The notes beneath the pieces are model-generated. The model did no database searches and was not told the origin of the DNA. It worked only from the letters and a program-made list of their open reading frames with translations. Position numbers and translations under genes: made by a program. Of a stretch of 64,000 nt of DNA, positions 1-64,000 are shown one piece after another; positions within the stretch are counted from its first letter, which is position 1; every line of letters begins with the position of its first letter. Source of the stretch: a virus (lineage: Duplodnaviria; Caudoviricetes). Location of the stretch: positions 51,840 through 115,839 of the IMG/VR virus record IMGVR_UViG_3300032219_002522, one strand, 5' to 3'.

Positions 1-1035
1 CTTTCTTTATTTGACAACGAAATCTATGAAGCAGCTCCGAAAGGAAACACTGTACAAGGTGGATTATTTGATGTTAACGATAAGAACGTTTATAATGCAG
101 TTAAAAACGTAAAAACTGCTGTTATCCAAGGTGCTCAATACACTTTCTTAACAATAGGTCAAGGTATTAAAGCTTATGCTGATGCACAAGTTAAAGCTGC
201 AAAAGCTACCGGACAAGCTTTATTAAATTTAGCAAAATTTACTGGTAAAGTTGTTATATTTACTGCTGCTGGACTTTATGTAGTAACTGAAGCAGTTGCT
301 ACTGGATTAATTTCTCTAGCAACATCTATATTTGGATATGCAAAAAAAGGAGCTATTGCAATTGGTAGTACTCTTGTTACTGCATTAAAAAATGCTAACG
401 ATTACTTTAAAAAATTAGGCAAAGCAGTATTTAATACTATTAAAAATGATGCTTTAGCAGTTGCTAAAGTTTTTATGACAGGTTTATATAAAGTTGCTAA
501 TTTAGCTTCTCAAGCTGCTCAAGCAGTTGCATCTCTAACCGTTGCAGCATATAAGATAGCTAAAACAGCATTTAAATCTATTACTAACTTTGCAGCAGAG
601 TGTATATACGGAGCAGCTAAAGCAGCTAAGACTGTTGCTATTAAAATAGGAAAAGCGGTTGGTGATTTTTATAATGCTTCTGTAAGTGTATTTAAATCTG
701 CTAAGGATGCTATTGTAAAAACTATAAAAACTGGATTTAACGCAGTAGCAAATACTGTTAAAGCTGGTGTGCAAAAAACAGTTAAGGTTGCTGCTAAAAT
801 AAAAACGGGAGTTGGAAATGCTCTTAAGGCCGCACAGAATAAAATCGTTAATACCGGAAAAGAAATACTTTCAGTTGGTAGCGCTATATTTAGGGGTCTT
901 TGGGATCACGAGATTTACCAAGGAACTGACGAAGATATTTTTGAATCCTATGTTATTGTTGAGGGACAAAGATACTACGTGCCAGTTGATTCATACGATG
1001 ATTACGATCTAGATATTTTCGGATCACAGTATTAA
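1..1035 (+). CDS. Ala/Lys/Val-rich amphipathic helical protein, 5'-truncated by the window edge
   Basis: Frame 1 is open from base 1 (LSLFDNEIYEAAPKG...) and continues into track ORF 475..1035; the sequence is repetitive and helical in character. Confidence 0.75.
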   Translation, partial: LSLFDNEIYEAAPKGNTVQGGLFDVNDKNVYNAVKNVKTAVIQGAQYTFLTIGQGIKAYADAQVKAAKATGQALLNLAKFTGKVVIFTAAGLYVVTEAVATGLISLATSIFGYAKKGAIAIGSTLVTALKNANDYFKKLGKAVFNTIKNDALAVAKVFMTGLYKVANLASQAAQAVASLTVAAYKIAKTAFKSITNFAAECIYGAAKAAKTVAIKIGKAVGDFYNASVSVFKSAKDAIVKTIKTGFNAVANTVKAGVQKTVKVAAKIKTGVGNALKAAQNKIVNTGKEILSVGSAIFRGLWDHEIYQGTDEDIFESYVIVEGQRYYVPVDSYDDYDLDIFGSQY

Positions 1036-1513
1036 TAGAAACAAAACCTAAAAACATACCTATTAAATGACCCCCGTGGGATATTCCATCGGGGTCATTT
1101 AGTGTAACGACCTCTCCTATCAATATAATAGCCAAAATTGGTATAAGGAATTTATTTGATAATAGTAATCTTGTTAAAAGAAAATACACCAATCCAGATA
1201 TACCTATAGAAATTTGAACTCCGAAAAAAGTAAGTATAAAAGTAAAGGTCTGAACGACTATAGTTATTAATACCATCTGCTTTATATCATATTTGTTACC
1301 ACTATGAATAAGTAACAAAAATATTGCTATTATATTAAATAGAAAATGATCTAAAGATTGGTGAATAAATCCACTAATAAATGGTAAGGATATAGCTAAA
1401 TCAGCATTTCCCCCAAGTATAAGCATCATAATTAATCCTAGCGGGTATGCTAATACGCATACTCCTAATACCTTTAATGTTTCTATAGCAGATCTTTTTA
1501 AATTTTCTTTCAT
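953..1513 (-). CDS. Rhomboid-family intramembrane serine protease
   Basis: Multiple TM segments; HQSLDHFLFN (HxxxxHxxxN), GISG (GxSG catalytic Ser) and SHGGHLIG (catalytic His) motifs. Confidence 0.85.
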   Translation of the reverse strand: MKENLKRSAIETLKVLGVCVLAYPLGLIMMLILGGNADLAISLPFISGFIHQSLDHFLFNIIAIFLLLIHSGNKYDIKQMVLITIVVQTFTFILTFFGVQISIGISGLVYFLLTRLLLSNKFLIPILAIILIGEVVTLNDPDGISHGGHLIGMFLGFVSINTVIRKYLDRNHRMNQLARSIFVPQQ

Positions 1514-1599
1514 TTTTTTGTTTTGTAATACAATAGTAGAAAACCCAAAGAAATATAAAAAAAGATTCTAAATCATTTTTTATATTAAATAAAAAGGTC

Positions 1600-1635
1600 T
1601 ATATTTGTGAAACAAAACAAAAGGAACGATATATA
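1600..1635 (+). promoter_or_regulatory. Dual promoter of tRNA cluster 1: Bacteroidota-type TAnnTTTG (1600-1607) and putative late GATATATA (1628-1635)
   Basis: TATATTTGTGAAACAA...GATATATA; the same arrangement recurs at 7282-7317. Confidence 0.65.
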
Positions 1636-1643
1636 ACAGATAT

Positions 1644-1718
1644 ATGAAAAACCTAAACAACATATTACCTTTAATATTAAGACCGTCGATAAGACGATCT
1701 CTAAAGGTCCTGTGTTAG
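1644..1718 (+). CDS. Leader peptide 1 of putative tRNA-cluster attenuator (MKNLNNILPLILRPSIRRSLKVLC, 24 aa)
   Basis: ATG 1644 to TAG 1718; run of ATA/TTA/CCN/AGA/TCN codons; 3' end overlaps the antiterminator arm. Confidence 0.75.
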   Translation: MKNLNNILPLILRPSIRRSLKVLC

Positions 1719-1773
1719 TTTTCAATATATACTAAACTAAAAAACCGGGACCTTTAAAAGCCCCGGTTTTTTT
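1702..1773 (+). terminator. Attenuator 1: intrinsic terminator (1739-1773) with alternative antiterminator (1702-1712/1746-1756 and 1715-1721/1734-1740)
   Basis: AAAAAACCGGG...CCCGGTTTTTTT stem and U-tract; TAAAGGTCCTG is complementary to CGGGACCTTTA. Confidence 0.8.
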
Positions 1774-1775
1774 AT

Positions 1776-1791
1776 GGTCTTTGAAATATTG
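1776..1791 (+). promoter_or_regulatory. boxA-like antitermination element
   Basis: GGTCTTTGAAATATTG, matching GTTCTTTGACATATTG at 7498; resembles rrn boxA (E. coli TGCTCTTTAACA). Confidence 0.55.
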
Positions 1792-1803
1792 AATTATTAA
1801 ATT

Positions 1804-1890
1804 AGAGAGTTGCCAGAGTCAGGCTTAATGGATCAGTCTTGAAAACTGACGTAGTGAAAGCTACCAGGGGTTCGAATCCCTCACTCTCTG
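1804..1890 (+). tRNA. tRNA-Ser(TGA)
   Basis: AGAGAGT/ACTCTCT acceptor, TCAGT-CT TGA AA-ACTGA anticodon arm, long variable arm, GGTTCGAATCC. Confidence 0.93.
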
Positions 1891-1895
1891 CTCAT

Positions 1896-1967
1896 GGGTC
1901 TATAGTTAAAGGGATATAACCCTAGCCTTCTAAGCTTGTATTCCTGGTTCGAGTCCAGGTGGACCTA
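1896..1967 (+). tRNA. tRNA-Arg(TCT)
   Basis: GGGTCTA/TGGACCT acceptor, CT TCT AA loop, CCTGG-TTCGAGT-CCAGG. Confidence 0.9.
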
Positions 1968-2134
1968 CACAAAGCCCTCTGCCTAGCGCTGGGTATGGAT
2001 CGAAGATAGAATAGGCCTCTACACCGTAGACAGGTAGGATACCTCGGTATTCTTTAATGATATGCACACTTATTCTCTAAATCGTGGGTTAGCACAGTTT
2101 GTATGTTCTGGGGATATTTAAAGACATACAATTT

Positions 2135-2207
2135 CGGGATGTAGATCAGTTGGTAGATCGCCTGGTTTGGGGCCAGAAGGCCCTAGGTTCGAGTCCTAGT
2201 ATTCCGA
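2135..2207 (+). tRNA. tRNA-Pro(TGG)
   Basis: CGGGATG/TATTCCG acceptor, CTGG-TT TGG GG-CCAG, CTAGG-TTCGAGT-CCTAG. Confidence 0.9.
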
Positions 2208-2214
2208 CAGCCAC

Positions 2215-2288
2215 AGAGGCGTAGCTCAATTGGTTAGAGCACATGCCTTATACGCATGCGGTCACGAGTTCGACTCTCGTCGTCTCTA
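2215..2288 (+). tRNA. tRNA-Ile(TAT)
   Basis: AGAGGCG/CGTCTCT acceptor, CATGC-CT TAT AC-GCATG, ACGAG-TTCGACT-CTCGT. Confidence 0.9.
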
Positions 2289-2291
2289 CTT

Positions 2292-2365
2292 GGTCCCTTA
2301 GCTCAGTAGGTTAGAGCAACTGACTCATAATCAGTAGGTCCACGGTTCGAGCCCGTGAGGGACCA
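2292..2365 (+). tRNA. tRNA(CAT), most likely Ile2 (lysidine type) rather than Met
   Basis: GGTCCCT/AGGGACC acceptor with C4-G69 and C5-G68 (TilS determinants); overall similar to E. coli ileX (GGCCCCTTAGCTCAG...GACTCATAATC). Confidence 0.8.
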
Positions 2366-2380
2366 CAAAATTAATAATCT

Positions 2381-2461
2381 GCCTGGGTGGTGAAATTGGT
2401 AGACACGTTCGGCTTAAGATCGAATGCGAAATGCGTGAGGGTTCGAGTCCCTCCTCGGGTA
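2381..2461 (+). tRNA. tRNA-Leu(TAA)
   Basis: GCCTGGG/CTCGGGT acceptor, TTCGG-CT TAA GA-TCGAA, variable arm, GAGGG-TTCGAGT-CCCTC. Confidence 0.9.
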
Positions 2462-2466
2462 CATAT

Positions 2467-2569
2467 ATAAGAGTGGCGGAAGCGAGATCATTTATGATCC
2501 GATGGAGAGACGCTAGGGTGTCATGCCAGAGAACGAAAATTCATGTTGGTTCAAGTCCAACCTCTTGTA
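2467..2569 (+). ncRNA. Aberrant tRNA-like RNA (intact acceptor and T arms, expanded D loop, degenerate anticodon arm)
   Basis: ATAAGAG/CTCTTGT acceptor; GTTGG-TTCAAGT-CCAAC; GCGGAA...AGACGC D arm containing a GATCAT-TT-ATGATC insert. Confidence 0.6.
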
Positions 2570-2582
2570 CTTTTTAGATTTT

Positions 2583-3134
2583 TTACTTAACCTCTTTAAT
2601 TCTGAAGTATCCTCGGTGATCGGTTTTACCTGGTTCTACACCATCTTCGAATTTACAATATCCAGTAGAATTAAAGAAGTTCCATTCTTCTCTTCTACCT
2701 TTACTAAGTTTATCCTGTGGCATTAAAGATCTATTATATTCTTGATTTTCTTGGTTAATTCTCTTATACATTCCATTATAAAATGTAGATGTGCTAAGTA
2801 AATTCGTAGCTTCTTCCATTAATCTTCGATTGATATTATAGTCAAATATAGCCTCATGAATAGAAATCTCTGAAATGTCTCTTCTATAGCTAATCCATTG
2901 TGATATAACTCCACCATAATTATATGGTGTATAACCTAAATCCCCTACGTAAAAAAGATTAAAATATGGAGAATTCTCTTTGCTGTGATCGAACAACCTT
3001 ATGTTAGTATTAAAATGTGGTACAGTTCCACTGAATTCTTTCATTCTATTATAGAATTCAGGCAGTATCTCTAATGTTATTGATGTCGGATTATTATTTG
3101 CATCAAATCCCTCAAATAGCTTAATGTGTTTCAT
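2583..3134 (-). CDS. Hypothetical protein with MKHIKLFE N-terminal motif (putative internal virion protein)
   Basis: ORF track; GATATATA on the minus strand at 3140-3147. Confidence 0.75.
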   Translation of the reverse strand: MKHIKLFEGFDANNNPTSITLEILPEFYNRMKEFSGTVPHFNTNIRLFDHSKENSPYFNLFYVGDLGYTPYNYGGVISQWISYRRDISEISIHEAIFDYNINRRLMEEATNLLSTSTFYNGMYKRINQENQEYNRSLMPQDKLSKGRREEWNFFNSTGYCKFEDGVEPGKTDHRGYFRIKEVK

Positions 3135-3174
3135 ATGATTATATATCTAAATATCTAAATAAATGTGATATATA

Positions 3175-4794
3175 ATGTATATGAAAAAGTACATAAAACT
3201 ATTCGAGGAGTTTGTTTTTGAATACCTATCAAAAGCTTCTAAAATAATTAATAATATTAGCGAATTACCTAAAGTTGGAGAACCTGTAGTCAAACAGGAT
3301 TTTAGCGAGGACGGTATAGTAGCTATTGATTGGAAGAACTTAGTTTTTATTAGATCCTCAGATGAGCTTCCCACTCTTCGAGGTAAAGATATGCTACTTC
3401 ACACAGGAAAAGCTCTAAAGAGCGTAGGTTTCAATGACTCTTTCGAGAAGTACCTCAAGAAGAAGTACAATAATGACATCAACGACCCTGAAAATACATG
3501 GATAAAGGAAGAACCTCACTACAAGGACTTTGAAACTTTTCGAAAATGGATGATAGATGCTCATTCCACCAGATGGACAAAACACTTTACGTTGAACCAC
3601 GTAGTTTCTTCTCACTCTGGTGGAAACTGGACAGGTAACAAGTACATCTACTTGATGCCCGGAGAATCTATGATCAAGACTAACGGAAAACCTGCTAGTC
3701 TCTTTGCTATAGACACTTACTATGACAAGAGCTTGGTAGTGTCTGACGGTACAGTAGTTCTTTACTTACCTGAAGCAGATGAAGAAGTTAGGGAGTTTGT
3801 GGCTAAAACAGCTGAGAACAGAAACCAAATTTATTTCTTGAAGATAAAAGGAGATATTGTCGATTACGAGCTGAAAGATGCCAACGATGCGATAGAAGCT
3901 ATGGGATACACTACGTTTAGTGGGGGCTCTCACTACTCAACCGAGTATAATCTTGACAGTGAGATGAGAGATTTACAAGACAGGGAAGACATCAGAAAAA
4001 GTGGACTACACTGGGGTTCTAAATGGTACAATCTTGAGAAGGGACAAACACACTGGGAAGATTTTATGAGTCTAGGGAAGATAAAAAGATCCCAGTATAA
4101 AAACTTGAACATCAAGAAAGAAGAACAGGAGTACCAAGAACATAGAGGATTCAGCAAAGATTACTTGAAAGAGTGCGTGAAATCGTTATCAAAATCTCAT
4201 TCGGAAGATCCTTTCGACAAAGAAGTTGTGCGCAACTACTTACGATACATGACGATGGTTTGCAAGATCATAGCTACTCCTAAATTTTCAATGAAACAGT
4301 TCGATGAGACTGCAGGTTTCAGTTGGAATAATTCGGATGAACACGCGTTAAGTATGGATTCATGGGATCCGAATAAATTAGAATCTGAGTTAGATAGAGA
4401 TTTTGAGGCTCACCCTGAATACACAAGACCTGAACGATACGGTTACGGAACTCCAGCACAAAAAGAAGTTATGGCTAAAAGGAGCAATGAATACATAGGG
4501 GAGTATTACTATTTCAATAAGTACCTACTGTTCGACATAAAGCAAGCGTTTAAAACTTCATGGATAGGAAAGTTCCTCCAGGATAACCGTAAAGAACTAG
4601 AAATTTTACAGGATATTATTATTAAAAAGAAAGAAAGCCCAGAATGGGAAGAAGCTGCCGGTAAGATAGCTGATAGATTAGTAGACAGTCCAGTATTTCC
4701 TGATCTTTTAAACATTGGATCATATCTAATAGCAATGAATAGAGGAGCTAAAAAGTACGGATATAAGGACGTTTATGACATGCTTGAATTATAA
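3175..4794 (+). CDS. Hypothetical protein with MKKYIKLFEEF N-terminal motif
   Basis: 539-aa ORF; GATATATA at 3167-3174. Confidence 0.8.
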   Translation: MYMKKYIKLFEEFVFEYLSKASKIINNISELPKVGEPVVKQDFSEDGIVAIDWKNLVFIRSSDELPTLRGKDMLLHTGKALKSVGFNDSFEKYLKKKYNNDINDPENTWIKEEPHYKDFETFRKWMIDAHSTRWTKHFTLNHVVSSHSGGNWTGNKYIYLMPGESMIKTNGKPASLFAIDTYYDKSLVVSDGTVVLYLPEADEEVREFVAKTAENRNQIYFLKIKGDIVDYELKDANDAIEAMGYTTFSGGSHYSTEYNLDSEMRDLQDREDIRKSGLHWGSKWYNLEKGQTHWEDFMSLGKIKRSQYKNLNIKKEEQEYQEHRGFSKDYLKECVKSLSKSHSEDPFDKEVVRNYLRYMTMVCKIIATPKFSMKQFDETAGFSWNNSDEHALSMDSWDPNKLESELDRDFEAHPEYTRPERYGYGTPAQKEVMAKRSNEYIGEYYYFNKYLLFDIKQAFKTSWIGKFLQDNRKELEILQDIIIKKKESPEWEEAAGKIADRLVDSPVFPDLLNIGSYLIAMNRGAKKYGYKDVYDMLEL

Positions 4795-4804
4795 TTAGAA
4801 TAAT

Positions 4805-5227
4805 ATGATTAAAAAACTATCATATTTCGATATATCCGGAATAATTACAAAGCAATATCCTGAATATACTCTAATAATAGGTAAAAAATCTGAGGATATA
4901 TTTAATTATTTTGCCGTAGATGAGTTACATGGACTATATAGAGATAAATGTCATGATAATCCAAATAACGCTTATATAGCTGGTTTATGTAACGTTTATC
5001 CTAATGATCATAATAAATTCTTTATCTTTCTAAATTCGATTAGATTAGATAACGGATACAAGGACGTCCTTTTAATAATGCACGAGTGTATGCACATGTC
5101 TCTAGAGATTCATGGTACAGATTTGACATATAGAGATGGAAATGACATAGAAGAAATTGCTATAACTTGGGCAGAGAAGAATTCTGAATCAATTTACGAA
5201 TTCATTATGTCCAAAGGAATATTATAA
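4805..5227 (+). CDS. Small putative HExxH zinc metallopeptidase-like protein
   Basis: IMHECMH followed by downstream EE. Confidence 0.55.
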   Translation: MIKKLSYFDISGIITKQYPEYTLIIGKKSEDIFNYFAVDELHGLYRDKCHDNPNNAYIAGLCNVYPNDHNKFFIFLNSIRLDNGYKDVLLIMHECMHMSLEIHGTDLTYRDGNDIEEIAITWAEKNSESIYEFIMSKGIL

Positions 5228-5249
5228 AAAATAGGATATATAATGGGTC

Positions 5250-5621
5250 ATGCACGATCACATTAAAATATCCGGACTTGGTATAGAAATATACAAAAAT
5301 GATATACCAGGGGTAAGATGGTATAAAGCTCAGTCTTTTATTAATGATCTTGGAAATGGATGGAGATTGCCTTCATTAAAAGAACTTGCTTTAATAAAAA
5401 CACTAAGAGATCTTGGTGGCATAGGTAGATTTCCTACCGAATATTCAGATTTTTCTGATTCGTATTATTGGAGTAATGAGGAAGGCGAGGTTACTAGTAT
5501 AAGAACACAAGGGAAAGATGGGAAAAGTAACTATGCTTACTTTTTTGATATGTCGGAGGGAACTTCTTCACATAATAAAAAATCATACGATCTTAGGGTT
5601 AGGTTTGTCAGAGATATATAG
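5250..5621 (+). CDS. DUF1566/Lcl-C-like (C-type-lectin-like fold) protein
   Basis: GWRLPSLKEL, YYWS and C-terminal VRFVR motifs. Confidence 0.7.
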   Translation: MHDHIKISGLGIEIYKNDIPGVRWYKAQSFINDLGNGWRLPSLKELALIKTLRDLGGIGRFPTEYSDFSDSYYWSNEEGEVTSIRTQGKDGKSNYAYFFDMSEGTSSHNKKSYDLRVRFVRDI

Positions 5622-5624
5622 AAT

Positions 5625-6476
5625 ATGCCAACAACAAGACCCTTTGCATATAATCCAACACAATCAACAATTTCAGGAACTACAAATGTAGGTACATTAT
5701 GCGTAGGTGTATCTGCTTTAAACTATGGTGCAAATCCAGGAGGACTAACTTGGTGGATGGGTCCGGACGAGGATAATTCTTATGTAATATCTAAAGATGT
5801 ACCAACTTCAAACTTTCCTACCCCAGTAGGAAATGTAGGCACTGTACAATTTTGGAGATGCTCTAATACAGATGAAGCTTTTAGAAGTACAGTACAAATA
5901 ATAAGCGGTATCACTCAAGCTTCCGCTTTAGCAGCTAGTGATTGGTTAACAACAAATGGATATTGGACTAATCGGAATCCATATCTTGCAGGTTTATATA
6001 AAACAACTTACTCCGGATATTTTGCTGATAATGTTAGTTTCTTTGCAACTGCTACTCCTGCATCAGTAGGGGGAAATCCAGCTACATCAGTACAAACAAC
6101 ATCTATATTTGAACCCGCTCAAAATGATGGCGAGAATTTTAGTTGTCAATGGCTAGGTTATTTTAAACCAACAACTTCTGAAACATATACATTCTACACT
6201 TCAAGTGACGACGCTTCGTATGTGTGGATAGGTTCAAATGCACAGACAGGGTTTACAACTACAAATTCAACAGTTAATAACGGGGGATTACATGGGACAC
6301 AAGAACGTTCAGGTTCTATTGCATTAACTGCTGGTACATATTATCAAATAAGAATACAATTTGGTGAACTAAGTGGAGGTGACGTAATGACTTTTAGTTA
6401 TTCAACCCCTACTATTACAAAAACTACCAATGTAACAGGACTAGTATTTTATAATCCGTCCACTAATGGATTCTAA
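5625..6476 (+). CDS. PA14-domain carbohydrate-binding protein (possible virion adhesin)
   Basis: FSCQWLGYFKP...YTFYTSSDDASYVWI...GTYYQIRIQFGE, a PA14/GLEYA signature. Confidence 0.8.
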   Translation: MPTTRPFAYNPTQSTISGTTNVGTLCVGVSALNYGANPGGLTWWMGPDEDNSYVISKDVPTSNFPTPVGNVGTVQFWRCSNTDEAFRSTVQIISGITQASALAASDWLTTNGYWTNRNPYLAGLYKTTYSGYFADNVSFFATATPASVGGNPATSVQTTSIFEPAQNDGENFSCQWLGYFKPTTSETYTFYTSSDDASYVWIGSNAQTGFTTTNSTVNNGGLHGTQERSGSIALTAGTYYQIRIQFGELSGGDVMTFSYSTPTITKTTNVTGLVFYNPSTNGF

Positions 6477-6511
6477 TTCAATAATTAGATATATACAATA
6501 AAATCAAAGAA

Positions 6512-6790
6512 ATGAAGCATATTAAAAATTATCAGGCTAAAAATTCTAAAATTAACGAGGGATTTTGGGATTCTCTTTTTGGTAGACCCACTGTTGATGA
6601 TGCTGCTCACGATCAAATGAGAGGTCAAGGATGGAGTCACAGAGGTAAAGATGAAGAAAACTACATCATGTTCCAAGGGCAAAAGTTCTATCCCGATCAA
6701 ATCCAATATGATGATGTTTATTCAACTAAACAAATACCAAGAGTTGAAGGGGGTATGTTAATCGTAGCTAATCCAGCTTGGAATTTGTAA
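6512..6790 (+). CDS. Hypothetical protein (MKHIKNY...INEG N-terminus)
   Basis: ORF track; GATATATA at 6488-6495. Confidence 0.7.
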   Translation: MKHIKNYQAKNSKINEGFWDSLFGRPTVDDAAHDQMRGQGWSHRGKDEENYIMFQGQKFYPDQIQYDDVYSTKQIPRVEGGMLIVANPAWNL

Positions 6791-6862
6791 AAAAAATCAG
6801 AAATCTTTTTTTTCTTATTATTTTGATCTCTATATTTGGATCCTAATTAAAAAACTTTTACA

Positions 6863-7240
6863 ATGAAATTAAACAAAATGAGCAGGGTTACTATGAAGGT
6901 AGCTCACGAGAATCCAGATGCTAGCGTGAACTTCACAGCGGTAGGGATAGGAAAAGATCAAAGAGAAGCAGCTATCTTCGCATTAGGATCCTTCTTAAAT
7001 GTTATGAATGGTATTAGTGAGGAAGGAATTTCGGATTACAATGAAGCTTTAGAAATGGTAAATGGTCAATATTCGGAAGCTGAAATAGTATCGTTTATGG
7101 AAAAACAATTAGAAAGCAATTCAGGTTCTTTCTTTAATGCTTACGAATCTACTGATGTTGATTATTCATGGGATGAAGTAGAAGGTGAAGAAGCTGGAGG
7201 ATTAATCCAAGAAATGGAAATAATCGAAGAGGAATATTAA
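6863..7240 (+). CDS. Acidic hypothetical protein, probably early
   Basis: ORF track; TATATTTG host-type promoter at 6831-6838. Confidence 0.7.
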   Translation: MKLNKMSRVTMKVAHENPDASVNFTAVGIGKDQREAAIFALGSFLNVMNGISEEGISDYNEALEMVNGQYSEAEIVSFMEKQLESNSGSFFNAYESTDVDYSWDEVEGEEAGGLIQEMEIIEEEY

Positions 7241-7281
7241 AAAATATCAAAGAAACATTTTTTTATTCAATAAAAAGATTG

Positions 7282-7317
7282 TACATTTGTGAAACAATAT
7301 CAGAAAAGAGATATATA
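7282..7317 (+). promoter_or_regulatory. Dual promoter of tRNA cluster 2: TAnnTTTG (7282-7289) and GATATATA (7310-7317)
   Basis: TACATTTGTGAAACAA...GATATATA, parallel to 1600-1635. Confidence 0.65.
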
Positions 7318-7328
7318 AACAAGAAACA

Positions 7329-7436
7329 ATGAAAAACTGTAGTAAACATAACATCATTCGCATGAACAGTCAGATTAATGGCTGCTATCAAACGGTGGCG
7401 TTTTGGGCTAAGGGAAAAGATCCCGATCGAAGCTAA
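7329..7436 (+). CDS. Leader peptide 2 of putative tRNA-cluster attenuator (MKNCSKHNIIRMNSQINGCYQTVAFWAKGKDPDRS, 35 aa)
   Basis: ATG 7329 to TAA 7436; contains codons for all 7 downstream tRNAs; starts MKN like leader 1. Confidence 0.75.
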   Translation: MKNCSKHNIIRMNSQINGCYQTVAFWAKGKDPDRS

Positions 7437-7497
7437 TACAAGAAATCATATTTAGATATTTTGAAAAGGCTTTGATTAACTTCAAAGCCTTTTTTTT
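7425..7497 (+). terminator. Attenuator 2: intrinsic terminator (7464-7497) with alternative antiterminator (7425-7434/7468-7477)
   Basis: AAAAGGCTTTGA-TTAACT-TCAAAGCCTTTTTTTT; GATCGAAGCT pairs with GGCTTTGATT (3 G-U pairs). Confidence 0.75.
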
Positions 7498-7513
7498 GTT
7501 CTTTGACATATTG
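7498..7513 (+). promoter_or_regulatory. boxA-like antitermination element
   Basis: GTTCTTTGACATATTG between the terminator and the first tRNA. Confidence 0.6.
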
Positions 7514-7519
7514 GAAATT

Positions 7520-7601
7520 GGGAGCGGTAGCAAAGTTGGTCAATGCACCGGACTGAAAATCCGGCCATGTGGGTTCGAAGGTTCGAGTCCTTCTACTTCC
7601 A
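7520..7601 (+). tRNA. tRNA-Phe(GAA), atypical (extended variable region)
   Basis: CCGGA-CT GAA AA-TCCGG; GAAGG-TTCGAGT-CCTTC; 12-nt variable region. Confidence 0.8.
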
Positions 7602-7606
7602 CAAAA

Positions 7607-7679
7607 GGTCCCGTAGTTCAATGGATTAGAATGGAACACTACGGATGTTCTGATCCTGGTTCGAATCCAGGCGGGGTCT
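7607..7679 (+). tRNA. tRNA-Arg(ACG)
   Basis: GAACA-CT ACG GA-TGTTC; CCTGG-TTCGAAT-CCAGG. Confidence 0.9.
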
Positions 7680-7690
7680 CAAACAAATAA

Positions 7691-7764
7691 GGTCGCGTGG
7701 CCGAGTGGTTAGGCGCTAGTCTGCAAAACTAGTAACACTGGTTCAATTCCAGTCACGACCTCCA
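7691..7764 (+). tRNA. tRNA-Cys(GCA)
   Basis: CTAGT-CT GCA AA-ACTAG; U73 discriminator and encoded CCA. Confidence 0.92.
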
Positions 7765-7785
7765 AAAAATAAAATAATAAAGCCT

Positions 7786-7917
7786 ATGGATGAAAAAGTG
7801 GTAGTAAAAGGAAGTTTCCCCTCTAGTAAAGAAAACTTAAAAAGAGAAACATTAAAATTTAAACACGCCGAAAGATTAATAAAAAGAATTAAAAGGCTAA
7901 TTAACAAAGGAAAGTAA
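7786..7917 (+). CDS. Small basic 43-aa ORF inside tRNA cluster 2 (MDEKVVVKGSFPSSKENLKRETLKFKHAERLIKRIKRLINKGK)
   Basis: ATG in an A-rich context; fills the whole spacer; stop overlaps the tRNA-Ser 5' end. Confidence 0.5.
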   Translation: MDEKVVVKGSFPSSKENLKRETLKFKHAERLIKRIKRLINKGK

Positions 7918-7994
7918 TCTCAGATGGTGACGGGGCTCGCCTGCTAAGCGAAGCGTACCTTAATTGGTATTTGGTTCGATTCCAATTCTTTCCG
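7909..7994 (+). tRNA. tRNA-Ser(GCT)
   Basis: GGAAAG/CTTTCC acceptor, TCGC-CT GCT AA-GCGA, long variable arm, G73. Confidence 0.82.
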
Positions 7995-8000
7995 CAATAT

Positions 8001-8074
8001 TGACATATAGCTCAGTTGGTTAGAGCGTTGATCTGATACGTCAAAGGCCGAAGGTTCGAATCCTTCTATGTCAC
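8001..8074 (+). tRNA. tRNA-Ile(GAT)
   Basis: TGACATA/TATGTCA acceptor, TTGAT-CT GAT AC-GTCAA. Confidence 0.9.
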
Positions 8075-8079
8075 CCCAC

Positions 8080-8152
8080 GCCTTTGTAGCTCAGCTGGTA
8101 GAGCGCTTCACTTGTAATGAAGTTGTCGCAGGTTCGATTCCTGTCAAAGGCT
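8080..8152 (+). tRNA. tRNA-Thr(TGT)
   Basis: GCCTTTG/CAAAGGC acceptor, CTTCA-CT TGT AA-TGAAG. Confidence 0.92.
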
Positions 8153-8157
8153 CATAT

Positions 8158-8230
8158 TTTCCCCTCGTCTAATTGGCGGGACATGTGGTTTTGGACCAGA
8201 AGAGTCCAGGTTCGAATCCTTGGAGGAAAA
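8158..8230 (+). tRNA. tRNA-Gln(TTG)
   Basis: TT TTG GA loop and GGTTCGAATCC; several stem mismatches. Confidence 0.75.
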
Positions 8231-8272
8231 CAAAAAGATAAATACAATGTCCAGTATGTAAAATTTAAGATT

Positions 8273-8764
8273 ATGAAAGTTCTAGTATTAAATAACGACT
8301 TTACGCCAGTGAGTGTTACCAATATAGCTCGGGGATTCAAACTTGTATATAAAGGTAAAGCCGAAGTATTAGAACATGACGAATCTAATCCTATTGTTAC
8401 AGATCAACAAGTTTATAAAAGACCATCAGTTATAAGGCTTTTAAAGTATGTTGTTCTTCCATTTAAGAAGCTAAAACCCACTAGGGAGAACATATTTAAG
8501 AGAGACGAATTAAAGTGCTTATATTGTGATGCTACAAAGCAGCTTACAATAGATCACGTAATCCCTAGATCTAGAGGAGGTATTAATACATGGGAGAATC
8601 TAGCAACTTGCTGTTCTAGATGCAACGGTAAGAAAGGAGATAGAACTCCAGAAGAAGCAGGAATGAAGATGCGTCACAAACCATTTAAACCTGGATATGG
8701 ATATTTTATCCGGAATTTTTCTAAAGGAATGGATGTTTGGACATCATATCTTCCAGAATATTAA
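8273..8764 (+). CDS. HNH endonuclease (McrA-like)
   Basis: VLVLN...CLYC...TIDHVIPRSRGG...WENLATCCSRCNGKKG; start moved to ATG 8273 because the track start (8117) lies inside tRNAs. Confidence 0.9.
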   Translation: MKVLVLNNDFTPVSVTNIARGFKLVYKGKAEVLEHDESNPIVTDQQVYKRPSVIRLLKYVVLPFKKLKPTRENIFKRDELKCLYCDATKQLTIDHVIPRSRGGINTWENLATCCSRCNGKKGDRTPEEAGMKMRHKPFKPGYGYFIRNFSKGMDVWTSYLPEY

Positions 8765-8767
8765 TAT

Positions 8768-10414
8768 CTATAGAAGAACTCTTTCAGCATATTCCATAAC
8801 TGCAGGATGTGTGTCTACTAAATGTTTAACAAGTGCAATAGTATTAGGATCCTCAGAATTTTGTGTTTGTTCTAGGAAAGATCCTAACATTTCCACTCCA
8901 TCTTTTGTTAGACCTAATATATTTATAACATCGTTTTTGTCGTATTTATTGTCGCTAAGTTCTTTAAATAGATCAATATCCTCTAAGCTGAAGAATCCTC
9001 CATTCTTCTCAGAGTTAAATGCCTTAACAATTTCATTATATGTTATGGAATTGTCTTTTTTAATTATAGATACTATAATGTTTTTAAAAGCGTCCATCTC
9101 TTCTTTGGAATATTCTCCCTCTTCTATAGATCTTTGAACTCCTAAACTTCCTAGAGCATGTATTAAAGCTATATTATTTTTACCTGTTTTTTGTTCTATC
9201 GATTGAATAATTTTTTTGATTATCAATTCACTTTCAAAATTTTTAGCTATAGATTCCTCTATTTCAGGAGAATAGATTCCGTATTTTTTCATGAAATCTA
9301 CATAATTTTGATTACCGCTTGAAACGCTACTGTTGCTTCTGTTAGCAGAACTAGTAATTCTTCCGCTAGGATCTATAGTAAGAGATGTTAGGAATTTATT
9401 ATCAGTCTTAGGAAGATCTAATAGATTTATAGATATTTGTAGTCTTCCAGTTGTATAGGTCCAGAATGTTGAATCAGTTCTTATACAATATGGTGCATTT
9501 GATACTTTACAAACCGCTCTCATACCTTCCGCTGATCTAGCAGATGTTACCACTATCTTTTTAGCAATATTATAGTATAGTATTTTTATTGATGGAGATA
9601 TAGACTTTAAAAGCTCTATAAATTCACCTATTCCTGATCCCCACCCAGATACTTTATCTTCGCAGTCCCTAACAAAATCTTTAAATGCCACGTAAGTATC
9701 TGCAAATTCAGGATAAGTCCTTGTGTCTTTATATTTACTTCCATAATTAATTAGCTGCTCCTCTGCGGTTTCCTCTATATTAGTTTCAGGATCTACAATA
9801 GGCTTTAATTTTTTTATGTCGGTTACTGCGTGATATAGTCTATCTAAAAGTTCAGCCCTTTCAGGATCAGTATTTTTTAGTTTAAGAGATTCTGCAAATT
9901 CTCTTCTTATTGGTCCTACGAAATTATCTATAAATTCCTTTATAGGCTTTTGTGCTTCTACATTCTCTAGATCATCCCATAGTTTTTCATAAGCTCTTTC
10001 ACCCTGTGGTGTTCTTTTTATATAATTATCAATGTTACCAAAAGGAAGAGGAAACGTAGAAAGCATCGGAGACATTTGCTCATATTTTCTATAAAGGTTC
10101 TCTACTGAAAAAGAATTAGGATCGTTATCTCCATTGGACATTGGTAATTTCTCTACTATACGAAAATACGTAAAAGGATACACCAAACCTGGTTTTTTAA
10201 CTTTATTTAAAAAGTAATCTCTTACTTCTATGTAATCTGGATTGCTTAATATTTTTTTCTCTTCCTCTGGAGTAAATTCTATCTTCTCCATAGGATCTAA
10301 TTTAAGCCTCCTTTTTTTATCGTCTGCTGCTAATTTTAATAAAAGAGCCTTAGCGGGAGCCACATTTTCATTGATTGGATAAAATTGGTCGAATGATTTT
10401 AAATTTCTATTCAT
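8768..10414 (-). CDS. Hypothetical protein, paralogue A (putative virion-internal)
   Basis: 548 aa; shares FTPEEEKKILSNPDY, VKKPGLVYPFTYF and CKVSNA blocks with 10427..12094. Confidence 0.85.
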   Translation of the reverse strand: MNRNLKSFDQFYPINENVAPAKALLLKLAADDKKRRLKLDPMEKIEFTPEEEKKILSNPDYIEVRDYFLNKVKKPGLVYPFTYFRIVEKLPMSNGDNDPNSFSVENLYRKYEQMSPMLSTFPLPFGNIDNYIKRTPQGERAYEKLWDDLENVEAQKPIKEFIDNFVGPIRREFAESLKLKNTDPERAELLDRLYHAVTDIKKLKPIVDPETNIEETAEEQLINYGSKYKDTRTYPEFADTYVAFKDFVRDCEDKVSGWGSGIGEFIELLKSISPSIKILYYNIAKKIVVTSARSAEGMRAVCKVSNAPYCIRTDSTFWTYTTGRLQISINLLDLPKTDNKFLTSLTIDPSGRITSSANRSNSSVSSGNQNYVDFMKKYGIYSPEIEESIAKNFESELIIKKIIQSIEQKTGKNNIALIHALGSLGVQRSIEEGEYSKEEMDAFKNIIVSIIKKDNSITYNEIVKAFNSEKNGGFFSLEDIDLFKELSDNKYDKNDVINILGLTKDGVEMLGSFLEQTQNSEDPNTIALVKHLVDTHPAVMEYAERVLL

Positions 10415-10426
10415 GGTTTTTTTTAT

Positions 10427-12094
10427 TTATAATAGGATTCTTTCAGCATATTCAATCACCTCAGGACCTGAATCTATTAGATGTTTAACTAGAGTAATTG
10501 TATTAGAATCTTCTGTAGATCCAACTTGATTTAGAAAATCTGTAAGATCATCTATTCCGAGTTTTGTAAGATTTATTATATCTAAAGCATCCTCTTTTTT
10601 ATAATTTCCCTCAGTTATAATTTTAAAAAGATCTATATCTGACTTAGACATAAATAATCCCCCTGGAGATTTGAAATCTGATATTATAGAATCATAGCTT
10701 ATTTTATTATCTTTTTTAAGAATAGCTACTATAAGATCTCTGTACTGAAGCATTTCTTCTCTGGTATAATCACCTTTTTCTATAGACTTTTGTACTTCTA
10801 AACTTCCTAATAATAGAACAAGTGACTTCGAATCCGAAGAACTAGCTTTTTGCTCTAAGGTCTGTATCAAATTTTTAATAGTTAATTCAGATCTAAAGCT
10901 TCTTTCTATAGATTGTATTACTCCTGCATGATCTATTTCAGGTAAATATCTACTTATAAAATCCTTATAGTTTTCATTAGGTTTAGAAGGTTGAGGAGCT
11001 CCCATATTAACCCTAGTTCTAGCTTCTTTTATTGTTCCATCTTTTCTTACTGTAAATGTAGTCAGATATTTAAGATCCAATTTTGTAAGATCCATCATAT
11101 TGATAGATATCTGTAGGCATCCTCCAGTTATACTAAAGAAATTTCCTTTGCTTGCTATACATAAATCAGCATTAGATACCTTACAAACCTCTTTTATGCC
11201 TTCAAATGATCTGGAAGAAGTTACAACAACCTTCGTTGCGTTATCACTATATAATAATTTTATAGACGGAGCTATATTTTCAATCTCTATAAGAAATTCC
11301 TCTATTCCAGATTCCCATCCCTCTAGCTTTTCTACACAATCGTTAACAAACAACACAAATCTTTGTCTTGGATTTTCAAATTTATAATTATTATAAAGAT
11401 CTAAATATTTTTTAGAACCAGCTATTAATGTGGATTCTGGCGTATGAGATTTACCTGCTGAATCTATTTTTGGTGATAGATTTTTAAAAGCAGTATAAGA
11501 GGAATATAATTTGTCAAGTAATTCTTTACTTTCGGGATCCTTATCTCTTAGCTGTACAGATTTTTTAAATTCGTCCCTAACATCTTTGGATTGTATTTTA
11601 TCAACAAATCCTTTTAATCCCTTCATAGAAATGATATTTTCTAAATCGCTAAAAAGGACCTCATAAGCAGGAATAGTTGATTTTTTTAATTCTTTATCCT
11701 TAATATAATTGTCTATATTTCCTAGAGGTAAAGGAAATATTGGAAAGTTAGGGGCTGCTTGTAAATATAGATTTATTAGATTTTCAACACAGAACTCTCT
11801 TTCGTCATAATTGCCCTCCGAATCCTTCTGACTATATCTTGGGAGCTTCTCAACAAACATAAAATAAGTAAAGGGATATACTAATCCTGGCTTCTTTACT
11901 ACGTTTAATAAATAGTCTCGAAGCTCTGTATAATCAGGATTGCTTAATATTTTTTTCTCCTCTTCTGGTGTAAATTTTACATTCCCTTCTGGAGAGGACC
12001 TTCTACTCTTTTTTGATGCTAGTTTTAATAACAATTCCTTTGCTGCAGTAACGTTCTCATTGATATTAGAATATCCTTCAAATGTCTTTATCAT
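10427..12094 (-). CDS. Hypothetical protein, paralogue B
   Basis: 555 aa; tandem paralogue of 8768..10414. Confidence 0.85.
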   Translation of the reverse strand: MIKTFEGYSNINENVTAAKELLLKLASKKSRRSSPEGNVKFTPEEEKKILSNPDYTELRDYLLNVVKKPGLVYPFTYFMFVEKLPRYSQKDSEGNYDEREFCVENLINLYLQAAPNFPIFPLPLGNIDNYIKDKELKKSTIPAYEVLFSDLENIISMKGLKGFVDKIQSKDVRDEFKKSVQLRDKDPESKELLDKLYSSYTAFKNLSPKIDSAGKSHTPESTLIAGSKKYLDLYNNYKFENPRQRFVLFVNDCVEKLEGWESGIEEFLIEIENIAPSIKLLYSDNATKVVVTSSRSFEGIKEVCKVSNADLCIASKGNFFSITGGCLQISINMMDLTKLDLKYLTTFTVRKDGTIKEARTRVNMGAPQPSKPNENYKDFISRYLPEIDHAGVIQSIERSFRSELTIKNLIQTLEQKASSSDSKSLVLLLGSLEVQKSIEKGDYTREEMLQYRDLIVAILKKDNKISYDSIISDFKSPGGLFMSKSDIDLFKIITEGNYKKEDALDIINLTKLGIDDLTDFLNQVGSTEDSNTITLVKHLIDSGPEVIEYAERILL

Positions 12095-12110
12095 TTTTTT
12101 TATTTAATAA

Positions 12111-12120
12111 GATATATATC
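12111..12120. promoter_or_regulatory. Palindromic GATATATATC, possible bidirectional late promoter
   Basis: Lies between divergent genes 12094(-) and 12140(+); gives GATATATA on both strands. Confidence 0.55.
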
Positions 12121-12139
12121 TAAAATAATTTACATAAAG

Positions 12140-12442
12140 ATGGGTAGAAATATAATAACTAAGTTATATGAGTTTGTTATGACTCAGCCTTTAACTAAAC
12201 CTAGGCCAACAACAGTTCCTACAACTCCTACTAGACCTGTAACTCCTCCTGCACCGGCAAGGCCAGGAAGACCAGTTCCAGACAGAGAGCCTAGACCAGA
12301 GGAGACTGAAAGACCGATAGCTAAGGCTTTTGGACAGGCTATGGGAAATATAAAAAGCTCCCTAGCTCAAGAAAGAGGTACTAAACTAGCAATGGGCATT
12401 ATAAGTAGGCTAAGAAAGCTTAAAAATTTACCGATGGCATAA
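12140..12442 (+). CDS. Pro/Thr-rich small hypothetical protein
   Basis: ORF track; TAATG coupling to the next gene. Confidence 0.7.
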   Translation: MGRNIITKLYEFVMTQPLTKPRPTTVPTTPTRPVTPPAPARPGRPVPDREPRPEETERPIAKAFGQAMGNIKSSLAQERGTKLAMGIISRLRKLKNLPMA

Positions 12443-13890
12443 TGAAAAATATATCAAAATTCGACCATTTCATATCTGAGGCTACTCTTAGAGGAAATAC
12501 AGGATTTCCTGGAGAAACCCCTTCTAATGATAAAAACCAGGACATATACAATACTAGCGGAGGTGAGGGAAACTTTATAGATGCAATACTTACAGCTAAC
12601 CAAGAGGAAGCTCAAAGAATGATGAGAGAAATTCCTCAAGACATTAGTAATCTAATGGGTAATGCTATAGAAGCTCAAGAAATGCAGAGAGGTCACGAGC
12701 AAGAACTTTCAGATTTGGCTGTTGAAGTTATAAGACAAGTATACGGTACTTTTTTAGATGATGTAATATTGGATCTTAAAATAGTTACTAGACCAGATCA
12801 ATCTCTAAGAGATAAAATGGAGAAATGTAAAAATTGTCAACTTCCTAACTTTGTAGAATTAGAGGATCAAGAAATCATAGATGAAATAAACAGAAGAAAA
12901 ATAATAAGAACCGTACAACAAGGAAAGGGATTAAATGTAAAGGAGATCATAAACTTGCCAATGGTTTCTAAAAGATTAAAACAAATATTAGGAGAAAATG
13001 AAGGTGAGGAATACAGAAGACTCGCAAATAAAATAGCAGCAGGAGCTCACTTTTATGACTTAACTCTAACACCAGCTCAGAAATCCTCAATGTTTAGAGA
13101 TGCACCTCCGGGAGCATGCGACATAGATATCGAAAAACCTAAGACTAAAGACGAACAAGAGGAGGAAAAAGAAATAAATCCAGAGGATCTACTAGACGAT
13201 ATACAGAAAGATGGCGAGATAAATCCGGATATGGCCCAAGCTTTAGAGGGAACTCAGTCAACAGTTATCGCTAGAGCATTGGATTTTGGTTTATTAATCC
13301 ATGAATCAGTTAAGGGAGTTTATAAGTTAATAACACAAACTCTTCTTATGCAGGTAGGAGATACATTAGGTTTAGAGGCTGCAGACATAGTTAAAGCTAA
13401 CACTGAAACTATGATGGACGAAATTGAAGAACAAGCTATCGGAAAGACTCTACAAAGAGTAATCGGAATTGTTATAAATAGTAACTCTAGAGCAGAAGCT
13501 ATACTAAAAGATCTTAATAATAACGAGGATTACGAAGGAGCTGCTGCTTTTATAGAACAGCTACATTGGTTGTTTTATGGAAAGTTAGCTAAAATTACTC
13601 CAGCTAAAAAATGCTTAGAGATAACAAATTCTATACTCGCTCAAGCTTTTGATCCTACAGGAAACAGATTAAAGCCTATTTCAGAGATAGGTAAAAATAT
13701 GGATAGAAGAGAGGTTGATGTTATTATTAATCAATGTCTAGACGATATGGATGCTGAAAGAGAATATCAAGACTGGAAGACTAAGTACGGGGGTTCACAA
13801 GAGGGATCTTCAGATACAGATCAAGGGGGATCAAAGGGTCCTTCAGGATTCGGCGGATTCAATGGATTCGATGGATTTGGATTGAATTAA
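12442..13890 (+). CDS. Hypothetical protein (LIHES motif, Gly/Phe-rich tail)
   Basis: 482-aa ORF with MKNISKFDHFISEA N-terminus. Confidence 0.8.
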   Translation: MKNISKFDHFISEATLRGNTGFPGETPSNDKNQDIYNTSGGEGNFIDAILTANQEEAQRMMREIPQDISNLMGNAIEAQEMQRGHEQELSDLAVEVIRQVYGTFLDDVILDLKIVTRPDQSLRDKMEKCKNCQLPNFVELEDQEIIDEINRRKIIRTVQQGKGLNVKEIINLPMVSKRLKQILGENEGEEYRRLANKIAAGAHFYDLTLTPAQKSSMFRDAPPGACDIDIEKPKTKDEQEEEKEINPEDLLDDIQKDGEINPDMAQALEGTQSTVIARALDFGLLIHESVKGVYKLITQTLLMQVGDTLGLEAADIVKANTETMMDEIEEQAIGKTLQRVIGIVINSNSRAEAILKDLNNNEDYEGAAAFIEQLHWLFYGKLAKITPAKKCLEITNSILAQAFDPTGNRLKPISEIGKNMDRREVDVIINQCLDDMDAEREYQDWKTKYGGSQEGSSDTDQGGSKGPSGFGGFNGFDGFGLN

Positions 13891-13908
13891 TAAAAAATGA
13901 ATATTTAT

Positions 13909-13935
13909 AAAGTCCGGTTTAATCCGGACTTTTTT
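13909..13935 (+). terminator. Intrinsic terminator
   Basis: AAAGTCCGG-TTTAAT-CCGGACTTTTTT. Confidence 0.85.
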
Positions 13936-13984
13936 GTTTTATTAGGAAATTTTTGTGGTATTCTATTCTATAAAAAATAAAAAC

Positions 13985-15049
13985 ATGCTATTTGATTTTG
14001 ATGATATACTAATAGAGCCTGAAATTCACACAAGCATACGCTCTAGAAAGAACGTGGATGTGTTTGACGAAAAGCAGATGCTTCCTCTCTTTACTGCTCC
14101 AATGGATACCGTTGTTAGCATGGATAATTACCAGGTTTTTAATTCCAATAAGATATACAGCATCATACCAAGAAAAACTGAATATGAATTAAACGATTTT
14201 TCTATAGATCATAAGGTATGGTTTTCCTACGGTTTAGATGATTTTAAAAAAATATTTATTGATAACCAAGCTAATATTGTCCTGGGAGATAAAGCTTACG
14301 CTCTAATCGATATAGCAAATGGCCATATGAGTATAGTGAAAGAACTCGTTCAAAAATCTAAAGAGATATACGGAAGAAGTCTAGTTATAATGGTTGGTAA
14401 CTGTGCTAATCCTTTAACTTATCTTTCACTAGCACAAGCTGGTGCTGACTATGTTAGGATGGGAATTGGAAATGGAGCTGGGTGTTTAACAACGGTACAA
14501 ACTGGTATAGGATATCCTATGGCTTCTTTGATACACGAAACCGCAACAATACAGAAGGAGAGAAATCTTTCCACAAGGATAGTTGCTGACGGAGGATTTA
14601 AAAAATACTCTGATGTTATTAAAGCATTAGCTCTTGGAGCAGATTATGTAATGCTAGGAAGTATCTTCAATAAAGCTTTAGAAAGTTGTGGTGAAACATA
14701 CGAGGAAAATATAAATCACGGAACTTGGAAAGAACCTGGTGCTAGAGTCGATCAATATTCAATAGATATTCTTTTACAATTTGAAGCAGGAAGAAAATTC
14801 TATAAGAAATTTAGGGGAATGTCTACTAAAGAAGTTCAGAAGAGTTTAGGTAAGACCAATCTTAAAACATCGGAAGGAATATCTAAGATGCAACCTGTTG
14901 AATATACTCTTACTGGATGGATCGATAACTTTACAGATTATTTAAAATCCGCTATGAGTTATACTGACTGTTTATCAATCGGTGAATTTATTGGCAAAGT
15001 ACGGTTCAATAAAATTTCAAAAAATTCTTTTGATAGGTTTCATAAATAA
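13985..15049 (+). CDS. IMP dehydrogenase / GMP reductase family protein
   Basis: FDDILIEP, APMDTV, DIANGH, GIGNGAGCLT (catalytic Cys), ADGG, GADYVMLGS, FRGMST, TSEG; ATG 13985 preferred over GTG 13955. Confidence 0.9.
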   Translation: MLFDFDDILIEPEIHTSIRSRKNVDVFDEKQMLPLFTAPMDTVVSMDNYQVFNSNKIYSIIPRKTEYELNDFSIDHKVWFSYGLDDFKKIFIDNQANIVLGDKAYALIDIANGHMSIVKELVQKSKEIYGRSLVIMVGNCANPLTYLSLAQAGADYVRMGIGNGAGCLTTVQTGIGYPMASLIHETATIQKERNLSTRIVADGGFKKYSDVIKALALGADYVMLGSIFNKALESCGETYEENINHGTWKEPGARVDQYSIDILLQFEAGRKFYKKFRGMSTKEVQKSLGKTNLKTSEGISKMQPVEYTLTGWIDNFTDYLKSAMSYTDCLSIGEFIGKVRFNKISKNSFDRFHK

Positions 15050-15093
15050 GAAACCTTTAAAAAAACTATCATATAATAAAGAAAATAGCACAA

Positions 15094-15900
15094 ATGAAAA
15101 AATTTGGAAGGTTTAATGATGTGATCAAATGGACAGCTGAACAGATGTACGATTACTCATATATTGTTCATACTGAGAAATGGCAAGGAAAGGAGATCAA
15201 ACATGATCCTAGATATGCTATGATTGAAACATTAAATCTTTCCTTCTCATGTCAGATGTCTCCAGACATTAAAGTTATTGGAGAACAAATCAAACCTAAT
15301 TTTGCATGGGCAGACGAGCACTTTGATGAAAGGGTTAGTGGAACACCCCTTAATCCCCCTCCTTCTCACGTTCGTTGGCCTTATGCTCAAAAAAATAATT
15401 CAGAATTTGGAGGCGAAGAAAAATTCTCTCATACCTATCCTGAAAGGGTTTGGCCTAAATATGGTGAATTGGAGAACACTTTAAGATCTGATAAGCAGGC
15501 TGAAAAGATCAAGGGTATCAGATATGATTATGGAGATTTTAATGATGTTGTTGATTTGATGGTTAGAGAGCCTTTTACTAGACAAGCATTCCTACCCATT
15601 TGGTTCCCAGAAGATACTGGATCAGTTCACGGGGAAAGAGTACCTTGCACTATAGGATACCACTTTATTAGAAGAGCAGATTGGGTACATGTTGTTTATT
15701 ATATTAGATCTTGTGATTTCTTCAGACACTTTAGAGATGATATCTATTTATGTGCTAAGAAGGTATTTTGGCTTATAGAAGAGTGTAAGAAGAAAGACCC
15801 GGAAAATTGGAAAGACGTAAAACCAGGTATGCTTACTATGCACATTACTTCTTTGCATGCTTGGGCCTCAGAAAAGCCTATGCTTAAGAATTTGTTTTAG
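15094..15900 (+). CDS. Thymidylate-synthase-fold enzyme, probably dCMP-specific (hydroxy)methylase type
   Basis: TRQA, VPCTIGYHF, RSCDFFRHFRDD, SLH; Asp at the ThyA Asn177 position. Confidence 0.8.
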   Translation: MKKFGRFNDVIKWTAEQMYDYSYIVHTEKWQGKEIKHDPRYAMIETLNLSFSCQMSPDIKVIGEQIKPNFAWADEHFDERVSGTPLNPPPSHVRWPYAQKNNSEFGGEEKFSHTYPERVWPKYGELENTLRSDKQAEKIKGIRYDYGDFNDVVDLMVREPFTRQAFLPIWFPEDTGSVHGERVPCTIGYHFIRRADWVHVVYYIRSCDFFRHFRDDIYLCAKKVFWLIEECKKKDPENWKDVKPGMLTMHITSLHAWASEKPMLKNLF

Positions 15901-15912
15901 GATATATATTAG

Positions 15913-16755
15913 ATGTTGATACATCTAAAAGACTTCAAGAGCTTCTCTTTATTTGAAAATATGAAGGTGGAAAAAATAGAACCCGCCGCATATAAGATGG
16001 AAACTGTTACAGAATTACCCTATATGAGCTATATAGAAGAAAATCGTAACAATTTTTTAAAAAAATTAATCAAAATATCAGAGGAGCTTGGCATAAAGCC
16101 ACAATGGCTATTACACACTATATTTCACGAAAGTAGATTCGATCCAAAATATAAAGACGAAATGTCGGGACAAGTTGGATTATTATCATTTCTACCATCA
16201 GTTTTAAAAAATTTTATAAATCCTGACACGGGTAAAAATTACAGTCCAAACGATGTATTGGAGATGAGTAATGTTGATCAGTTGGATTTAGTTAGAGCTT
16301 TCTATAAAACATGGCTTAGTGAAATGAATCTTAAGGGTGAAATATCACCGGGTGATTTTGCATCTATAACTTTTTATCCTGAAGCTATTAGGAAAGATTG
16401 GAAATGGGAATTTCCTTCTTATATTGTAGATACTAACGTCGAGACTTTTAAAAAATTCCCATCTGGATCTGGTAAATCTAAAAAGAATTACTATGAGTAC
16501 ATAGATCAAGTATTTAATAGCGACGAGGAGCAAGACGATAATAACAACTATATACTAGGAAACTTTAGTGGTGCTTTCGCTGATCCTCAATCATATAGAG
16601 AAAAAAAGCCATTAGAATATTATAGAGGAGTTCTTGATTCAATAGAAGATCTCAGTTTAAATCAAGAAATACAACAACAGGATCTAGCAAACACGGAAAA
16701 ACATAAACAGGTTAATGCTAACACTGTACCTTTAGGAATAAATGTAGTAAAATGA
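15913..16755 (+). CDS. Lysozyme/SLT-like transglycosylase domain protein
   Basis: IFHESRFDP, GQVGLLSFLP and MSNVDQLDLVRAFY motifs. Confidence 0.65.
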   Translation: MLIHLKDFKSFSLFENMKVEKIEPAAYKMETVTELPYMSYIEENRNNFLKKLIKISEELGIKPQWLLHTIFHESRFDPKYKDEMSGQVGLLSFLPSVLKNFINPDTGKNYSPNDVLEMSNVDQLDLVRAFYKTWLSEMNLKGEISPGDFASITFYPEAIRKDWKWEFPSYIVDTNVETFKKFPSGSGKSKKNYYEYIDQVFNSDEEQDDNNNYILGNFSGAFADPQSYREKKPLEYYRGVLDSIEDLSLNQEIQQQDLANTEKHKQVNANTVPLGINVVK

Positions 16756-17033
16756 AACTAAAAAGAATAAAAGAATTCTCAGTAAAAGAAAATCTAGAAT
16801 ATAGTGGCGAGGATGTAACAAAAATGCCAATAATAGGAAAGGTTATTACTCATCCTATTGGACCTTTTGATGAAGGAGAATATGATATAGTAGAAATAAT
16901 AGATGCTCCAGACGATAAAGATATCTATGTCTGTAATAAATGGTATAAAGAATATAAAAGAATACCACAGATTATACATTCAGATCTGGTAAAAGAATAT
17001 ATTCCTGTTGAAAAATTCGGGAACTTTTATTAA
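16752..17033 (+). CDS. Hypothetical protein
   Basis: ORF track; overlaps the upstream stop. Confidence 0.7.
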   Translation: MKLKRIKEFSVKENLEYSGEDVTKMPIIGKVITHPIGPFDEGEYDIVEIIDAPDDKDIYVCNKWYKEYKRIPQIIHSDLVKEYIPVEKFGNFY

Positions 17034-17142
17034 TAAGGTTATATAATAATAGAACTAGAGGTTTCTAGTCACTTCCCGGTCAACAAGCCGTAGAGTTTTC
17101 AGAAATGGAAGCAAAGGAAGGGGCCAAAATAAAATAATCTTT

Positions 17143-17901
17143 ATGTATTATTCAACGCCAAGCGTGATGTCGGCATGTACTGCTCACATTACAAAAAACA
17201 GAAATAGATCTAAGATCTATGAGAATTCCGTCTATTTAAAAGACGGTGAAAATTTCGAGATTGAATTATTCAATCCAACAACGTCAAGGGTACTTGCAAA
17301 AATCACTATCAACGGTAATAGTATTTCTAATTCAGGAATTGTTCTAAAGCCGGGAGAAAGAGTTTATCTGGAAAGATTTATTGATTCAAATAACAAATTT
17401 GTTTTTGAAACATATCAAGTCGAAGGGTCAAAAGAAGCTTTAAATGCCATCAGAAATAATGGTATTGTTGAGGTTTCTTTTTATACCGAGATTACTACAT
17501 CCACTTACACATCAAATCCTGGATCTTTTACAATTGGAAATAATAGTGGATACGTACCAGGTACATTGTATGATACTTATAATGCTCCATTTGGAGGTAC
17601 TACAGTAAATCATCTTTTTACAACTACAAGTTTTACTAATGATTCATTAGGTGTTAATGCTAACGTATCAAAAAGTGTTGAGACTGGTAGAATAGAAAAA
17701 GGAGATTCTAGTAATCAATTATTTGAAACCGTGAATGGAAATTTTAGTAACTTTTCTACAAGTTCCGTTTCGATTAAATTACTTCCTGAATCGCAAAAAC
17801 CAGTTGAGGTTTCTTCAATTAGGAATTATTGTACAAATTGCGGAACAAGAATGAAAAAACAATCTTGGAAATTCTGTCCAAGTTGTGGATCTAAAATCTA
17901 A
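17143..17901 (+). CDS. Hypothetical protein with C-terminal zinc ribbon
   Basis: CTNCG...FCPSCG at the C-terminus. Confidence 0.8.
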   Translation: MYYSTPSVMSACTAHITKNRNRSKIYENSVYLKDGENFEIELFNPTTSRVLAKITINGNSISNSGIVLKPGERVYLERFIDSNNKFVFETYQVEGSKEALNAIRNNGIVEVSFYTEITTSTYTSNPGSFTIGNNSGYVPGTLYDTYNAPFGGTTVNHLFTTTSFTNDSLGVNANVSKSVETGRIEKGDSSNQLFETVNGNFSNFSTSSVSIKLLPESQKPVEVSSIRNYCTNCGTRMKKQSWKFCPSCGSKI

Positions 17902-17916
17902 ACCCTACTACACAAA

Positions 17917-17947
17917 AAACCCAGGAGAAATCCTGGGTTTGTAGTTT
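17917..17947. terminator. Bidirectional terminator between convergent genes
   Basis: AAACCCAGGA-GAAA-TCCTGGGTTT. Confidence 0.8.
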
Positions 17948-18748
17948 TTATAGATATCTTTCCCAATCCTGAGCCATCTCAGCTTGAGAGATTTCTGAGT
18001 CTGTGTAAGGTCTTATATTTTTTAATGGGGTTCCTTGATAAGCCATATAAGCATCTTTAGGAACTGGTATTTGATATTCAGGAGAAACGTTTGCAGATCC
18101 TCCATAACCTGCTGTTGTAGGAGTAGTAGATATTTTTGGTGCATCTTTTGGACCAAATATCCAATTATAAGCTTTATATCCTGTTTTTAGTTCGGATGTT
18201 GTTGATCTTAAAGATTTAATCTTAGCGGTATCGGATGCTAAAGCTGTTAATTTTGCACCTCCACCCATGACGAAGTTTTTAAGAGATCCTATAATTTTAC
18301 CTACGAAAGGACCTATCCCAGAAAATTTAGTCATAAACTTAGAGCTCTTTAAGAAAGCTGTTATCTTAGGAAAAAATTTAGCTACTAAATTAATTAGTGG
18401 TTTAAGTATAGTAGATCCTAAGGCTTTACCTTTTCCCAACGCTTTAACTAGAAGTGATCCTCCAGCTCCTATGTATTGTCCAAAAATAGGTATTAGTCCA
18501 ATAGCACATAAGCCAGCTAATAAGTATTCTCCTTGTTTAGCATAAGAAACTAGATTTATACCTTCTGCTACAGATCCAACCCCTGGTATAAGGGCAGCAA
18601 AGTCTAACACAGTATTGTACCATGCTTCCATTATAGCAGGATCATCACTTTCCAAATAATTTAAAGATTCTTTAATCTGGTCTTCAGAAAAAAAGTTAAT
18701 TGGAGCACTCTCGAATAAATAATTTTCTATAGAAAGAATGTTATTCAT
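17948..18748 (-). CDS. Protein with pre-toxin TG (PT-TG)-like hydrophobic domain
   Basis: LDFAALIPGVGSVAEGINLVSYAKQGEYLLAGLCAIGLIPIFG; late motif at 18761-18768 on the minus strand. Confidence 0.65.
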   Translation of the reverse strand: MNNILSIENYLFESAPINFFSEDQIKESLNYLESDDPAIMEAWYNTVLDFAALIPGVGSVAEGINLVSYAKQGEYLLAGLCAIGLIPIFGQYIGAGGSLLVKALGKGKALGSTILKPLINLVAKFFPKITAFLKSSKFMTKFSGIGPFVGKIIGSLKNFVMGGGAKLTALASDTAKIKSLRSTTSELKTGYKAYNWIFGPKDAPKISTTPTTAGYGGSANVSPEYQIPVPKDAYMAYQGTPLKNIRPYTDSEISQAEMAQDWERYL

Positions 18749-18808
18749 ATTTTTTTATTCTATATATCCTTCTATGAAATTTTTAATTAGTACATTCGTA
18801 TAAGTATC

Positions 18809-19156
18809 ATGCTTTACAGATCTAATAAAATTTATGTAGATGATTCGCCTGTTCATGGGAGGGGTGTTTTTGCTTCCGAAGCAATAAAGAGCGGAGAGAT
18901 ATTAGAGGAGTGTCATTACATAAAAGTACCAGAGGATATAGGATATCCCGAAATATTAAAAGAGCACTTCTTTAGTTGGCCAAAAGGAGAAAGCGGATTA
19001 GCCATATGCTTAGGATATGGAAGCATATTTAATCATTCAGATAATGAAAGTAATGCAGACTGGCAAACAGATACATTAAAGAATAAAATAATTTTCTTTA
19101 CAACAAGGAATATAGAAGCGGGCGAAGAAATATTTACAAATTATCAAAAATATTAA
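18809..19156 (+). CDS. SET-domain protein-lysine methyltransferase
   Basis: SPVHGRGVFA, GSIFNHS, RNIEAGEEIFTNY. Confidence 0.9.
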   Translation: MLYRSNKIYVDDSPVHGRGVFASEAIKSGEILEECHYIKVPEDIGYPEILKEHFFSWPKGESGLAICLGYGSIFNHSDNESNADWQTDTLKNKIIFFTTRNIEAGEEIFTNYQKY

Positions 19157-19222
19157 CAGAATCATTTTTTAAAAAGGGGGCTTTACTCTACATTTGGTAT
19201 ATAAAAATAAAACAAAAACAAA

Positions 19223-19480
19223 ATGGAACCAGAAGAAATAAACAAGCATTTAAATTTCGAAGAAGAGATTGATAAAATGTATGATCAGCAATCCAGAAAA
19301 TTGTATTCTTATATTGAAAGAGAGGGTGAAAAAGCATTCGAAAAAGAAAGCCCCTTGTACAAATTCTTAGAAAGTGATCTTTTCGAAAGACTGATTTCAC
19401 ACTTCGAATCTACTGAGGAATATGAAAAATGTGCTTACATTTTAAAATTATCTCAGAATGTAAAAGATAAGATCTCTTAA
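19223..19480 (+). CDS. Hypothetical protein (EEYEKCA UVR-like C-terminal motif)
   Basis: ORF track; TACATTTG promoter at 19189-19196. Confidence 0.7.
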   Translation: MEPEEINKHLNFEEEIDKMYDQQSRKLYSYIEREGEKAFEKESPLYKFLESDLFERLISHFESTEEYEKCAYILKLSQNVKDKIS

Positions 19481-19518
19481 AATTGAAACTTTATTCTGAT
19501 TTTCCATATAATTAATAT

Positions 19519-19776
19519 ATGGGAAAAGGAAAAAGATATATCAAAAAATCTGCTGATGGCAGATTTTTTTTGCATATAAAGGCACCTGAGTACTCTATAG
19601 ATCCAGAAAAGAAAAGTAAATTGTGGCTTTCTTCGCCATATCTTTTAGAGGAGTCATTAAAACAGGACCCTAAAAATACAGAACAAACACTTGACTTCCT
19701 AATAAAGTGGAACGAAATAAATCAAAATTTCGAAACTTGTTCAAAGCTCCTTCATTTAAAAAATAGCATAGAATAA
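19519..19776 (+). CDS. Hypothetical protein
   Basis: ORF track; C-terminal QNFETCSKL resembles the upstream gene. Confidence 0.65.
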   Translation: MGKGKRYIKKSADGRFFLHIKAPEYSIDPEKKSKLWLSSPYLLEESLKQDPKNTEQTLDFLIKWNEINQNFETCSKLLHLKNSIE

Positions 19777-19849
19777 TATATTCCTGAGATTTTCGAATCA
19801 AAACAAAAAATCATAGTATAATATTTATATGTAATTAAAAATTGGTATT

Positions 19850-20155
19850 ATGAGTATTTTTTTTGATAGTGAGGGTCTTAATTTAGGTAGAATGATTTCT
19901 CATTCTAAATCAGGATATATGGATAAATTTCCAGGTAACGAAGTTTATTTTAATTCAAACATTTTTGTTTTAGGAGAGGGTAAAATTTGGTATGGCGATA
20001 TCGACGTAACAAAAGAAAGAGACAAATTAGAAAATATAGCAAAAGAAATTGGTAAAGATCTATACATCCTAAGAGAGATGGAAGGAAGATTCGGAAATGA
20101 AAATCTTGAAGATTCTGAAATTATCAAGAGATGTATATGTAAAATAAGTAAATAA
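19850..20155 (+). CDS. Hypothetical protein
   Basis: ORF track. Confidence 0.7.
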   Translation: MSIFFDSEGLNLGRMISHSKSGYMDKFPGNEVYFNSNIFVLGEGKIWYGDIDVTKERDKLENIAKEIGKDLYILREMEGRFGNENLEDSEIIKRCICKISK

Positions 20156-20166
20156 GAAAAATAAAG

Positions 20167-21339
20167 ATGGCAAAAAAAGAATTTTCATTCGCAGAATTAG
20201 ACAAAGCCCTATCGAAGATTGATGGGTTTGAAATGGGATCAATTTTAGAAAATAATGATTTCTCCGAAGTCGGAGATTGGATTCCTACAGGTAACTATTT
20301 ATTGAACGCACAATTATCAGGTACTTTATTTGGTGGTATTGCAAACAATAGATCAATAGGTATTGCAGGAGATCCACAAACTGGTAAATCTTTCTTATGT
20401 ATGAATATTGTAAGGGAGTCACAGAAAAAAGGATACAACGTAATTTATTGCGATACAGAAGGTGCTATTGATAAAACAGGAGCAAAAAAATTCGGTATCG
20501 ATACTAATACAGTACGTTACCAACCAATCAAGACAATTTCAGACTTTAAAGTATTTGTTGCCAACCTGGTAGATAAAGTTAAAGCATACAGAAAAGAAGG
20601 AGCAGATCCTAAAATTGCTATCATTCTCGATTCACTAGGTATGTTATCAACAGATAAAGAAACTGGTGATGCTTTAAAAGGTAAAAGCGTAATGGATATG
20701 GGTATTAGATCTAAAGAATTAAGATCTTTATTCAGGGTTATTACATTAGATCTTACTGCAGTTAAGATCCCTTTAATTTGTACTAATCACACTACTACAG
20801 GTAACATTGGGGGTTTTATGCCAACAAAAGAAGCTGCTGGTGGTGATGGACCTATCTTCTCAATGAGTAACGTTATTATGCTTTCTAAAGCTCAGTTAAA
20901 AGAAGGAAGCGATAACACAAGAACCGGTATTGTTGTTACATCTACGCCAAAGAAAGCAAGATTTACTAGGCCTTACCCAGTTAAATTTCATATTTCATTT
21001 ATGAATGGTATGAATGCTTATGTTGGATTACAAGATTTCGTTTCTTGGGACATTTGTGGTATCGAAAGAGGAAAACTTGAAGTAGATAAGAAAACAGGCG
21101 AAATGGAATTTACTCCTAATGCTTCGTCAACTCGTTGGGCAATTAAGCACTTAGGAAAAACTGTTACTTCTTCTCAGCTATTCTCCTCTGAAATATTTAC
21201 GGATGAAGTATTACATATGATTGACGATAAAGCAATTAAACCACATTTCTTATTGCCAGATCTTTTCGATGACAATGAATTAGCAATCTTAGCTAATCCA
21301 GAGAGTGAAGAAGAAATAGAAGAAAATGGAGAAGAGTAA
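20167..21339 (+). CDS. uvsX: RecA-like recombinase UvsX
   Basis: IPTGNYLLN, Walker A GDPQTGKS, YCDTEGA, ILDSLGML, GGDG. Confidence 0.93.
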   Translation: MAKKEFSFAELDKALSKIDGFEMGSILENNDFSEVGDWIPTGNYLLNAQLSGTLFGGIANNRSIGIAGDPQTGKSFLCMNIVRESQKKGYNVIYCDTEGAIDKTGAKKFGIDTNTVRYQPIKTISDFKVFVANLVDKVKAYRKEGADPKIAIILDSLGMLSTDKETGDALKGKSVMDMGIRSKELRSLFRVITLDLTAVKIPLICTNHTTTGNIGGFMPTKEAAGGDGPIFSMSNVIMLSKAQLKEGSDNTRTGIVVTSTPKKARFTRPYPVKFHISFMNGMNAYVGLQDFVSWDICGIERGKLEVDKKTGEMEFTPNASSTRWAIKHLGKTVTSSQLFSSEIFTDEVLHMIDDKAIKPHFLLPDLFDDNELAILANPESEEEIEENGEE

Positions 21340-21619
21340 ACTTAAAATGAAATATCTCCTGGGTATATGGAAGGATCTCCCAGAATATCCAACTAAGGAA
21401 GATATAATCTACGAATTAAATTCTTACCTAGTTAGGGACGGTAGACCAGATGGTGATTTTTCTAAACAGACATTTAATTCATTCTTAAATCCTGGATGGG
21501 AGAAAACTAATCACGGAAAAATGGTAAAAGAATTAATAGAGAGCGAGATTTTTGAAAAAACTGAAAAAAGTATAGGGAATAAAAATTGGTATAAAATAAA
21601 GGACAATCCACATTATTAG
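21326..21619 (+). CDS. Hypothetical protein
   Basis: ORF track; coupled within the operon. Confidence 0.7.
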   Translation: MEKSKLKMKYLLGIWKDLPEYPTKEDIIYELNSYLVRDGRPDGDFSKQTFNSFLNPGWEKTNHGKMVKELIESEIFEKTEKSIGNKNWYKIKDNPHY

Positions 21620-21622
21620 AAA

Positions 21623-22924
21623 ATGCAGAATCAACACTTAGAAAATATTTGGTTTAGAGCTGTTATAGATAATCCGGCTTATATAGATGCTACAGATGTT
21701 AGTTTTTTTAAAAACACAGACTATCAGGAAGCATTCAAAGTTATAAAATCTTTTTGGAAAAAATATCAACAGATACCTAGTAAAATTCAAGTAAGAGAAT
21801 CAGCAAAGCTTTTAAAGATAGACGATAAACTAACGGATTCTTTATTAGATTCAATGTGGTTAATAAATCTAGAAGATTACGATAGTGAATGGCTTCAGCA
21901 AAATGTAGAATCCTGGGTTGAATGGAAAACCCTAGAAAAAAGTGCTGTTGATTCAATAAATTATATAAGGAGTACTGAAGTAACCCCTGATAATATCAAG
22001 GACGTAATTAATACCTATAAATCAATAGTAGTCGACAGGAATAAGGTCGACTTTTCTTTTGATATGGGTCTTAACTTCAGGGATCCTGAATCACACAAGC
22101 AGCCTTCTAACCTAACATTCTCTAGTGGATATGATTATATCGATTTCTGTTTAGGCGGAGGATTTTCAGCAAAAGGTCTATATGTTTTATTAGGACAACC
22201 TAAAGTTGGTAAAACATTATGGCTAGGAAACATAGCAACTCAAGCTATCCGTGCATCTAATAATGTTGCTATTATTACATTAGAGCTTGGCGATAGTAAA
22301 TACATGAAAAGGCTTGGATCAAATCTTTTAGGCATTAGAATGTCCGAATATAAAGAGACTGCTGAAAATGATGCGCTCATAAAAAAGAAAATCACCAATT
22401 TAGCTTTTGAAAATTTAAGAACTCCAGGAGAATTAGTAGTTAAAGAATTTCCCACATCTCAAGCTTCTGCAATAGATGTTGAAAATTGGCTAACAAAGGT
22501 TGAACAGATAATGGGAATAAAATTTAAAATAGTTATTATCGACTATATTAACATCATGAAGAACTGGAGAAATCCAAATTCAGAAAATACATATATGAAG
22601 ATCAAGCAAATCGCAGAGGATTTAAGAGCTGCAGCACAAAGAAACCATTGGGCTATTGTTACTGCAACTCAAACAAAACAAAGCGAATTCGATGCTACAG
22701 ATCTAAGTATGAACTCAGCATCTGAATCATCGGGATTAGTTGCTACAGTTGATGGGATGTTTGGTATTATTCAAGATCCTATGATGTACACAAATAATGA
22801 ATACAAGCTAAAGTTATTAGCAAATAGGGACGAGGGATATAAAAATTCCTACAAGAAATTTATTGTTGACTACAATCACATGAGAATTTCGGAGGATCCC
22901 AATTCTCAAATAATGAATGATTAA
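21623..22924 (+). CDS. Replicative DnaB-like helicase (T4 gp41-like)
   Basis: GQPKVGKT, ITLEL, VKEFPT, IIDYINIM, TATQT, SES. Confidence 0.92.
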   Translation: MQNQHLENIWFRAVIDNPAYIDATDVSFFKNTDYQEAFKVIKSFWKKYQQIPSKIQVRESAKLLKIDDKLTDSLLDSMWLINLEDYDSEWLQQNVESWVEWKTLEKSAVDSINYIRSTEVTPDNIKDVINTYKSIVVDRNKVDFSFDMGLNFRDPESHKQPSNLTFSSGYDYIDFCLGGGFSAKGLYVLLGQPKVGKTLWLGNIATQAIRASNNVAIITLELGDSKYMKRLGSNLLGIRMSEYKETAENDALIKKKITNLAFENLRTPGELVVKEFPTSQASAIDVENWLTKVEQIMGIKFKIVIIDYINIMKNWRNPNSENTYMKIKQIAEDLRAAAQRNHWAIVTATQTKQSEFDATDLSMNSASESSGLVATVDGMFGIIQDPMMYTNNEYKLKLLANRDEGYKNSYKKFIVDYNHMRISEDPNSQIMND

Positions 22925-23397
22925 TGAAAAAACAAAAAAAGCTAATCGAAGATGAAAAAGATGACCTTAACATAGAGGGAGAATCAGAGGATTCGAAAAA
23001 GAATGATGTCGAGGATGAGGAATTTGAGATTGATTCATCTTTAGACTACAGAAACTTACAATCTGTTGTTACTTATGAGGATGAGGATTACATATATTCT
23101 TGTAATTTAAACGATAAGATAGATGAGATATTTCAAGAATCCAGATGGACAGTAATAAGTCCTAGTAAAAAAATACCAAAGGATCTTATCCCTCTAATTT
23201 TTCAAGATATACTAAAAGAGTTAGAAAATACTGAATTCAGTATGGTAGAAAAATTTGTCGCTATTTGTGACTATACAGCGATAAATTACCAGAAAGCCTA
23301 TGAATCTATTCATATGAAATATAAAGAGCTTATAGTGCAAGAAATGGACCAAAAATACGGTATTTTAGGTAAGAAAGGAATCAAAAAGATATTTTAA
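22924..23397 (+). CDS. Acidic hypothetical protein, possibly gp33-like late-transcription coactivator
   Basis: Acidic N-terminus; helical C-terminal domain only loosely similar to gp33. Confidence 0.4.
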   Translation: MKKQKKLIEDEKDDLNIEGESEDSKKNDVEDEEFEIDSSLDYRNLQSVVTYEDEDYIYSCNLNDKIDEIFQESRWTVISPSKKIPKDLIPLIFQDILKELENTEFSMVEKFVAICDYTAINYQKAYESIHMKYKELIVQEMDQKYGILGKKGIKKIF

Positions 23398-24509
23398 TGG
23401 AGAAATTTCCCAATATTAAAAGAATAATATTTATTACTGATACACATCTAGGGGTTAGAAATAATTCTAATGATTGGATTGAGATACATGAAAATTATTT
23501 TAAGAACTGGTTTATACCTTTATGCAAGAAGATTTATAAACCAGGGGATTGTCTTGTACACCTAGGAGATGTATATGATAGCAGACAATCATTAAATCTT
23601 AGAGTTCTTAATTTAGGAATAGAAATATTCGAGGAACTATCCGGTATTTTTAAGGATGGTATTTTTATAATATGTGGTAACCACGACATATACGGAAAAA
23701 ATACCAACGAGGTAAACTCACTAAAATCTTTAAAATGGATTCCTAGAATAAAAATATACGAAGAGCCAGAATCTATAATAATGGGAGACAGAAAAGTTTT
23801 TCTTATGCCATGGAGAAAAGACCATGAGGCAGAAAGAGAGACTTTAAATAAAGTAAGCGAGGCTCACAATTATATGTTTTGCCATACAGACTTAAAGGGT
23901 TTAATGTTTAATAAGTTTGTTAGGATAGACGAAGGATTAGAATATACAGACATAGATAAATTCGAAAGGGTATATTCTGGTCATATACACTACTCACAAA
24001 CTTTTGGGAAAATGAGAATGTTAGGATCACCGTATCAACTTACAAGATCTGATACTGACAACCCAAAAGGAATAACTGTTTTAGATCTAGAGACTGGATA
24101 TGAGGATTACTACGATAATAACTACTCCCCTAAGTTTATAAGAATGACCTTCGATAAGGTTTTAAATTCTAATCCTGCAGAATTAAACCCTATATTCAAA
24201 AACAATTTTATAGATATACTTGTAGATCCGGAATTAGCTGTAAAAGCTCCATTAGGCCTGTTAACCGAGTATGTAAATCCTCCTCTTAAAATATCATTTA
24301 CTCCTATAACAAACCCAGACCAGGAAGTTATAGATGAAGGATTCCATGACCTAGAGGGAAAGAACTTTTCTATATTAGATCTTACCAGACTTTATTTAGA
24401 AAAGTGCAATTATGAGGACGAGAAAAAAACTAAAATATACAACGCAATAGAAAAACTGTTGAATAAAATATCTGTACAAGTTAAGGAAGATGAAGATCAA
24501 GAAGATTGA
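23397..24509 (+). CDS. Mre11/SbcD-like nuclease (T4 gp47-like)
   Basis: DTHLG, HLGDVYD, GNHD, SGHIH, GSPYQ. Confidence 0.92.
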   Translation: MEKFPNIKRIIFITDTHLGVRNNSNDWIEIHENYFKNWFIPLCKKIYKPGDCLVHLGDVYDSRQSLNLRVLNLGIEIFEELSGIFKDGIFIICGNHDIYGKNTNEVNSLKSLKWIPRIKIYEEPESIIMGDRKVFLMPWRKDHEAERETLNKVSEAHNYMFCHTDLKGLMFNKFVRIDEGLEYTDIDKFERVYSGHIHYSQTFGKMRMLGSPYQLTRSDTDNPKGITVLDLETGYEDYYDNNYSPKFIRMTFDKVLNSNPAELNPIFKNNFIDILVDPELAVKAPLGLLTEYVNPPLKISFTPITNPDQEVIDEGFHDLEGKNFSILDLTRLYLEKCNYEDEKKTKIYNAIEKLLNKISVQVKEDEDQED

Positions 24510-26157
24510 ATGGAGAAACGTTGCCTCTTATGGTAACAAAATCCAAAAATTAGAGTTGCCTGAAAAGTCAGGATTAATACAAGTAGTTGGTGAGAATGGG
24601 GTAGGAAAATCTACGATATCAGATGTGATTACTTTTGGTCTTTATGGAAAGTTAGAGGGTAAAAAATTAAAGGACATACCAAACCGATCCAATAAGAATT
24701 CCTGGATGAAGATATCCTTTGAACAGGATGGTAAAACTTATGAAGTGGAAAGAGGATTAGAGCCATCTCTTTTTCAATTGTCTATTGATGGAAGTATCTA
24801 TGACCAAGCAGGAAAAAGCAATGTTCAGGATTACTTAAGTGACGATATTTTAAAAATCCCATACTACGTTTTTAATAACACAATATCCTTATCAATAAAC
24901 GACTTCAAGAGTTTTTTAAAAATGAGCACTGCAGACAAGAAGCTCATAATAGACAAGATATTTGGATTCTATATTTTAAACGAGATGAGGGATGTTCTAA
25001 AAGAAGAGAGCAAAAGTATAAAGTCATCTATCGATAGATTATCGGGAGAGATATTTGCTACTGGAAGATCTATAGCAGCTTCACAAAAAGAATTAGAAGA
25101 ACTACAACAGAAGATTATAGAAAATTCAGGAAATGAGATAGAAAAGACTGAGGACCAGTTAGAAAACTATAGGTCCCTTTTACAATTACATACAGATAGG
25201 ATTAAATCATTCAGAACTAAAGAAAATGAAGTAAACAAATCTGTAACGGCATCTTACGAGAAATATAGCGACTTAGTATCGAAAATGAAAGAACTAGATA
25301 CTAAAATAAACCTATACAATCAAGATAAGTGTCCAACCTGTTCTTCTGACCTATCCACCGAATTTCATAAATCCATATTTGATGATTTATGTAAGCTTAA
25401 GGAAAAGTATCAGGAGGATATAAAGATTTTAAAATCTAACTACGAGGATGCTAAAAAAGCACAAAATAAAATAACAGAAACAAAGAACGATCTTTTCTCT
25501 AAAGGAAGTAAAATTGAAACAGGTATTAAAACCCTGCAAAATAAAATAAAGGATCTTAAAACAGCTAAAAACAATGACGAAGCTAATTCTATAAGGAAGT
25601 TATTGTCACAAGCAAATGAAGATTTAACAGTTTTCAATCAAGAAAAATCATCATTCGAGGAAAAACAGGGATGGATAAAAACTTTAGATGAAGTTCTTAG
25701 TGAAAAGGGTGTAAAGCAATTAGCTATAAAATCAATACTGCCTTCATTAAACAATGAGATATTAAATACTCTTCTATCACTACACTTACCTTACAAAGTA
25801 GTTTTCAACGAGGAGTTCAATGCTCAGATATTTCATCTAGGTGAAGAAATATCTCCACAGACGCTTTCGACTGGGGAAATGAAAAAAGTAGATTTTGCTG
25901 TACTTATAGCAGTAATAAAACTAATGAAAATAAGATTCTCCTCCGTAAATATACTTTTCCTGGATGAAATATTTAGTTCTGTAGATCCTGACGGAGTTCA
26001 TAGCATACTTACTACATTGAGAAAACTATCGGATGATCTCAATATGAATATTTTTGTAATAAACCATGCTCCTATGCCTACCGAGATATTTGATTACAAA
26101 ATTGAAATATCTAAGAAGAATAATTTTTCAGATATTCTTTTTGAAAAACTGTCGTAG
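24490..26157 (+). CDS. Rad50/SbcC-like ATPase (T4 gp46-like)
   Basis: GENGVGKS, coiled coils, CPTC zinc hook, LSTGE, LFLDE. Confidence 0.93.
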   Translation: MKIKKIEWRNVASYGNKIQKLELPEKSGLIQVVGENGVGKSTISDVITFGLYGKLEGKKLKDIPNRSNKNSWMKISFEQDGKTYEVERGLEPSLFQLSIDGSIYDQAGKSNVQDYLSDDILKIPYYVFNNTISLSINDFKSFLKMSTADKKLIIDKIFGFYILNEMRDVLKEESKSIKSSIDRLSGEIFATGRSIAASQKELEELQQKIIENSGNEIEKTEDQLENYRSLLQLHTDRIKSFRTKENEVNKSVTASYEKYSDLVSKMKELDTKINLYNQDKCPTCSSDLSTEFHKSIFDDLCKLKEKYQEDIKILKSNYEDAKKAQNKITETKNDLFSKGSKIETGIKTLQNKIKDLKTAKNNDEANSIRKLLSQANEDLTVFNQEKSSFEEKQGWIKTLDEVLSEKGVKQLAIKSILPSLNNEILNTLLSLHLPYKVVFNEEFNAQIFHLGEEISPQTLSTGEMKKVDFAVLIAVIKLMKIRFSSVNILFLDEIFSSVDPDGVHSILTTLRKLSDDLNMNIFVINHAPMPTEIFDYKIEISKKNNFSDILFEKLS

Positions 26158-26169
26158 GATATATAAAAC

Positions 26170-26598
26170 ATGGCAGAAATATATCCAGCAGGTACAGAAT
26201 CAATAAGAAATCTCACACCAACATTTAACTATTTTCTTGTTGTTAAAGGTGATTCGATAGCAGACGATATACCACAGAAAGAATATTTTGTTTACAGATT
26301 TAAAGTTCCTGTTAATAAAAAGGATGGAATCTCGCAGCTTAAGAAGTATTTCAAATTTGTAACTGCATCTCTTGTTTATGAATGTAGAGAACTTTCAGAT
26401 CTTGAGTATGCAACCGGTGATTTTTACCATCCGGATTATACAAATTCTTTTAAACAACAGCTAAGATTTAAAATGAGGGAAATTCCTATCTATATACAAT
26501 CACAGATAAGAGTTATAAATTTAGAAAAGGATCCTTACCAATATGGAAGTAAACCAATAATAAGGGATAAAACTTCGGTAATACTAGATAACAATTAA
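26170..26598 (+). CDS. Hypothetical late protein
   Basis: ORF track; GATATATA at 26158-26165. Confidence 0.7.
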   Translation: MAEIYPAGTESIRNLTPTFNYFLVVKGDSIADDIPQKEYFVYRFKVPVNKKDGISQLKKYFKFVTASLVYECRELSDLEYATGDFYHPDYTNSFKQQLRFKMREIPIYIQSQIRVINLEKDPYQYGSKPIIRDKTSVILDNN

Positions 26599-26600
26599 TA

Positions 26601-27437
26601 ATGAATTTTTTAGAGAAATATAACACGGATGACGTATTTTTTAGAGGGATAATAATAGGTCTTTTAAGTAAACTAAATGAAGTTATAACATACGAACAGG
26701 TTGATAGCGAACAAAATGTTTCTAAGATCTTTATACCATTTTTCTACTCTATGGTAGGCGACGAACCTTTTCTACAGGATTTTTACCTGTCTTACGAGGA
26801 TTGTGATGGTAAGCCTGCTTTTGCGGAAGGAAATTACGATGTAATACCAAGAGGTATTTTAGAAATGGGTTCTATAAGAATAGACACAGGGTCAGCAACT
26901 ACTAAATTTGTTAGGGGATCTTATACTAAGGAGATAGAGAAAGAGAATGGAAGTGAGATGGTTACTTATTCTTCTTATTTTTACCCAATTCCTCTAGGAA
27001 TATCGGTAAACGCAAAAATAAAAGCTGATACAACTCTAGACGCTTTTAAAATACAGCAAAGCGTATTGGAAATAATATATAAAAGATTCGTTTATTATTT
27101 TTACTATAAAGGATTTAGAATACCTGTTCAGGTTAGTTTAGGTGATGCACCACCAGATAAACAGCCCAACAACTTCCAGATGTCATATGGATCTCAAAGA
27201 GGTGAAGCAATAACCCTAAGCTTTTCTATGGAGCTAGAAACATATTTACCAGATATAGATCAAACAACCGAAAGATTTAGAGGTAATCTAATGCAAGGAG
27301 GTATAAAACTTAATGTTGAATTAGGAACAACACCTCCCGACAATAGCACAATAATATCTGGACTAGGAATATATGATATAAGAAAGGACATAACAGGTGC
27401 AACTGGTGCAACTGGTGAAGCTCCTTCTAATCCTTAA
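26601..27437 (+). CDS. Tail terminator / sheath stabiliser (gp15-like)
   Basis: IPFFY, IPRG and FSMELETYLP pattern; position in the neck module. Confidence 0.55.
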   Translation: MNFLEKYNTDDVFFRGIIIGLLSKLNEVITYEQVDSEQNVSKIFIPFFYSMVGDEPFLQDFYLSYEDCDGKPAFAEGNYDVIPRGILEMGSIRIDTGSATTKFVRGSYTKEIEKENGSEMVTYSSYFYPIPLGISVNAKIKADTTLDAFKIQQSVLEIIYKRFVYYFYYKGFRIPVQVSLGDAPPDKQPNNFQMSYGSQRGEAITLSFSMELETYLPDIDQTTERFRGNLMQGGIKLNVELGTTPPDNSTIISGLGIYDIRKDITGATGATGEAPSNP

Positions 27438-27751
27438 GAATTTAGAGGTCTATCCTCTGTATTTTCCTCTACTACTTCTTTAGCAGCTTCTTCCATTTCA
27501 GAAACTCCAGAATCTTTAGATTTTCTGTAACCTAAAAGAGCTGCACCTATAGATACAAGTATGATAGACTGAGTTAAGATATCAACGCTCTTATCTAAGA
27601 ACATTTTATCTATACATCCAAATAGAAAGCATATACCTCCTATAAAAACCACATAAAGTCCTGCTGTACCGCTTCCTGAGGTTTTTCCGTCTGAATTAGA
27701 AGTAAGTTGTGCAAAACTAAATCTCTCCATAGCGGCTCTGAATTTTTTCAT
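27434..27751 (-). CDS. Small two-TM membrane protein (holin-like candidate)
   Basis: Two hydrophobic helices and a charged C-terminal tail; second ATG chosen as start. Confidence 0.55.
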   Translation of the reverse strand: MKKFRAAMERFSFAQLTSNSDGKTSGSGTAGLYVVFIGGICFLFGCIDKMFLDKSVDILTQSIILVSIGAALLGYRKSKDSGVSEMEEAAKEVVEENTEDRPLNS

Positions 27752-27790
27752 ATTGTTTTTTCTGATATATATTAAAAACATAGCTCCAAA

Positions 27791-29980
27791 ATGGCAGATA
27801 GCCCGATAGATTTTTCTGCAATAGGTAATTATAGAATTATATCCTGGTCAGAACCATTCAAAAATGTACAATCTTTTAATGGATGGGTAATAGATACTAG
27901 TGGGGAAGATCCACCTCACATATATCTATACTTAGAATATCGGTGGAGTATAAACGGATCTAATTGGTCTTTATGGGCTCCTCTAACACAACAATCTATT
28001 TCAAGTATTCCTATTTCACCAGACAATCCCTTCTGGATAGAGGTAAGATTGACCGCCGTATCTGATGAAGATTCTAGTCCTTACTATCCACCGGGAACTT
28101 CTTTAAGTCCTTCGATAGTTTTACTAGATTTCGAACTTGATTTACAATATAAAAGTGTAGACCCTAGAGACTTGATGAGTGCTCCTCCTGCTCCTCTATG
28201 TAGTAGAGAGCTAACAAATTATCCTATAGTTTTTTCTGATTGTGATTTTACTTTTAGACCGTATGATATTAACAGATCTATAAACATGTATCAGGATCTA
28301 AGCAAAATAGTAAATAATGTATTTGGACACGAGGTTGTTTACTATTCTGTACAACCACAAGGAAGAGGAAGAGACGTAGTTCTTAAGGAGTACAATATAT
28401 TTAATGTTGTAGATGAAAAATGTGTTAAGGTCATGGTACCTAATAACCAGTTTCCTGATGCTGCTTTAACATTCGATTCGTGGGGATTAAACTTTAATCA
28501 GCCTTTTGAAATCCATATAGATAGAAAATATTTCGAAGGGATATTTGGAAAAGGCTCTCAGCCAAGAAAAAGAGATATAATCTATTTTCCAATAACTAAT
28601 AGAATTTATCAGATAGATTCAATGTATGTATTTAGAGATATTAATAATTATCCAGTATATTTCAAAGTGCAATTAACTAAATACGAAGTTAAGAAAAATA
28701 CAACTTTCTTAGATCCACAGGCAGAATCTGATTTATTAGATTACACTGTTAATACTAAAGAATTGTTTGGTGAAGAGGTTAAAAACGAAGAGATAGAATT
28801 AACCAAACCACAACAGTATGCTATCACATCACAAAGAAGATTAGAAGATCCTATAAGATCTTATATAAATAAAGATCTCCCTATAATAGAATATGACCTT
28901 AATAATAACTGGACAATAGTTTTTAATAATTATTACGATCTGGATAAAATATTTATAGATGCCCAAGGACAAGTAGATCCTGCATCCCCAGCACTATTAG
29001 TGATAGAAAGAGATGCAGTAAGATGGAAAGCGGATCCTGTTTTAACCGAAAACGAGGAGAGGTCATTTCTTTGTTGGTTTAGGATAAGAAATTACTTAGA
29101 TAGAAGTAAGTTAGTTCCTAAGCCCGCTCCTAAAATACCAATTACTATAGATAATATAGGAACGGGACAGATAACATATAGCACTTATCCTATTGTTCAT
29201 AAATTATCCGTGGGAGAAAATCCCAACGGATTTGTCTCCATACTAGCAGATGGAAATAGATCTGGAGGATTTGAATTATTATCTGTAGACGATCAATTTA
29301 GATTTACAATTAAAGATGAAGGAGCCGCTGCTCCAATAACAACTGCGGGATGGAAAATGCAAAAAGCACAATCTAGAATATTGTTTGATGGCTATTATAA
29401 CGGCCAAGGAATAATGATAGATATAATATGGAGCGGATCTAATGCGGTTACAAGTCCAACAGATAACAGCTATTTGCAAGCTGGTAGTATAAGAGTTATG
29501 ATAAATAATCTGGAGATACTATCTCCTTTTGGAGCAGGAATACCTAGTACAATAGGAGAATTTATACCAACAACCGATGATTGGTATGGGTTCGTGTTTA
29601 ATTTCTCTAATATATTTAGACAATACTCGATAAAAGTTTGGAGATTAACATACGATCCAGATAACCCCGCAACACAAACTTCCGATCTAAGTCTAGTCCA
29701 TTCATTAGATGGCGTTACAACACAGGCTTATACTTTTGATATACCTCCAGTAATAGAAGAAGATTATGATAGTCCTTTTTACGGAACTAATAATTATTCT
29801 TACAAAACTAGATCGTGTCCATTATGGGCAACTAATTATAGATTTTTTAAACAAATGGTAGAAGAGGAGAAACAGTCAACAATGCTTAACCAAAATATAG
29901 TTGGTGATGCACAATTAGCAATTATTATAGATAATGCTAAACCTGTACTGAAACTTCCAAAAGTTGCCAGAAACAGATAA
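27791..29980 (+). CDS. Neck/head-closure protein (gp14-like core with extensions)
   Basis: FGHEVVYY...VLKEY...FEIHID...PRKRDIIYFPITNRIYQI. Confidence 0.6.
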   Translation: MADSPIDFSAIGNYRIISWSEPFKNVQSFNGWVIDTSGEDPPHIYLYLEYRWSINGSNWSLWAPLTQQSISSIPISPDNPFWIEVRLTAVSDEDSSPYYPPGTSLSPSIVLLDFELDLQYKSVDPRDLMSAPPAPLCSRELTNYPIVFSDCDFTFRPYDINRSINMYQDLSKIVNNVFGHEVVYYSVQPQGRGRDVVLKEYNIFNVVDEKCVKVMVPNNQFPDAALTFDSWGLNFNQPFEIHIDRKYFEGIFGKGSQPRKRDIIYFPITNRIYQIDSMYVFRDINNYPVYFKVQLTKYEVKKNTTFLDPQAESDLLDYTVNTKELFGEEVKNEEIELTKPQQYAITSQRRLEDPIRSYINKDLPIIEYDLNNNWTIVFNNYYDLDKIFIDAQGQVDPASPALLVIERDAVRWKADPVLTENEERSFLCWFRIRNYLDRSKLVPKPAPKIPITIDNIGTGQITYSTYPIVHKLSVGENPNGFVSILADGNRSGGFELLSVDDQFRFTIKDEGAAAPITTAGWKMQKAQSRILFDGYYNGQGIMIDIIWSGSNAVTSPTDNSYLQAGSIRVMINNLEILSPFGAGIPSTIGEFIPTTDDWYGFVFNFSNIFRQYSIKVWRLTYDPDNPATQTSDLSLVHSLDGVTTQAYTFDIPPVIEEDYDSPFYGTNNYSYKTRSCPLWATNYRFFKQMVEEEKQSTMLNQNIVGDAQLAIIIDNAKPVLKLPKVARNR

Positions 29981-29983
29981 TTT

Positions 29984-30748
29984 ATGCCAAGAAGAAAACC
30001 AAAAAACCACAATTTATCTAAAGAACAGGAACTTAACCTTAAGGATAAATTGGATAGTATTGTACTAGCTGATGAAATGCTATCTGGGCTAGGTACCCCG
30101 GATATTCCCCCTATAAAGCCACATCGTGAGCTAAAGGTAGATGTTGTTAAAAGCGAGGTTGAAATGGAAGCAAGAGCTATTCTTGAATCCCTATCAAAGT
30201 TTTATAACGATGTGGAGAACATATCGGAAGATTCATACATTAAACACAAGCAGAAAATAGACGCTATGAGCATATCTACGATGGCTTTTCAGATAAGAAC
30301 TGCCCAACACGCTATAGCTAAGCTTATAGAGGAAATTGATTCAGGAAGAGTAGAGCCTAGACTTTTTGAAGTTTTAGCACAGCTACAAAATCAAGTTATG
30401 CAAATGCCTAAGAATTTTTCATCCTATATGACGCAGATGGAGAAAAATTACAAGCAGTTAAAATCTGAATCGGAGGAGATCAAAAAAGGAGGGGATATAC
30501 AGTTTGATGAAAACGGAAACATAATACAATCCAAAGAAAACGAGGATCTTTTAAAAGCTAGAGGAACTAGGAGTCTAATGGAAAATCTTCAGAATGTAAT
30601 GAAGAACGGAAACATGGTAAAAGATGCTGAAATAGTTATGCCTGACGACAGCTTAATAAATCCAAGAACAAAATTTGGGGGAACCTCGGATTTATTAGGA
30701 GGAGAAGATGACTCGAATTTTGAACTAGATGACGATATATTTGAATAA
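29984..30748 (+). CDS. Probable terminase small subunit
   Basis: PRLFEVLAQL helix typical of gp16-like proteins; immediately upstream of TerL. Confidence 0.55.
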   Translation: MPRRKPKNHNLSKEQELNLKDKLDSIVLADEMLSGLGTPDIPPIKPHRELKVDVVKSEVEMEARAILESLSKFYNDVENISEDSYIKHKQKIDAMSISTMAFQIRTAQHAIAKLIEEIDSGRVEPRLFEVLAQLQNQVMQMPKNFSSYMTQMEKNYKQLKSESEEIKKGGDIQFDENGNIIQSKENEDLLKARGTRSLMENLQNVMKNGNMVKDAEIVMPDDSLINPRTKFGGTSDLLGGEDDSNFELDDDIFE

Positions 30749-30750
30749 CA

Positions 30751-32559
30751 ATGAGTTTTGTAAAGGAAGATAAGTCAAGTAATTTCTGGTCGAGCGCTAA
30801 AGTCGAAAGATTAGTATACGACGCAGAAGAAAATGGTATAGACTATAAAGATGTAGATAATCCTTTTCATGAAAATGATCCAGAACTAAGAAAAGGTAAT
30901 ATACTTTTTGAATATACCGAATGGGAATTAGAAGAGATGAGAAAATGTGCGGAAGACGTGGTTTATTTTGCTAATAAATATTGCCACGTTATGACTGATG
31001 AGGGTATTAGACAAATATTGTTAAGAGATTATCAAATACAGATTCTAAATCAATATCAGCACAATAGAAAAAATGTATTCGTATCCCCTAGACAATCAGG
31101 TAAAACTATTACATCATCTATATTCCTATTATGGTATTTACTATTTAATTTCGAGAAAAATGCCATGATTATGGCAAACATCGGGGATACTGCAGCGGAA
31201 TTAATGGATAAGATAAAGGTTATTATGAAGGGATTACCCTTTTTTTTAAAGCCCGGTCTAGTCGTTTATAACGTAATGACTATGAAGTTTGATAACGGAT
31301 GTAGAATAATGGCTAAGACGACAACTAAAACATCGTCTATCGGTTATACAATTCACATGTTATACATGGATGAGTTTGCACATATTAATCCAAACTTTAT
31401 TAACCAATTCTTTAAATCCGTTTATCCTACAATATCCTCTTCACAAATTGCCAGAGTTATTATAACTTCCACTCCTAATGGAATGAATAAATTCTGGGAA
31501 ATTTACAAAGGAGCAGTTGAAGGAGAGAATGAATTTAATCCTATAAGGGTAGAATGGTGGCAAGTTCCTGGAAGAGATGAAGAATGGAAAAGAAAAGAGA
31601 TAGCTGCTCTAGGATCTGAAGAAGATTTTAATCAGGAGTACGGTTGTCAATTTTTATCATCATCTAGATTATTATTAGATTCCAACACTCTAAAAAGATT
31701 AAAAGGCTCGGAGGAACAATTTACATTCCGTGAATTATCGTCATTTGAAAAAAGTCCTATAGATTATTCTAATCTTCTATGGCATCCGAAATTCGATCCA
31801 ACCTCAATATTTGAAAAAGATGGACAGAAATTTTATATCTCCATAGATACTGCTAGTGGTGGGGGAGGTGACTATTCAGTTGCTAATATATTTAAGGTTG
31901 CTCCAATGCCAAGCAGTGCAATAAAAAATAAAAGATTCTTCGAAGACGAAAGTGATTTCTTCTGCTTGTTACAAGTTGGTATATTTAGATCCAATATGAT
32001 TGAAATAGATGAATTTAAAGCATTCTTAGAGATTCTTATAGTAGATGTACTTGGCGTAGACAACACAAGAATAGTTTTAGAATTAGATCATAAAGGTGAA
32101 ATGCTAATGGATAAATTGCTGGATTCCGAGGATTTCTTTGATGAAATGTTTGTTTACACTAAACATTCAGAAGCAAGTACTAAATTAAAGCCAGGTGTTA
32201 AGCTAACAGTAAAAAATAAAGAGAAATTCTGCTATGATTTAAAAATAAACACAAGATCCTACAGAATAATACCATCAAACAAGAATGGAATACACGAATT
32301 AGCCAATTTTGGTATAAATCCTAATGGAAGTTTTTCTAGTCAAATAGGTAAAGATGATGAAGCTATGACCCTTGTTAACATAAATTGTGTGTTCGACGGA
32401 GGAGACTTTCAAGAAACAGTAATGGATCTTTATGACATCATACCAGAAAAGTTTAGAAAAATGATAGAAGAAAGGCTTTCAGAAAACACAGAAGCTGCTC
32501 AAAATAAAACTAGCGATCTATCAAACTATACTTTCTTAAACGGACTCCTTGATTCTTAG
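30751..32559 (+). CDS. terL: Terminase large subunit (T4 gp17-like)
   Basis: LRDYQ, PRQSGKT, YMDEFAH, ITSTPNG, FNQEYGCQF, DYS, KDD. Confidence 0.95.
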   Translation: MSFVKEDKSSNFWSSAKVERLVYDAEENGIDYKDVDNPFHENDPELRKGNILFEYTEWELEEMRKCAEDVVYFANKYCHVMTDEGIRQILLRDYQIQILNQYQHNRKNVFVSPRQSGKTITSSIFLLWYLLFNFEKNAMIMANIGDTAAELMDKIKVIMKGLPFFLKPGLVVYNVMTMKFDNGCRIMAKTTTKTSSIGYTIHMLYMDEFAHINPNFINQFFKSVYPTISSSQIARVIITSTPNGMNKFWEIYKGAVEGENEFNPIRVEWWQVPGRDEEWKRKEIAALGSEEDFNQEYGCQFLSSSRLLLDSNTLKRLKGSEEQFTFRELSSFEKSPIDYSNLLWHPKFDPTSIFEKDGQKFYISIDTASGGGGDYSVANIFKVAPMPSSAIKNKRFFEDESDFFCLLQVGIFRSNMIEIDEFKAFLEILIVDVLGVDNTRIVLELDHKGEMLMDKLLDSEDFFDEMFVYTKHSEASTKLKPGVKLTVKNKEKFCYDLKINTRSYRIIPSNKNGIHELANFGINPNGSFSSQIGKDDEAMTLVNINCVFDGGDFQETVMDLYDIIPEKFRKMIEERLSENTEAAQNKTSDLSNYTFLNGLLDS

Positions 32560-32629
32560 AAGAAGAATGATATATACATAGAAAAAGAAGTCATCGGATA
32601 ACTTCTTATAATATAAATAAAAATTAAAA

Positions 32630-35600
32630 ATGGCAAAACAAGTCAAACTTGATTTATCCCAATTTAAAGCATCTGGTGTTTACACTTTAGAATTTGATGC
32701 TAGTGAGAACATTATTATTAACCCTTCTACGATAAGATTAGTGGTAGGTTATTCTAGCGTTGGACCTTTCAATACACCAGTTTATTGCCCGGATATTACT
32801 ACTTTCCAATCAGTATTTGGAGGAATAGAGAAGGCTATGGAAAAGAAAGGATCTTTCTTCCATAGATCATCATTGGTTTGCTTACAAAGTGGACCTATAT
32901 TTGCTCTTAATTTAAGACTTCTAAATAATACAGTAGACGAAAACGGAGATCCTGATTATGCTTCTGGAGCAGACGTAGCTAGGTACAGGGCATTCTCCAT
33001 GGATACAGAGGAGCAAAATGGTGCTAATGCAACAGGTGGATATTCAGATCCTTTAACAAAACAAGATAAATTATTATCTTCTTACTATAATAAAGAGAAA
33101 TTCTGGTTCCCAGATACGACATATTTATTAGCTACTGAGGATAATTCTGGTTCACAACCTGATACAAGAAAATTATTTAGTATCGTTAATATTGGACAAG
33201 GACCTGTAAGTATCATAGTAAGAAAATCTTTAGACTCTAGATTCCCTTTAAAAGGATTCGATATAACAGCTAGAGAATATTTTGGACCTGATAATGTTCC
33301 TTCTTATATGAACCAATACGATTATTTATCCGATTGGTTTATTGATGTTATTGCAATTAGTGGTAACTGGACTGATTATCAAGCTTTATCAAATGACCCG
33401 GTTTATAGTCAATACTTTACTTCAAAAGGATTTATTAAATCTCAAATAGATAATTTCTTAGCTCTTAATGGCGTTAATATAGCATTAACTGTTACTGGTA
33501 CAATAATTCCTAACTTTACTGATCAAAACGGTACTTTACGATACATTCAGACTCTAATTAATAATCAGACACCTACTACAGGTATTTTCTGTGCTGTTAA
33601 TGAAGAAGCTTTAGACGATCTTATAGACAACTCATCAGTATTCGATTTAGTTGGTCACCACCTAGTTGATGAGATCGGTTCTGATGCTGATATTAATTCA
33701 GTACCTAAGAATCTAAATTTCTTATCTTATAGCCAAAATTTATTTGCAGACTATACTTACTACAAAAATATAGACGGATCAACAGGAGGTACAGAAATTC
33801 AGGACGGTCTTTCTCCTTCTAACCCAGGAATGGACTTATTACCAGAAACTGGAACGCTTCTTATGGATTCGTTATACAATGCAACTGGTGACGCTGGTAT
33901 ACCTACTTCTCTTTGGGATACTTACAATCCTGCTGCTAGAGATGGCGGAGCTATTTACATAGACACCCTATTTACATCACCTTCATTACATGATGATCAA
34001 ATTACAACATTAGATCAGTTTGTTACTGTTTCTAATAATGAACCGGCATCTAAATGGGTACTTGGTAAGGTAACTTCTAATTTACCAACTCCTGGATATC
34101 TTGGATTTTATGTAGGAGATTTAGTTAAACTTAGAATAACAGAAGCTAAAACAATAACTAATTCTACATTACCTCCTGGTATTAGAACACAGGTTAGATT
34201 AAAATTAAAACATCCTTTAGTAGGATCTACACCTTCTACAACTTATGTCGAGCCTTATGACATTACTAATAAAAGTACAACAGCAGCTTATCAAATAGGT
34301 AATCCTGATTACTTTGATAATGATGATGTTTACTTCTCTCCAGATATCCCCGTAGGTACTGATTCATATCTAGCATATGAAAACTCCGCTATGTACAGAG
34401 ACTGGGTAAAAGGAAATATTGGTGACGGCGATATAGACTGGAAGGATGATACAGGAACACTTATACAGTACTTAAAATTTGAAGTAAATGTAGATAGAGA
34501 CGGTTACAATATCCTAGTTTGTAGAGCATTTGCTGATGATACATTCATAACACCAGAAGCTATAGCTACTTGGGATACAACTTACATTAGCTCTCTTCCA
34601 ATTGGAACTAATCAAACTACAGGAGAAAGCTTTAACATAGTATCTACAGCTGGTAATATAAGTGATTATGTAGATATTATTACTCAGCTTCAACCTAACG
34701 TGATAGAATTAACAACTGCTATCGCTGATTCATCAGGAATAAAAGTTGGGGATCTATTAGTTTCTACAGACGTACAAATCTATGACAATCCACTAACTGA
34801 AAATCTACAATCTAGATTAACAAGAGTATTAGAGGTTAAAACTGTAGCTTCTTCAACTTCTCCTGGAATTTACACAGTACAAGTTAAAACAGAAAGACCT
34901 ATTCAATTATATCCTGGTATTACTACAAGAGTTTGGAAATTTAAAAATATTCAAGAGTTTGTAAAATCGTTTAATTTCACATACCTTCCTGGTTCTGATA
35001 TTAAGGCAGCTTCTATGCCTAATGGAACAGACACAAGAATGAATGAAATCCTAGACGTTCTTTACAATACTAATCTTGCTAGAACATTAGCAGATACCGA
35101 TGTAATTACGTTCAGATACATCGTTGATACATTTGACGGGGGTATACAGCCAAACTGTAAATTCCAGCTTACTAAACTTGCTAAGAACAGACAAAAATGT
35201 TTAGCAATTTGTAACTTACCTTCTATGAAGAAGTTCTCTGAATCAATTGATCCTAGATTTACTTCTGCACCAACTGCAACAGATCCAGCTCCACTTTTAC
35301 AAGCTAGATACATTGCAGATGGAGGTAACTTAAGCTTAAATCCTTCGTTTACTTTCTCTTTACCAGATGAGGATCTAGGAGCTAAATTCTCAGGATTCTT
35401 CGCTCCTTTCTTAACAATTAGAGAAAACAACAAGAATTTGGATGTACCACCTTCACCTTACGTTTCTAATAACTTTATCCGTAAGTTTATTACAGGTGAA
35501 CCCTATTCAATCGTAGCTGGTCTTAAAAGAGGTATTATCTCTTCTAACAACTTAGTAGGATTAGAATATGACTTTGACTTACAGGATAGAGAATTCTTAG

Positions 35601-36031
35601 AGCCATTTGGAGTTAACCCTATAATTCGTAAGAGAGGTGTTGGTATAGTTATCTATGGTAACCAAACAAGCTACCAAAGAACAAACTCGGCATTCAACAA
35701 CTTACACGTAAGAGACTTACTAATCACAGTAGAAAGTGCTATTGAAGAAATCCTTTCTAATTACGTATTTGATTTCAACGAAGACAACGTTAGACTTGAG
35801 ATTAAAACATTAGTAGACAATTACTTAACTGGAGTAAGATCAGTTGGAGGTATCTATAACTACTTAACTATTATGGACTCTTCTAATAATACCCCTGCAA
35901 TCATCGATCAAAATATAGGTATTATCGACGTAATAATTGAACCAGCAAGAGGTATTCATAAGTTCATCAATAGAATGACAGTTACTAGAACGGGAGGTAT
36001 CGCTTCAGGAGGATTTATCCAATTTAGCTAA
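32630..36031 (+). CDS. Contractile tail sheath protein (gp18-like, with large insertions)
   Basis: SGVYTLEFD...GPFNTP; C-terminal VPPS, AGLKRG, GVNPI, IYGNQT, LHVRDLL, FDFN. Confidence 0.92.
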   Translation: MAKQVKLDLSQFKASGVYTLEFDASENIIINPSTIRLVVGYSSVGPFNTPVYCPDITTFQSVFGGIEKAMEKKGSFFHRSSLVCLQSGPIFALNLRLLNNTVDENGDPDYASGADVARYRAFSMDTEEQNGANATGGYSDPLTKQDKLLSSYYNKEKFWFPDTTYLLATEDNSGSQPDTRKLFSIVNIGQGPVSIIVRKSLDSRFPLKGFDITAREYFGPDNVPSYMNQYDYLSDWFIDVIAISGNWTDYQALSNDPVYSQYFTSKGFIKSQIDNFLALNGVNIALTVTGTIIPNFTDQNGTLRYIQTLINNQTPTTGIFCAVNEEALDDLIDNSSVFDLVGHHLVDEIGSDADINSVPKNLNFLSYSQNLFADYTYYKNIDGSTGGTEIQDGLSPSNPGMDLLPETGTLLMDSLYNATGDAGIPTSLWDTYNPAARDGGAIYIDTLFTSPSLHDDQITTLDQFVTVSNNEPASKWVLGKVTSNLPTPGYLGFYVGDLVKLRITEAKTITNSTLPPGIRTQVRLKLKHPLVGSTPSTTYVEPYDITNKSTTAAYQIGNPDYFDNDDVYFSPDIPVGTDSYLAYENSAMYRDWVKGNIGDGDIDWKDDTGTLIQYLKFEVNVDRDGYNILVCRAFADDTFITPEAIATWDTTYISSLPIGTNQTTGESFNIVSTAGNISDYVDIITQLQPNVIELTTAIADSSGIKVGDLLVSTDVQIYDNPLTENLQSRLTRVLEVKTVASSTSPGIYTVQVKTERPIQLYPGITTRVWKFKNIQEFVKSFNFTYLPGSDIKAASMPNGTDTRMNEILDVLYNTNLARTLADTDVITFRYIVDTFDGGIQPNCKFQLTKLAKNRQKCLAICNLPSMKKFSESIDPRFTSAPTATDPAPLLQARYIADGGNLSLNPSFTFSLPDEDLGAKFSGFFAPFLTIRENNKNLDVPPSPYVSNNFIRKFITGEPYSIVAGLKRGIISSNNLVGLEYDFDLQDREFLEPFGVNPIIRKRGVGIVIYGNQTSYQRTNSAFNNLHVRDLLITVESAIEEILSNYVFDFNEDNVRLEIKTLVDNYLTGVRSVGGIYNYLTIMDSSNNTPAIIDQNIGIIDVIIEPARGIHKFINRMTVTRTGGIASGGFIQFS

Positions 36032-36076
36032 TAAATTTGGAGACAATTCTTGAATGTAAATATATAAAATAAAAAC

Positions 36077-36649
36077 ATGGCAGGCTTACCACATTATACA
36101 AGTTCGAAAGCTTCGATTAACAAGTTCGAACCGGTTTTTCTTAACCAGTTTGAGGTTATTATTACTCCCCCTACTGCTATACCGGTTCAAGCTGGAAATC
36201 CAGGAAGCTCTAATATATTATTAGAACAAGTAACTAGAATATCTGGATTACAAGTAGATCAAAACCCACAGGAAATCACACAGCAATATAAATTTGCTAA
36301 AAGATATTATGCGGGTGCTGCTCCTCAAAGAACTGGTCTAGACGTTGATTTAGAATTTGAGATTAACTTGAATGAAAACAACTCTATGTATGTTTTTAAA
36401 ACATTACGTCAGTGGTCGGATTTAATTTATAATCCTCTAACTGGTGCAATGGGACTTAAAAAAGATTACACTGGAAATATTTTAATAAATGTCTTCAATA
36501 AACAGGGAGATATATTTAGAAAAATAAATCTAAGAGATTGCTTTCCAGCGTCAGCAATCAATGAAATGGGATTGAACTATACTCAAACTTCTATATACAA
36601 ATTGACTATGCAATGGGCAGTTGATTATTTCGACGACGTGTTTATATAA
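36077..36649 (+). CDS. Tail tube protein (gp19-like), copy 1
   Basis: EPVFLNQFEV...WSDLIYNPLTG...KKDY...CFP...DYF; follows the sheath gene. Confidence 0.85.
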   Translation: MAGLPHYTSSKASINKFEPVFLNQFEVIITPPTAIPVQAGNPGSSNILLEQVTRISGLQVDQNPQEITQQYKFAKRYYAGAAPQRTGLDVDLEFEINLNENNSMYVFKTLRQWSDLIYNPLTGAMGLKKDYTGNILINVFNKQGDIFRKINLRDCFPASAINEMGLNYTQTSIYKLTMQWAVDYFDDVFI

Positions 36650-36659
36650 AAATTAAAAA

Positions 36660-37238
36660 ATGGCAGGATTACCACATTTTACATCGGCAAAGGCGGCGGT
36701 ACAATTGTACGAACCGGTATACCTTAACCAATTTGAGGTTATTATACAACCTCCAGTTGGAGTATCTAGCGAGCAAGGTAACGGGGGAAGGAGTCTTCTA
36801 GTAGAAAACGTTTTATCTGTTTCAGGTTTAACTGTTGATAAAAACCCATCTGTAGCAGAACAAAGATACAAATTTTCTAAAAGAAGATATGCGGGTGGAG
36901 TTGTTGATGATACAGGGGTTAAAGTTAGAATAGAATTTGAAACTAACCTTAATGACAACAACAGTAACTACGTTTTCAAAACACTACGTCAGTGGTCGGA
37001 TTTAATTTATAACCCTCTAACTGGTGCTACTGGTATTAAATCTACCTATGCAGGAGGTACTTACATTTTAATATCTATATTTAACAAACAAGGCGATGTA
37101 TTTAGAAGAATTAAATTATTAAATTGCTTCCCTGTTGATCAGATTAAATCTTTAGACCTTGATTACACAAACGGTACTAGTCCTTATAAGATCGCTCTAT
37201 CTTTCAGAGCGGATTATTTCGAGGACGTTTTTAACTAA
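36660..37238 (+). CDS. Tail tube protein (gp19-like), copy 2
   Basis: Clear paralogue of 36077..36649. Confidence 0.85.
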   Translation: MAGLPHFTSAKAAVQLYEPVYLNQFEVIIQPPVGVSSEQGNGGRSLLVENVLSVSGLTVDKNPSVAEQRYKFSKRRYAGGVVDDTGVKVRIEFETNLNDNNSNYVFKTLRQWSDLIYNPLTGATGIKSTYAGGTYILISIFNKQGDVFRRIKLLNCFPVDQIKSLDLDYTNGTSPYKIALSFRADYFEDVFN

Positions 37239-37258
37239 TTTTATTTAACGTAATATAT

Positions 37259-37289
37259 AAATGGAGGCTCAACAAAGTCTCCATTTTTT
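37259..37289 (+). terminator. Intrinsic terminator
   Basis: AAATGGAGGCT-CAACAA-AGTCTCCATTTTTT. Confidence 0.8.
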
Positions 37290-37340
37290 GTTTTTTGTTA
37301 AAACTTAGAATGTTAAATTAAAATAATATGGACGAAGATT

Positions 37341-37565
37341 GTGAATCAGAGAAGAAAAAGAATAGCTTCATTTTGTTTAGTTTTAGCAACTTTCTTCAAT
37401 CCCTTCGGATTCGATATCCTTTTTGCAACGATAATGAAATGGACAAATTCCTACTGGCATACAGTAGCAATTTTTTACTTCCTATCGGGACTTTTCTTTG
37501 GTTTTTATTTCTTTTTGTCATCTAATAAGAAACTAAAGTCCAAAGAAAAAGTAAAAGAGATATAA
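37341..37565 (+). CDS. Small two-TM membrane protein
   Basis: Hydrophobic FFNPFGFD...YWHT... segments and a basic tail; GTG start. Confidence 0.55.
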   Translation: MNQRRKRIASFCLVLATFFNPFGFDILFATIMKWTNSYWHTVAIFYFLSGLFFGFYFFLSSNKKLKSKEKVKEI

Positions 37566-37573
37566 GAAATAGT

Positions 37574-38611
37574 ATGGAACAAAATACAAACGACGAATTA
37601 CTAAATCACCTTAGTAGAAAAGAATCGGAATCTAAATTCCAATACGACCAAGATTCAGATGTTGGATCATATACAATACCTGAATGGATCGACAGAGAAT
37701 CTAATCAACAACAAAATCCACAACCGGTTCAAAATCAATCAAATAACCTAGGGAAAGTAAATGTTACTAGAACTCCTATGGGAATGGAGAATGATTGGAA
37801 AAATATACCAGTTGGTAATCTTCCATCAAAAGGATTCGGATATCCTGAAGGATTTGAAATTGCTATTAAAGCATCTGGAGTTAAAGAGATTAGACAATTT
37901 TCCACTGTAGATGAAGATGATAGAATAGATCTTGATGACAAGTTAAATACCATTATATCAAAGTGTATGAAGATAAGATGGAATGGAGGATTTCTAGAGC
38001 CATACGATCTTTGGTACGAGGACAGGTTTTATATTATAATGTGTATTAGAGATATGACCTTTTTAAGGGGAGAAAATAAAATCATGCTTCCAGTAACAAA
38101 AAATTGTACAAAGCCTGATTGTGAAGTTCCTGATATGATAGAGCTAAGATCTAATCTACTTGATAGTTTTGTTGTAGATCAAGATATACTTAAGAGATAT
38201 AGTAATGAGAGTTATTCATTTAAATTTATACCAAAAGATGGAAGCCCTGAAATGGATCTTTACATTCCCACTGTAGGAGTTACAACTATCTGTAGAAAGA
38301 TCTTATCCGAAAAAAGAAGAAAAGGTAAAACATTTGACGAAAGCTTTGCTAAAGTTGCATCTTTTATAATACCTGATTGGAGAGGACTCGATGAATCTGT
38401 ATATGATCAATACGAGAGAGCTGCTGAAGAATGGTCACCACTGCAATTCTCTATTGCAGATCAAATAACAGAGAAGATAAACTTTGCTACAAAATCAAGA
38501 ATCAATAGTAAATGTGAAAGCTGTGATGGGGAGGTCACAGCAGAGATTTCCTTTCCCGGAGGGTACAGATCTCTTTTCGTTATTTCAGATATCTTTAGCC
38601 AACTACTTTGA
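37574..38611 (+). CDS. Baseplate hub / tail assembly protein (gp26-like)
   Basis: LPSKG.GYP, DRFYIIMCIR, CxxxxC and CESC motifs. Confidence 0.65.
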   Translation: MEQNTNDELLNHLSRKESESKFQYDQDSDVGSYTIPEWIDRESNQQQNPQPVQNQSNNLGKVNVTRTPMGMENDWKNIPVGNLPSKGFGYPEGFEIAIKASGVKEIRQFSTVDEDDRIDLDDKLNTIISKCMKIRWNGGFLEPYDLWYEDRFYIIMCIRDMTFLRGENKIMLPVTKNCTKPDCEVPDMIELRSNLLDSFVVDQDILKRYSNESYSFKFIPKDGSPEMDLYIPTVGVTTICRKILSEKRRKGKTFDESFAKVASFIIPDWRGLDESVYDQYERAAEEWSPLQFSIADQITEKINFATKSRINSKCESCDGEVTAEISFPGGYRSLFVISDIFSQLL

Positions 38612-38789
38612 TATTAAATTTAGACTATGGGAAGAATTTAAATTGTCTATAGACCATTTAGAAGAATTACCTTTCTACGAATATCAATTGTTTATAGATA
38701 AGCTTAACGAAAGAATAGAAAGAGAAAATAAGAAAAACGAGCAAGGCGAATTAGTAGAAGCATTTGCATTTTCAAAGCCAAAAAGATAA
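38526..38789 (+). CDS. gp51-like baseplate-hub assembly/chaperone tail; start uncertain, may be reached by frameshift
   Basis: SLANYFDIKFRL...SIDHLEELPFYEYQLFIDKL resembles T4-like gp51-type small proteins; overlaps the gp26-like 3' end in the +1 frame. Confidence 0.6.
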   Translation: MGRSQQRFPFPEGTDLFSLFQISLANYFDIKFRLWEEFKLSIDHLEELPFYEYQLFIDKLNERIERENKKNEQGELVEAFAFSKPKR

Positions 38790-38803
38790 CTTTTTGGCTT
38801 TTT
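38774..38803 (+). terminator. Intrinsic terminator
   Basis: AAAGCCAAAAAG-ATAA-CTTTTTGGCTTTTT. Confidence 0.75.
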
Positions 38804-38825
38804 AGGTATATAAATAAAAACAATT

Positions 38826-40607
38826 TTGGCAGAAGAAACTGGAACATCAGGAGCAGCAGGATCGGAATTTCCGGTTTTCAAATCATCCGAAGGAGCTTTC
38901 GATAGAGCAAAGTACGAGGAGCAAGATAAGGCAAGGATAGAATCAGATGGAATAACTGCGCGTTCTACTGGAAAAGAAATAGACGAGGATCTAGTAAAGA
39001 AAAAAAAATCAGCGGATCAAGTTATAAAAGAAGCTAATAAATTTTACGACGATTCATTTCAAAAAAACGTAAAAGGATTAGATCCTGCTTATGATCCAAG
39101 CCTTATCTATTATTCAGAAGCTTATTCAGATGGAGGATCAAATAAAAACAAAATACGAAGGAAATTAGAAAAAGGAGAAACTATAGACGGCAAGGAGATT
39201 TTTGAAATGTCTAAGCAAGCTGCCGAAAATAAAATAAGTAATGCCAAGGTTCTTAAAGATGGTAGAGTTACTGATATAGTAGAAAATTTAGGCTTAAAAG
39301 ATGTAAAGCAATTTGATTTATTTGAGGATGTAAAAAGTGATTTTGATAGTAAGATAAAGGACGAAAAAATTAAATTTGAGCCACTTCTTGATAATTTTGC
39401 TAAGGTGCTAGACTATTTTAGTGTTAAGGATTCATTTATGGCTAGTCAATATGCTCCTATTTTATATACTCCTGAAAATATGGCTATAATTTCTGCTTTA
39501 GGAAAAGTTCTAGAAGCTGAAGGATTTACCAATGAGAGTGTTACTAAAATGGCAAAAGCATATGATGATAACATAAAAAAGCTAATAGAAAAAAAAGAAG
39601 GAAAAAAAGCGGAGGATGTAATAAAAGAAGCTGCTCAAGAAGCTAAAAAAGGAGAGACCACTACTAAAACCGAAGAACAAAAGCTGGAAGAAAAGAAAGC
39701 GGAGGACCTAAAAAAAGAGCCAATAGCTGAAAATAAAGATATTAAATTAGACCAGCCTAAAGAAGCTACTACAACTACAACTACCACTACCACTACTATA
39801 CCAACAGCCGAAGAACCTAAAAAAACTGAGGAAAAAAAAGAACCCGAAGTTAAAACAGCAGAACAAAAACTAGACGAGAAAAAACCAGAGGAAAAGAAAG
39901 AAGCTACTGGAACTGTAGAAGGGAAAAAAGACGAGGGGGAAAAAGGTAAGGGTAAAGAAAAAGAGCCTGTATTCAGTGAGCCAGTAAAAGGTATATTTGA
40001 TATGCTAGGAATAAAGCTTCCTGCTGCTAAGGAGGGCGAAGGTGATAAAGGGGAAGGTGATGAGGACAAAGGAAAAAATAAAGGATTAACCACCGGTAGT
40101 GCGCAAGGAGATAAAACTATAGAGGAGCTCGGTTTTGCTAAACCAAAAGAAGGTGAATCTGGAGGGGATAAGGGTAAAAAAGATAATAAATCTACGACTG
40201 ACAATAAAGCAACCAAATTAGATGAGAAAGTTTCAACAAATACCGATAAAAAATCTGAAACTTCTACCGCTTCTACGCCTATAAAAGAAACACAAACACA
40301 AAATTTATCTAGTGTAAGTACACCGGATACTGATAAAAAAGATGTTAAGAAAGAGGAGCCAGCGACAACTACAGCGACAACTACAGAAAATCAAACTGTA
40401 GATAAAAATGCTGGTGTTTCAAATGACGTGAAAACAACATCAGAAGCTCCAAAAGAAACTGAAGATAAAACAAAAAAAGAGGATCAAGATAAAATGAACA
40501 AAGAGATGAGCGACAATATGAAATCTATGGTAGCATTACTAGCTCAGCTAAATAACACGTTAAAAAATCCTCTTATGGTTATCCCTAACAATAAAAAATT
40601 CCATTAA
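38826..40607 (+). CDS. Low-complexity Lys/Glu/Thr-rich structural-region protein (TTG start)
   Basis: 593-aa ORF with poly-Thr and repeated KTxEQKLxEKK. Confidence 0.75.
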   Translation: MAEETGTSGAAGSEFPVFKSSEGAFDRAKYEEQDKARIESDGITARSTGKEIDEDLVKKKKSADQVIKEANKFYDDSFQKNVKGLDPAYDPSLIYYSEAYSDGGSNKNKIRRKLEKGETIDGKEIFEMSKQAAENKISNAKVLKDGRVTDIVENLGLKDVKQFDLFEDVKSDFDSKIKDEKIKFEPLLDNFAKVLDYFSVKDSFMASQYAPILYTPENMAIISALGKVLEAEGFTNESVTKMAKAYDDNIKKLIEKKEGKKAEDVIKEAAQEAKKGETTTKTEEQKLEEKKAEDLKKEPIAENKDIKLDQPKEATTTTTTTTTTIPTAEEPKKTEEKKEPEVKTAEQKLDEKKPEEKKEATGTVEGKKDEGEKGKGKEKEPVFSEPVKGIFDMLGIKLPAAKEGEGDKGEGDEDKGKNKGLTTGSAQGDKTIEELGFAKPKEGESGGDKGKKDNKSTTDNKATKLDEKVSTNTDKKSETSTASTPIKETQTQNLSSVSTPDTDKKDVKKEEPATTTATTTENQTVDKNAGVSNDVKTTSEAPKETEDKTKKEDQDKMNKEMSDNMKSMVALLAQLNNTLKNPLMVIPNNKKFH

Positions 40608-40668
40608 GAGGTTTACTTTTTAATATGGATTTATTATATTTGTACAAAATAAACCTAAATAATAAATT

Positions 40669-40944
40669 ATGAGTAACAATTATGAAATTACCAAAGAGCT
40701 CAGAGCCACATTGGTTGAGTTCTTAAATGCCTACGGAGGCTACAAAGAATGTTTGGAAAATTTGGAAAATGAGGAAAAAACTGAATTCACCGAGGAAGAA
40801 ATTAATCAAATCCTGAATCTTCTTGGAATATTTAGACTTATGGACACTTTCCATATGGTAGAAAGATTTAAAATAGAAGTTACACCTCTAAAATCCCAGG
40901 AGACTGATGATCAATCAGAACCTACCGCAGCACAAGCAGGATAA
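40669..40944 (+). CDS. Hypothetical protein
   Basis: ORF track; TATATTTG host-type promoter at 40635-40642. Confidence 0.7.
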   Translation: MSNNYEITKELRATLVEFLNAYGGYKECLENLENEEKTEFTEEEINQILNLLGIFRLMDTFHMVERFKIEVTPLKSQETDDQSEPTAAQAG

Positions 40945-41344
40945 GATCGATACACTCTATTTAAGAATGGCCAATGTTTGGTCAGAAAACTCCCACTGTA
41001 ATAGAAATAAAGTAGGTTGCTTAATCGTAAAGGATCGTCAAATAATATCTGACGGATATAACGGAACGCCATCTGGATTTTCTAATAATTGTGAGGACTG
41101 CAATAATAACACACTTCCGACTGTGTTACATGCAGAAGCCAACGCCATAACTAAAATAGCTAAGAGTACGAATAGTGCAGAGTGTTCTACCCTCTATGTC
41201 ACTCTGTCTCCTTGTTTTGATTGCGCTAAGTTAATCATACAAGCAGGAATTAAAAGAATTGTTTATTCTGAAACTTACAGAAATACAGATTCTTTTAAAC
41301 TTTTCGAGGAAGCAGGAATAGAAATTAAAAAAATAAGCATTTAA
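40907..41344 (+). CDS. dCMP deaminase
   Basis: VGCLIV, GYNG, HAEANAI, TLSPCFDC, QAGIKRIVY. Confidence 0.93.
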   Translation: MINQNLPQHKQDKIDTLYLRMANVWSENSHCNRNKVGCLIVKDRQIISDGYNGTPSGFSNNCEDCNNNTLPTVLHAEANAITKIAKSTNSAECSTLYVTLSPCFDCAKLIIQAGIKRIVYSETYRNTDSFKLFEEAGIEIKKISI

Positions 41345-41361
41345 AAAAATAATAAGGGATT

Positions 41362-41991
41362 ATGGCAGTAAAGAACATACAGGAATTGGCAGAAAGTTTT
41401 ATGAGATCATCTTCGGAGAAAGACTTTGTCGAATTATATAAAAGAATTAAACCGGGACTATTAAATCATTGTAAATCTATATTGATTGAGCAGGATGCAG
41501 CAGAGGATGCAGTTTCAAATACAATGGCTAAAATATGGACCAAGATTTCACAATACGATTCTTCAAGAGGTAATTTTTCTACGTGGGTATACAACATTGC
41601 TAGAAATGAATCACTAGGAATTAAAAAGAACGAGGATAGATATTTACCAATGATACACGAGGTGGTAAGGAGTAATGACGAATCGGACGATTCGGTTTCG
41701 GTATATCCATCAATAAGTTCTTCAGCACCAACTCTAGAAACAGAGTTTGATTATATAGGAAGTGGGAATGATGAGATGGAAGATCTATACGATAATGTTA
41801 TAGAGAAAATGAAAGAACTTCCAGAAATTTACAAAGATATTCTTTTTGATAGAGAAATATTAAGAATGAAATATCAAGAGATTGCCGATAAATACGGAAT
41901 GAAAAAAAGAGCTATTGCAACAAGAATTAGAAGAGCAAGATTAAAAGTTAGGGAGATGTTTCCTGGTGTTAATTTGACTTTTAACGATTGA
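41362..41991 (+). CDS. Sigma-70 ECF-type RNA polymerase sigma factor
   Basis: AEDAVS, FSTWVYNIARN (region 2), YQEIADKYG...TRIRRAR (region 4). Confidence 0.9.
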   Translation: MAVKNIQELAESFMRSSSEKDFVELYKRIKPGLLNHCKSILIEQDAAEDAVSNTMAKIWTKISQYDSSRGNFSTWVYNIARNESLGIKKNEDRYLPMIHEVVRSNDESDDSVSVYPSISSSAPTLETEFDYIGSGNDEMEDLYDNVIEKMKELPEIYKDILFDREILRMKYQEIADKYGMKKRAIATRIRRARLKVREMFPGVNLTFND

Positions 41992-42025
41992 TTGTAACTT
42001 TTACTAATAGATAAATATAATTGAT

Positions 42026-42487
42026 ATGAATTATCCTTTTAAAAGAGTTATAACGGACATTAGGAACTATTTCTTTTTAAGAAGAACTATAAAGAAAAAT
42101 ACAGGATCTATTGAATGGGAAAGATTCAAGCTTAGAGTAGATTGGATAGGAAGAATATACACAGTAGTTAATCTTCCGCCAGAGGTTATTTACTCCCCAG
42201 ATTCACCGGAAGAGATTAGACCTGCATACATTTTAGAGGAATCAAGGCCTCTTAATGAGTATTTAACTTCCTTAAATTTACAGGAGGTAATAATGCCTAA
42301 GATTTCTCCTATTCCTAATTCTGTTTCTTATCTAATAGTCTACAGCCCTTATTTTCAGAGATTGTCTATAAGATGGATAATCTACAGAATTATACTTATT
42401 CTTATCTTAATCTGGCTCCAATATAAATTTGGATTAGTAAGTTGGATTTTAGGAGGGTTTAAATATTTATGGAATGTTATCTTCTGA
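42026..42487 (+). CDS. Hypothetical protein with C-terminal TM segment
   Basis: LRVDWIGRIYTVVNLP; hydrophobic C-terminus. Confidence 0.7.
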   Translation: MNYPFKRVITDIRNYFFLRRTIKKNTGSIEWERFKLRVDWIGRIYTVVNLPPEVIYSPDSPEEIRPAYILEESRPLNEYLTSLNLQEVIMPKISPIPNSVSYLIVYSPYFQRLSIRWIIYRIILILILIWLQYKFGLVSWILGGFKYLWNVIF

Positions 42488-43229
42488 TATACAAATAAAT
42501 CGTCAAGCTTTCCCTTGGGGTAGAGCTTATGTAGTAGAAGGAGCTGGTAAAGCTCCTTTAATTTTACCCTCAGTTACCACTATACTAAAACTAGTAAAGA
42601 ACGAGAAGTATGAAAAATTAAGGGAACAGTTTGGTGAGGATAGATGGAATAAAATATTACACGACGCAGCAGAGAGAGGAACAGTAATGCACAGAATGCT
42701 GGAATTATTTCTTCTTGAGTGGGCTAAAGAAAAAGACGTTGATAGATCATTAAAAAAAGCACAGATATTTGCTATAGAGGAGTCAAGAAGAGATGATGGT
42801 AAATATGCTAAATACGTAAATAAGGGAAGGGATCTTTTCTGGAATTTTTATCATACTAATTTCTGGGAAAATATAGAAGAGGTAGTAGACAACGAGGCTT
42901 TCTTATACACAACATTTAAAGGAGGATGGGCAGGAGCATGTGATTTTGTTTATAGGGACAAAGCATACAATTTAATAGTTGACGACTTTAAATCATCAAC
43001 ATCTCCAAAAGATGAAGATGATATATTGAGCTATAAACTTCAGATATCAGCATATATGTTTATGTGTGCAGAAAAATATGGAGAGGTACCAAAACAAGGA
43101 AGAATAACAATAGCAAATGAACAAACATCAGATATACAAACTTTCATAGTACACGACTACGAATTAAAAGATTATCTGGGTCAATTTATAGATTTTGCTA
43201 AAAAATTCAGAGAAATTCACGGGATATAG
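42474..43229 (+). CDS. PD-(D/E)xK Cas4/RecB-like exonuclease
   Basis: PSVTTIL, RGTVMH, E...AGACD...DFKSS, QISAY. Confidence 0.85.
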   Translation: MLSSDIQINRQAFPWGRAYVVEGAGKAPLILPSVTTILKLVKNEKYEKLREQFGEDRWNKILHDAAERGTVMHRMLELFLLEWAKEKDVDRSLKKAQIFAIEESRRDDGKYAKYVNKGRDLFWNFYHTNFWENIEEVVDNEAFLYTTFKGGWAGACDFVYRDKAYNLIVDDFKSSTSPKDEDDILSYKLQISAYMFMCAEKYGEVPKQGRITIANEQTSDIQTFIVHDYELKDYLGQFIDFAKKFREIHGI

Positions 43230-43271
43230 GAAACTTAATAATATTTAATCACTATAAAAATAAAAAATAAA

Positions 43272-43769
43272 ATGTCAATGAAAGAATCAGAAGCTGTATT
43301 AGAAGCTCAAAACGAAGCTCAACTAGAGAAATTTATTAGCAACGTAGATACTGAAAAAGTAAAATCTATCAAAGAGGATCTTGAAAATTATAAAGCAAGT
43401 CTTAAAAATAAAGAATATGCTGTATCTATGTCAGATCCACTCCTACACAGATTTGATGTATACATGAATGAAGAAGTTCAGTGGAGATCTAAAGAAGCAC
43501 TAGGAGTTAAAGAAATCATAAAAAGAATAGACGAAGTAAAGTCCGAAGGAATTAAGGACGGCGTTGTTTATTTTACTAATTTAGAAGTTGAGGCTTCTCA
43601 CTACTTCATATTAAAAATGGAGGGTAAAGGAAAAGACGAAATCGATTCTTTTGTATCTCTTTGGAAAACTTTCGAAGAGACATTATCTTTGATTCAGCAA
43701 GATAATCTAGTAGTTAAAGATCTAGAGCAACAGCTTGCTGCTGCAGAACAAGGTATTGAATTAGAATAA
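43272..43769 (+). CDS. Hypothetical protein
   Basis: ORF track. Confidence 0.75.
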   Translation: MSMKESEAVLEAQNEAQLEKFISNVDTEKVKSIKEDLENYKASLKNKEYAVSMSDPLLHRFDVYMNEEVQWRSKEALGVKEIIKRIDEVKSEGIKDGVVYFTNLEVEASHYFILKMEGKGKDEIDSFVSLWKTFEETLSLIQQDNLVVKDLEQQLAAAEQGIELE

Positions 43770-43793
43770 TATCTACTATAAAATAAATATAAT

Positions 43794-43823
43794 AAAAGAC
43801 TGGTATTAATACCAGTCTTTTTT
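43794..43823 (+). terminator. Intrinsic terminator
   Basis: AAAAGACTGGTA-TTAA-TACCAGTCTTTTTT. Confidence 0.85.
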
Positions 43824-43841
43824 GTGGATATATACTTAAGT

Positions 43842-45101
43842 ATGAAAAACAAATTATTGCCATGGATAATTGCTCTATCAGCATTATCAGTTTCAGGATC
43901 AGCTGCTTTTTATTCAGTATCGGGATTGGGTAAAATGTTTGCAGGAGCTTCTTTGCAGGTTATGATACTTGCGGGAAGTTTAGAATTTGCTAAACTAGTT
44001 ACAGCATCTCTTTTGCATCAATATTGGAAAAAGCTTAATCTTGGATTAAAGATATACCTTTCTATAGCAACACTAATACTAATAATCATAACTTCCGCAG
44101 GAATATATGGATTTTTATCATCTGCTTATCAGGAAACATCTTTTAAAGTACAAAACCAGGATAAGAATATAGAAATATTGGATAAAAATATATCTATAAT
44201 AAAAACAGAAATATCTAATTTCGAATCTCAGATAAAACAAAAGAATGATAGGTTAGGACAATTAACAACATTAAGAACAAATCTACAATCAACACAAGAT
44301 GTTCTTATAGAAAAGTCTAAATCAACAAATGCTGTTAGACAGCAGATAAAAGATGTGGATTCTGAAATAAAAAGAATGGATTCAGAAGTATCAGTTTTAA
44401 ATGATTCTATATCATCAAAAAATACAAGGATATCTTCTATAGAGCAGCAAAAATTAGGGGTTTCTTCTAATGCAGATCTTGCTAAGGAAGTTGGGCCTTT
44501 AAAATACATTGCAAAACTCACGGGGAGTAATATAGACAGTGTTGTTAACTGGTATATCATAGTTTTAATGTTTGTTTTTGATCCACTAGCTATTGCACTA
44601 GTAATAGCGGCAAACTTTGCATTTGAAATGAATAATAATGAAAATAAAAAAGAGGAAGAAAAAGTGAAAAAAAAAGAAAATAAAATAAAAAAATTCTGGA
44701 AAAATATAATATCTAGAAAAAATAAATATTCAGATTCTAATAATGAAGAACCTATTGAAATTAATAACGTCGAGGAAGAAAAAATTGCTATAAAAGCAGA
44801 TTTAAATAACGTTGAAGAAATTAACGAGATAATTCCAGATATTATCGAAATGGAAGAAGAGCCATTAGATGATCAAATTAATGAGATTGTAGGGACTGAA
44901 ATAAAAAATGATACATTAGAAGATTCTAAAAAAGAGGAGAATAAAGACGAGGATCCGGATAAATATATTAATAATCCAGCTCAACAAAATAAAGTTAAAA
45001 GTGTAAGGGATAAATTCAGAGGAAATCCGGACATTAAAAGCTCTAGAGAAGGACTTAGAAATAATAACGCGGGGGGTCAAAATCCCTTAACTTTAAGATG
45101 A
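43842..45101 (+). CDS. Membrane protein with coiled-coil (conserved type in T4-like large phages)
   Basis: TMs with AAFYSVSGL, LEFAKLV, TSAGIYGFLS; EVGPLKY; FDPLAI. Confidence 0.75.
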   Translation: MKNKLLPWIIALSALSVSGSAAFYSVSGLGKMFAGASLQVMILAGSLEFAKLVTASLLHQYWKKLNLGLKIYLSIATLILIIITSAGIYGFLSSAYQETSFKVQNQDKNIEILDKNISIIKTEISNFESQIKQKNDRLGQLTTLRTNLQSTQDVLIEKSKSTNAVRQQIKDVDSEIKRMDSEVSVLNDSISSKNTRISSIEQQKLGVSSNADLAKEVGPLKYIAKLTGSNIDSVVNWYIIVLMFVFDPLAIALVIAANFAFEMNNNENKKEEEKVKKKENKIKKFWKNIISRKNKYSDSNNEEPIEINNVEEEKIAIKADLNNVEEINEIIPDIIEMEEEPLDDQINEIVGTEIKNDTLEDSKKEENKDEDPDKYINNPAQQNKVKSVRDKFRGNPDIKSSREGLRNNNAGGQNPLTLR

Positions 45102-45682
45102 TTGGAAAAGTTTATACAACAGATCAAAGGTACGTAGAGCACTTAGATTGTAATCCTGGTGTTTATCGAAGAGTTTATTTTCAAAGTTGTAACTTAGACA
45201 TAAAAGAGGGATCTAATATATTATCGAGTGTTTCACTGTGTGACTTTAAGCTTGAATCGTTAGGAAACTCCGAATTAGGTGGATGTGGAGGATCTCTTAA
45301 AAGAAATATAACATTATCCCCCTCTGGTACATATACACTTACAGCTCCCGAGGTTGGACAAGCACAAGGTGAAGTTCAGATGATAGTTGTCAAGGTTAAA
45401 TATGAAAAAAACCACCCAACAGAAGAAAGATATCTTAACTGGGAGTACAAAGGGTCAATTTATCCTATACACACATTAATGATTTTAACAGGAAGGACAG
45501 AGCCTGATATTCCTTGGCAAGGATGGGATCTTAACTATTATTCAAATAACCCGCCAACTCCTGAATTTAGCCCACAGCCTTATCCAGTAATTGCATCACC
45601 TAATTTATCATTTGGGGGTATATTGTTCAGCAATCCTAGTGATACATATAGTGCTGAACTAGAAATATTTGTTTTTAACTAA
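45098..45682 (+). CDS. Hypothetical structural protein, paralogue A
   Basis: Shares FQxCNL, SLCD, ILTG, GWDL and GGxLxxNP with the next gene. Confidence 0.75.
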   Translation: MIGKVYTTDQRYVEHLDCNPGVYRRVYFQSCNLDIKEGSNILSSVSLCDFKLESLGNSELGGCGGSLKRNITLSPSGTYTLTAPEVGQAQGEVQMIVVKVKYEKNHPTEERYLNWEYKGSIYPIHTLMILTGRTEPDIPWQGWDLNYYSNNPPTPEFSPQPYPVIASPNLSFGGILFSNPSDTYSAELEIFVFN

Positions 45683-46170
45683 TGGCTACACCACCTCTAG
45701 TATGTAATACTATACAATTTGAAGGAGCAATATTCCAAAGATGTAATCTTCAAGTAATAAGCGGGACTACAGTTCTAAGAGAAATAAGTCTGTGTGACAC
45801 TAATATAGTATTAAATAATTACTCAAGCTTTAGTGGATGTGTCTATGGTAATTCAAGTCTTATACTAAATTCTGAAGGATTAGGTGAATTATGCTTTATA
45901 ATGATCAAAGCAACCTATCCCTCAGTTTTACCAGTTTCTAGTAGATTTATAAATATACTATACAATGGTGCATATATGCCAATGGCAAACCTAACTATTT
46001 TAACAGGTAATCCATCAGATATATCACCATATATGGATAATCGGGGATGGGATTTAGATCCTAATGGTAGCGATATAGAATCTCCTTTCTTTTCTCAAGG
46101 AGGGATGTTATTATACAATCCTCACTCAGTTAGAGTAAACATCGATGTTATTTTAGGAGGTAACATCTAA
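45682..46170 (+). CDS. Hypothetical structural protein, paralogue B
   Basis: TAATG coupling; paralogue of the upstream gene. Confidence 0.75.
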   Translation: MATPPLVCNTIQFEGAIFQRCNLQVISGTTVLREISLCDTNIVLNNYSSFSGCVYGNSSLILNSEGLGELCFIMIKATYPSVLPVSSRFINILYNGAYMPMANLTILTGNPSDISPYMDNRGWDLDPNGSDIESPFFSQGGMLLYNPHSVRVNIDVILGGNI

Positions 46171-46223
46171 CACGTATAAAAACTTTAAGAAAGTAAGATA
46201 TATACTAAAAAAGCGAATAACAA

Positions 46224-48542
46224 ATGGAAAAAAATATTAATCCGGAGATCAACAGATTAAATATGGAGACTTCTAAGAATGCCGCAGACTCCTTAAGAGA
46301 ATGGGCTGGACTAGGATCAGAAAAGAAACCTGTTGCTTCTTCTTTCCTAAACGGTTCTACCGCTCAAATGTTAAAAGAGTCACAAATGCCAGACGTTTCT
46401 ACAACCCCTAAAAATAATGTTGTTTTTAGTTTTGGACTAGTTAATACAGTTTCTGCATTAAAAAATTCATCCTTAGGTGATTTACCTGCTGGTAAGATAC
46501 TTCTTGAAAAATACGAACATATACTATTAGGAAAAGGCGTATCAGAAGCTTTCGTTTTTGAAGGACTCTTAAATGATCTTCAATCTTTCTCTTGGGAGAA
46601 TTCAGTATCTGAAGCATTAGAAAATCTAAATAGAACTTTCGAAAACAGAAGAAGAGAAATAGAAGTACTTAAGGCTTACGAATCTATAAAAAATTCTCCA
46701 GGAAGAGAGCTTTTCTCTGATGCTACAGCTCAGATGAAAAACTGGTTACTCGCTGAAAATAAATCCAGCGATACACTTATCCACGGACTTAAAAGCTTTG
46801 GATTTAATCCATTGGTTAGAAATCTAGTTAGCTTCCTATCTCTTTATGAAAACGAGAACTCTGGTAAATTCCATGTAGGATTTGATAATAATGTTTGTAA
46901 GATAGACAGCCTTTATTCACCTATTACAGTTAATGAGAGCGAGACATTATTCTATTCATCTGGTAAATTCTTGAAGATGGATCACGAGTCGGGTGTTATT
47001 CAAGAATGTAACATGGACGAAGTACCAGAAGAACTTGCAGATAAAGCTCAAATAGTTACCGATAGAGACGTAAAAATTGATAACAATAAGATTTCATTAA
47101 ATATCGGAAATAACAAGGTAGAGATCGTATTTACAAACGAATCTAAGGAAGTTTATTTCGATGGTAAAATAATAAACGAAGAAGATCTTCCACTTGCAGT
47201 TAGTGTTTCAACTAACAATCTTTTAGAAAGTTCAAACCACAAAATAAACAAAGCGGTTTTCGTAGCTAAAAATGCAGAAGATATCGTTGATATCGATTTT
47301 GGTAAAAAAATCAAATCTAAAGTATACGAAAACGTAGAGGCTAATATATTTAAGACTGAAGCAGGAATTTATGTTCAAACTGTTAATCCTGCTATGAGAT
47401 TAAATAAAATCTATGAAGCTAATGCAACACAAGCAATTAACATAATCAAAGATTTTATTAAGTACGATATCTCTGAATCCCTAACAGAATTCTTAGAAGG
47501 CGAACAAGCTTTCTTAAGCGTTATGAAAAATGATAAGAATGAGATCATTAACAATATCGGAGTATTGGAGAATCAGCTTATGAAATTAGACAGAGCTAAG
47601 AAAGATAATCCTTTACTTGTTAATTCTAACGAAATTATTACTTTAGAAGAAAGCATCCATGACGAAATCTCATCTCTTCAAGACAGATGGAATCAAATTA
47701 ATCTTGAAATTTCTAGATTCGAAAGCAAGGCTAAAGAAGTTCCTTCAATTAACGAAGATCTTGGATATCCTATCGATACTGAGGTTAGAATTAAAAGAAA
47801 TGGAAATAGAGGTAGAGTTATAGGAGTAGATGGAAGCTCTAAAACTTATACTATACTTTTCAAAGAAGGTAAAACAGGAGAATATTTCTTCTCTGATGTT
47901 GAAGATTTAGAAGATGAAATCGATCGTTACGATATTAAAGCTCCAGATCTTGATTTAGAATATACTAACGAGTCAAATCAAAACTTTGCAAATGCACCTG
48001 GTAACAGAGGAGGATCACACAAAGATTCTAGAATCGAAAGTCTTTCTAAAAAACATATGGCTCAGGCTCCTGATAAAAAAACAGGATCTTCTTCTAAGTT
48101 TATAAACAATGAAAAAGGAACTATGGCAGGTTTACCTAAGAGTGGTAAATCAGCACCTTTAACAGGAAGAGGTGTTAAATCTAGTTCTGCTAATATGGCA
48201 GATCTTCCTAATAAAGGAAAAGGAGGAAGCGGAAAAAAATTCATCGACAGTCTAGAAAATTTAGATCTTGCTAAAGCACCAAGTGCTTCTTTAAAAGGAT
48301 CTGCTAAGTTTATTCAGGATTTAAAAAATATGAATTTAGCTACTCTTAAAGAGAGTCAAAAAAATTCTCATGTCGAGAAAGCTCCTAAAGGTAAATCAGA
48401 AAAGTCTAAGAAATTTATGGAAGACGAAGACGATTTTAACTTTGCAGATGCTCAAGGAAACAGCAAAAAGAATGGTAAAAGATTCGCTGAAAATGATAAA
48501 GTAGCAAATTTTGCTTCTGCTCCTAGAACAAAAAAAAAGTAA
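46224..48542 (+). CDS. Large late protein, possibly prohead core/internal protein
   Basis: 772 aa; many (L/I)xE motifs; repeated (F/M/L)AxAP units; ends at A_AAA_AAG TAA. Confidence 0.75.
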   Translation: MEKNINPEINRLNMETSKNAADSLREWAGLGSEKKPVASSFLNGSTAQMLKESQMPDVSTTPKNNVVFSFGLVNTVSALKNSSLGDLPAGKILLEKYEHILLGKGVSEAFVFEGLLNDLQSFSWENSVSEALENLNRTFENRRREIEVLKAYESIKNSPGRELFSDATAQMKNWLLAENKSSDTLIHGLKSFGFNPLVRNLVSFLSLYENENSGKFHVGFDNNVCKIDSLYSPITVNESETLFYSSGKFLKMDHESGVIQECNMDEVPEELADKAQIVTDRDVKIDNNKISLNIGNNKVEIVFTNESKEVYFDGKIINEEDLPLAVSVSTNNLLESSNHKINKAVFVAKNAEDIVDIDFGKKIKSKVYENVEANIFKTEAGIYVQTVNPAMRLNKIYEANATQAINIIKDFIKYDISESLTEFLEGEQAFLSVMKNDKNEIINNIGVLENQLMKLDRAKKDNPLLVNSNEIITLEESIHDEISSLQDRWNQINLEISRFESKAKEVPSINEDLGYPIDTEVRIKRNGNRGRVIGVDGSSKTYTILFKEGKTGEYFFSDVEDLEDEIDRYDIKAPDLDLEYTNESNQNFANAPGNRGGSHKDSRIESLSKKHMAQAPDKKTGSSSKFINNEKGTMAGLPKSGKSAPLTGRGVKSSSANMADLPNKGKGGSGKKFIDSLENLDLAKAPSASLKGSAKFIQDLKNMNLATLKESQKNSHVEKAPKGKSEKSKKFMEDEDDFNFADAQGNSKKNGKRFAENDKVANFASAPRTKKK

Positions 48543-48793
48543 ATAAATTACAGATAAATGAGTCTGTTGACAAAGACCCAGACGAGGGCGTTGGCAACAG
48601 ACTCAATTTTGTTTTAGACGATTTGAAAAATTGTTTAGAAAAAATAAAAGAATTAGAAACTTCTAGCGAAGAAAATGGTAAGATAGGTATAGAGACAATT
48701 AGAAATTCGAGGAAAAATTTGGAAGAATTAAGGGTTAATTTAGAAAAACAGATAGAAAAACTCCAAAATAATATTCCAAACCAAGAAGAATGA
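48527..48793 (+). CDS. ATG-less -1 frame coiled-coil extension of 46224..48542 (KVNKLQINESVDKDPDEG...QNNIPNQEE)
   Basis: Open from after TAG 48524-26 to TGA 48791-93, which overlaps the gp55 ATG; not in the ORF track. Confidence 0.7.
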   Translation, partial: NKKKVNKLQINESVDKDPDEGVGNRLNFVLDDLKNCLEKIKELETSSEENGKIGIETIRNSRKNLEELRVNLEKQIEKLQNNIPNQEE

Positions 48794-49146
48794 TATACGT
48801 AAAAAACAAAGAGCTAAAAAGAGCTCTACTCGAAAGCAAAGAAAAAGGTCAACTAACCGATGAGACCGTTAAGATGTTTACCCTTATAGTAAACGGTATG
48901 TCTAAAACACATTCATACAGAGATAATGAAGATCGTGAGGATTGCATGTCCTCAGGATTGGAAGATTTGGTTAAGTATTGGAACAGATATGATCCTGCTA
49001 AATCAGATAATCCTTTTGCCTTTATATCTCAAATAGCACATAATGGAATGAAGAAGGGATGGAAAAAAATACATCCGCCTAAATCTCCAAAGACTATTCC
49101 TTTTTCTAGAATAGTTCGCGAAGAGAATTCCAATTATAATGTATAA
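48790..49146 (+). CDS. Late-transcription sigma factor (T4 gp55-like)
   Basis: YVKNKEL, YRDNEDREDCMS, YDPAKSDNPFAFISQIAHN. Confidence 0.85.
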   Translation: MIYVKNKELKRALLESKEKGQLTDETVKMFTLIVNGMSKTHSYRDNEDREDCMSSGLEDLVKYWNRYDPAKSDNPFAFISQIAHNGMKKGWKKIHPPKSPKTIPFSRIVREENSNYNV

Positions 49147-49190
49147 TTGGAATTCTGTACTAATTTGGAATACATATAGATAAAGCTCGG

Positions 49191-49374
49191 ATGCCAAAAA
49201 AATTTCAATTTAGTGAGAAAGAGAAGATAGACATAATAAATCTTTACACAATAGATAGGGATAATATTAAAAATATTAACTTGGTTTGAAAATAGAGCTA
49301 AGGCTGAGATGACTCAGAAAGAGTGGGAAGATTTTAAAATTATAACATCAACTAAATCTGACTTATTTATATGA
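49191..49374 (+). pseudogene. Probable remnant of a deleted homing-endonuclease-like gene
   Basis: HTH-like start MPKKFQFSEKEKIDIINLY and an out-of-frame HNH-like tail LTWFENRAKAEMTQKEW whose stop is coupled to the next ATG. Confidence 0.4.
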
Positions 49375-49868
49375 AAAATATAAAAAATCTTAAGCCTAAT
49401 AAGAACAGCGTTTATGACCAGGGATTTTATCGTCCACAGAATCCTGAAAAATATATAGGAGATATCCATAATATAATTTACAGAAGCTCTTGGGAAAGAA
49501 AATTTTGTCAATATTGTGACATCAATCCAAACATTACAAAATGGAGTTCGGAATCTCTTTATACTATGTATTGGAACCCAATCGATAAAAAGGAGCACAA
49601 ATATTTTATAGATTATTATATACAGGTAAAAAAACCAGATGATGTCCTAGAAAACTGGCTAATAGAAATAAAGCCAGAAGATCAATATGCACTTCACAAA
49701 AGACCTAAGGAGCCTGTAGGAAATCTAACAGAGAAGAAAATAAGGTCTTATAACGAAAAACTCAAAACGTGGATAACAAATAGAGCTAAGTTTGAAGCAG
49801 CAACTAGATTTGCTGAATCTAGGGGATATAAATTTGGTGCTATAAACGAAAGCTTTATAATGAGATGA
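49371..49868 (+). CDS. Head completion nuclease (T4 gp4 / TnsA-like)
   Basis: QGFYRPQNPEKYIGD, IIYRSSWERKF, WSSE, YFIDY, IEIKP, NRAKFEAA. Confidence 0.9.
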   Translation: MKNIKNLKPNKNSVYDQGFYRPQNPEKYIGDIHNIIYRSSWERKFCQYCDINPNITKWSSESLYTMYWNPIDKKEHKYFIDYYIQVKKPDDVLENWLIEIKPEDQYALHKRPKEPVGNLTEKKIRSYNEKLKTWITNRAKFEAATRFAESRGYKFGAINESFIMR

Positions 49869-50461
49869 TTGAACCTTTTAGAAAAAGATTTAATGACTAT
49901 AAGCTATCAGTATCTGGATTAAGCTCCCTTCCAGAAGAATCATTTATGCACTGGGTAAAAAACTATGTTAATAAAAATTCAGAATTTAATCCATTAAATT
50001 TCTTACAAGGAAAAGTTTATTCTTTTCAATATAACGACAAATTAGAACCAGGTAAGAAGTTCATAAATAAAAGACCCATTATTTTCTTTACTGGATACGA
50101 CAACTACGAGAATAAAAATATTTTCTACGGATTGGATATCGTATTAATATCACCTGTATTTAGATTAGCATTCTTTGAAAGAGTACAGAGTGTATTCCAA
50201 GATCAAATAGAAAAAAATATAAAAAGTCTGGAAATGGGAGAGGGTAGGAATCAATCTCCATTAAAAACAGATTACCAAGTTATGGATACGATACTTAAGG
50301 GAATATCCTATAAACACGCATATCGAGCATGGGATTTAAAAAAAGTTCGTGATGTTATGGAAATTCCTTTTGAAGATTGGACTAGAATAATATATTTGGA
50401 TACTCGATCAATTGAAGGGACCCGGTTAAATGAGATATATAATAAAAATTCACAAGTCTAA
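49865..50461 (+). CDS. DNA end-protector (gp2-like)
   Basis: GKVYSFQY, P.IF, YGLD...SPVFR, IPFEDW; position next to gp4. Confidence 0.6.
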   Translation: MIEPFRKRFNDYKLSVSGLSSLPEESFMHWVKNYVNKNSEFNPLNFLQGKVYSFQYNDKLEPGKKFINKRPIIFFTGYDNYENKNIFYGLDIVLISPVFRLAFFERVQSVFQDQIEKNIKSLEMGEGRNQSPLKTDYQVMDTILKGISYKHAYRAWDLKKVRDVMEIPFEDWTRIIYLDTRSIEGTRLNEIYNKNSQV

Positions 50462-52074
50462 TGGCTGGATTTACTGACGATAAAAAATCATTTTTTAGTT
50501 CTATTATAGACAATATAAAGAAAGTAGGTAGTTTTGGAATGGCCTACGAGGATCTTGTTGTAAAAAATTCTCAAGCAGTAGGTATAACGGAAGCCCAGTT
50601 TCTACAAAAGGGAGGGATTAAAGACGAGTCTTTCTTATTTGGTTTAAGAAGAGCAGATACTACAACTAAACAGTATATAGCTTACTTTGATAAGGACTAT
50701 AAAAATAAAAGACACTATCTACAAGGATTTGCACAAAATCCAGAGATTGAATTCATATTAGATACTATATGTGACGAGTCCATAGTTTATGACGAAAAAA
50801 ACTTCTGGGCTTATTTTTCTTTTATGGAACACGATGATGTTGACGATGAGACATACGAGAAAGTACAAAAAAGATATAAAGAGGTATACAACCTTTTTGG
50901 GTTTAATCAAGACATCTCTGCATGGCATTTATTTAGGAAGTTTTTAGTTGATGGTATTCTAGCATTTGAAATAGTATTTGATAAGAAAGGAAAAAACATA
51001 GTAGGATTTAAAGAATTAGATCCTTGGTCATTAATACCTACTGTCGAAGCTCAACCTGATGGATCTTTCATTGACATATGGATACAATATCCAGATAATC
51101 CGTCCTTGACTAGAAAGCTTTACGATTCTCAGATAATTTATTTAAGTTATGCTAAAGGTGGTGGAACATCCTCTAGAGTTAGTTATTGTGAGAGAATGAT
51201 TAGATCCTTTAATCTTCTTAGAATAATGGAACATACCAGAATTATTTGGAACGTAATGAACTCATCTTACAGGATGGCAATGACAGTTCCTATTGGTACA
51301 AGATCTCCACAGAAAGCAAAACAAACATTAGGAGAGCTAATGTCCATATACAAAGAGGATATAAGATTAAATACAGATAGTGGAGAATTAAGTATAGATG
51401 GAAAACCTAAAATACAATTCTTTAAAAATTATCTGATGCCTTCTTCACCTAATGGTACACCAGATATACAACCTCTACCAGGTGGGGGTGACGCAACTGC
51501 TTTCTCTGATACTACAGTACTTAAATATTTTGCAAACAAATTAAGAATGGATTCAAAGATACCTGCTACTAGATTTGGTAGAGAAGAATCGGGATCTGAG
51601 GGAACTATTACTTTTACTGCAGAGGGATTAGATCAGGAAGAAGTTAGATTTGGTAAATTTATTAACAGATTAAGATCTATATACCAAGAGATATTGATGA
51701 AGCCACTTTGGGTTCAGTTCTGTTTAGATTTTCCTCACTTAAAAAAGGATTACATAATAAAATCTGAATTTGGATTAGATTACGTAAAAGAGAATATGTT
51801 CAGAGAGGCTAAAGAAATGGAAGTTTTAACAGCAAGAAAGGATCAGGTTATTAAAATATCTGCTCTTATGGATTCTGCTGGTAAAAAATACTTTAGCATG
51901 GATTTCTTAGTTGACAGATGGCTTGGAGTAAAAGGACAAGACCTTCTCTCCAACAAAAAAGCTAAAGAAAAGGCAGCTGAAGAGAAGAAAAAAGCAGCTG
52001 AAGCTGAAGCAGGAGCTACCGGAGCAGAAGGAGCTACTGGAGCAGAAGGTGGGGGTGACGAATTTACACTATAA
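50461..52074 (+). CDS. Portal protein (T4 gp20-like), copy 1
   Basis: PEIEFILDTICDE, FLVDG, ELDP, LRIMEHTRIIW, KAKQTLGELM, EEVRFGKFINRLRSIY. Confidence 0.88.
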   Translation: MAGFTDDKKSFFSSIIDNIKKVGSFGMAYEDLVVKNSQAVGITEAQFLQKGGIKDESFLFGLRRADTTTKQYIAYFDKDYKNKRHYLQGFAQNPEIEFILDTICDESIVYDEKNFWAYFSFMEHDDVDDETYEKVQKRYKEVYNLFGFNQDISAWHLFRKFLVDGILAFEIVFDKKGKNIVGFKELDPWSLIPTVEAQPDGSFIDIWIQYPDNPSLTRKLYDSQIIYLSYAKGGGTSSRVSYCERMIRSFNLLRIMEHTRIIWNVMNSSYRMAMTVPIGTRSPQKAKQTLGELMSIYKEDIRLNTDSGELSIDGKPKIQFFKNYLMPSSPNGTPDIQPLPGGGDATAFSDTTVLKYFANKLRMDSKIPATRFGREESGSEGTITFTAEGLDQEEVRFGKFINRLRSIYQEILMKPLWVQFCLDFPHLKKDYIIKSEFGLDYVKENMFREAKEMEVLTARKDQVIKISALMDSAGKKYFSMDFLVDRWLGVKGQDLLSNKKAKEKAAEEKKKAAEAEAGATGAEGATGAEGGGDEFTL

Positions 52075-52082
52075 ATTAAAAA

Positions 52083-53753
52083 ATGGCTGGATTTTTAGAT
52101 AACTTAGGAAAAATAAATCCGAATATCTCTAGGATATTAAAAACTATTAGCGGATTAGGGTCTTTTGGTATGGAATACAAAGACATGGTAATTCAAGACT
52201 CAATGGCAATAGGTGTATCCGAAGCTGATATGAGAGAAAGATTTGGATTTACTGATTCTGACGAAGATTTTATTTATAGTATAGCTGCACAGGATACTTC
52301 CAACAGAAAATATATTGCATACTTTGATAAAGATTATCCGTTCAAAAGAGACTTCCTTAGAACATTTGCTTTAAATGCTGAAATAGAATACATCTTAGAC
52401 ACTATATGCGACGAAGCTGTAGTTTATGATGAGAAGAACTTCTTTTGCCATCCAGCACTAATGAGTATGGATCTAAAAGAGGATGTGGTTAAAGCCCTAA
52501 GAAAAAATTTCAGAAAACTATACGTGTTACATAACTTTGCTAACGGTCTTACTGGATGGCAATATTTTAGACAGTTAGTAGTAGAAGGATTTTTAGCTTT
52601 TGAAATAATATACTCTAACGACGGAAAAGAAATAGTAGGTTTTAAAGAATTAGACGCAGTGAGCTTAACACCTGCAATAGAGAAAAAGCCTGACGGAACA
52701 AGAGAAACTATATGGTGGCAGTATTATGGAGAAACTGTAAGACAAAGAAAGCTACTTGATGCTCAGGTCGTTTACATATCTTATGCTAAAGCAAATACTG
52801 TTTCACGTGTTTCTTATACTGAAAGACTTATAAGATCATACAACTTATTAAAAATTATGGAGCATTCTAGGATAATCTGGAATGTTATGAATGCTCAATA
52901 TAGAATTAAAATGACAGTTCCTATTGGAAGTAAAGCTCCACAAAAAGCTAAAGAGACTTTAGGAGAGCTTATGTCAGTATACAAGGAAGATATTAAGTTG
53001 GATACTATATCTGGTGAATTATCGATAAACGGTAGACCCGATGTGCAATTCTATAAAAACTACTTATTCCCTCAACAAGGGGGTGAATCAGTTAAGATAG
53101 AGACTCTGAATGCACAAGGTCCTAATCTAAATGTAATGGATTCTGTTGTTTATTTCTATAATAAACTAAGACAAGATTCAAAAATACCTTATAATAGATT
53201 CTCTTCAAGATTTGGGGTTGGGTCTAATAACGTATTTAAGACTGGAGCTGATGGAGCAGAAAGAGATGAAGTTAGATTTGCTAAATTTATAACAAGACTT
53301 AGATCTATATTCCAAGAGATAATAGTTAAGCCTTTATGGATACAAATGTGTCTTGATTTTCCAGATCTTAAGAACGATTCTGAATTTAGAAGTCAGATAG
53401 GTGTTAAATTCGAAAGTGATAATCTATTTGGTGAATCAAGAGAAATAGAGCAGCTAATAAAGAAAATAGATTTCATAACATCAATGGGCGAAATCAAAGA
53501 AACTATAAACGAGGAAGAGGTTCAATTTTTCGATCAGAATTTTATGATTGAGCGATGGCTAGATCTATCATATGACGATATTCAACTAAACAAGTCATAC
53601 GTAAAGAAAGCTGAAGAAGCAGGAAAAGCAGGAGCAACCGGAGCAGGAGCAACCGGTGGAGAGGCAGCACCAGGAGCAGAAGCAGCTACCGGAGCAGAGC
53701 CAGCAGCAGGAGCAGAACCAGCAGCAGGAGCAGAGCCAGCAGCAGAGATTTAA
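52083..53753 (+). CDS. Portal protein (T4 gp20-like), copy 2
   Basis: AEIEYILDTICDE, KLRQDSKIPYNRF, RDEVRFAKFITRLRSIF; GAEPAA tail. Confidence 0.88.
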   Translation: MAGFLDNLGKINPNISRILKTISGLGSFGMEYKDMVIQDSMAIGVSEADMRERFGFTDSDEDFIYSIAAQDTSNRKYIAYFDKDYPFKRDFLRTFALNAEIEYILDTICDEAVVYDEKNFFCHPALMSMDLKEDVVKALRKNFRKLYVLHNFANGLTGWQYFRQLVVEGFLAFEIIYSNDGKEIVGFKELDAVSLTPAIEKKPDGTRETIWWQYYGETVRQRKLLDAQVVYISYAKANTVSRVSYTERLIRSYNLLKIMEHSRIIWNVMNAQYRIKMTVPIGSKAPQKAKETLGELMSVYKEDIKLDTISGELSINGRPDVQFYKNYLFPQQGGESVKIETLNAQGPNLNVMDSVVYFYNKLRQDSKIPYNRFSSRFGVGSNNVFKTGADGAERDEVRFAKFITRLRSIFQEIIVKPLWIQMCLDFPDLKNDSEFRSQIGVKFESDNLFGESREIEQLIKKIDFITSMGEIKETINEEEVQFFDQNFMIERWLDLSYDDIQLNKSYVKKAEEAGKAGATGAGATGGEAAPGAEAATGAEPAAGAEPAAGAEPAAEI

Positions 53754-53840
53754 TTGAAAACTTATTGATTTTATTTAGTATAATATTTAAATCCTTTTTA
53801 TTTTTTAAATTGGTTTTCTATATTAGCTAAAAATAAATTC

Positions 53841-55169
53841 ATGCAGAAAGAACTCAGGATCCTATTAGAGATAGAAAATGCTACTGGAAATGGATCACAA
53901 AAGATCAAACAAGATCTTATAAAAAATAACTATTCCAAAGAACTAGAGTATCTCTTAAAAGTTGCATTAGATCCTTTCCTTACAACAAAGTTACACAAAC
54001 TAGAGGTAATAGAGAAGTCCCCATATTTAGTTGATACTGACTATGATCCATTTGATAAATTCAAGGATCTAACATCTAGGCTTTTTATAGCTCCTGCTTC
54101 TAATGATAAATTTAGAGAGGAAGCATTTGAATTAGTGAATTGTATAGATCTTTCATTTGACGAAAGAAAAATCCTAGCAAAGGTGTTAACCAAAAGGTTA
54201 AACATTGGAATAGGAGCAAAACTTATTAACAAGGCTTTTAATAAGGAAGTGATACAAGATCCCAGTTTAATGCTTGCTCAAGATGATGAAGACGAAATAA
54301 AGAAATGGGATTCTATCATTTGCGAAGAAAAATATGACGGTGTTAGAGTTATTGCTTTTATCTCAGGAGAAGAAGTAAAGTTTTACACGAGAGCATTTAA
54401 CGAGATTCCTAATCAGTATCTTAAGAAAATTGCAGACGAGTGTATGATCCTTCTTAAAAATTCAGGACTCAAAGGGGAATGGTTTTTTGACGGGGAACTT
54501 ACAGATGCAAATAGGAAGAGCGTATCAGGAAAAGTAACCCAAATGTTAAAAGGAAAACCGATGGAATCTATTGGTGACGATTTATTCTATAATGTTTTCG
54601 ACCTTGAAGATGGTGAGACACTTAAGACTGGGAAAGGTATTATTCCTTTCGATGTTCGAAGAAGTACATTAGAGGGTGTTTTTATGACGTATAAGACAAC
54701 TTTGGTAACTCTTGCAGATTCTTTCTTGACTAAAGAAAAAGAGGACATATACGCTTATTATAATAAGATCGTCGCACGTGGGGGTGAGGGAGTAATTTTA
54801 AAAAGTCCTGAGCATGTATACGAATGTAAGAGATCTAAGAATTGGATAAAACTTAAGGAAGTAAATGACTGTGACTTAGTAATTACTGGATGGTACCCTG
54901 GTGAAGGAAAAAGAGAAGGATTCATTGGAGGATTCTATTGCGAAGATTCATCCGGCAAAATAAAGGTTAAGGTAGGTGCAGGATTTACAGATCAGGATCT
55001 TAAAGATCTTAGTGAAAATCCGGATTCACAAATCGGTAAGGTGTGTGCAATACAATATAATGTTGTTATAAACGACAAGAACAACAACTGGTCTTTATTT
55101 CTACCTAGATTTGTAGAGATTAGGCATGATAAAGATCAAGCAGATGATATGACTGGTTTATGTAAATAA
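53841..55169 (+). CDS. ATP-dependent DNA ligase
   Basis: EEKYDGVR, FDGEL, VFD, EGVILK, RSKNWIKLK, VGAGF, LFLPRF. Confidence 0.95.
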   Translation: MQKELRILLEIENATGNGSQKIKQDLIKNNYSKELEYLLKVALDPFLTTKLHKLEVIEKSPYLVDTDYDPFDKFKDLTSRLFIAPASNDKFREEAFELVNCIDLSFDERKILAKVLTKRLNIGIGAKLINKAFNKEVIQDPSLMLAQDDEDEIKKWDSIICEEKYDGVRVIAFISGEEVKFYTRAFNEIPNQYLKKIADECMILLKNSGLKGEWFFDGELTDANRKSVSGKVTQMLKGKPMESIGDDLFYNVFDLEDGETLKTGKGIIPFDVRRSTLEGVFMTYKTTLVTLADSFLTKEKEDIYAYYNKIVARGGEGVILKSPEHVYECKRSKNWIKLKEVNDCDLVITGWYPGEGKREGFIGGFYCEDSSGKIKVKVGAGFTDQDLKDLSENPDSQIGKVCAIQYNVVINDKNNNWSLFLPRFVEIRHDKDQADDMTGLCK

Positions 55170-55184
55170 TATAAATTTTAATAT

Positions 55185-55766
55185 ATGGAAGTTAAAACAA
55201 CAAAATTTTTAAAGGGTTTATGTAGGATTCATGGAGAGACTGATTTTTATATTTATAAAGGAGAGGCACATAAGTGTGCTGAGTGCACTAAGAAAAAATC
55301 TAAAGAATGGAGTTTAAAAAACACTAGTTACACAAGACAATATTCGATTAAATATAGGGAAGAAAATCTGGATAGAATAAAACACCTAAACGACAGACAC
55401 AAGGAAATAAGCAGGAGGAAAACAATGGAAGCTCAATCCGATTTTTATGAAAAATTTGGAGCCTACATAGAAGAGATAGCATCTAAAATTTCTTTAAAAA
55501 AAATACCTAGTGTTCAGAAATTTAAAGGAATGAATAATCCTACCGAGGATAAAATACTTAAAATTCTTATAAGATCTAAAAGAGCCCAATTAACCAGCTA
55601 CGAGAGATATAGAGCTTCTTCGATGGTTAAATGGAATCATCTTAAGTCTCTTAATATGAAATCTGCAACAGAAGAGCAGAAATCTATTATAAGAGATGAG
55701 TATAAAAGAATAGCACAGAAAGTTGTTGATGCTGAGATGGAAAGAATACTAAAAAATATTAAATGA
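55185..55766 (+). CDS. Basic hypothetical protein with N-terminal CxxH/CxxC zinc finger
   Basis: CRIHG...CAEC; inserted between ligase and clamp loader. Confidence 0.65.
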   Translation: MEVKTTKFLKGLCRIHGETDFYIYKGEAHKCAECTKKKSKEWSLKNTSYTRQYSIKYREENLDRIKHLNDRHKEISRRKTMEAQSDFYEKFGAYIEEIASKISLKKIPSVQKFKGMNNPTEDKILKILIRSKRAQLTSYERYRASSMVKWNHLKSLNMKSATEEQKSIIRDEYKRIAQKVVDAEMERILKNIK

Positions 55767-56710
55767 TAAAAGAATTATTAACAGAAAAATTAAGACCAAA
55801 GGAATTAAAACATATGATCCTTCCACAAAGGATCAAGGGATCTTTTGAAAACGGGCTTCAACAAAATGTTTTATTAGCAGGATCCCCAGGATCAGGTAAA
55901 ACAAGTATGGCTAAAATTCTAATAAAGAACCATCCATACATTTTTATAAATGTCTCTGATGAGAGCTCAGTTGAAACAATTAGAACCAAAGTACACGATT
56001 TCTGCTCTACAGTTTCTATATTAGACGGAGAGAATCAGATTAAGATTGTGGTATTAGATGAGTTCGACGGTGCATCAGATCAGTTCTACAAAGCTTTAAG
56101 AGGTACAATAGAGAAATATGCTAGAACAACAAGATTTGTTGCTACATGTAACTATTTAAGTAAAATTCCAGATGCTATTAGATCAAGATTTGAAGTTTAT
56201 GATTTTGATCCTATGAGTAAGGATGAGGAAAACGAGATAAAGAACCAATGGCAAGATCGTGTTTCTAAAATACTTAATCTTATGGAAATAAATCACGACG
56301 ACAGAAGTCTTGAGCTATTTACAAAGAAGTATTTTCCTGATATGAGATCTGCACTAAATACCATACAGAGATGGCAAATAGATGGAGTAACAGATCTAAC
56401 AGAAAGTAAAATAAACGAAATAACATTCGACCATGAGGAAGTTTTTAATATGGTTTTATCTAAGCCAGATCCAATTGGAAACTATCAATATGTAGTTGGC
56501 CAATATTCAGGTAGGGTTGATGAGGTTATGGCTTCTTTAAGCTCTGACTTTATTAAATGGATAGAAGAAAAAAATCCACAGAAATTAAATCTGATCCCAT
56601 CAATAGTTATTACTGTTGCTAGATATCAATCTCAAAGAAGTCAGGTAATTGATCCAATAGTTAGTTTGCTAGCTTTAATATTTGAACTTCAGCAGATGTT
56701 CAACAAATGA
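55763..56710 (+). CDS. Sliding-clamp loader large subunit (gp44/RFC-like)
   Basis: EKLRP, GSPGSGKT, LDEFD, ALRGTIE, SRF, FPDMR. Confidence 0.93.
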   Translation: MIKELLTEKLRPKELKHMILPQRIKGSFENGLQQNVLLAGSPGSGKTSMAKILIKNHPYIFINVSDESSVETIRTKVHDFCSTVSILDGENQIKIVVLDEFDGASDQFYKALRGTIEKYARTTRFVATCNYLSKIPDAIRSRFEVYDFDPMSKDEENEIKNQWQDRVSKILNLMEINHDDRSLELFTKKYFPDMRSALNTIQRWQIDGVTDLTESKINEITFDHEEVFNMVLSKPDPIGNYQYVVGQYSGRVDEVMASLSSDFIKWIEEKNPQKLNLIPSIVITVARYQSQRSQVIDPIVSLLALIFELQQMFNK

Positions 56711-56712
56711 CC

Positions 56713-56761
56713 AGTATACTACTCGTTATGTCAGAAAACCAATGATAACGAGTAGTATACT
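56713..56761. repeat. Perfect 17-bp inverted repeat with 15-nt spacer
   Basis: AGTATACTACTCGTTAT (56713-29) / ATAACGAGTAGTATACT (56745-61). Confidence 0.9.
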
Positions 56762-56775
56762 ATACAAAAAATAAT

Positions 56776-57246
56776 ATGAAAGGAAAAATAATAATAGTAG
56801 GTCCTGGGGGATCAGGAAAAGATTTTCTCAGAAAAAAAATGGTAGATAAAGGATTCGAATATGGCGTATCTTTTACTAGTAGACCTCCACGGGAAGGGGA
56901 GAAAGAAGGAATAGATTATTATTATAGGGATGAAGATTTTTTTAAATCCAACGATGAAATATTTCTAGAACTACAAGAATTTAATGGGTGGAGATACGGA
57001 ATATCCAAGGGAGAATTTTCAATAAAGAATCTTTTCATTCTTAGCCCCGCAGGTCTTAGAAGTTTATCTAAATCATTTAGAGACGAATCTTTCGTTATTT
57101 ATTTGAATCCTGCAGAGGATACAAGGGTTAAAAGATTGCAAGAAAGAAATGATGCAGATGATACCGAAAGAAGATTAATCGCGGATCAGAAGGATTTTTT
57201 TGAATTTTCAGACTATGATATAATGATAACAAATGAAGATTTTTAA
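56776..57246 (+). CDS. Guanylate kinase-like NMP kinase
   Basis: GPGGSGKD, TSRPPREGEKEGIDYY, FNGWRYG. Confidence 0.88.
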   Translation: MKGKIIIVGPGGSGKDFLRKKMVDKGFEYGVSFTSRPPREGEKEGIDYYYRDEDFFKSNDEIFLELQEFNGWRYGISKGEFSIKNLFILSPAGLRSLSKSFRDESFVIYLNPAEDTRVKRLQERNDADDTERRLIADQKDFFEFSDYDIMITNEDF

Positions 57247-57249
57247 AAT

Positions 57250-58380
57250 ATGACAATAGTGGTGGTGGATGGGAACTATATTTTCCATAAGACCTTTGGG
57301 ATATTTTCCGGATTTGGTAGTAAAAATCCAGGCGATATTTTATCATCAGAGGCGGAGAGAAATATGTTTGTAAGAAAAGTTATAACAGATTTATGTTATT
57401 CCTTAAAACAGATCCCAGGGATCGATAAAGTAATATTCTGTAAAGATTCAAGATCCTGGAGAAAGGACTACAAGATTACAAGAAGTGTATATAAGGAAAG
57501 TAGAGTAAAAGGAGAAGGAGTAGATTGGGGATCTTTTTTTAGAATCATGGACGAGTTTTCTGAATATCTAGAAGAGAATGGATTTATATACAGTTCATAC
57601 AAAGGAGCGGAAGGCGACGATTTAATTTGGGGATGGTGTGATTACTTAAGGGGTAAAGCAGAATGTGTAATAGTTATCAGTGGAGATAAAGATATGCACC
57701 AGCTTGTAAGATACGATGAATCTGGATGGGTAGGTATCTGGAATAGTAATTCCAAAAATAACAAACTAATAGTTTCTGATAATTGGGAGAAGGAAATTCC
57801 TTCCGAAACAAGCATATTTGATGTTAATCCTTTATCCGGATCTAATGACTCTGGTATAGACAAACTTCTTTCTTCGTGTTCATTAGAAAGAATAAACACC
57901 AAAGAATACATCTTTAAAAAAATCCTAATGGGAGATAAAAAAGACGATGTCCCTGGTGTTTATCCGTACGAAACTAAGAATGGTAAAAAATCTAATATAG
58001 CGGAGGGTAAAGCTAATAAAATATGGGAATTATACACCCAAACCGAATGGTTATCATATTCTATGGAAGATTTATGGGATCATCGAGAATTTTTAGAATG
58101 GGTATCTGGATTATCACTAAGATTAATATCACAAACGGACAACGTTGAAAATAGGGAAAGATTTAAAAAATTCTATGAAGAGAATGCTAGATTAGTTTGG
58201 TTAAATTCTAGAACTATTCCTAGAAATATGGTAGAAGGATTAAGAAGCCATATACAAGAATTAGATTCTAAGGAAAGACTTCCTTTAATAATGGATAAAA
58301 AAGAAATGATTGAAAAATCCCCATGGGCTAGCGAAGCTAAACCACCTAAAGGATTTGATCCATTCGAACTATTTAACTAA
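57250..58380 (+). CDS. 5'-3' exonuclease / T4 RNase H-like
   Basis: VDGN, DSRSWRK, YKESR, EGDD, SGDKD, GDKKDDVP. Confidence 0.9.
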   Translation: MTIVVVDGNYIFHKTFGIFSGFGSKNPGDILSSEAERNMFVRKVITDLCYSLKQIPGIDKVIFCKDSRSWRKDYKITRSVYKESRVKGEGVDWGSFFRIMDEFSEYLEENGFIYSSYKGAEGDDLIWGWCDYLRGKAECVIVISGDKDMHQLVRYDESGWVGIWNSNSKNNKLIVSDNWEKEIPSETSIFDVNPLSGSNDSGIDKLLSSCSLERINTKEYIFKKILMGDKKDDVPGVYPYETKNGKKSNIAEGKANKIWELYTQTEWLSYSMEDLWDHREFLEWVSGLSLRLISQTDNVENRERFKKFYEENARLVWLNSRTIPRNMVEGLRSHIQELDSKERLPLIMDKKEMIEKSPWASEAKPPKGFDPFELFN

Positions 58381-58781
58381 TGAATAATCCATTCGATATA
58401 ATAAAATCTTTTTATTCCAAATCTTGGGATAAAATAAATGACAGAGATAAAGCTAGGAATTTATTCATGGTTAATAGAATATGTTCAATAGCATATCCTC
58501 TTCAAGCTAACTCTTTCAATAATATAAAGATCCAAGGGGAGAAAGTTATAGATTTTTGGAGAGTTTTTGTAAGACATCACAATAAAAGCGTACCTTCTTG
58601 GATATGGACCAAGACTGTAAAGAAAGAGAAGGAAAAGGAGAAAAAAGAATACAAAGAAGATGTTATAAACTTCATTAAGGAAAAATACGATCTATCCAAT
58701 AGGGAAATAGATGAGCTAAAGAATTTTTTTCCAGCCAAATTCAATATTTTTTACAAAGAGATCGAAACGCTGATAAGTTAG
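58380..58781 (+). CDS. Clamp loader small subunit (gp62-like)
   Basis: NPFDIIKS...FMVNRICS...W.KT...IKEKYDLS pattern. Confidence 0.6.
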   Translation: MNNPFDIIKSFYSKSWDKINDRDKARNLFMVNRICSIAYPLQANSFNNIKIQGEKVIDFWRVFVRHHNKSVPSWIWTKTVKKEKEKEKKEYKEDVINFIKEKYDLSNREIDELKNFFPAKFNIFYKEIETLIS

Positions 58782-58828
58782 ATTGATATTTGAATTCCGG
58801 ATATATATTCTAAACATAATATTCCGGG

Positions 58829-61825
58829 ATGAAGGAACTTAATCAGATCACGATAAAACAGTTGTTAGCTTCTAATACCATAGGGGCCAATAATTCTATT
58901 ACAAATGCTAATTTTGCTCAATTACAAGAAGCTATACTTCTGATTAACAGAGCTTTCGGTATTTCTATACAGGATAAGACCCTAAACTTTCCAACTGGTA
59001 AAATCACTACAGGAACAATAACTGCAGATATTCTAAGATTACCAGTATCTGGAAATGCCTCAATACAGTTAAGAGGAAATAGCGGAGAAATAACAGCTAA
59101 CGGATTAAGTACAGTTAATGATATTTTTGCAGGTGGAGATGTCTTAATAGGAACTTCTAATACAGGAGGAAGATTAAAATTAATATTAGATAAAACTTAC
59201 ATAAATGAATCATTAAAGCCAGGGACCCCTGGACAGATAAGATTCGTTGGGGGAGATTACGAAGCTTTCTTAAATTTTGGAGAGACTCAAGCTTCTTTCT
59301 CTTTCGATATAGGATCTACAGGAATAAATGGTCAAACTGTAGCAGTATTATATAATGGCGCAACTGCAGGCCAGGCATCTTGGGTAACTAATAACGTTTT
59401 AACAGCTCAATCATTAGTAGATAACATTTTATTAAATCCTTCCGGACCTTGTTTAGCTGATTATTCATTAAATACAGTTACAGTAATAGCATTACCGGGA
59501 CTTGGAGCTTCTGGTAACGGTGTTTCAATAAGTGTATCTGGTAATATACCAGTTAGTACAACTGGAGGTTTAATGACAGGAGGAGCCAATGGAACTGGTG
59601 CTTGGGTTTCTATAATAGGATCACAAGGGGTAACCGGTGCTACTGGACCAGGAGGTCCTGGTGGTGGTCCCACCGGAGCAACAGGAGCAACAGGATCTAC
59701 TGGTGTTACTGGATCTACAGGAGAAACTGGTGCTACTGGACCAATAGGATCAACTGGAGCTACAGGAGCTACAGGAGCAGCTTCTAATGTTACTGGACCT
59801 ACTGGAGAAACAGGTGCTACTGGACCTACAGGACCAAACGGAGCTAAAGGATCTCCTGGATCACAAGGGGTAACAGGTACTACTGGACCTACAGGACCTA
59901 CAGGAGCAGCAGGAACCGCTGGTAGTAATGGTGCTACTGGTGCTACTGGTCCCACAGGAGCTACTGGTGCTACTGGACCAACAGGAGCTACTGGATCAAA
60001 TTGGTACACAGGATCAGGAGTACCTAGTAATTTACTTGGATCGGACGGGGATTTATATCTAGATGGTGATACTGGAGATGTATATGAAAAATCTGGAGGT
60101 ATATGGAATATCCAATATAACATAAAAGGACCTACTGGATCAACAGGAGCTACAGGAGAAACCGGATCTACAGGACCTACTGGTACTACTGGTGATACCG
60201 GACCTACAGGACCTGCTGGGCCAACTGGGGAAACTGGTGCTACTGGTCCTGCTGGCGCACCATCACCTTTAGGATATGCGGATTTAAGTAAGTTTAGTAC
60301 AACACAAACTATGAGCTCCGGTGCTATTATCCCGGTTAGATTTGACACAACCAACCTTATAGACACAAACGTTTTTGCTACTGGTGATTTTACAAGCTCA
60401 GGAGTTACTGGTACTTACATTGAAACATTAGCAGACGGCCAGTATTTTGTAACTTATAAAGTTGGATTGGAACACACCGCTACAGGAGGTGATAGTTTTA
60501 TTTCTACAAGTTTATGGAAAAGTGTTACTTCACCAGTGGAGGTTACTAACTTTAGAGGATTCACAACACTCGAGGATGTTACTGGCAGTAGTAATGTACC
60601 GTATAATTTAGTAACAGTAACTGGTATAATAGACGCGGTTGCTGGCGATAAGTATTGGGTTAAAACTTCTTACCAAGCAGGAGGTGCCGGTTCCGTAGAC
60701 GTTACAAACAGTGATACAGGATTTAATATCATATCTCTTGTAGGTACATCAGGTGTAACTGGAGCAACAGGAGCAGGAGGAACAATTGCTCATTGGGGTT
60801 CTTTCTGGGACACAACAACACAAACAAACGCAGGAGCTACCGCTGAAAATTTAATGACGTTCAACTCCTCCGATACCAATAACTACGGAATAACAGTACA
60901 GAATAGCTCAGAAATAACTTTCTCTGCTGATGGAGTTTATAACATACAATTTTCTGCTCAATTTGACAAAACCGATGCGGGGGTAGATTCATTTGATATC
61001 TGGTTCAAGAAGAATGGATCAAATATAGCACAATCTAATTCAACCTCCACAATATACGATAATGATGGTAAAATAATAGCAGCGTGGAATTATATGACAC
61101 AGTTAGATGCTGGAGATTATATAGAAGTAGCTTGGAGCTCTGCTGACGTTGATATGAGAATAGAAGCTACTGGAACAAATACTGGTCCAACTAGGCCTGC
61201 GATTCCTTCAGTGATACTTACAGCACACCAAATAACTTATCAAGGAGCTACTGGTCCAACTGGAGCTACTGGATCTGGAGCTACTGGAGCTACTGGACCA
61301 ACAGGTGCTACTGGAGCTACGGGTTCCACCGGAGCTACTGGAGCTACTGGACCTACTGGACCTACTGGAGGAACCGGACCTACTGGAGGAACTGGACCTA
61401 CTGGATCTGGAGCTACTGGACCAACAGGTGCTACTGGACCTGCAGGACCTATCGCAAAATACGTACTCAAAGTACAATTTGATGGTTCAGGTAACGTTGA
61501 TTCAGTAACGCCTTTCCCCGCAGCAAACGACGCATCCGGTAATACTATAACATCCGGAGTTGGAGGTTGGTTATTTACTAGAAATAGTGGTACCCAAATA
61601 ACTATAACACATCCTGAAGGAGTGCCCGCTTTAGATATACAAACTCACGCACAAAGTGGATCTAGTTACGTATCTAGAACAATCACTGGTGCTAGAGCAG
61701 GTAACTACGTTATACAGAACAATAGTTCATTCACAATTTACGGGATAAATCTAACAAATTTGGGGGGTAGTGGAACATACGCATACGTCACTTGGAACTT
61801 CCCTACAAATAATATTTTTATCTAA
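58829..61825 (+). CDS. Collagen-like (G-X-T) tail/head fibre protein with C1q-like globular domains
   Basis: Long GATGPT tracts at about 59630-60260 and 61240-61450, separated by beta-rich domains. Confidence 0.85.
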
Positions 61826-61888
61826 TTTTTCATTAGAGGATAATATTTTTTAGGGATAAATACTAATGATAAAATAAGATAAAATTAA

Positions 61889-64000
61889 ATGGCCCAAATA
61901 CCAGAACTACCTATAACAATGATCGCTTCCGTAAGGCCGGGATCAGTTATAGTTAGTAGCTTATATGAAAACAATGCAAGTGTGTGGGACAATTATCCTT
62001 CGTCCTTTGATTGTATCTTAGATATAATCCCTACACCGACATCGCAAGAGCCAAATTTTAATATAAACGGAAACGATCTTAAAGTTGGAATGTGGATTTT
62101 GCAGCCCAACGGTAATGCTTACGTGATTACTGAGATATCTGCATCTAGTGATTTTGAGGCATCTGTAACATTAAAAGATATAGATCTCTATAATTTAGTA
62201 AGTGATTATACATCAACGGGAAATAATTATCCAGTAGAAGGAATAAATGGTGTAAGTTTTGAAGTCTCTGAAGACGGAGCTCCTATTACAGCTTTGATTG
62301 CAACGGCTTTAGCACCAAACTTGGACGATTCTGGATATTGGATAGATGATGCTTTAGCAAGATTTCAATACAGAAATATAGTTAAAGCTAGTTATACCAC
62401 ATTCTATTCACCTAACCCATCATATAGTATTAACTCAGTGGGTGAAGTCGTTTATTTAGATCCTTATGGTGTTTTTACATTAGTTAATACAACAAACTCT
62501 GGACAGGTAGAGAAAGCATTCGGAGTTATTACTTCATTAAATGAGCCGGAGCAAGGAAATATAACAGTTAGACCTTTTGGTAGAATAGTAACAACAGATT
62601 TTCAGTTACCAGGATCAATAGGAGATGTCTTATATTTTGCTCCTACTGCCTCACCGTCATTTGTAACGAACATTAAACCTACAGTTGGTGTTATACCAGT
62701 CTATATTAAAATAAGCGATTATACGGCTTCTTTTTTATATCCCGCATCTGGATCAGGAGGTACAGGAACTTCAGGAACTAGTGGAACAGATGGTACTAGC
62801 GGAACCTCAGGAATTGATGGATCATCAGGTACCTCGGGAACAGACGGAACTAGTGGAACTTCAGGAACAGATGGAACTAGTGGAACAGATGGAACTAGTG
62901 GAACAGATGGAACTAGTGGATCTTCAGGAACAGATGGCACTAGTGGAACAGATGGCACTAGTGGATCTTCAGGAACAGACGGAACTAGTGGAACTTCAGG
63001 AACAGATGGAACTAGTGGAACAGACGGAACTAGTGGATCTTCAGGAACAGACGGAACATCAGGATCTTCAGGAACAGACGGAACTAGTGGAACATCAGGA
63101 TCTTCGGGAACAGACGGAACTAGTGGAACATCAGGATCTTCAGGAACAGACGGAACTAGTGGAACATCAGGATCTAGTGGAACAGACGGAACATCCGGAT
63201 CTAGTGGAACAGACGGAACTAGTGGATCTTCAGGAACAGACGGAACATCAGGATCTAGTGGAACAGACGGAACTAGTGGATCTTCAGGATCTTCAGGAAC
63301 AGACGGAACATCAGGAACATCAGGATCCTCAGGAACAGATGGAACTAGTGGATCTTCGGGAACAGACGGAACATCAGGATCTTCAGGAACTTCAGGAACA
63401 GACGGAACTAGTGGATCTTCAGGAACAGACGGAACATCAGGATCTAGTGGAACAGACGGAACTAGTGGATCCTCAGGAACAGACGGAACATCAGGATCTA
63501 GTGGAACAGACGGAACTAGTGGATCTTCAGGATCTTCAGGAACTAGTGGATCTTCAGGAACAGACGGAACTAGTGGATCTAGTGGAACATCAGGATCTTC
63601 AGGAACAGACGGAACTAGTGGATCTTCAGGATCTAGCGGAACTTCTGGATTAAGCGGAGTTGATGGATCTTCAGGAACATCAGGATCTTCAGGAACAGGC
63701 GGAACTAGTGGAACATCAGGATCTTCAGGAACAGACGGAACTAGTGGATCATCAGGATCAAGCGGAACATCGGGATCTAGTGGATCAAGTGGAACATCAG
63801 GATCTTCAGGAACAGACGGAACAGCAGGATCTTCTGGAACTTCAGGTTCTTCAGGAACTAGTGGTTCAAGTGGATCATCAGGTACCTCGGGAACTTCTGG
63901 ATCAGCAGGAACTAGTGGCTCATCAGGAACAAGTGGATCTAGTGGCTCATCAGGAACATCAGGATCAAGTGGAACTTCTGGATCAAGTGGAACTTCTGGA
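61889..64000 (+). CDS. Fibre/surface protein with long Gly-(Thr/Ser)-(Ser/Asp) repeat, 3'-truncated
   Basis: ATG 61889 (MAQIPELPITM...), frame open to the window end; missing from the track because there is no stop. Confidence 0.85.
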   Translation, partial: MAQIPELPITMIASVRPGSVIVSSLYENNASVWDNYPSSFDCILDIIPTPTSQEPNFNINGNDLKVGMWILQPNGNAYVITEISASSDFEASVTLKDIDLYNLVSDYTSTGNNYPVEGINGVSFEVSEDGAPITALIATALAPNLDDSGYWIDDALARFQYRNIVKASYTTFYSPNPSYSINSVGEVVYLDPYGVFTLVNTTNSGQVEKAFGVITSLNEPEQGNITVRPFGRIVTTDFQLPGSIGDVLYFAPTASPSFVTNIKPTVGVIPVYIKISDYTASFLYPASGSGGTGTSGTSGTDGTSGTSGIDGSSGTSGTDGTSGTSGTDGTSGTDGTSGTDGTSGSSGTDGTSGTDGTSGSSGTDGTSGTSGTDGTSGTDGTSGSSGTDGTSGSSGTDGTSGTSGSSGTDGTSGTSGSSGTDGTSGTSGSSGTDGTSGSSGTDGTSGSSGTDGTSGSSGTDGTSGSSGSSGTDGTSGTSGSSGTDGTSGSSGTDGTSGSSGTSGTDGTSGSSGTDGTSGSSGTDGTSGSSGTDGTSGSSGTDGTSGSSGSSGTSGSSGTDGTSGSSGTSGSSGTDGTSGSSGSSGTSGLSGVDGSSGTSGSSGTGGTSGTSGSSGTDGTSGSSGSSGTSGSSGSSGTSGSSGTDGTAGSSGTSGSSGTSGSSGSSGTSGTSGSAGTSGSSGTSGSSGSSGTSGSSGTSGSSGTSG
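62750..64000 (+). repeat. Coding 9-bp-unit tandem repeat (GGAACTAGT / GGATCTTCA / GGAACAGAC) encoding GTS/GSS/GTD
   Basis: Directly visible low-complexity repeat. Confidence 0.95.

Follow-up and report, generated by a model that had tools for sequence, protein, structure and literature searches.

We consider it likely that both tRNA clusters of an uncultured Bacteroidota phage are under ribosome-mediated (leader-peptide) transcription attenuation, in which the speed of decoding over a leader made of the clusters' own codons would gate the tRNAs. The phage is represented by an IMG/VR record of 116 kb, from which a stretch of 64,000 nt, here called the window, was analysed. All 13 tRNAs of the record fall within two clusters (1804-2462 and 7520-8231), and the layout upstream of each is identical, as a sequence-only reading of the same DNA had described: a Bacteroidota-type promoter is followed by a leader ORF starting with MKN, an antiterminator beneath the final leader codons, an intrinsic terminator, a boxA-like motif and the tRNAs. 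The leader ORFs start about 30 nt past the -7 boxes, and the combination of this promoter with GATATATAA occurs at just two sites in the whole record, both at the tRNA units. A leader written in the cluster's codons, a switchable terminator and a boxA together suggest that the phage probably restricts production of these tRNAs to times when ribosomes are slow on those codons. The elements of the two units are as follows.

1600-1615, plus strand: unit 1 promoter, Bacteroidota -7 box TATATTTG then GTGAAACAA, an exact 16-mer common to unit 2
1628-1636, plus strand: GATATATAA motif in the 5' UTR, 7 nt ahead of the leader ATG
1644-1718, plus strand: leader ORF 1, ATG at 1644, 24 codons plus stop, MKNLNNILPLILRPSIRRSLKVLC
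1655-1673, plus strand: segment 1, 5' strand of the 1:2 anti-antiterminator hairpin (fold of -18.7 kcal/mol)
1662-1694, plus strand: regulatory run of 11 codons, ATA TTA CCT TTA ATA TTA AGA CCG TCG ATA AGA
1702-1712, plus strand: segment 2, antiterminator strand TAAAGGTCCTG under the final leader codons, pairing with 1746-1756
1741-1773, plus strand: terminator 1, stem 1741-1751/1760-1770 plus T run, its 5' arm 1746-1756 being segment 3
1778-1793, plus strand: boxA-like motif TCTTTGAAATATTGAA, also in the Bacteroidota rRNA spacer
1804-2462, plus strand: tRNA cluster 1, beginning at 1804 with tRNA-Ser: Ser(tga), Arg(tct), Pro(tgg), Ile(tat), CAT (Ile2 or Met), Leu(taa)
7282-7297, plus strand: unit 2 promoter, TACATTTG then GTGAAACAA
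7310-7318, plus strand: GATATATAA motif in the 5' UTR of unit 2
7329-7436, plus strand: leader ORF 2, 35 codons including the start, plus stop, MKNCSKHNIIRMNSQINGCYQTVAFWAKGKDPDRS
7427-7434, plus strand: antiterminator strand (segment 2) of unit 2, TCGAAGCT, which runs into the stop codon
7464-7497, plus strand: terminator 2, with a 12-bp stem, a T run and a 5' arm (7468-7475) that pairs with 7427-7434
7500-7515, plus strand: boxA-like motif TCTTTGACATATTGGA
7520-7602, plus strand: hybrid tRNA in which the 5' two-thirds of Phe(gaa) continue, from the T loop on, as the 3' end of Tyr(gta)
7607-8231, plus strand: remainder of cluster 2, Arg(acg), Cys(gca), Ser(gct) at 7909-7995, Ile(gat), Thr(tgt), Gln(ttg)

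The unit 1 promoter is unchanged across nine homologous loci, the reading frame of leader 1 is retained in the homologs L505, L509, L511, L507, L508 and L021, and the cluster 1 tRNA set and order are the same in relatives; leader ORF 2 is likewise kept in its homologs. Codons 7 to 17 of leader 1 are 11 consecutive codons every one of which is read by cluster 1 tRNAs, and only three runs of at least 11 such codons exist in the six frames of the 116 kb, the other two being Ser/Pro low complexity. The codon list first given for this leader was accurate in what it included (ATA and TTA three times each, AGA twice, CCT, CCG, TCG and TCT) and in the absence of ATY, AGY, TTY, CAR and ACN, but it omitted CGA and TGT, which are codons of the cluster 2 type, as well as CTA (twice) and CTG. 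In the homologs of leader 1, TTA is replaced by TCA, ATA or TCC, so that Leu becomes Ser or Ile; such changes are non-conservative at the level of the peptide and remain within the tRNA set.

Leader 2 lacks ATA, TTA, AGA and TCN, as had been noticed, and carries a cluster 1 codon at one of 34 positions; 14 of the 34 are read by its own cluster against 17% expected (p=7e-4). It also uses CGC and CGA, which account for 1% and 3%, respectively, of Arg codons in the phage. For 20 of the 34 codons, cluster 2 of this phage has no matching tRNA. Relatives carry a 16-tRNA cluster downstream of the counterpart of leader 2, and 29 of the 34 codons are read by that set, a level reached by none of 29,650 windows of 34 codons in the genes of this phage. 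Leader 2 is really a list of the 16 tRNAs carried by relatives, nine of which have been lost by the phage of the window. The cluster 2 tRNAs named in the sequence-only reading are present, but its tRNA-Phe is a Phe/Tyr deletion hybrid, the first tRNA of the cluster, which folds no better than shuffled sequence, and Ser(GCT) at 7909-7995 is detected by ARAGORN with relaxed settings and scores under the Rfam threshold. With nine tRNAs lost and the hybrid at the head of the cluster, codon matching in unit 2 is only partial in this phage.

An ORF and terminator upstream of tRNA arrays, which had been proposed as something to look for in other phages, recur in many phage contigs, and 26 distinct units of the same design were assembled from IMG/VR phage contigs for comparison. 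Across these the codon match of a leader to its own cluster is 0.426 against 0.300 for permuted leader-cluster pairings (z=7.3, 0/20,000 permutations), so that the permutation of codons against anticodons, also proposed earlier, came out in favour of matching. The frame controls agree, the match being 43% in frame and 25% and 22% in the two other frames, which is indirect evidence that the leaders may be translated. In addition, 95% of the cluster anticodons are represented in a unit's own leader compared with 69% in other leaders.

Each terminator of the window has a matched partner in the 3' end of its leader, confirming the earlier placement of the antiterminator under the last leader codons. 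The strongest leader pairing with the 5' arm of the terminator lies at -11 to +2 (unit 1) and -10 to +2 (unit 2) from the stop codon, and is better than in shuffled sequence (p=0.005 and p=0.015, respectively); 18 of the 26 units reach p<=0.05 in the same comparison. Leader tails favour their own terminator, at -12.7 kcal/mol versus -8.5 kcal/mol with others (z=-8). In unit 1 the energies are -18.7 for 1:2, -19.1 for 2:3 and -14.0 kcal/mol for 3:4, the terminator. In unit 2 the antiterminator, at -13.6 kcal/mol, is less stable than the terminator, at -17.0 kcal/mol, and the 1:2 anti-antiterminator that is clear in unit 1 is a weak, G-U-rich pairing in unit 2. Antiterminator pairing is conserved at 93% in unit 1 homologs and at 100%, at the +1 register, in six sequences of unit 2. 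Helix covariation, suggested earlier as a check, yielded one compensatory U-A/C-G pair in terminator 2, where the antiterminator G pairs with either base, but is little overall, the homologs being close. The Rfam model Thr_leader (RF00506) scores 28 bits at 1651-1776, sub-threshold against a cut-off of 55 and therefore no sign of membership.

The greater stability of terminator 2 over its antiterminator would also suit a constitutive partial terminator, giving fixed low read-through into the tRNAs past an incidental small ORF and perhaps relieved, at a particular stage of infection, by a phage factor or a boxA/Nus complex. The terminators and boxA motifs that this requires are real. It is nevertheless unlikely: boxA cannot relieve the terminator because it is located after it, and frame-specific matching of codons to tRNAs, the complementarity of leader tails to their own terminators and the set-preserving substitutions in homologs are all left unexplained.

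It is quite improbable that the promoter, short-peptide ORF and terminator form self-contained small-gene cassettes and that a different promoter, possibly phage-specific or overlapping the terminator, drives the tRNAs. In favour of it, the leaders begin alike, with MK(N/T) at the N-terminus, and have in common a conserved ACATA motif, but ACATA is found in all three codon phases and so is no peptide motif, and neither the non-conservative peptide changes among homologs nor the codon match to the downstream tRNAs fits such genes. Transcription of the tRNAs from promoters downstream of the terminators had been named as what would count against attenuation; in both units of the window the gap between terminator and first tRNA is 22-30 nt, which is too short for a host-type promoter, and no -7 box lies within it. 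In some analogous loci of other phages a TAnnTTTG box does lie after boxA and ahead of the first tRNA, and could be a bypass promoter there, which counts against attenuation. GATATATAA is also found just 5' of three other ORF starts in the window, and could belong to the translation start region or, as a further point against attenuation, be a second, phage-type promoter initiating the transcript at the ATG. A translation-independent RNA switch, whose hairpins would answer to a bound protein or to uncharged tRNA as in T-boxes, has alternative structures and a conserved, frame-independent RNA motif inside the leader to draw on, but is highly improbable given that matching is specific to the ORF frame, that every unit has an ATG with an A-rich start, and that Rfam models gave no hit to a T-box or any other riboswitch at E<=1 in positions 1-10000 of the window.

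The earlier label of the boxA-like motif proved apt, as the motif of both units is identical to an element that rRNA operons of Bacteroidota carry between tRNA-Ala and 23S rRNA. GTTCTTTGACATATTGG follows tRNA-Ala and precedes 23S in Pedobacter, Mucilaginibacter, Sphingobacterium, Aquirufa and Flavihumibacter; it is also present in a Chitinophaga contig (L450) too short to show the flanks. Sphingobacterium has seven exact copies, and all three that were checked sit between spacer tRNAs and LSU rRNA. The motif resembles the known boxA core, and from this likeness and its position we infer that it may bind NusB/NusE and give rise to a termination-resistant polymerase. The same motif follows each phage attenuator, with the difference that the phage copy precedes tRNA arrays, after a putative regulated terminator, rather than serving the rRNA-operon antitermination in which boxA and NusB/NusE take part (PMC3177189, PMC4807359).

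The attenuation interpretation of the sequence-only reading is supported, each computational check suggested there having turned out in its favour. The sequences show the anatomy, the statistics and a recurrence among further phages, and we infer leader translation, stalling, read-through and Nus binding as its steps. Host RNA polymerase would initiate at the Bacteroidota-type promoter and transcribe the short leader ORF in the codons of the downstream tRNAs. A fast ribosome would reach the stop codon and mask the antiterminator strand (the last 10-11 nt of the ORF), allowing the terminator to form and preventing tRNA synthesis, whereas a ribosome slowed on the checklist codons would leave the antiterminator free to pair with the 5' arm of the terminator, giving read-through. 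With no ribosome the upstream strand would sequester the antiterminator and termination would occur by default, clearly in unit 1 and weakly in unit 2. Past the terminator, the host rRNA-type boxA in the transcript would probably recruit the Nus antitermination complex to serve the structured array of tRNAs. The net outcome would be a negative feedback loop in which poor capacity to decode these codons brings about more of these tRNAs. Against leader-peptide attenuation counts the fact that the checklist codons occur just one to three times each, and the feedback loop is incomplete in unit 2, given the 20 codons without a cluster tRNA and the hybrid first tRNA. To propose that the phage produces just the missing tRNAs overstates the case, since gating would act on the entire cluster together and nine of the tRNAs listed by leader 2 are lost.

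On balance we lean towards phage tRNA supply being a closed loop, in which a multivalent checklist leader gates transcription by timing ribosome transit over just those codons that the downstream tRNAs serve, a host rRNA-type boxA renders polymerase termination-resistant along the array and the whole would serve as an inducible counter-defence. If true, the circuit would turn on tRNA replacement upon failure of the host pool, and it would act as counter-defence in that such failure includes cleavage by anticodon nucleases; the connection to these nucleases and to tRNA depletion is conjectural. Phage tRNA clusters can offset host tRNA loss, as reported for T5 tRNAs against PARIS (bioRxiv 10.1101/2024.01.02.573894), and the present clusters are, like those of this kind, phage-borne tRNAs supplementing the host pool. 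Our literature searches found no regulated, self-sensing expression of such clusters and no published account of attenuation for phage tRNA genes; leader-peptide control was found described only for amino-acid and synthetase genes. In T-box riboswitches tRNA status also picks terminator or antiterminator, but they bind uncharged tRNA directly and have no ORF. The E. coli pheST attenuator, with its pheM leader, is a case of leader-peptide attenuation of a translation-apparatus gene sensing the decoding of its cognate codons; unlike the phage units it controls a synthetase, concerns one amino acid and is chromosomal. With the trpL, hisL, leuL, thrL and ilvGMEDA leaders the phage units share a short ORF close to the promoter that is rich in codons linked to what is regulated, an intrinsic terminator, predicted hairpins 1:2, 2:3 and 3:4 that exclude one another (1:2 being weak in unit 2) and the proposed default termination without a ribosome; as in the thr leader and the multivalent ilvGMEDA leader of enterobacteria, several amino acids would be sensed together. 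They differ from amino-acid operon leaders in being phage-encoded, in a Bacteroidota context and with boxA downstream, in that the leader works through 5-16 different amino acids, each represented by one to three codons, and in regulating tRNA genes, so that the sensor would read its own product.

The window is the final 64 kb of an IMG/VR virus record of 115,839 bases (G+C 33%; completeness 42% by CheckV estimate), and its two tRNA clusters hold 13 of the 13 tRNA genes of the whole record, the Ser(gct) gene of cluster 2 being detected only by ARAGORN at relaxed settings and as a sub-threshold Rfam match. Upstream of both clusters lies a common layout, in which a -7 box of Bacteroidota type (TAnnTTTG) precedes GTGAAACAA, the two forming an exact 16-mer present at two positions only. 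GATATATAA comes next after this promoter, and the combined pattern is found in just two places genome-wide. The leader ORFs begin ATGAAAAAC and are followed by an intrinsic terminator and by the motif TCTTTGA(A/C)ATATTG(A/G)A, which is separated from the first tRNA by 10 nt in unit 1 and by 4 nt in unit 2. The sequence-only reading had described two alike tRNA units with leader, terminator and boxA-like motif, and this layout bears it out.

1600, exact 16-mer of the unit 1 promoter
1644-1718, leader 1 (24 codons)
1741-1773, intrinsic terminator of unit 1
1778 (start), boxA-like motif of unit 1
1804-2462, tRNA cluster 1: Ser(tga), Arg(tct), Pro(tgg), Ile(tat), a CAT tRNA, Leu(taa)
7282, exact 16-mer of the unit 2 promoter
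7329-7436, leader 2 (35 codons)
7464-7497, intrinsic terminator of unit 2
7500 (start), boxA-like motif of unit 2
7520-8231, tRNA cluster 2: Phe(gaa), Arg(acg), Cys(gca), Ser(gct), Ile(gat), Thr(tgt), Gln(ttg)

GATATATAA itself has seven occurrences against 2.5 expected, among them those at window positions 3167-3175, 5235-5243, 3139-3147 (- strand), 26158 and 50434. Three further copies sit just 5' of ORF starts, and the element may be a phage promoter or translation-start motif. A sigma-70 promoter scan gave 27 matches against 34 expected, a model unsuited as a guide for Bacteroidota.

The codons of the leaders were compared with a genome background taken from 140 long ORFs, in which cluster 1 reads 16-21% of codons and cluster 2 17-20%. 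In leader 1, 12 of 23 codons are cluster-1 codons, and codons 7-17 (1662-1694) form an uninterrupted run of 11; runs of at least 11 occur three times in the six frames of 116 kb, the other two being Ser/Pro low complexity. Of the 34 codons of leader 2, 14 belong to cluster 2 (binomial p=7e-4) and a single one to cluster 1, where about 7 would be expected; the leader includes the rare CGC and CGA (1% and 3% of phage Arg codons), together with AGY three times (25% of Ser codons) and ATY three times (42% of Ile codons). The codon list of the sequence-only reading is correct yet selective: CGA, TGT, CTA (twice) and CTG occur in leader 1 as well, and leader 2, enriched in cluster-2 codons as it is, has 20 codons without a tRNA in this cluster.

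Pattern scans of IMG/VR identified nine further loci with a leader-1 homologue and five with a leader-2 homologue, both being present in four contigs. The cluster behind leader 1 is unchanged in these relatives, and leader 2 is followed there by 16 tRNAs, namely Phe, Lys, Trp, Arg(acg), Cys, Ser(gct), Ile(gat), Val, Asn, Tyr, Gly, Ala, Met, His, Thr and Gln. Under strict wobble rules this set decodes 29 of the 34 codons of the window's leader 2, with 16/16 tRNAs represented; none of 29,650 windows of 34 codons from the phage's own genes reaches 29 (maximum 27), and under relaxed rules residues 2-30 fall entirely inside the set. Leader 2 spells the relatives' 16-tRNA set, and the window's cluster 2 is therefore a shrunken copy. 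Its "tRNA-Phe" (7520-7606) is identical to the tRNA-Phe of the relative L561 as far as the T loop, and the remainder is the 3' end of L561 tRNA-Tyr plus spacer (32/32 nt identical), a hybrid left by a deletion from one GGTTCGA loop to another, in which Lys, Trp and the greater part of Tyr were lost. The fold of this hybrid is no better than that of shuffled sequence, and it is probably impaired. Also missing are the Val-to-His block, which occupies the Ile-Thr interval in relatives, and a third unit of the relatives with its own leader, terminator and boxA-like motif, then Glu, Asp, Met and Leu(tag). The codon match of unit 2 is only partial in this phage because its array has decayed. The window is an evolutionary snapshot, with one unit intact and the other keeping its 16-tRNA leader before an array that is down to seven, the deletion scar still visible.

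The third unit in contig L505 (- strand, oriented 2330-2560) consists of leader MQQFLNIATEVQLDRLEDIGKCQRN with its stop, a terminator, GCTCTTTGAAATTA, and Glu, Asp, Met, Leu(tag) and Met tRNAs; at its position the window has a 125-aa ORF (6863-7240), 3' of a conserved ORF (6512-6790). At L504:3479-3696 (- strand) the leader-1 homologue starts with ATA instead of ATG, the array is reduced to Arg(tct), Ile(tat) and Glu, and there is an insertion 3' of the boxA-like motif; this locus may be a decaying unit.

Both arrays carry other elements. A 165-nt stretch (1969-2134) separating tRNA-Arg from tRNA-Pro is 94-96% conserved in relatives (77% in L379), has a predicted multi-helix fold with 9 pairs showing compensatory changes among 4 sequences, and gave no Rfam match; it may be a structured RNA of unknown type carried within the tRNA array. 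At 2467-2570, 3' of tRNA-Leu, lies a tRNA-like element with an acceptor-like stem, a T arm (GGTTCAAGTCC), extra arms and then a T run, which ARAGORN calls solely as an intron-bearing tRNA at relaxed settings; it is kept in L505 (two tandem copies) and L507, with compensatory pairs. Cluster 2 includes a basic 43-codon ORF (7786-7917) in the tRNA-Cys to tRNA-Ser interval, overlapping the tRNA-Ser start, whose DNA is 84% conserved in L561. Directly 3' of this cluster is an HNH endonuclease gene (8273-8764; Pfam HNH_5, 4.6e-17), and in L021 (- strand) an ORF of ~240 aa is inserted after the boxA-like motif and before the first tRNA (tRNA-Ser). The tRNA arrays seem to be landing sites of mobile endonuclease genes.

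The uORF and terminator that the sequence-only reading suggested seeking upstream of phage tRNA arrays do recur in IMG/VR. When the post-terminator motif was used as query, with or without a preceding T run, it was found in many contigs 7-29 nt 5' of the first tRNA of an array, with a terminator and a small ORF upstream. An automatic rule, taking the longest ATG ORF ending at most 130 nt upstream of the T run, returned 27 distinct leaders, and dropping L287, which lies inside a longer gene, left 26 units including the window's two. The codon-anticodon permutation suggested in the same place gave an own-tRNA codon fraction of 0.426 in these leaders against 0.300 when re-paired (z=7.3; 0/20,000 permutations), a test which is conservative because homologous units share codons. 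The match depends on frame (43% in the leader frame, 25% and 22% in the two alternatives), and 95% of cluster anticodons find a matching codon in the leader of their own unit, compared with 69% in the leaders of other units. The leader of L161, for example, contains TTYTKQYQPKGGKPQGQ, and the array behind it has Pro, Tyr, Gln, Lys, Thr and Gly tRNAs only. Neither leader has a homologue among 50,697 deposited phage genomes, and no cultured model was found; 64 Flavobacterium phage matches were rejected as leader homologues, being matches to a single tRNA-Met. A 14-base promoter pattern retrieved from IMG/VR mostly another type of unit, present in L010, L015, L018, L026, L031, L035, L044, L046, L049, L086 and L087, where the TTTGTGAAACAA promoter, as in the window, is followed by a long hairpin, a GTTCTTTAA-type box and an initiator-like tRNA-Met(CAT), the intervening ORFs being mini-ORFs only; it may be a distinct form of control unit for tRNA-Met.

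In each of the window's units, the leader pairs best with the terminator 5' arm under the final leader codons. The pairing strand of unit 1 (AGGTCCTGTGTTA, -11..+2 relative to the stop codon) reaches -13.9 kcal/mol against -6.8 for shuffled sequence (p=0.005), and that of unit 2 (CGATCGAAGCTA, -10..+2) -12.7 against -7.9 (p=0.015). Such pairing is present at p<=0.05 in 18 of the 26 units, and the last 15 leader codons pair with their own terminator arm at -12.7 kcal/mol against -8.5 with the arms of others (z=-8, 0/20,000). By its modelled energies unit 1 is a textbook three-state attenuator: segment 1 (1655-1673) with the antiterminator strand, segment 2, gives -18.7 kcal/mol, segment 2 with the terminator 5' arm, segment 3 (1702-1712 with 1746-1756), -19.1, and the terminator -14.0. 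Without a ribosome, segment 1 would bind segment 2 and the terminator would fold; with segment 1 masked, the 2:3 pairing would, even at equilibrium, oust the terminator. The switch of unit 2 is weaker (2:3 -13.6 against terminator -17.0, the 1:2 pairing being G-U rich), and since its antiterminator is less stable than its terminator, kinetic action would be required. The antiterminator helix is 93% paired in nine sequences for unit 1 and 100% paired in six for unit 2, and a search for covariation in the helices yielded one compensatory U-A / C-G pair, in terminator 2, where the antiterminator G can pair with either base; counts of this kind are nearly uninformative in close homologues because most pairs are invariant. 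In leader-1 homologues the variable codons change from TTA to TCA, ATA or TCC (Leu to Ser or Ile), substitutions which read as non-conservative for the peptide yet within the tRNA set.

Leader-peptide attenuation of both tRNA clusters is backed by every computational test available and we consider it probable. Production on demand of exactly the missing tRNAs, as first proposed, and an anti-defence role of the units would be possible consequences. Bypass promoters may operate in other phages, some of which have a TAnnTTTG box 3' of the motif; in the window a promoter between terminator and tRNA was rejected, the gap of 22-30 nt being too small and having no -7 box. A fixed leaky terminator would let a constant share of transcripts through and leaves the frame-specific codon matching unexplained. 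A functional leader peptide is unlikely: the sole conserved leader motif, ACATA(T), at leader nt 17-23 in 19/26 units (window 1660-1666 and 7346-7352) and never later within the ORFs, spans all three codon phases, and is therefore an RNA- or DNA-level signal whose distance from the ATG is fixed; its letters are those of the 3' half of the boxA-like motif. A T-box-like switch or riboswitch was rejected, with no support from an Rfam search.

Beyond the attenuator stands the boxA-like motif, which turned up in many Bacteroidota when prokaryotes were scanned with one genome for each species. GTTCTTTGACATATTGG immediately follows tRNA-Ala and precedes 23S rRNA in Pedobacter, Mucilaginibacter, Sphingobacterium, Aquirufa and Flavihumibacter, and a complete Sphingobacterium genome has seven exact copies, 3/3 of those checked sitting between spacer tRNAs and LSU rRNA; the short Chitinophaga contig L450 also has the motif, with the flanks outside it. 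This position is that of the spacer boxA in bacterial rRNA operons. A role as 16S leader element was rejected, as the motif sits in the 16S-23S spacer, and a regular-expression search for 16S starts downstream of it found none. We take its first eight bases to resemble the known boxA core. The motif cannot override the attenuator, because it sits after it; through putative binding of the NusB/NusE type, whose complex with boxA has been described (PMC3177189), it would render polymerase termination-resistant through the structured tRNA array. A boxA search of five phage records allowing 2 mismatches returned mostly noise by a reversed-pattern control. In L292, L308, L323, L337, L349, L355, L356, L358, L360, L364 and L375 the motif is followed by the -7-box-like GTTGTAnnTTTG, 10-15 nt before the first tRNA (mostly tRNA-Glu, Asn in L337, Ile in L364), a candidate internal promoter or extension of the antitermination element.

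tRNA genes are usually viewed as controlled at initiation, by growth rate and the stringent response, and phage tRNAs as cargo that is passively expressed. If true, the attenuation of both clusters would be the first case of the translation machinery gauging, one codon at a time, how well it can decode and adjusting the supply of matching tRNAs, and it would offer a direct and testable explanation of how phages dose tRNAs and when they need them, codon-usage mismatch, host shut-off and tRNA-cleaving defences being possible triggers. The modular design of leader, switch, boxA and array, recurrent in many uncultured Bacteroidota phages, has potential synthetic use as a natural sensor of tRNA availability. 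Full-text literature searches found leader-peptide attenuation of amino-acid, synthetase, ribosomal-protein and resistance genes, and none described for tRNA genes or phage tRNA arrays. Attenuation as a mechanism is known; the new points are its target, the self-sensing logic, the checklist form, in which leader codons are those decoded by the downstream tRNAs, and the coupling to boxA.

Follow-up and report, generated by a model that had tools for sequence, protein, structure and literature searches.

A ribosome-mediated leader-peptide transcription attenuator most probably gates a cluster of six tRNA genes (array 1) in a large tailed phage, a reading to which we assign a probability of roughly 80%. 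Judged by sequence, the underlying idea that the leader senses codons is strongly supported by 11 homologous leaders and by eight further units whose leaders match the tRNA arrays behind them. In what follows, we describe the unit, its codons and its alternative RNA structures, compare it with its homologues and with units of other arrays, and weigh the explanations that compete with attenuation by a translating ribosome.

The gap with the probable attenuator and its surroundings

The window that we analysed is a 64,000-nt stretch, bases 51,840 to 115,839 of a 115,839-bp IMG/VR virus record with a G+C content of 33%. CheckV estimates the completeness of this record at ~42%, so that the phage from which it derives is a large one. 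Searches by megablast, tblastn and blastn found no cultured close phage, the matches being of tRNA-to-tRNA similarity only, and Pfam annotation of ten neighbouring ORFs, which carry rhomboid-like, HNH, PA14/GLEYA and Lcl_C domains, gave no functional link. The probable attenuator occupies a 290-nt gap with the rhomboid-like gene on one side and tRNA array 1 on the other. Its elements and flanks, in window coordinates, are:

953–1513, minus strand: gene for a rhomboid-like membrane protein (Pfam), divergent, one flank of the attenuator gap
1570–1615, plus strand: conserved upstream block, a probable promoter, with a TAnnTTTG-type box at 1600–1607 and the 12-nt TTTGTGAAACAA at 1604–1615
1628–1636, plus strand: GATATATAA motif, 8 nt before the leader start codon
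1644–1718, plus strand: leader ORF of 24 codons and a TAG stop (1716–1718)
1655–1673, plus strand: segment 1 (core 1667–1673), predicted anti-antiterminator strand, present in the minimum free energy (MFE) structure of the free leader
1662–1700, plus strand: sensor run, codons 7–19, peptide ILPLILRPSIRRS
1680–1700, plus strand: internal hairpin within the sensor run, stem 1684–1687/1693–1696, present in the MFE structure
1702–1721, plus strand: segment 2, predicted antiterminator 5′ strand (1702–1712 with the optional 1715–1721), spanning the last codons and the stop
1734–1756, plus strand: segment 3, predicted antiterminator 3′ strand (1746–1756 with the optional 1734–1740)
1739–1773, plus strand: predicted intrinsic terminator, stem 1739–1749/1762–1772, with a seven-T run at 1767–1773
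1776–1786, plus strand: boxA-like motif, past the terminator and ahead of the tRNA genes
1804–2462, plus strand: tRNA array 1, putatively regulated, with Ser-TGA, Arg-TCT, Pro-TGG, Ile-TAT, CAT and Leu-TAA (ARAGORN; Rfam tRNA model)

The original prediction had described the ORF, the sensor codons, the helices and the terminator, and all of its coordinates and letters were correct. The CAT tRNA of array 1 is a tRNA for Met or Ile2.

Array 1 has two further features of its own. A 166-nt spacer (1969–2134, plus strand) separates tRNA-Arg from tRNA-Pro; it is kept in several homologous arrays (e.g., L022 and L314) and absent from L109, L318 and L319, in which the two tRNAs lie 5 nt apart. The spacer looks like an insertion and has no match in Rfam. 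The ~110 nt past tRNA-Leu (2463–2577, plus strand) have complementary ends and a T-arm-like GGTTCAAGTCCAACC at the end of the stretch, and may represent a tRNA that has degenerated or been interrupted; there is no call at this place by ARAGORN or Rfam.

A leader filled with the codons of its own array

The sensor run is made up almost entirely of codons that array 1 can read. The original prediction had placed 12 of its 13 codons in codon boxes served by the array, and this count stands with the tRNAs called by ARAGORN; under strict wobble rules it is 10 of 13, since CCT and TCT need four-way reading by U34 and CGA is unserved by array 1. The tRNA that reads this CGA (codon 18) belongs to the other array. 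To place these counts against ordinary usage, we took the 126 long ORFs that make up 86% of the contig. The strict served set accounts for 18.0% of their codons, which gives a binomial P of 5.8e-6 for 10 of 13, and none of the 31,425 windows of 13 codons in these ORFs reaches 10 served codons, the maximum being 8. All Ile codons of leader 1 are ATA, and two of its three Arg codons are AGA.

The comparison gave no support for describing these codons as rare. ATA, TTA and AGA, at 48, 33 and 29 per 1000, are among the commonest codons of the phage, the usage in question being that of the phage itself.

From its sequence, we infer that the leader ORF is translated. The GATATATAA motif, a spacer and an ATG precede the ORF, so that the leader shares the start context of the phage's ordinary genes. 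The motif has 17 occurrences in the 115.8-kb contig, mostly 5–12 nt upstream of starts and including both leaders (in the window, it lies at 1628, 3167, 5235, 7310, 26158 and 50434), and it or similar motifs also precede the leaders of a second phage, G001, which is described below. It is a candidate for a phage-specific promoter or start-site signal.

Competing RNA structures

Segment 2 has two possible partners. Looking back, 1702–1708 pairs with 1667–1673, which falls inside codons 8–10, and the helix is extended by 1655–1664 with 1711–1721 into a hairpin (1655–1722) of −18.3 kcal/mol; this third pairing was missing from the original prediction. Looking forward, 1702–1712 pairs with 1746–1756 through 10 Watson–Crick pairs and one G–U pair, in an antiterminator hairpin (1700–1758) of −19.1 kcal/mol. 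Segment 3 overlaps the 5′ arm and the loop of the terminator, which itself has an energy of −13.5 to −14.0 kcal/mol and ends 31 nt from the first tRNA. The three structures are of comparable energy. Because segment 2 can pair back with segment 1 or forward with the terminator 5′ arm, the leader has the four-segment layout of a trp-type attenuator. The MFE structure of the free leader holds both the terminator and the 1:2 hairpin.

The 11-bp antiterminator helix proposed at the outset is well borne out: the duplex between the leader and the terminator 5′ arm has an energy of −19.4 kcal/mol, where shuffled sequences average −6.7 kcal/mol and 0 of 1000 are as good. The companion 7-bp upper helix fares less evenly. 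TTAGTTT (1715–1721) is complementary to AAACTAA (1734–1740), as had been claimed, but the helix is no more stable than chance would allow, shuffled A/U-rich spacers being at least as good in a fraction of 0.10–0.40; the site occurs in three different sequence versions, all of them able to pair. The internal hairpin within the sensor run could, on the folding model, be a pause hairpin. It is invariant across the homologues, but the pattern used in the homologue search itself demanded it.

Ribosome position and the predicted switch

We scanned the effect of ribosome position with a model in which only RNA 3′ of the stalled ribosome is allowed to fold; a 30-nt footprint mask that let pairs span the ribosome was sterically unrealistic and was replaced by this 3′-only folding. 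With the ribosome's 3′ reach set at 12 nt past the A site, the antiterminator is dominant when the A site stands at about codons 5–16, and the terminator is dominant from about codon 17 through the stop codon. Setting the reach anywhere from 9 to 16 nt shifts the boundary by one or two codons. The predicted antitermination window coincides with the cognate codon run, with codons 17–19, two of them served, falling outside it. With no ribosome on the leader, the 1:2 hairpin and the terminator form, the probability of the terminator being about 0.9. The scan thus reproduces in silico what had been predicted of the unit, namely that a stalled ribosome gives read-through and a ribosome at the stop codon gives termination, and it predicts that the terminator would replace the antiterminator when the ribosome moves beyond about codon 16–17.

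Homologues keep the codons and the RNA strand

A search with a motif inside the leader found ten further IMG/VR contigs, giving an alignment (A3) of 11 sequences. The same six tRNAs stand behind the unit in eight of the ten; the array of L014 is without tRNA-Ser, and that of L066 starts about 660 nt further downstream. In all 11 sequences, 12 of the 13 codons at positions 7–19 fall in served boxes, though 7 of the 13 positions vary, the alternatives being ATA, TTA, a TCN codon or CCC, every one of them in a served box. The changes include Leu–Ser and Ile–Ser exchanges, which as sequence changes would be senseless for a peptide, yet leave the codons readable by the array. Codons 2–5, by comparison, change without such restraint, among codons that the array does not serve.

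A 1-nt deletion in five of the 11 homologues makes the peptide end at codon 19, with the stop codon on segment 2, and the nucleotide sequence of segment 2 is unchanged in all five. That the C-terminus of the peptide is frameshifted but segment 2 is kept indicates that selection maintains the run of codons and the RNA strand rather than the peptide. The leader ATG is kept in 10 of the 11. The exception, the leader of L014 (3507–3642, minus strand), has ATA in its place; this unit may be in decay, and it would offer a naturally mutated counterpart to the intact leaders.

Folding predicts the antiterminator hairpin for each of the 11 homologues, with energies from −12.6 to −19.9 kcal/mol. Covariation is weak in each helix, because the homologues are too alike: the 11-bp helix has one compensatory change, from an A–U to a U–A pair, and 69 of 500 shuffles do as well; the terminator, paired in 93% of cells across the homologues, has no compensatory pairs among the 11; and the 1:2 helix, whose core is paired in 81% of cells and whose outer pairs are often lost, shows no significant covariation in that core.

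The upstream block and the boxA-like site

The conserved upstream block is common to array 2 of the same phage (7286–7297) and to all 11 type-1 homologues, and the 12-mer also heads three units of G001. TAnnTTTG as such is no commoner in the window than chance predicts (79 occurrences against 78 expected), for which reason we dropped an inference about the host that had been drawn from a Bacteroidota-type −7 box.

The motif past the terminator matches 9 of the 11 positions of GYTCTTTAANA, the boxA consensus of gamma-proteobacteria (10.1101/091223), a consensus drawn from that one group of bacteria. Array 2 and most homologues match 10 of the 11 positions of this gamma-proteobacterial consensus. 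The form TCTTTGA[AC]ATA has only three occurrences in the contig, one past each of the two terminators and one elsewhere, and the boxA-like motif is absent from G001. As far as its sequence and position go, such a site past a terminator would make sense only if read-through continues into the array, and it would fit a read-through polymerase that is made processive over untranslated tRNA genes.

Matched leaders ahead of other arrays

Array 2 has a leader of 35 codons (7329–7436, ATGAAAAAC start, shared upstream block) followed by a terminator at 7463–7494. Each of the two arrays encodes part of the tRNAs for Ile, Arg and Ser, and 15 of the 16 leader codons for these amino acids fit their own array (P = 2.7e-5), a count that takes in the Ser-GCT tRNA-like gene of array 2. 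This type-II tRNA-like gene (7908–7994, plus strand; anticodon GCT, Ser) was not called by ARAGORN and reaches 38 bits, a sub-threshold score, with the Rfam tRNA-Sec model; going by its anticodon, it would read three AGT/AGC codons of leader 2. Between tRNA-Cys and this gene, array 2 also has a 43-codon lysine-rich ORF (7786–7917, plus strand). In relatives, array 2 comprises 15 tRNAs, and its leader has all 15 amino acids and is without Leu and Glu (P = 0.0024 and P = 0.003). The relatives have a third array, of Glu, Asp, Met and Leu-TAG; a leader for it was predicted ahead of inspection, and L225 (571–660) has seven consecutive Glu, Asp and Leu codons.

G001 is a different phage, of 373,759 bp with 50% G+C and 49 tRNAs, and has six leader–terminator–array units. 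Their leader ORFs, in G001 coordinates, are:

30959–31045: rich in Tyr, Asn and Gln; array of Asn, Tyr and Gln
46558–46626: rich in His and Trp; array of Trp and His
52238–52318: rich in Ile and Arg; array of Ile and Arg
213376–213468, minus strand: rich in Ala, Asp, Cys and Glu; array of Asp, Ala, Cys and Glu
294275–294355: rich in Leu and Ser; array of Ser and Leu
313444–313536: rich in Thr, Lys, Gly and Met; array of Lys, Met, Gly and Thr

Within G001, the true pairing of leaders with arrays is the best of 720 permutations. For nine units together, that is, array 1, array 2, the Glu/Asp/Leu array of the relatives and the six of G001, only 2 of 362,880 permutations match leaders to arrays as well. 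IMG/VR was also scanned with patterns of the promoter and start motifs; the matches listed were mostly chance ones, and a match was kept only where tRNAs lay downstream.

At the level of RNA, the end of the leader is complementary to the terminator 5′ arm beyond 95% of shuffles in seven of the nine units, and an obvious 1:2 helix is missing in several of the units other than that of array 1. Equilibrium folding of full leaders with a masked ribosome gives a clean switch in the array-1 unit alone. Most of the other full leaders keep the terminator at any ribosome position, so that a switch in them would have to be kinetic, and we assessed these units on the nascent transcript instead of the full-length equilibrium fold. 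Folded in this manner, all nine units keep the nascent terminator 5′ arm sequestered for as long as the ribosome has not cleared the cognate run.

No leader ORF with a terminator is recognisable upstream of two further G001 arrays (19744 and 42100) or of the single tRNAs at 48673, 297081 and 317243, so control of this kind would not extend to every tRNA of the phage. Among its tRNA genes (pieces L294–L313), we also noted two tRNAs with a CTA (amber-reading) anticodon and one tRNA called with a four-base anticodon, at 19877–19952, 42187–42258 and 212306–212380 (minus strand), as well as tRNA-like genes split by long insertions at 24041–24400, just past a promoter motif at 24041.

A model for attenuation of array 1

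The elements described above suggest a model in which the ribosome on the leader decides whether RNA polymerase reaches the tRNA genes:

(i) The conserved block that precedes 1616 would supply the transcription start, and a ribosome would set out on the 24-codon leader.

(ii) If the matching tRNAs run short, lack their amino acid or have suffered damage, decoding of ATA, TTA, CCN, AGA and TCN (codons 7 to about 16) would be slow and would park the ribosome on segment 1. Segment 2 (1702–1712) would then be free to pair with 1746–1756, and the terminator 5′ arm would be sequestered.

(iii) With the terminator blocked, RNA polymerase would pass the boxA-like site into the six tRNA genes.

(iv) When decoding is fast, the ribosome would reach the last codons or the stop and cover segment 2, in which case the terminator (1739–1773) would form and transcription would stop.

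(v) In the absence of a ribosome, segments 1 and 2 would pair with each other, and the terminator would form as well.

As the products of the array are the tRNAs that read the sensor codons, such a circuit would exert direct negative feedback on decoding capacity. That transcription terminates at 1773, which way the system responds in vivo and what physiological signal it answers to are points that we infer.

Competing explanations

The same device could report amino-acid starvation, through a lack of charging of the Ile, Leu, Pro, Arg and Ser tRNAs, in place of the supply or integrity of particular tRNA species. Decoding speed does depend on charged tRNA, and the leaders match their arrays at the level of amino acids as well as of codons. 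More tRNA, however, gives no relief of an amino-acid shortage, and codon choice tracks the isoacceptors of a leader's own array in the 15-of-16 split between arrays 1 and 2, just as leader 1 uses ATA alone for Ile and AGA for most of its Arg codons. We therefore regard starvation as an unlikely signal. An independent small gene or RNA that acts in trans, with the tRNAs expressed by constitutive leak-through or from another start, is less likely again. The promoter, the ORF and the terminator do make a complete unit, and there is precedent in other bacteria, which are reported to release attenuator RNAs and leader peptides that are able to work in trans (PMC6614838, PMC7298713). A trans-acting product would sit poorly with five of 11 homologues in which the C-terminus of the peptide has shifted frame on an unchanged RNA strand, with amino-acid swaps that are confined to array-served codons, and with nine units of unrelated peptides that share one design; it would also have to accommodate an antiterminator that overlaps the terminator and a distance from terminator to first tRNA of only 31 nt, containing the boxA-like site.

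The least probable of the explanations, in our estimate a very improbable one, is that the hairpin is a constitutive or bidirectional terminator or insulator and that the ORF and its codon content are coincidental. An A run precedes the stem as a T run follows it, and the hairpin is among the minus-strand entries of the terminator scan; it could end antisense transcripts of the minus-strand gene at 2583–3134 or dampen tRNA expression, and a 24-codon ORF is not rare in itself. Coincidence is opposed, however, by the codon statistics and the permutation tests. The minus-strand tail is not conserved, the A run before the stem being down to three A in several homologues, and the conserved complementarity of 1702–1712 to the terminator 5′ arm would be left unexplained. 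Attenuation by a ribosome that senses the supply of the array's own tRNAs remains our preferred reading.

Relation to known systems

Enterobacterial attenuators provide the closest design. thrL senses Thr and Ile, ilvL senses Ile, Leu and Val, and trpL, hisL, leuL and pheL belong to the same class. Attenuators of the thrL/ilvL type share with the phage unit a short leader that contains a run of regulatory codons, a set of hairpins (1:2, 2:3 and 3:4) that exclude one another, an intrinsic terminator ahead of the regulated genes, a decisive role for ribosome position and the sensing of several codons. They regulate biosynthetic enzymes, whereas the phage unit would regulate tRNA genes; its sensor mixes five codon families, chosen at the level of isoacceptors, into a "checklist", and its product would relieve the stall directly. 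The Rfam model Thr_leader (RF00506) scores 28 bits at 1651–1776 against a gathering threshold of 55 (E = 0.044), a resemblance of layout only, and the unit belongs by sequence to no Rfam leader family.

The pheM leader attenuator controls pheST of E. coli, an aminoacyl-tRNA synthetase operon. It is likewise a case of leader-peptide attenuation of a component of the translation apparatus through cognate amino-acid codons, and it differs in that its target is a synthetase, that it senses one amino acid and that it is cellular and not viral. T-box riboswitches bind uncharged tRNA directly via a specifier codon and need neither ribosome nor ORF; they resemble the phage unit as transcription attenuators that read the state of specific tRNAs and control translation-related genes, and a search of 1400–8400 gave no T-box match at E values up to 1. 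The boxA/Nus antitermination of rrn operons offers a further parallel, as a boxA-like motif heads an untranslated stable-RNA operon here as it does in rRNA leaders. The phage motif is unlike rrn boxA in its match of 9/11 (10/11 in homologues) and in following a regulated terminator, and is a putative NusB/NusE site.

Implications for phage tRNA genes

The tRNA genes of phages are usually viewed as fixed patches for codon usage or as spares against tRNA-cleaving defences and, to our knowledge, essentially nothing is known of the control of their expression. Full-text literature searches found no description of leader-peptide control of tRNA genes, and, as far as those searches show, trp-type attenuation would in this unit be applied to stable-RNA genes for the first time. 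If the attenuation model is true, each such unit is a self-contained homeostat for decoding capacity and a natural, modular, codon-specific sensor. The nine matched leaders in two unrelated large phages would constitute a natural library of codon-speed reporters, which makes the idea directly testable.

A more speculative extension, which we consider possible and hold only tentatively, is that these attenuators are damage sensors against host defences that cleave or deplete tRNAs, such as anticodon nucleases. Cleavage or depletion of a tRNA would then slow the ribosome on the matching leader and switch on the array of replacement tRNAs, array by array. Should that be the case, a large phage would run a set of codon-specific alarms and not the constitutive expression of its tRNAs.

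Follow-up and report, generated by a model that had tools for sequence, protein, structure and literature searches.

Organisation of the second tRNA operon

The stretch of DNA analysed here, referred to below as the window, makes up the final 64 kb of an IMG/VR virus record of 115.8 kb that carries a completeness rating of 42%. ARAGORN located two tRNA arrays in it, both on the + strand (1804-2462 and 7520-8231), and each is headed by the same type of cassette, in which a promoter word, an A-rich leader, a short open reading frame (ORF), a terminator and a boxA-like word follow one another. In both cassettes the ORF begins with Met-Lys-Asn, and the tRNAs start 5-11 nt past the boxA-like word. 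The features of the second cassette and its array are as follows:

7282..7289, +, Bacteroidota-type -7 promoter box TAnnTTTG, assigned from the 16-base promoter word and the consensus in PMC9723704
7294..7328, +, A-rich 5' leader without a Shine-Dalgarno (SD) sequence, with a conserved GATATAT word common to cassette 1
7329..7436, +, leader ORF, 35 sense codons and TAA
7400..7406, +, segment 1, a possible anti-antiterminator, which pairs with 7427-7433 in the full-length fold
7412..7424, +, small G/C hairpin in codons 28-32; its codons (Asp/Glu, Pro) are outside the codon set of the array
7425..7434, +, segment 2, 5' strand of the putative antiterminator, spanning the final three sense codons and the T of the stop codon
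7439..7463, +, inner hairpin inside the predicted antiterminator helix
7463..7499, +, intrinsic terminator (hairpin 7463-7494) with a 13-pair stem, a 6-nt loop and a T-run; its 5' arm, 7468-7477, is segment 3
7497..7512, +, boxA-like box, adjoining the 3' side of the terminator, 8 nt upstream of the first tRNA
7520..7602, +, first tRNA, anticodon GAA (Phe), aberrant, 83 nt, Rfam 50 bits
7607-7680, +, tRNA-Arg(ACG), ARAGORN and Rfam
7691-7764, +, tRNA-Cys(GCA), ARAGORN and Rfam
7909..7996, +, probable tRNA-Ser(GCU), from a weak Rfam match (38 bits) and a homologue in relatives
8001..8231, +, tRNA-Ile(GAU), tRNA-Thr(UGU) and tRNA-Gln(UUG), ARAGORN

TAnnTTTG is the -7 box recognised by Bacteroidota sigma-A, with the consensus and placement (-12 to -5) given in PMC9723704. 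The exact 16-base promoter word occurs only twice in the 115.8-kb record, at 1600 and 7282, that is, once per tRNA array of the window, and the transcript of cassette 2 would be expected to start near 7294. A scan for sigma-70-type promoters was uninformative (43 sites against 50 expected). With regard to translation, PMC6847099 describes Bacteroidota mRNAs as lacking an SD sequence. From the terminator to the first tRNA no TAnnTTTG box was found, and this gap is only 25 nt long (in class B, described below, about 10 nt after the T-run). A separate promoter for the tRNAs past the terminator was considered and rejected, as there is neither a TAnnTTTG box nor space for one.

The counterpart of the boxA-like box in cassette 1 lies at 1778-1793, likewise directly 3' of the terminator. 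The box is present in all related cassettes, its exact word occurs in the window only at 1778 and 7500, and the box pattern has five matches on the two strands of the 115.8-kb record, three of which lie directly before a tRNA array or after a promoter heading untranslated sequence. We take this box to resemble the boxA of rrn operons. A third boxA-like word is situated at G000:C1:47304, 4.5 kb upstream of the window start. It immediately follows a TAnnTTTG promoter, from which neither a leader ORF nor a terminator separates it, and the stretch downstream carries no tRNA call.

Codon content of the leader ORF

The initial annotation described a 35-residue leader sampling 18 types of amino acid, and the ORF at 7329-7436 bears this out. 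Such breadth is only mildly unusual, as judged by the 4.6% of 35-codon windows in the genes of the phage that reach 18 (P = 0.046). Leu and Glu had been singled out as the two missing residues. Both are indeed lacking from the leader in the window (P = 0.013). For Glu, however, this is peculiar to the window phage and not conserved, as GAA occupies codon 31 in 13 of the 14 distinct relatives.

The number of amino acids is weak evidence by itself. Under strict wobble, the anticodons of the seven downstream tRNAs (Phe-GAA, Arg-ACG, Cys-GCA, Ser-GCU, Ile-GAU, Thr-UGU and Gln-UUG) account for 14 of the 35 codons, in agreement with the number first reported. The expected share, derived from 90 long ORFs of the same phage, is 0.17 (binomial P = 1e-3), and 0.07% of real 35-codon windows reach the observed count; the presence of all seven families in the leader has a chance probability of 1.9e-3. 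When the leader was compared with the 16-tRNA array carried by relatives (see below), 30 of the 35 codons found a cognate tRNA under strict wobble, where a share of 0.50 would be expected (P = 9e-6), and relaxed wobble raised the number to 32. None of the 25,810 real 35-codon windows from the phage genes reaches 30 codons for this tRNA set, the maximum being 27. All 16 anticodon families are represented by leader codons (P = 5.9e-6), whereas real windows cover at most 14, and the one to four codons per tRNA species are spread along the entire ORF.

The choice among synonymous codons goes against the usage of the phage. All three Ile codons are ATY, though ATA makes up 57% of Ile codons in the phage; both Arg codons are CGN, though 90% of Arg codons in the phage are AGR (CGN 9%); and all three Ser codons are AGY, though TCN accounts for 75% (AGY 25%). 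The codons that leader 2 shuns are those served by other arrays of this phage group. Five leader codons fall outside the full array under strict wobble, and three of these (Asp, Pro and Asp, codons 31-33) are unread even with relaxed wobble; they sit in the small hairpin and the antiterminator strand, where RNA pairing probably constrains the sequence. An overlapping 25-codon ORF starting at 7378 in another frame was also considered. It is open in all class A loci, yet changes at third positions of the leader frame alter residues in this one, and it was rejected as the frame under selection.

Relatives of the cassette and the full-length array

Relatives were found by DNA-pattern scans of IMG/VR and JGI metagenomes, using either the promoter word or the box together with the start of tRNA-Phe; L074 and several unclassed metagenome loci are truncated or rearranged and were left out. 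No related cultured phage was found in GenBank: BLASTN of 6400-8800 against 50,697 GenBank phage records gave tRNA-to-tRNA matches only, and TBLASTN of the 539-residue neighbour protein gave no match. The same leader, terminator and boxA-like box, which we call class A, were present at 22 loci, namely the window and 21 others from uncultured phages, mostly in lake metagenomes. These represent 14 distinct sequences that are 90% identical on average, and conservation within the class is therefore weak evidence.

The leader ORF is intact in the 22 class A loci, and its variable sites are distributed as 1/2/6 over codon positions 1/2/3. The variation consists of five synonymous third-position changes, a replacement of Asn by Ser(AGC) at codon 13, Asp/Glu at codon 31, one in-frame codon loss and one stop two codons early. 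Ile and Asn are also swapped between codons 10 and 13, a coordinated change that may preserve composition or may be compensatory within a 3-bp hairpin. In L078 (4561-4790) a Cys codon has dropped out of the leader in frame, and a piece of the T-run/box region is duplicated after the terminator. On the minus strand of L027, about 150 nt before tRNA-Phe, the promoter word is followed by a short hairpin, the boxA-like word and tRNA-Phe, with no terminator; judged by its sequence, this is an unattenuated variant of the operon head.

The arrays behind the class A leader are in many cases much larger than that of the window. In full length the order is Phe Lys Trp Arg Cys Ser Ile Val Asn Tyr Gly Ala Met His Thr Gln. 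ARAGORN called 15 tRNAs in ten relatives (L013, L017, L020, L023, L024, L037, L041, L052, L063 and L078), and 16, with Ser-GCU included, in L054 and L064. As a test of whether the leader records ancestral content, tRNAs for His, Tyr, Trp, Gly, Val and Ala had been predicted in relatives; all six are found behind class A leaders, together with Lys, Asn and Met, and the leader contains codons readable by each of these nine tRNAs (Lys, Trp, Val, Asn, Tyr, Gly, Ala, Met and His). The suggestion that the leader records a larger ancestral tRNA array is thus upheld, as the arrays of 15-16 tRNAs match its codons.

Alignment with the closest relative, L052, shows that two segments are missing from the window. 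One, comprising the 3' part of Phe together with the whole of Lys and Trp, is missing at the first tRNA of the window; the other contains Val, Asn, Tyr, Gly, Ala, Met and His, with a junction near 8070-8080 at the 3' end of the Ile gene, in a short identity (8065-8085) that the Ile and His genes of relatives share at their 3' ends. The window phage has lost nine of the 16 tRNA genes by two deletions between tRNA genes while keeping the leader. The second junction could stem from recombination between tRNAs, but both deletions may also be artefacts of assembly, in which similar tRNA genes collapsed. Incomplete arrays with the leader unchanged also occur in L061 and L082 (eight tRNAs each) and in L053 (13). 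Since such arrays recur, the losses appear to be repeated and recent, and the large array ancestral.

Some parts of the eroded array deserve comment in their own right. The first tRNA (7520-7602) has two tandem T-arm-like motifs and an acceptor stem that pairs poorly, and it occupies the place of Phe-Lys-Trp in relatives; it may be a non-functional recombination product. ARAGORN makes no Ser-GCU call at 7909-7996 in the window; this segment is about 84% identical to the ARAGORN tRNA-Ser(GCU) of L042, L054 and L064 and has the same anticodon loop. Between tRNA-Cys and this Ser-GCU-like tRNA lies a 43-codon ORF (7786-7917) in a stretch that is conserved in L052 and may be either a gene or a structured spacer. 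Directly after the array, the ORF at 8274-8764 contains an HNH-nuclease-like Cys/His motif; in L052 about 780 extra bases separate the array from the homologous region. In array 1 of the window, the spacers 1969-2134 and 2463-2570 are unannotated. The second of these ends in a T-arm-like motif and an acceptor-like end and could be a degenerate or unusual tRNA.

Leaders and arrays change together

Five further leader classes have the layout in common with class A and differ from it in sequence:

Cassette 1
Middle-array cassette, before a Glu-Asp-Met-Leu(UAG) array in relatives (L012 6440-6660, L013 5400-5620, L018 3490-3720)
Class B, 31 loci
Class C, L044 and L067
Class B2, L025 3928-4032

In each of the six classes (cassette 1, middle, A, B, C and B2) every tRNA of the array (100%) has one or more cognate codons in the leader that precedes it, and the true leader-array pairing is the only one of 720 permutations that gives full coverage in all six. 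The shifts in codon content can be followed class by class. The leader of the middle-array cassette, which is absent together with its array from the 115.8-kb record of the window, is rich in Glu, Asp, Met and CTN Leu codons. In class B the leader has Ser TCN codons and the array Ser-UGA, and Glu and Asp are found in both leader and array. In class C, His, Val and Leu are missing from both, and Pro is present in both.

Class B is also informative with regard to the level at which selection acts. Its variable sites are distributed as 8/9/17 over codon positions 1/2/3, and single positions hold Ile/Ala/Val/Arg or Ala/Cys/Arg/Asp, with codons that are still within the set of the array. These changes indicate selection on which tRNA reads each codon and not on the peptide. 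Taken together, the coverage of arrays by leader codons and the change of leaders with their arrays indicate that each leader is an index of its array. Leader 2 looks broad because the full operon of relatives has 16 tRNAs.

In the cassette 1 homologues of L003, L012, L013 and L016, a one-base deletion makes the leader end five codons early. In these four loci the stop codon coincides with the beginning of the antiterminator strand instead of following it, and the nucleotides downstream are conserved.

Terminator, antiterminator and RNA folds

The terminator hairpin has a predicted energy of -14.3 kcal/mol, and one compensatory change of a U-A to a C-G pair is seen in its stem in 4 of the 14 class A sequences. 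As first proposed, the last codons of the leader can pair with the terminator arm: 7425-7434 and 7468-7477 form 10 bp, three of them G-U. This segment is the single best partner of the terminator 5' arm across the leader (-12.2 kcal/mol), and 1.4% of dinucleotide shuffles do as well (P = 0.014). The antiterminator is weaker than that of cassette 1 (-12.2 versus -15.6), as had been noted; against an attenuator, it is also weaker, with its three G-U pairs, than the terminator with which it would compete (-14.3 kcal/mol).

When the RNA was folded to 7480, that is, with the 3' arm of the terminator yet to come, the minimum free energy (MFE) structure contained the antiterminator helix around the inner hairpin. 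In the full-length fold the terminator is formed, and 7427-7433 is paired with 7400-7406 (segment 1); segment 1 is invariant among relatives and hence offers no covariation evidence. The leader region as a whole folds better than its shuffles (z = -4.2). An Rfam search of 7297-7500 returned no family at E up to 1, T-box and amino-acid leaders included, and cassette 1 gave a sub-threshold match to Thr_leader only (28 bits versus a gathering score of 55).

Among relatives the antiterminator is pairable in all 140 cells over the 14 class A sequences, with two one-sided changes and no double compensatory change. In 3 of 18 class B sequences, one C-G/U-A pair that joins the leader strand to the terminator arm has changed in a compensatory manner, through a synonymous Ser codon; this probably stems from a single event. 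Four cassette types were tested, and in each of them the terminator 5' arm finds its best partner over the last codons of the ORF.

A proposed mechanism of attenuation

We propose that 7282-7512 is a ribosome-mediated (leader-peptide) transcription attenuator which gates the second tRNA operon, and that its leader is the codon index of a 16-tRNA operon; we put the probability of this reading at about 0.7. Comparison supports the layout of the attenuator described initially, as ORF, terminator and alternative pairing are kept in relatives, and it supports the leader as a record of ancestral content, but the broad sensor of translational health that was also envisaged did not stand (see below). 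Leader-peptide attenuation has been reported for flavobacterial amino-acid operons (PMC9723704).

According to this proposal, transcription would start at the Bacteroidota-type promoter near 7294, and the 35-codon leader would be translated as the polymerase advances. A fast ribosome that has arrived at the stop codon would cover 7425-7434 and leave 7468-7477 free, so that the terminator forms and transcription ends at the T-run. If the ribosome is delayed at any leader codon, 7425-7434 would instead pair with 7468-7477 and block the terminator. The escaped polymerase would then pass the boxA-like box and transcribe the tRNAs; by analogy with rrn boxA, the box may make it processive over the untranslated array, in a Nus-type role. 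Read-through that depends on stalling, and through it a feedback on tRNA supply, are what we infer from this arrangement.

The geometry of the leader suggests a timer. The stop codon lies 27 nt upstream of the terminator stem, so that a terminating ribosome would mask the antiterminator strand and not the terminator. As the sensor codons are spread along the whole ORF, and early stalls would be far from segment 1, the classic trp geometry is not applicable here and a timer fits better: the antiterminator would form by default, and termination would need a ribosome at the stop codon in time. The default antiterminator is a requirement suggested solely by MFE prediction. In the window phage, about half of the sensor codons would now report on tRNAs that the phage no longer supplies.

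Other explanations of the locus

That the leader is an ordinary small gene is, in our judgement, unlikely. The ORF would then encode a functional 35-residue peptide, the tRNAs would be reached by leaky read-through or from an unrecognised phage-specific promoter, and the codon match would result from co-expression with the tRNAs. The strong terminator, the nearly invariant class A peptide and the conserved core of the class B peptide agree with such a gene, but class B residues change radically while codon-set membership is kept, and classes A, B, C and B2 differ in peptide and yet agree in layout and in full array coverage. Neither the antiterminator that overlies the last codons in every class tested nor the lack of a TAnnTTTG box ahead of the tRNAs, with a gap of about 10 nt in class B, would be expected of it. 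The general translation-health sensor of the initial annotation, in which any slowdown opens the tRNA operon and the match to its tRNAs is incidental, appears more doubtful still. It draws on the 18 of 20 amino acids in the leader, and on the fact that 16 of the 35 codons are read by tRNAs not encoded by the window phage, so that in practice the leader of this phage reports on tRNAs supplied by the host. Breadth alone, however, is barely unusual (P = 0.046), and the leader amino acids beyond those of the seven tRNAs of the window are, Asp and Pro excepted, exactly those of the nine extra tRNA genes of relatives. A general sensor would have no reason to shun Leu, Ile-ATA, Arg-AGR and Ser-TCN, the commonest codons of the phage and those of other arrays (the leader has no Leu, and only ATY, AGY and CGN codons for Ile, Ser and Arg), nor would its codon set be expected to change along with the array, as it does in the divergent leaders.

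A switch that works through RNA only, in which the leader RNA acts as the receptor for a tRNA, a protein or a small molecule in the manner of a T-box or riboswitch and the ORF is incidental, seems highly improbable. It could explain why the region folds better than shuffles (z = -4.2) and why parts of cassette 1 are conserved as nucleotides across a change of frame. The Rfam search of 7297-7500, however, gave no match at E up to 1, T-box included, the sequence is not conserved between classes as expected of a structured aptamer, and third-position variation, the in-frame codon deletion and the conservation of codon sets all point to translation. The reverse logic of pyrBI, where a closely following ribosome blocks the terminator, would have good translation turn the tRNAs on. 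The order of leader ORF and terminator is as in pyrBI, but the ORF ends 27 nt before the stem, and a ribosome at the stop codon would cover the competing strand and not the hairpin; we give this logic hardly any credence.

Implications for the control of phage tRNA genes

Phage tRNA genes are usually regarded as cargo expressed constitutively, either to correct codon bias or to make up for tRNAs destroyed in infection. To our knowledge, next to nothing is established about how their expression is controlled, and a full-text literature search of incomplete coverage found no published case of leader-peptide control of tRNA genes. A leader with one codon per tRNA would make tRNA supply self-regulating. 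It would detect the loss of any single tRNA species, which bears on defence systems that cleave tRNAs, and it would extend the logic of attenuation from runs of codons for a single amino acid to a 16-input OR gate at isoacceptor resolution. The leader would also predict the ancestral content of an eroded array and could be used to trace the history of tRNA gene loss in metagenomic phages.

On a wider scale, we consider it slightly better than an even bet that an uncultured clade of Bacteroidota phages puts every tRNA array behind an attenuator of its own, indexed by codons, and transcribes the array only when at least one of the supplied tRNAs runs short. If this is true, the shortage could arise from a mismatch in codon usage, from decay of host tRNAs or from host anticodon nucleases, and the sensor of the window phage has outlived nine of its 16 tRNA genes. 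Such an arrangement would be without precedent, both as a tRNA-supply homeostat that makes use of a classical attenuator and as a case of tRNA genes under leader-peptide control.

Comparison with known systems

The closest parallels are the leader-peptide attenuators of amino-acid operons in enterobacteria (trp, his, leu, thr, ilvGMEDA and pheA). In these attenuators, as in the present cassette, a short ORF is translated ahead of an intrinsic terminator, the end of that ORF supplies the 5' strand of a competing antiterminator helix, and their regulatory codons are likewise cognate to what the operon supplies. They differ in that the regulated genes encode enzymes, whereas here they encode tRNAs, and in that a run of codons for one or a few amino acids is replaced here by codons for 16 tRNA species, with the choice made at the level of isoacceptors (ATY versus ATA, AGY versus TCN, CGN versus AGR). 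Moreover, the predicted default of a ribosome-free leader is read-through in the present case and not super-attenuation.

The synthetase genes pheST of Escherichia coli are preceded by the pheM leader attenuator, which contains Phe codons only. There, as proposed here, the rate at which a ribosome reads cognate leader codons governs a gene of the translation machinery, but in the present operon the products are the tRNAs themselves, which would close a direct feedback loop. T-box riboswitches also read the status of tRNA through a choice between terminator and antiterminator before translation-related genes. They bind the uncharged tRNA directly, have no ORF, respond to one tRNA and occur mainly in Firmicutes, whereas here a ribosome would read 16 tRNAs. 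Finally, boxA/Nus antitermination of rrn operons resembles the present system, presumably, in that a boxA-like word heads an untranslated structural-RNA operon in every cassette. Here, in contrast to rrn, the word lies downstream of a conditional terminator and would act only on polymerases that have passed the attenuator.
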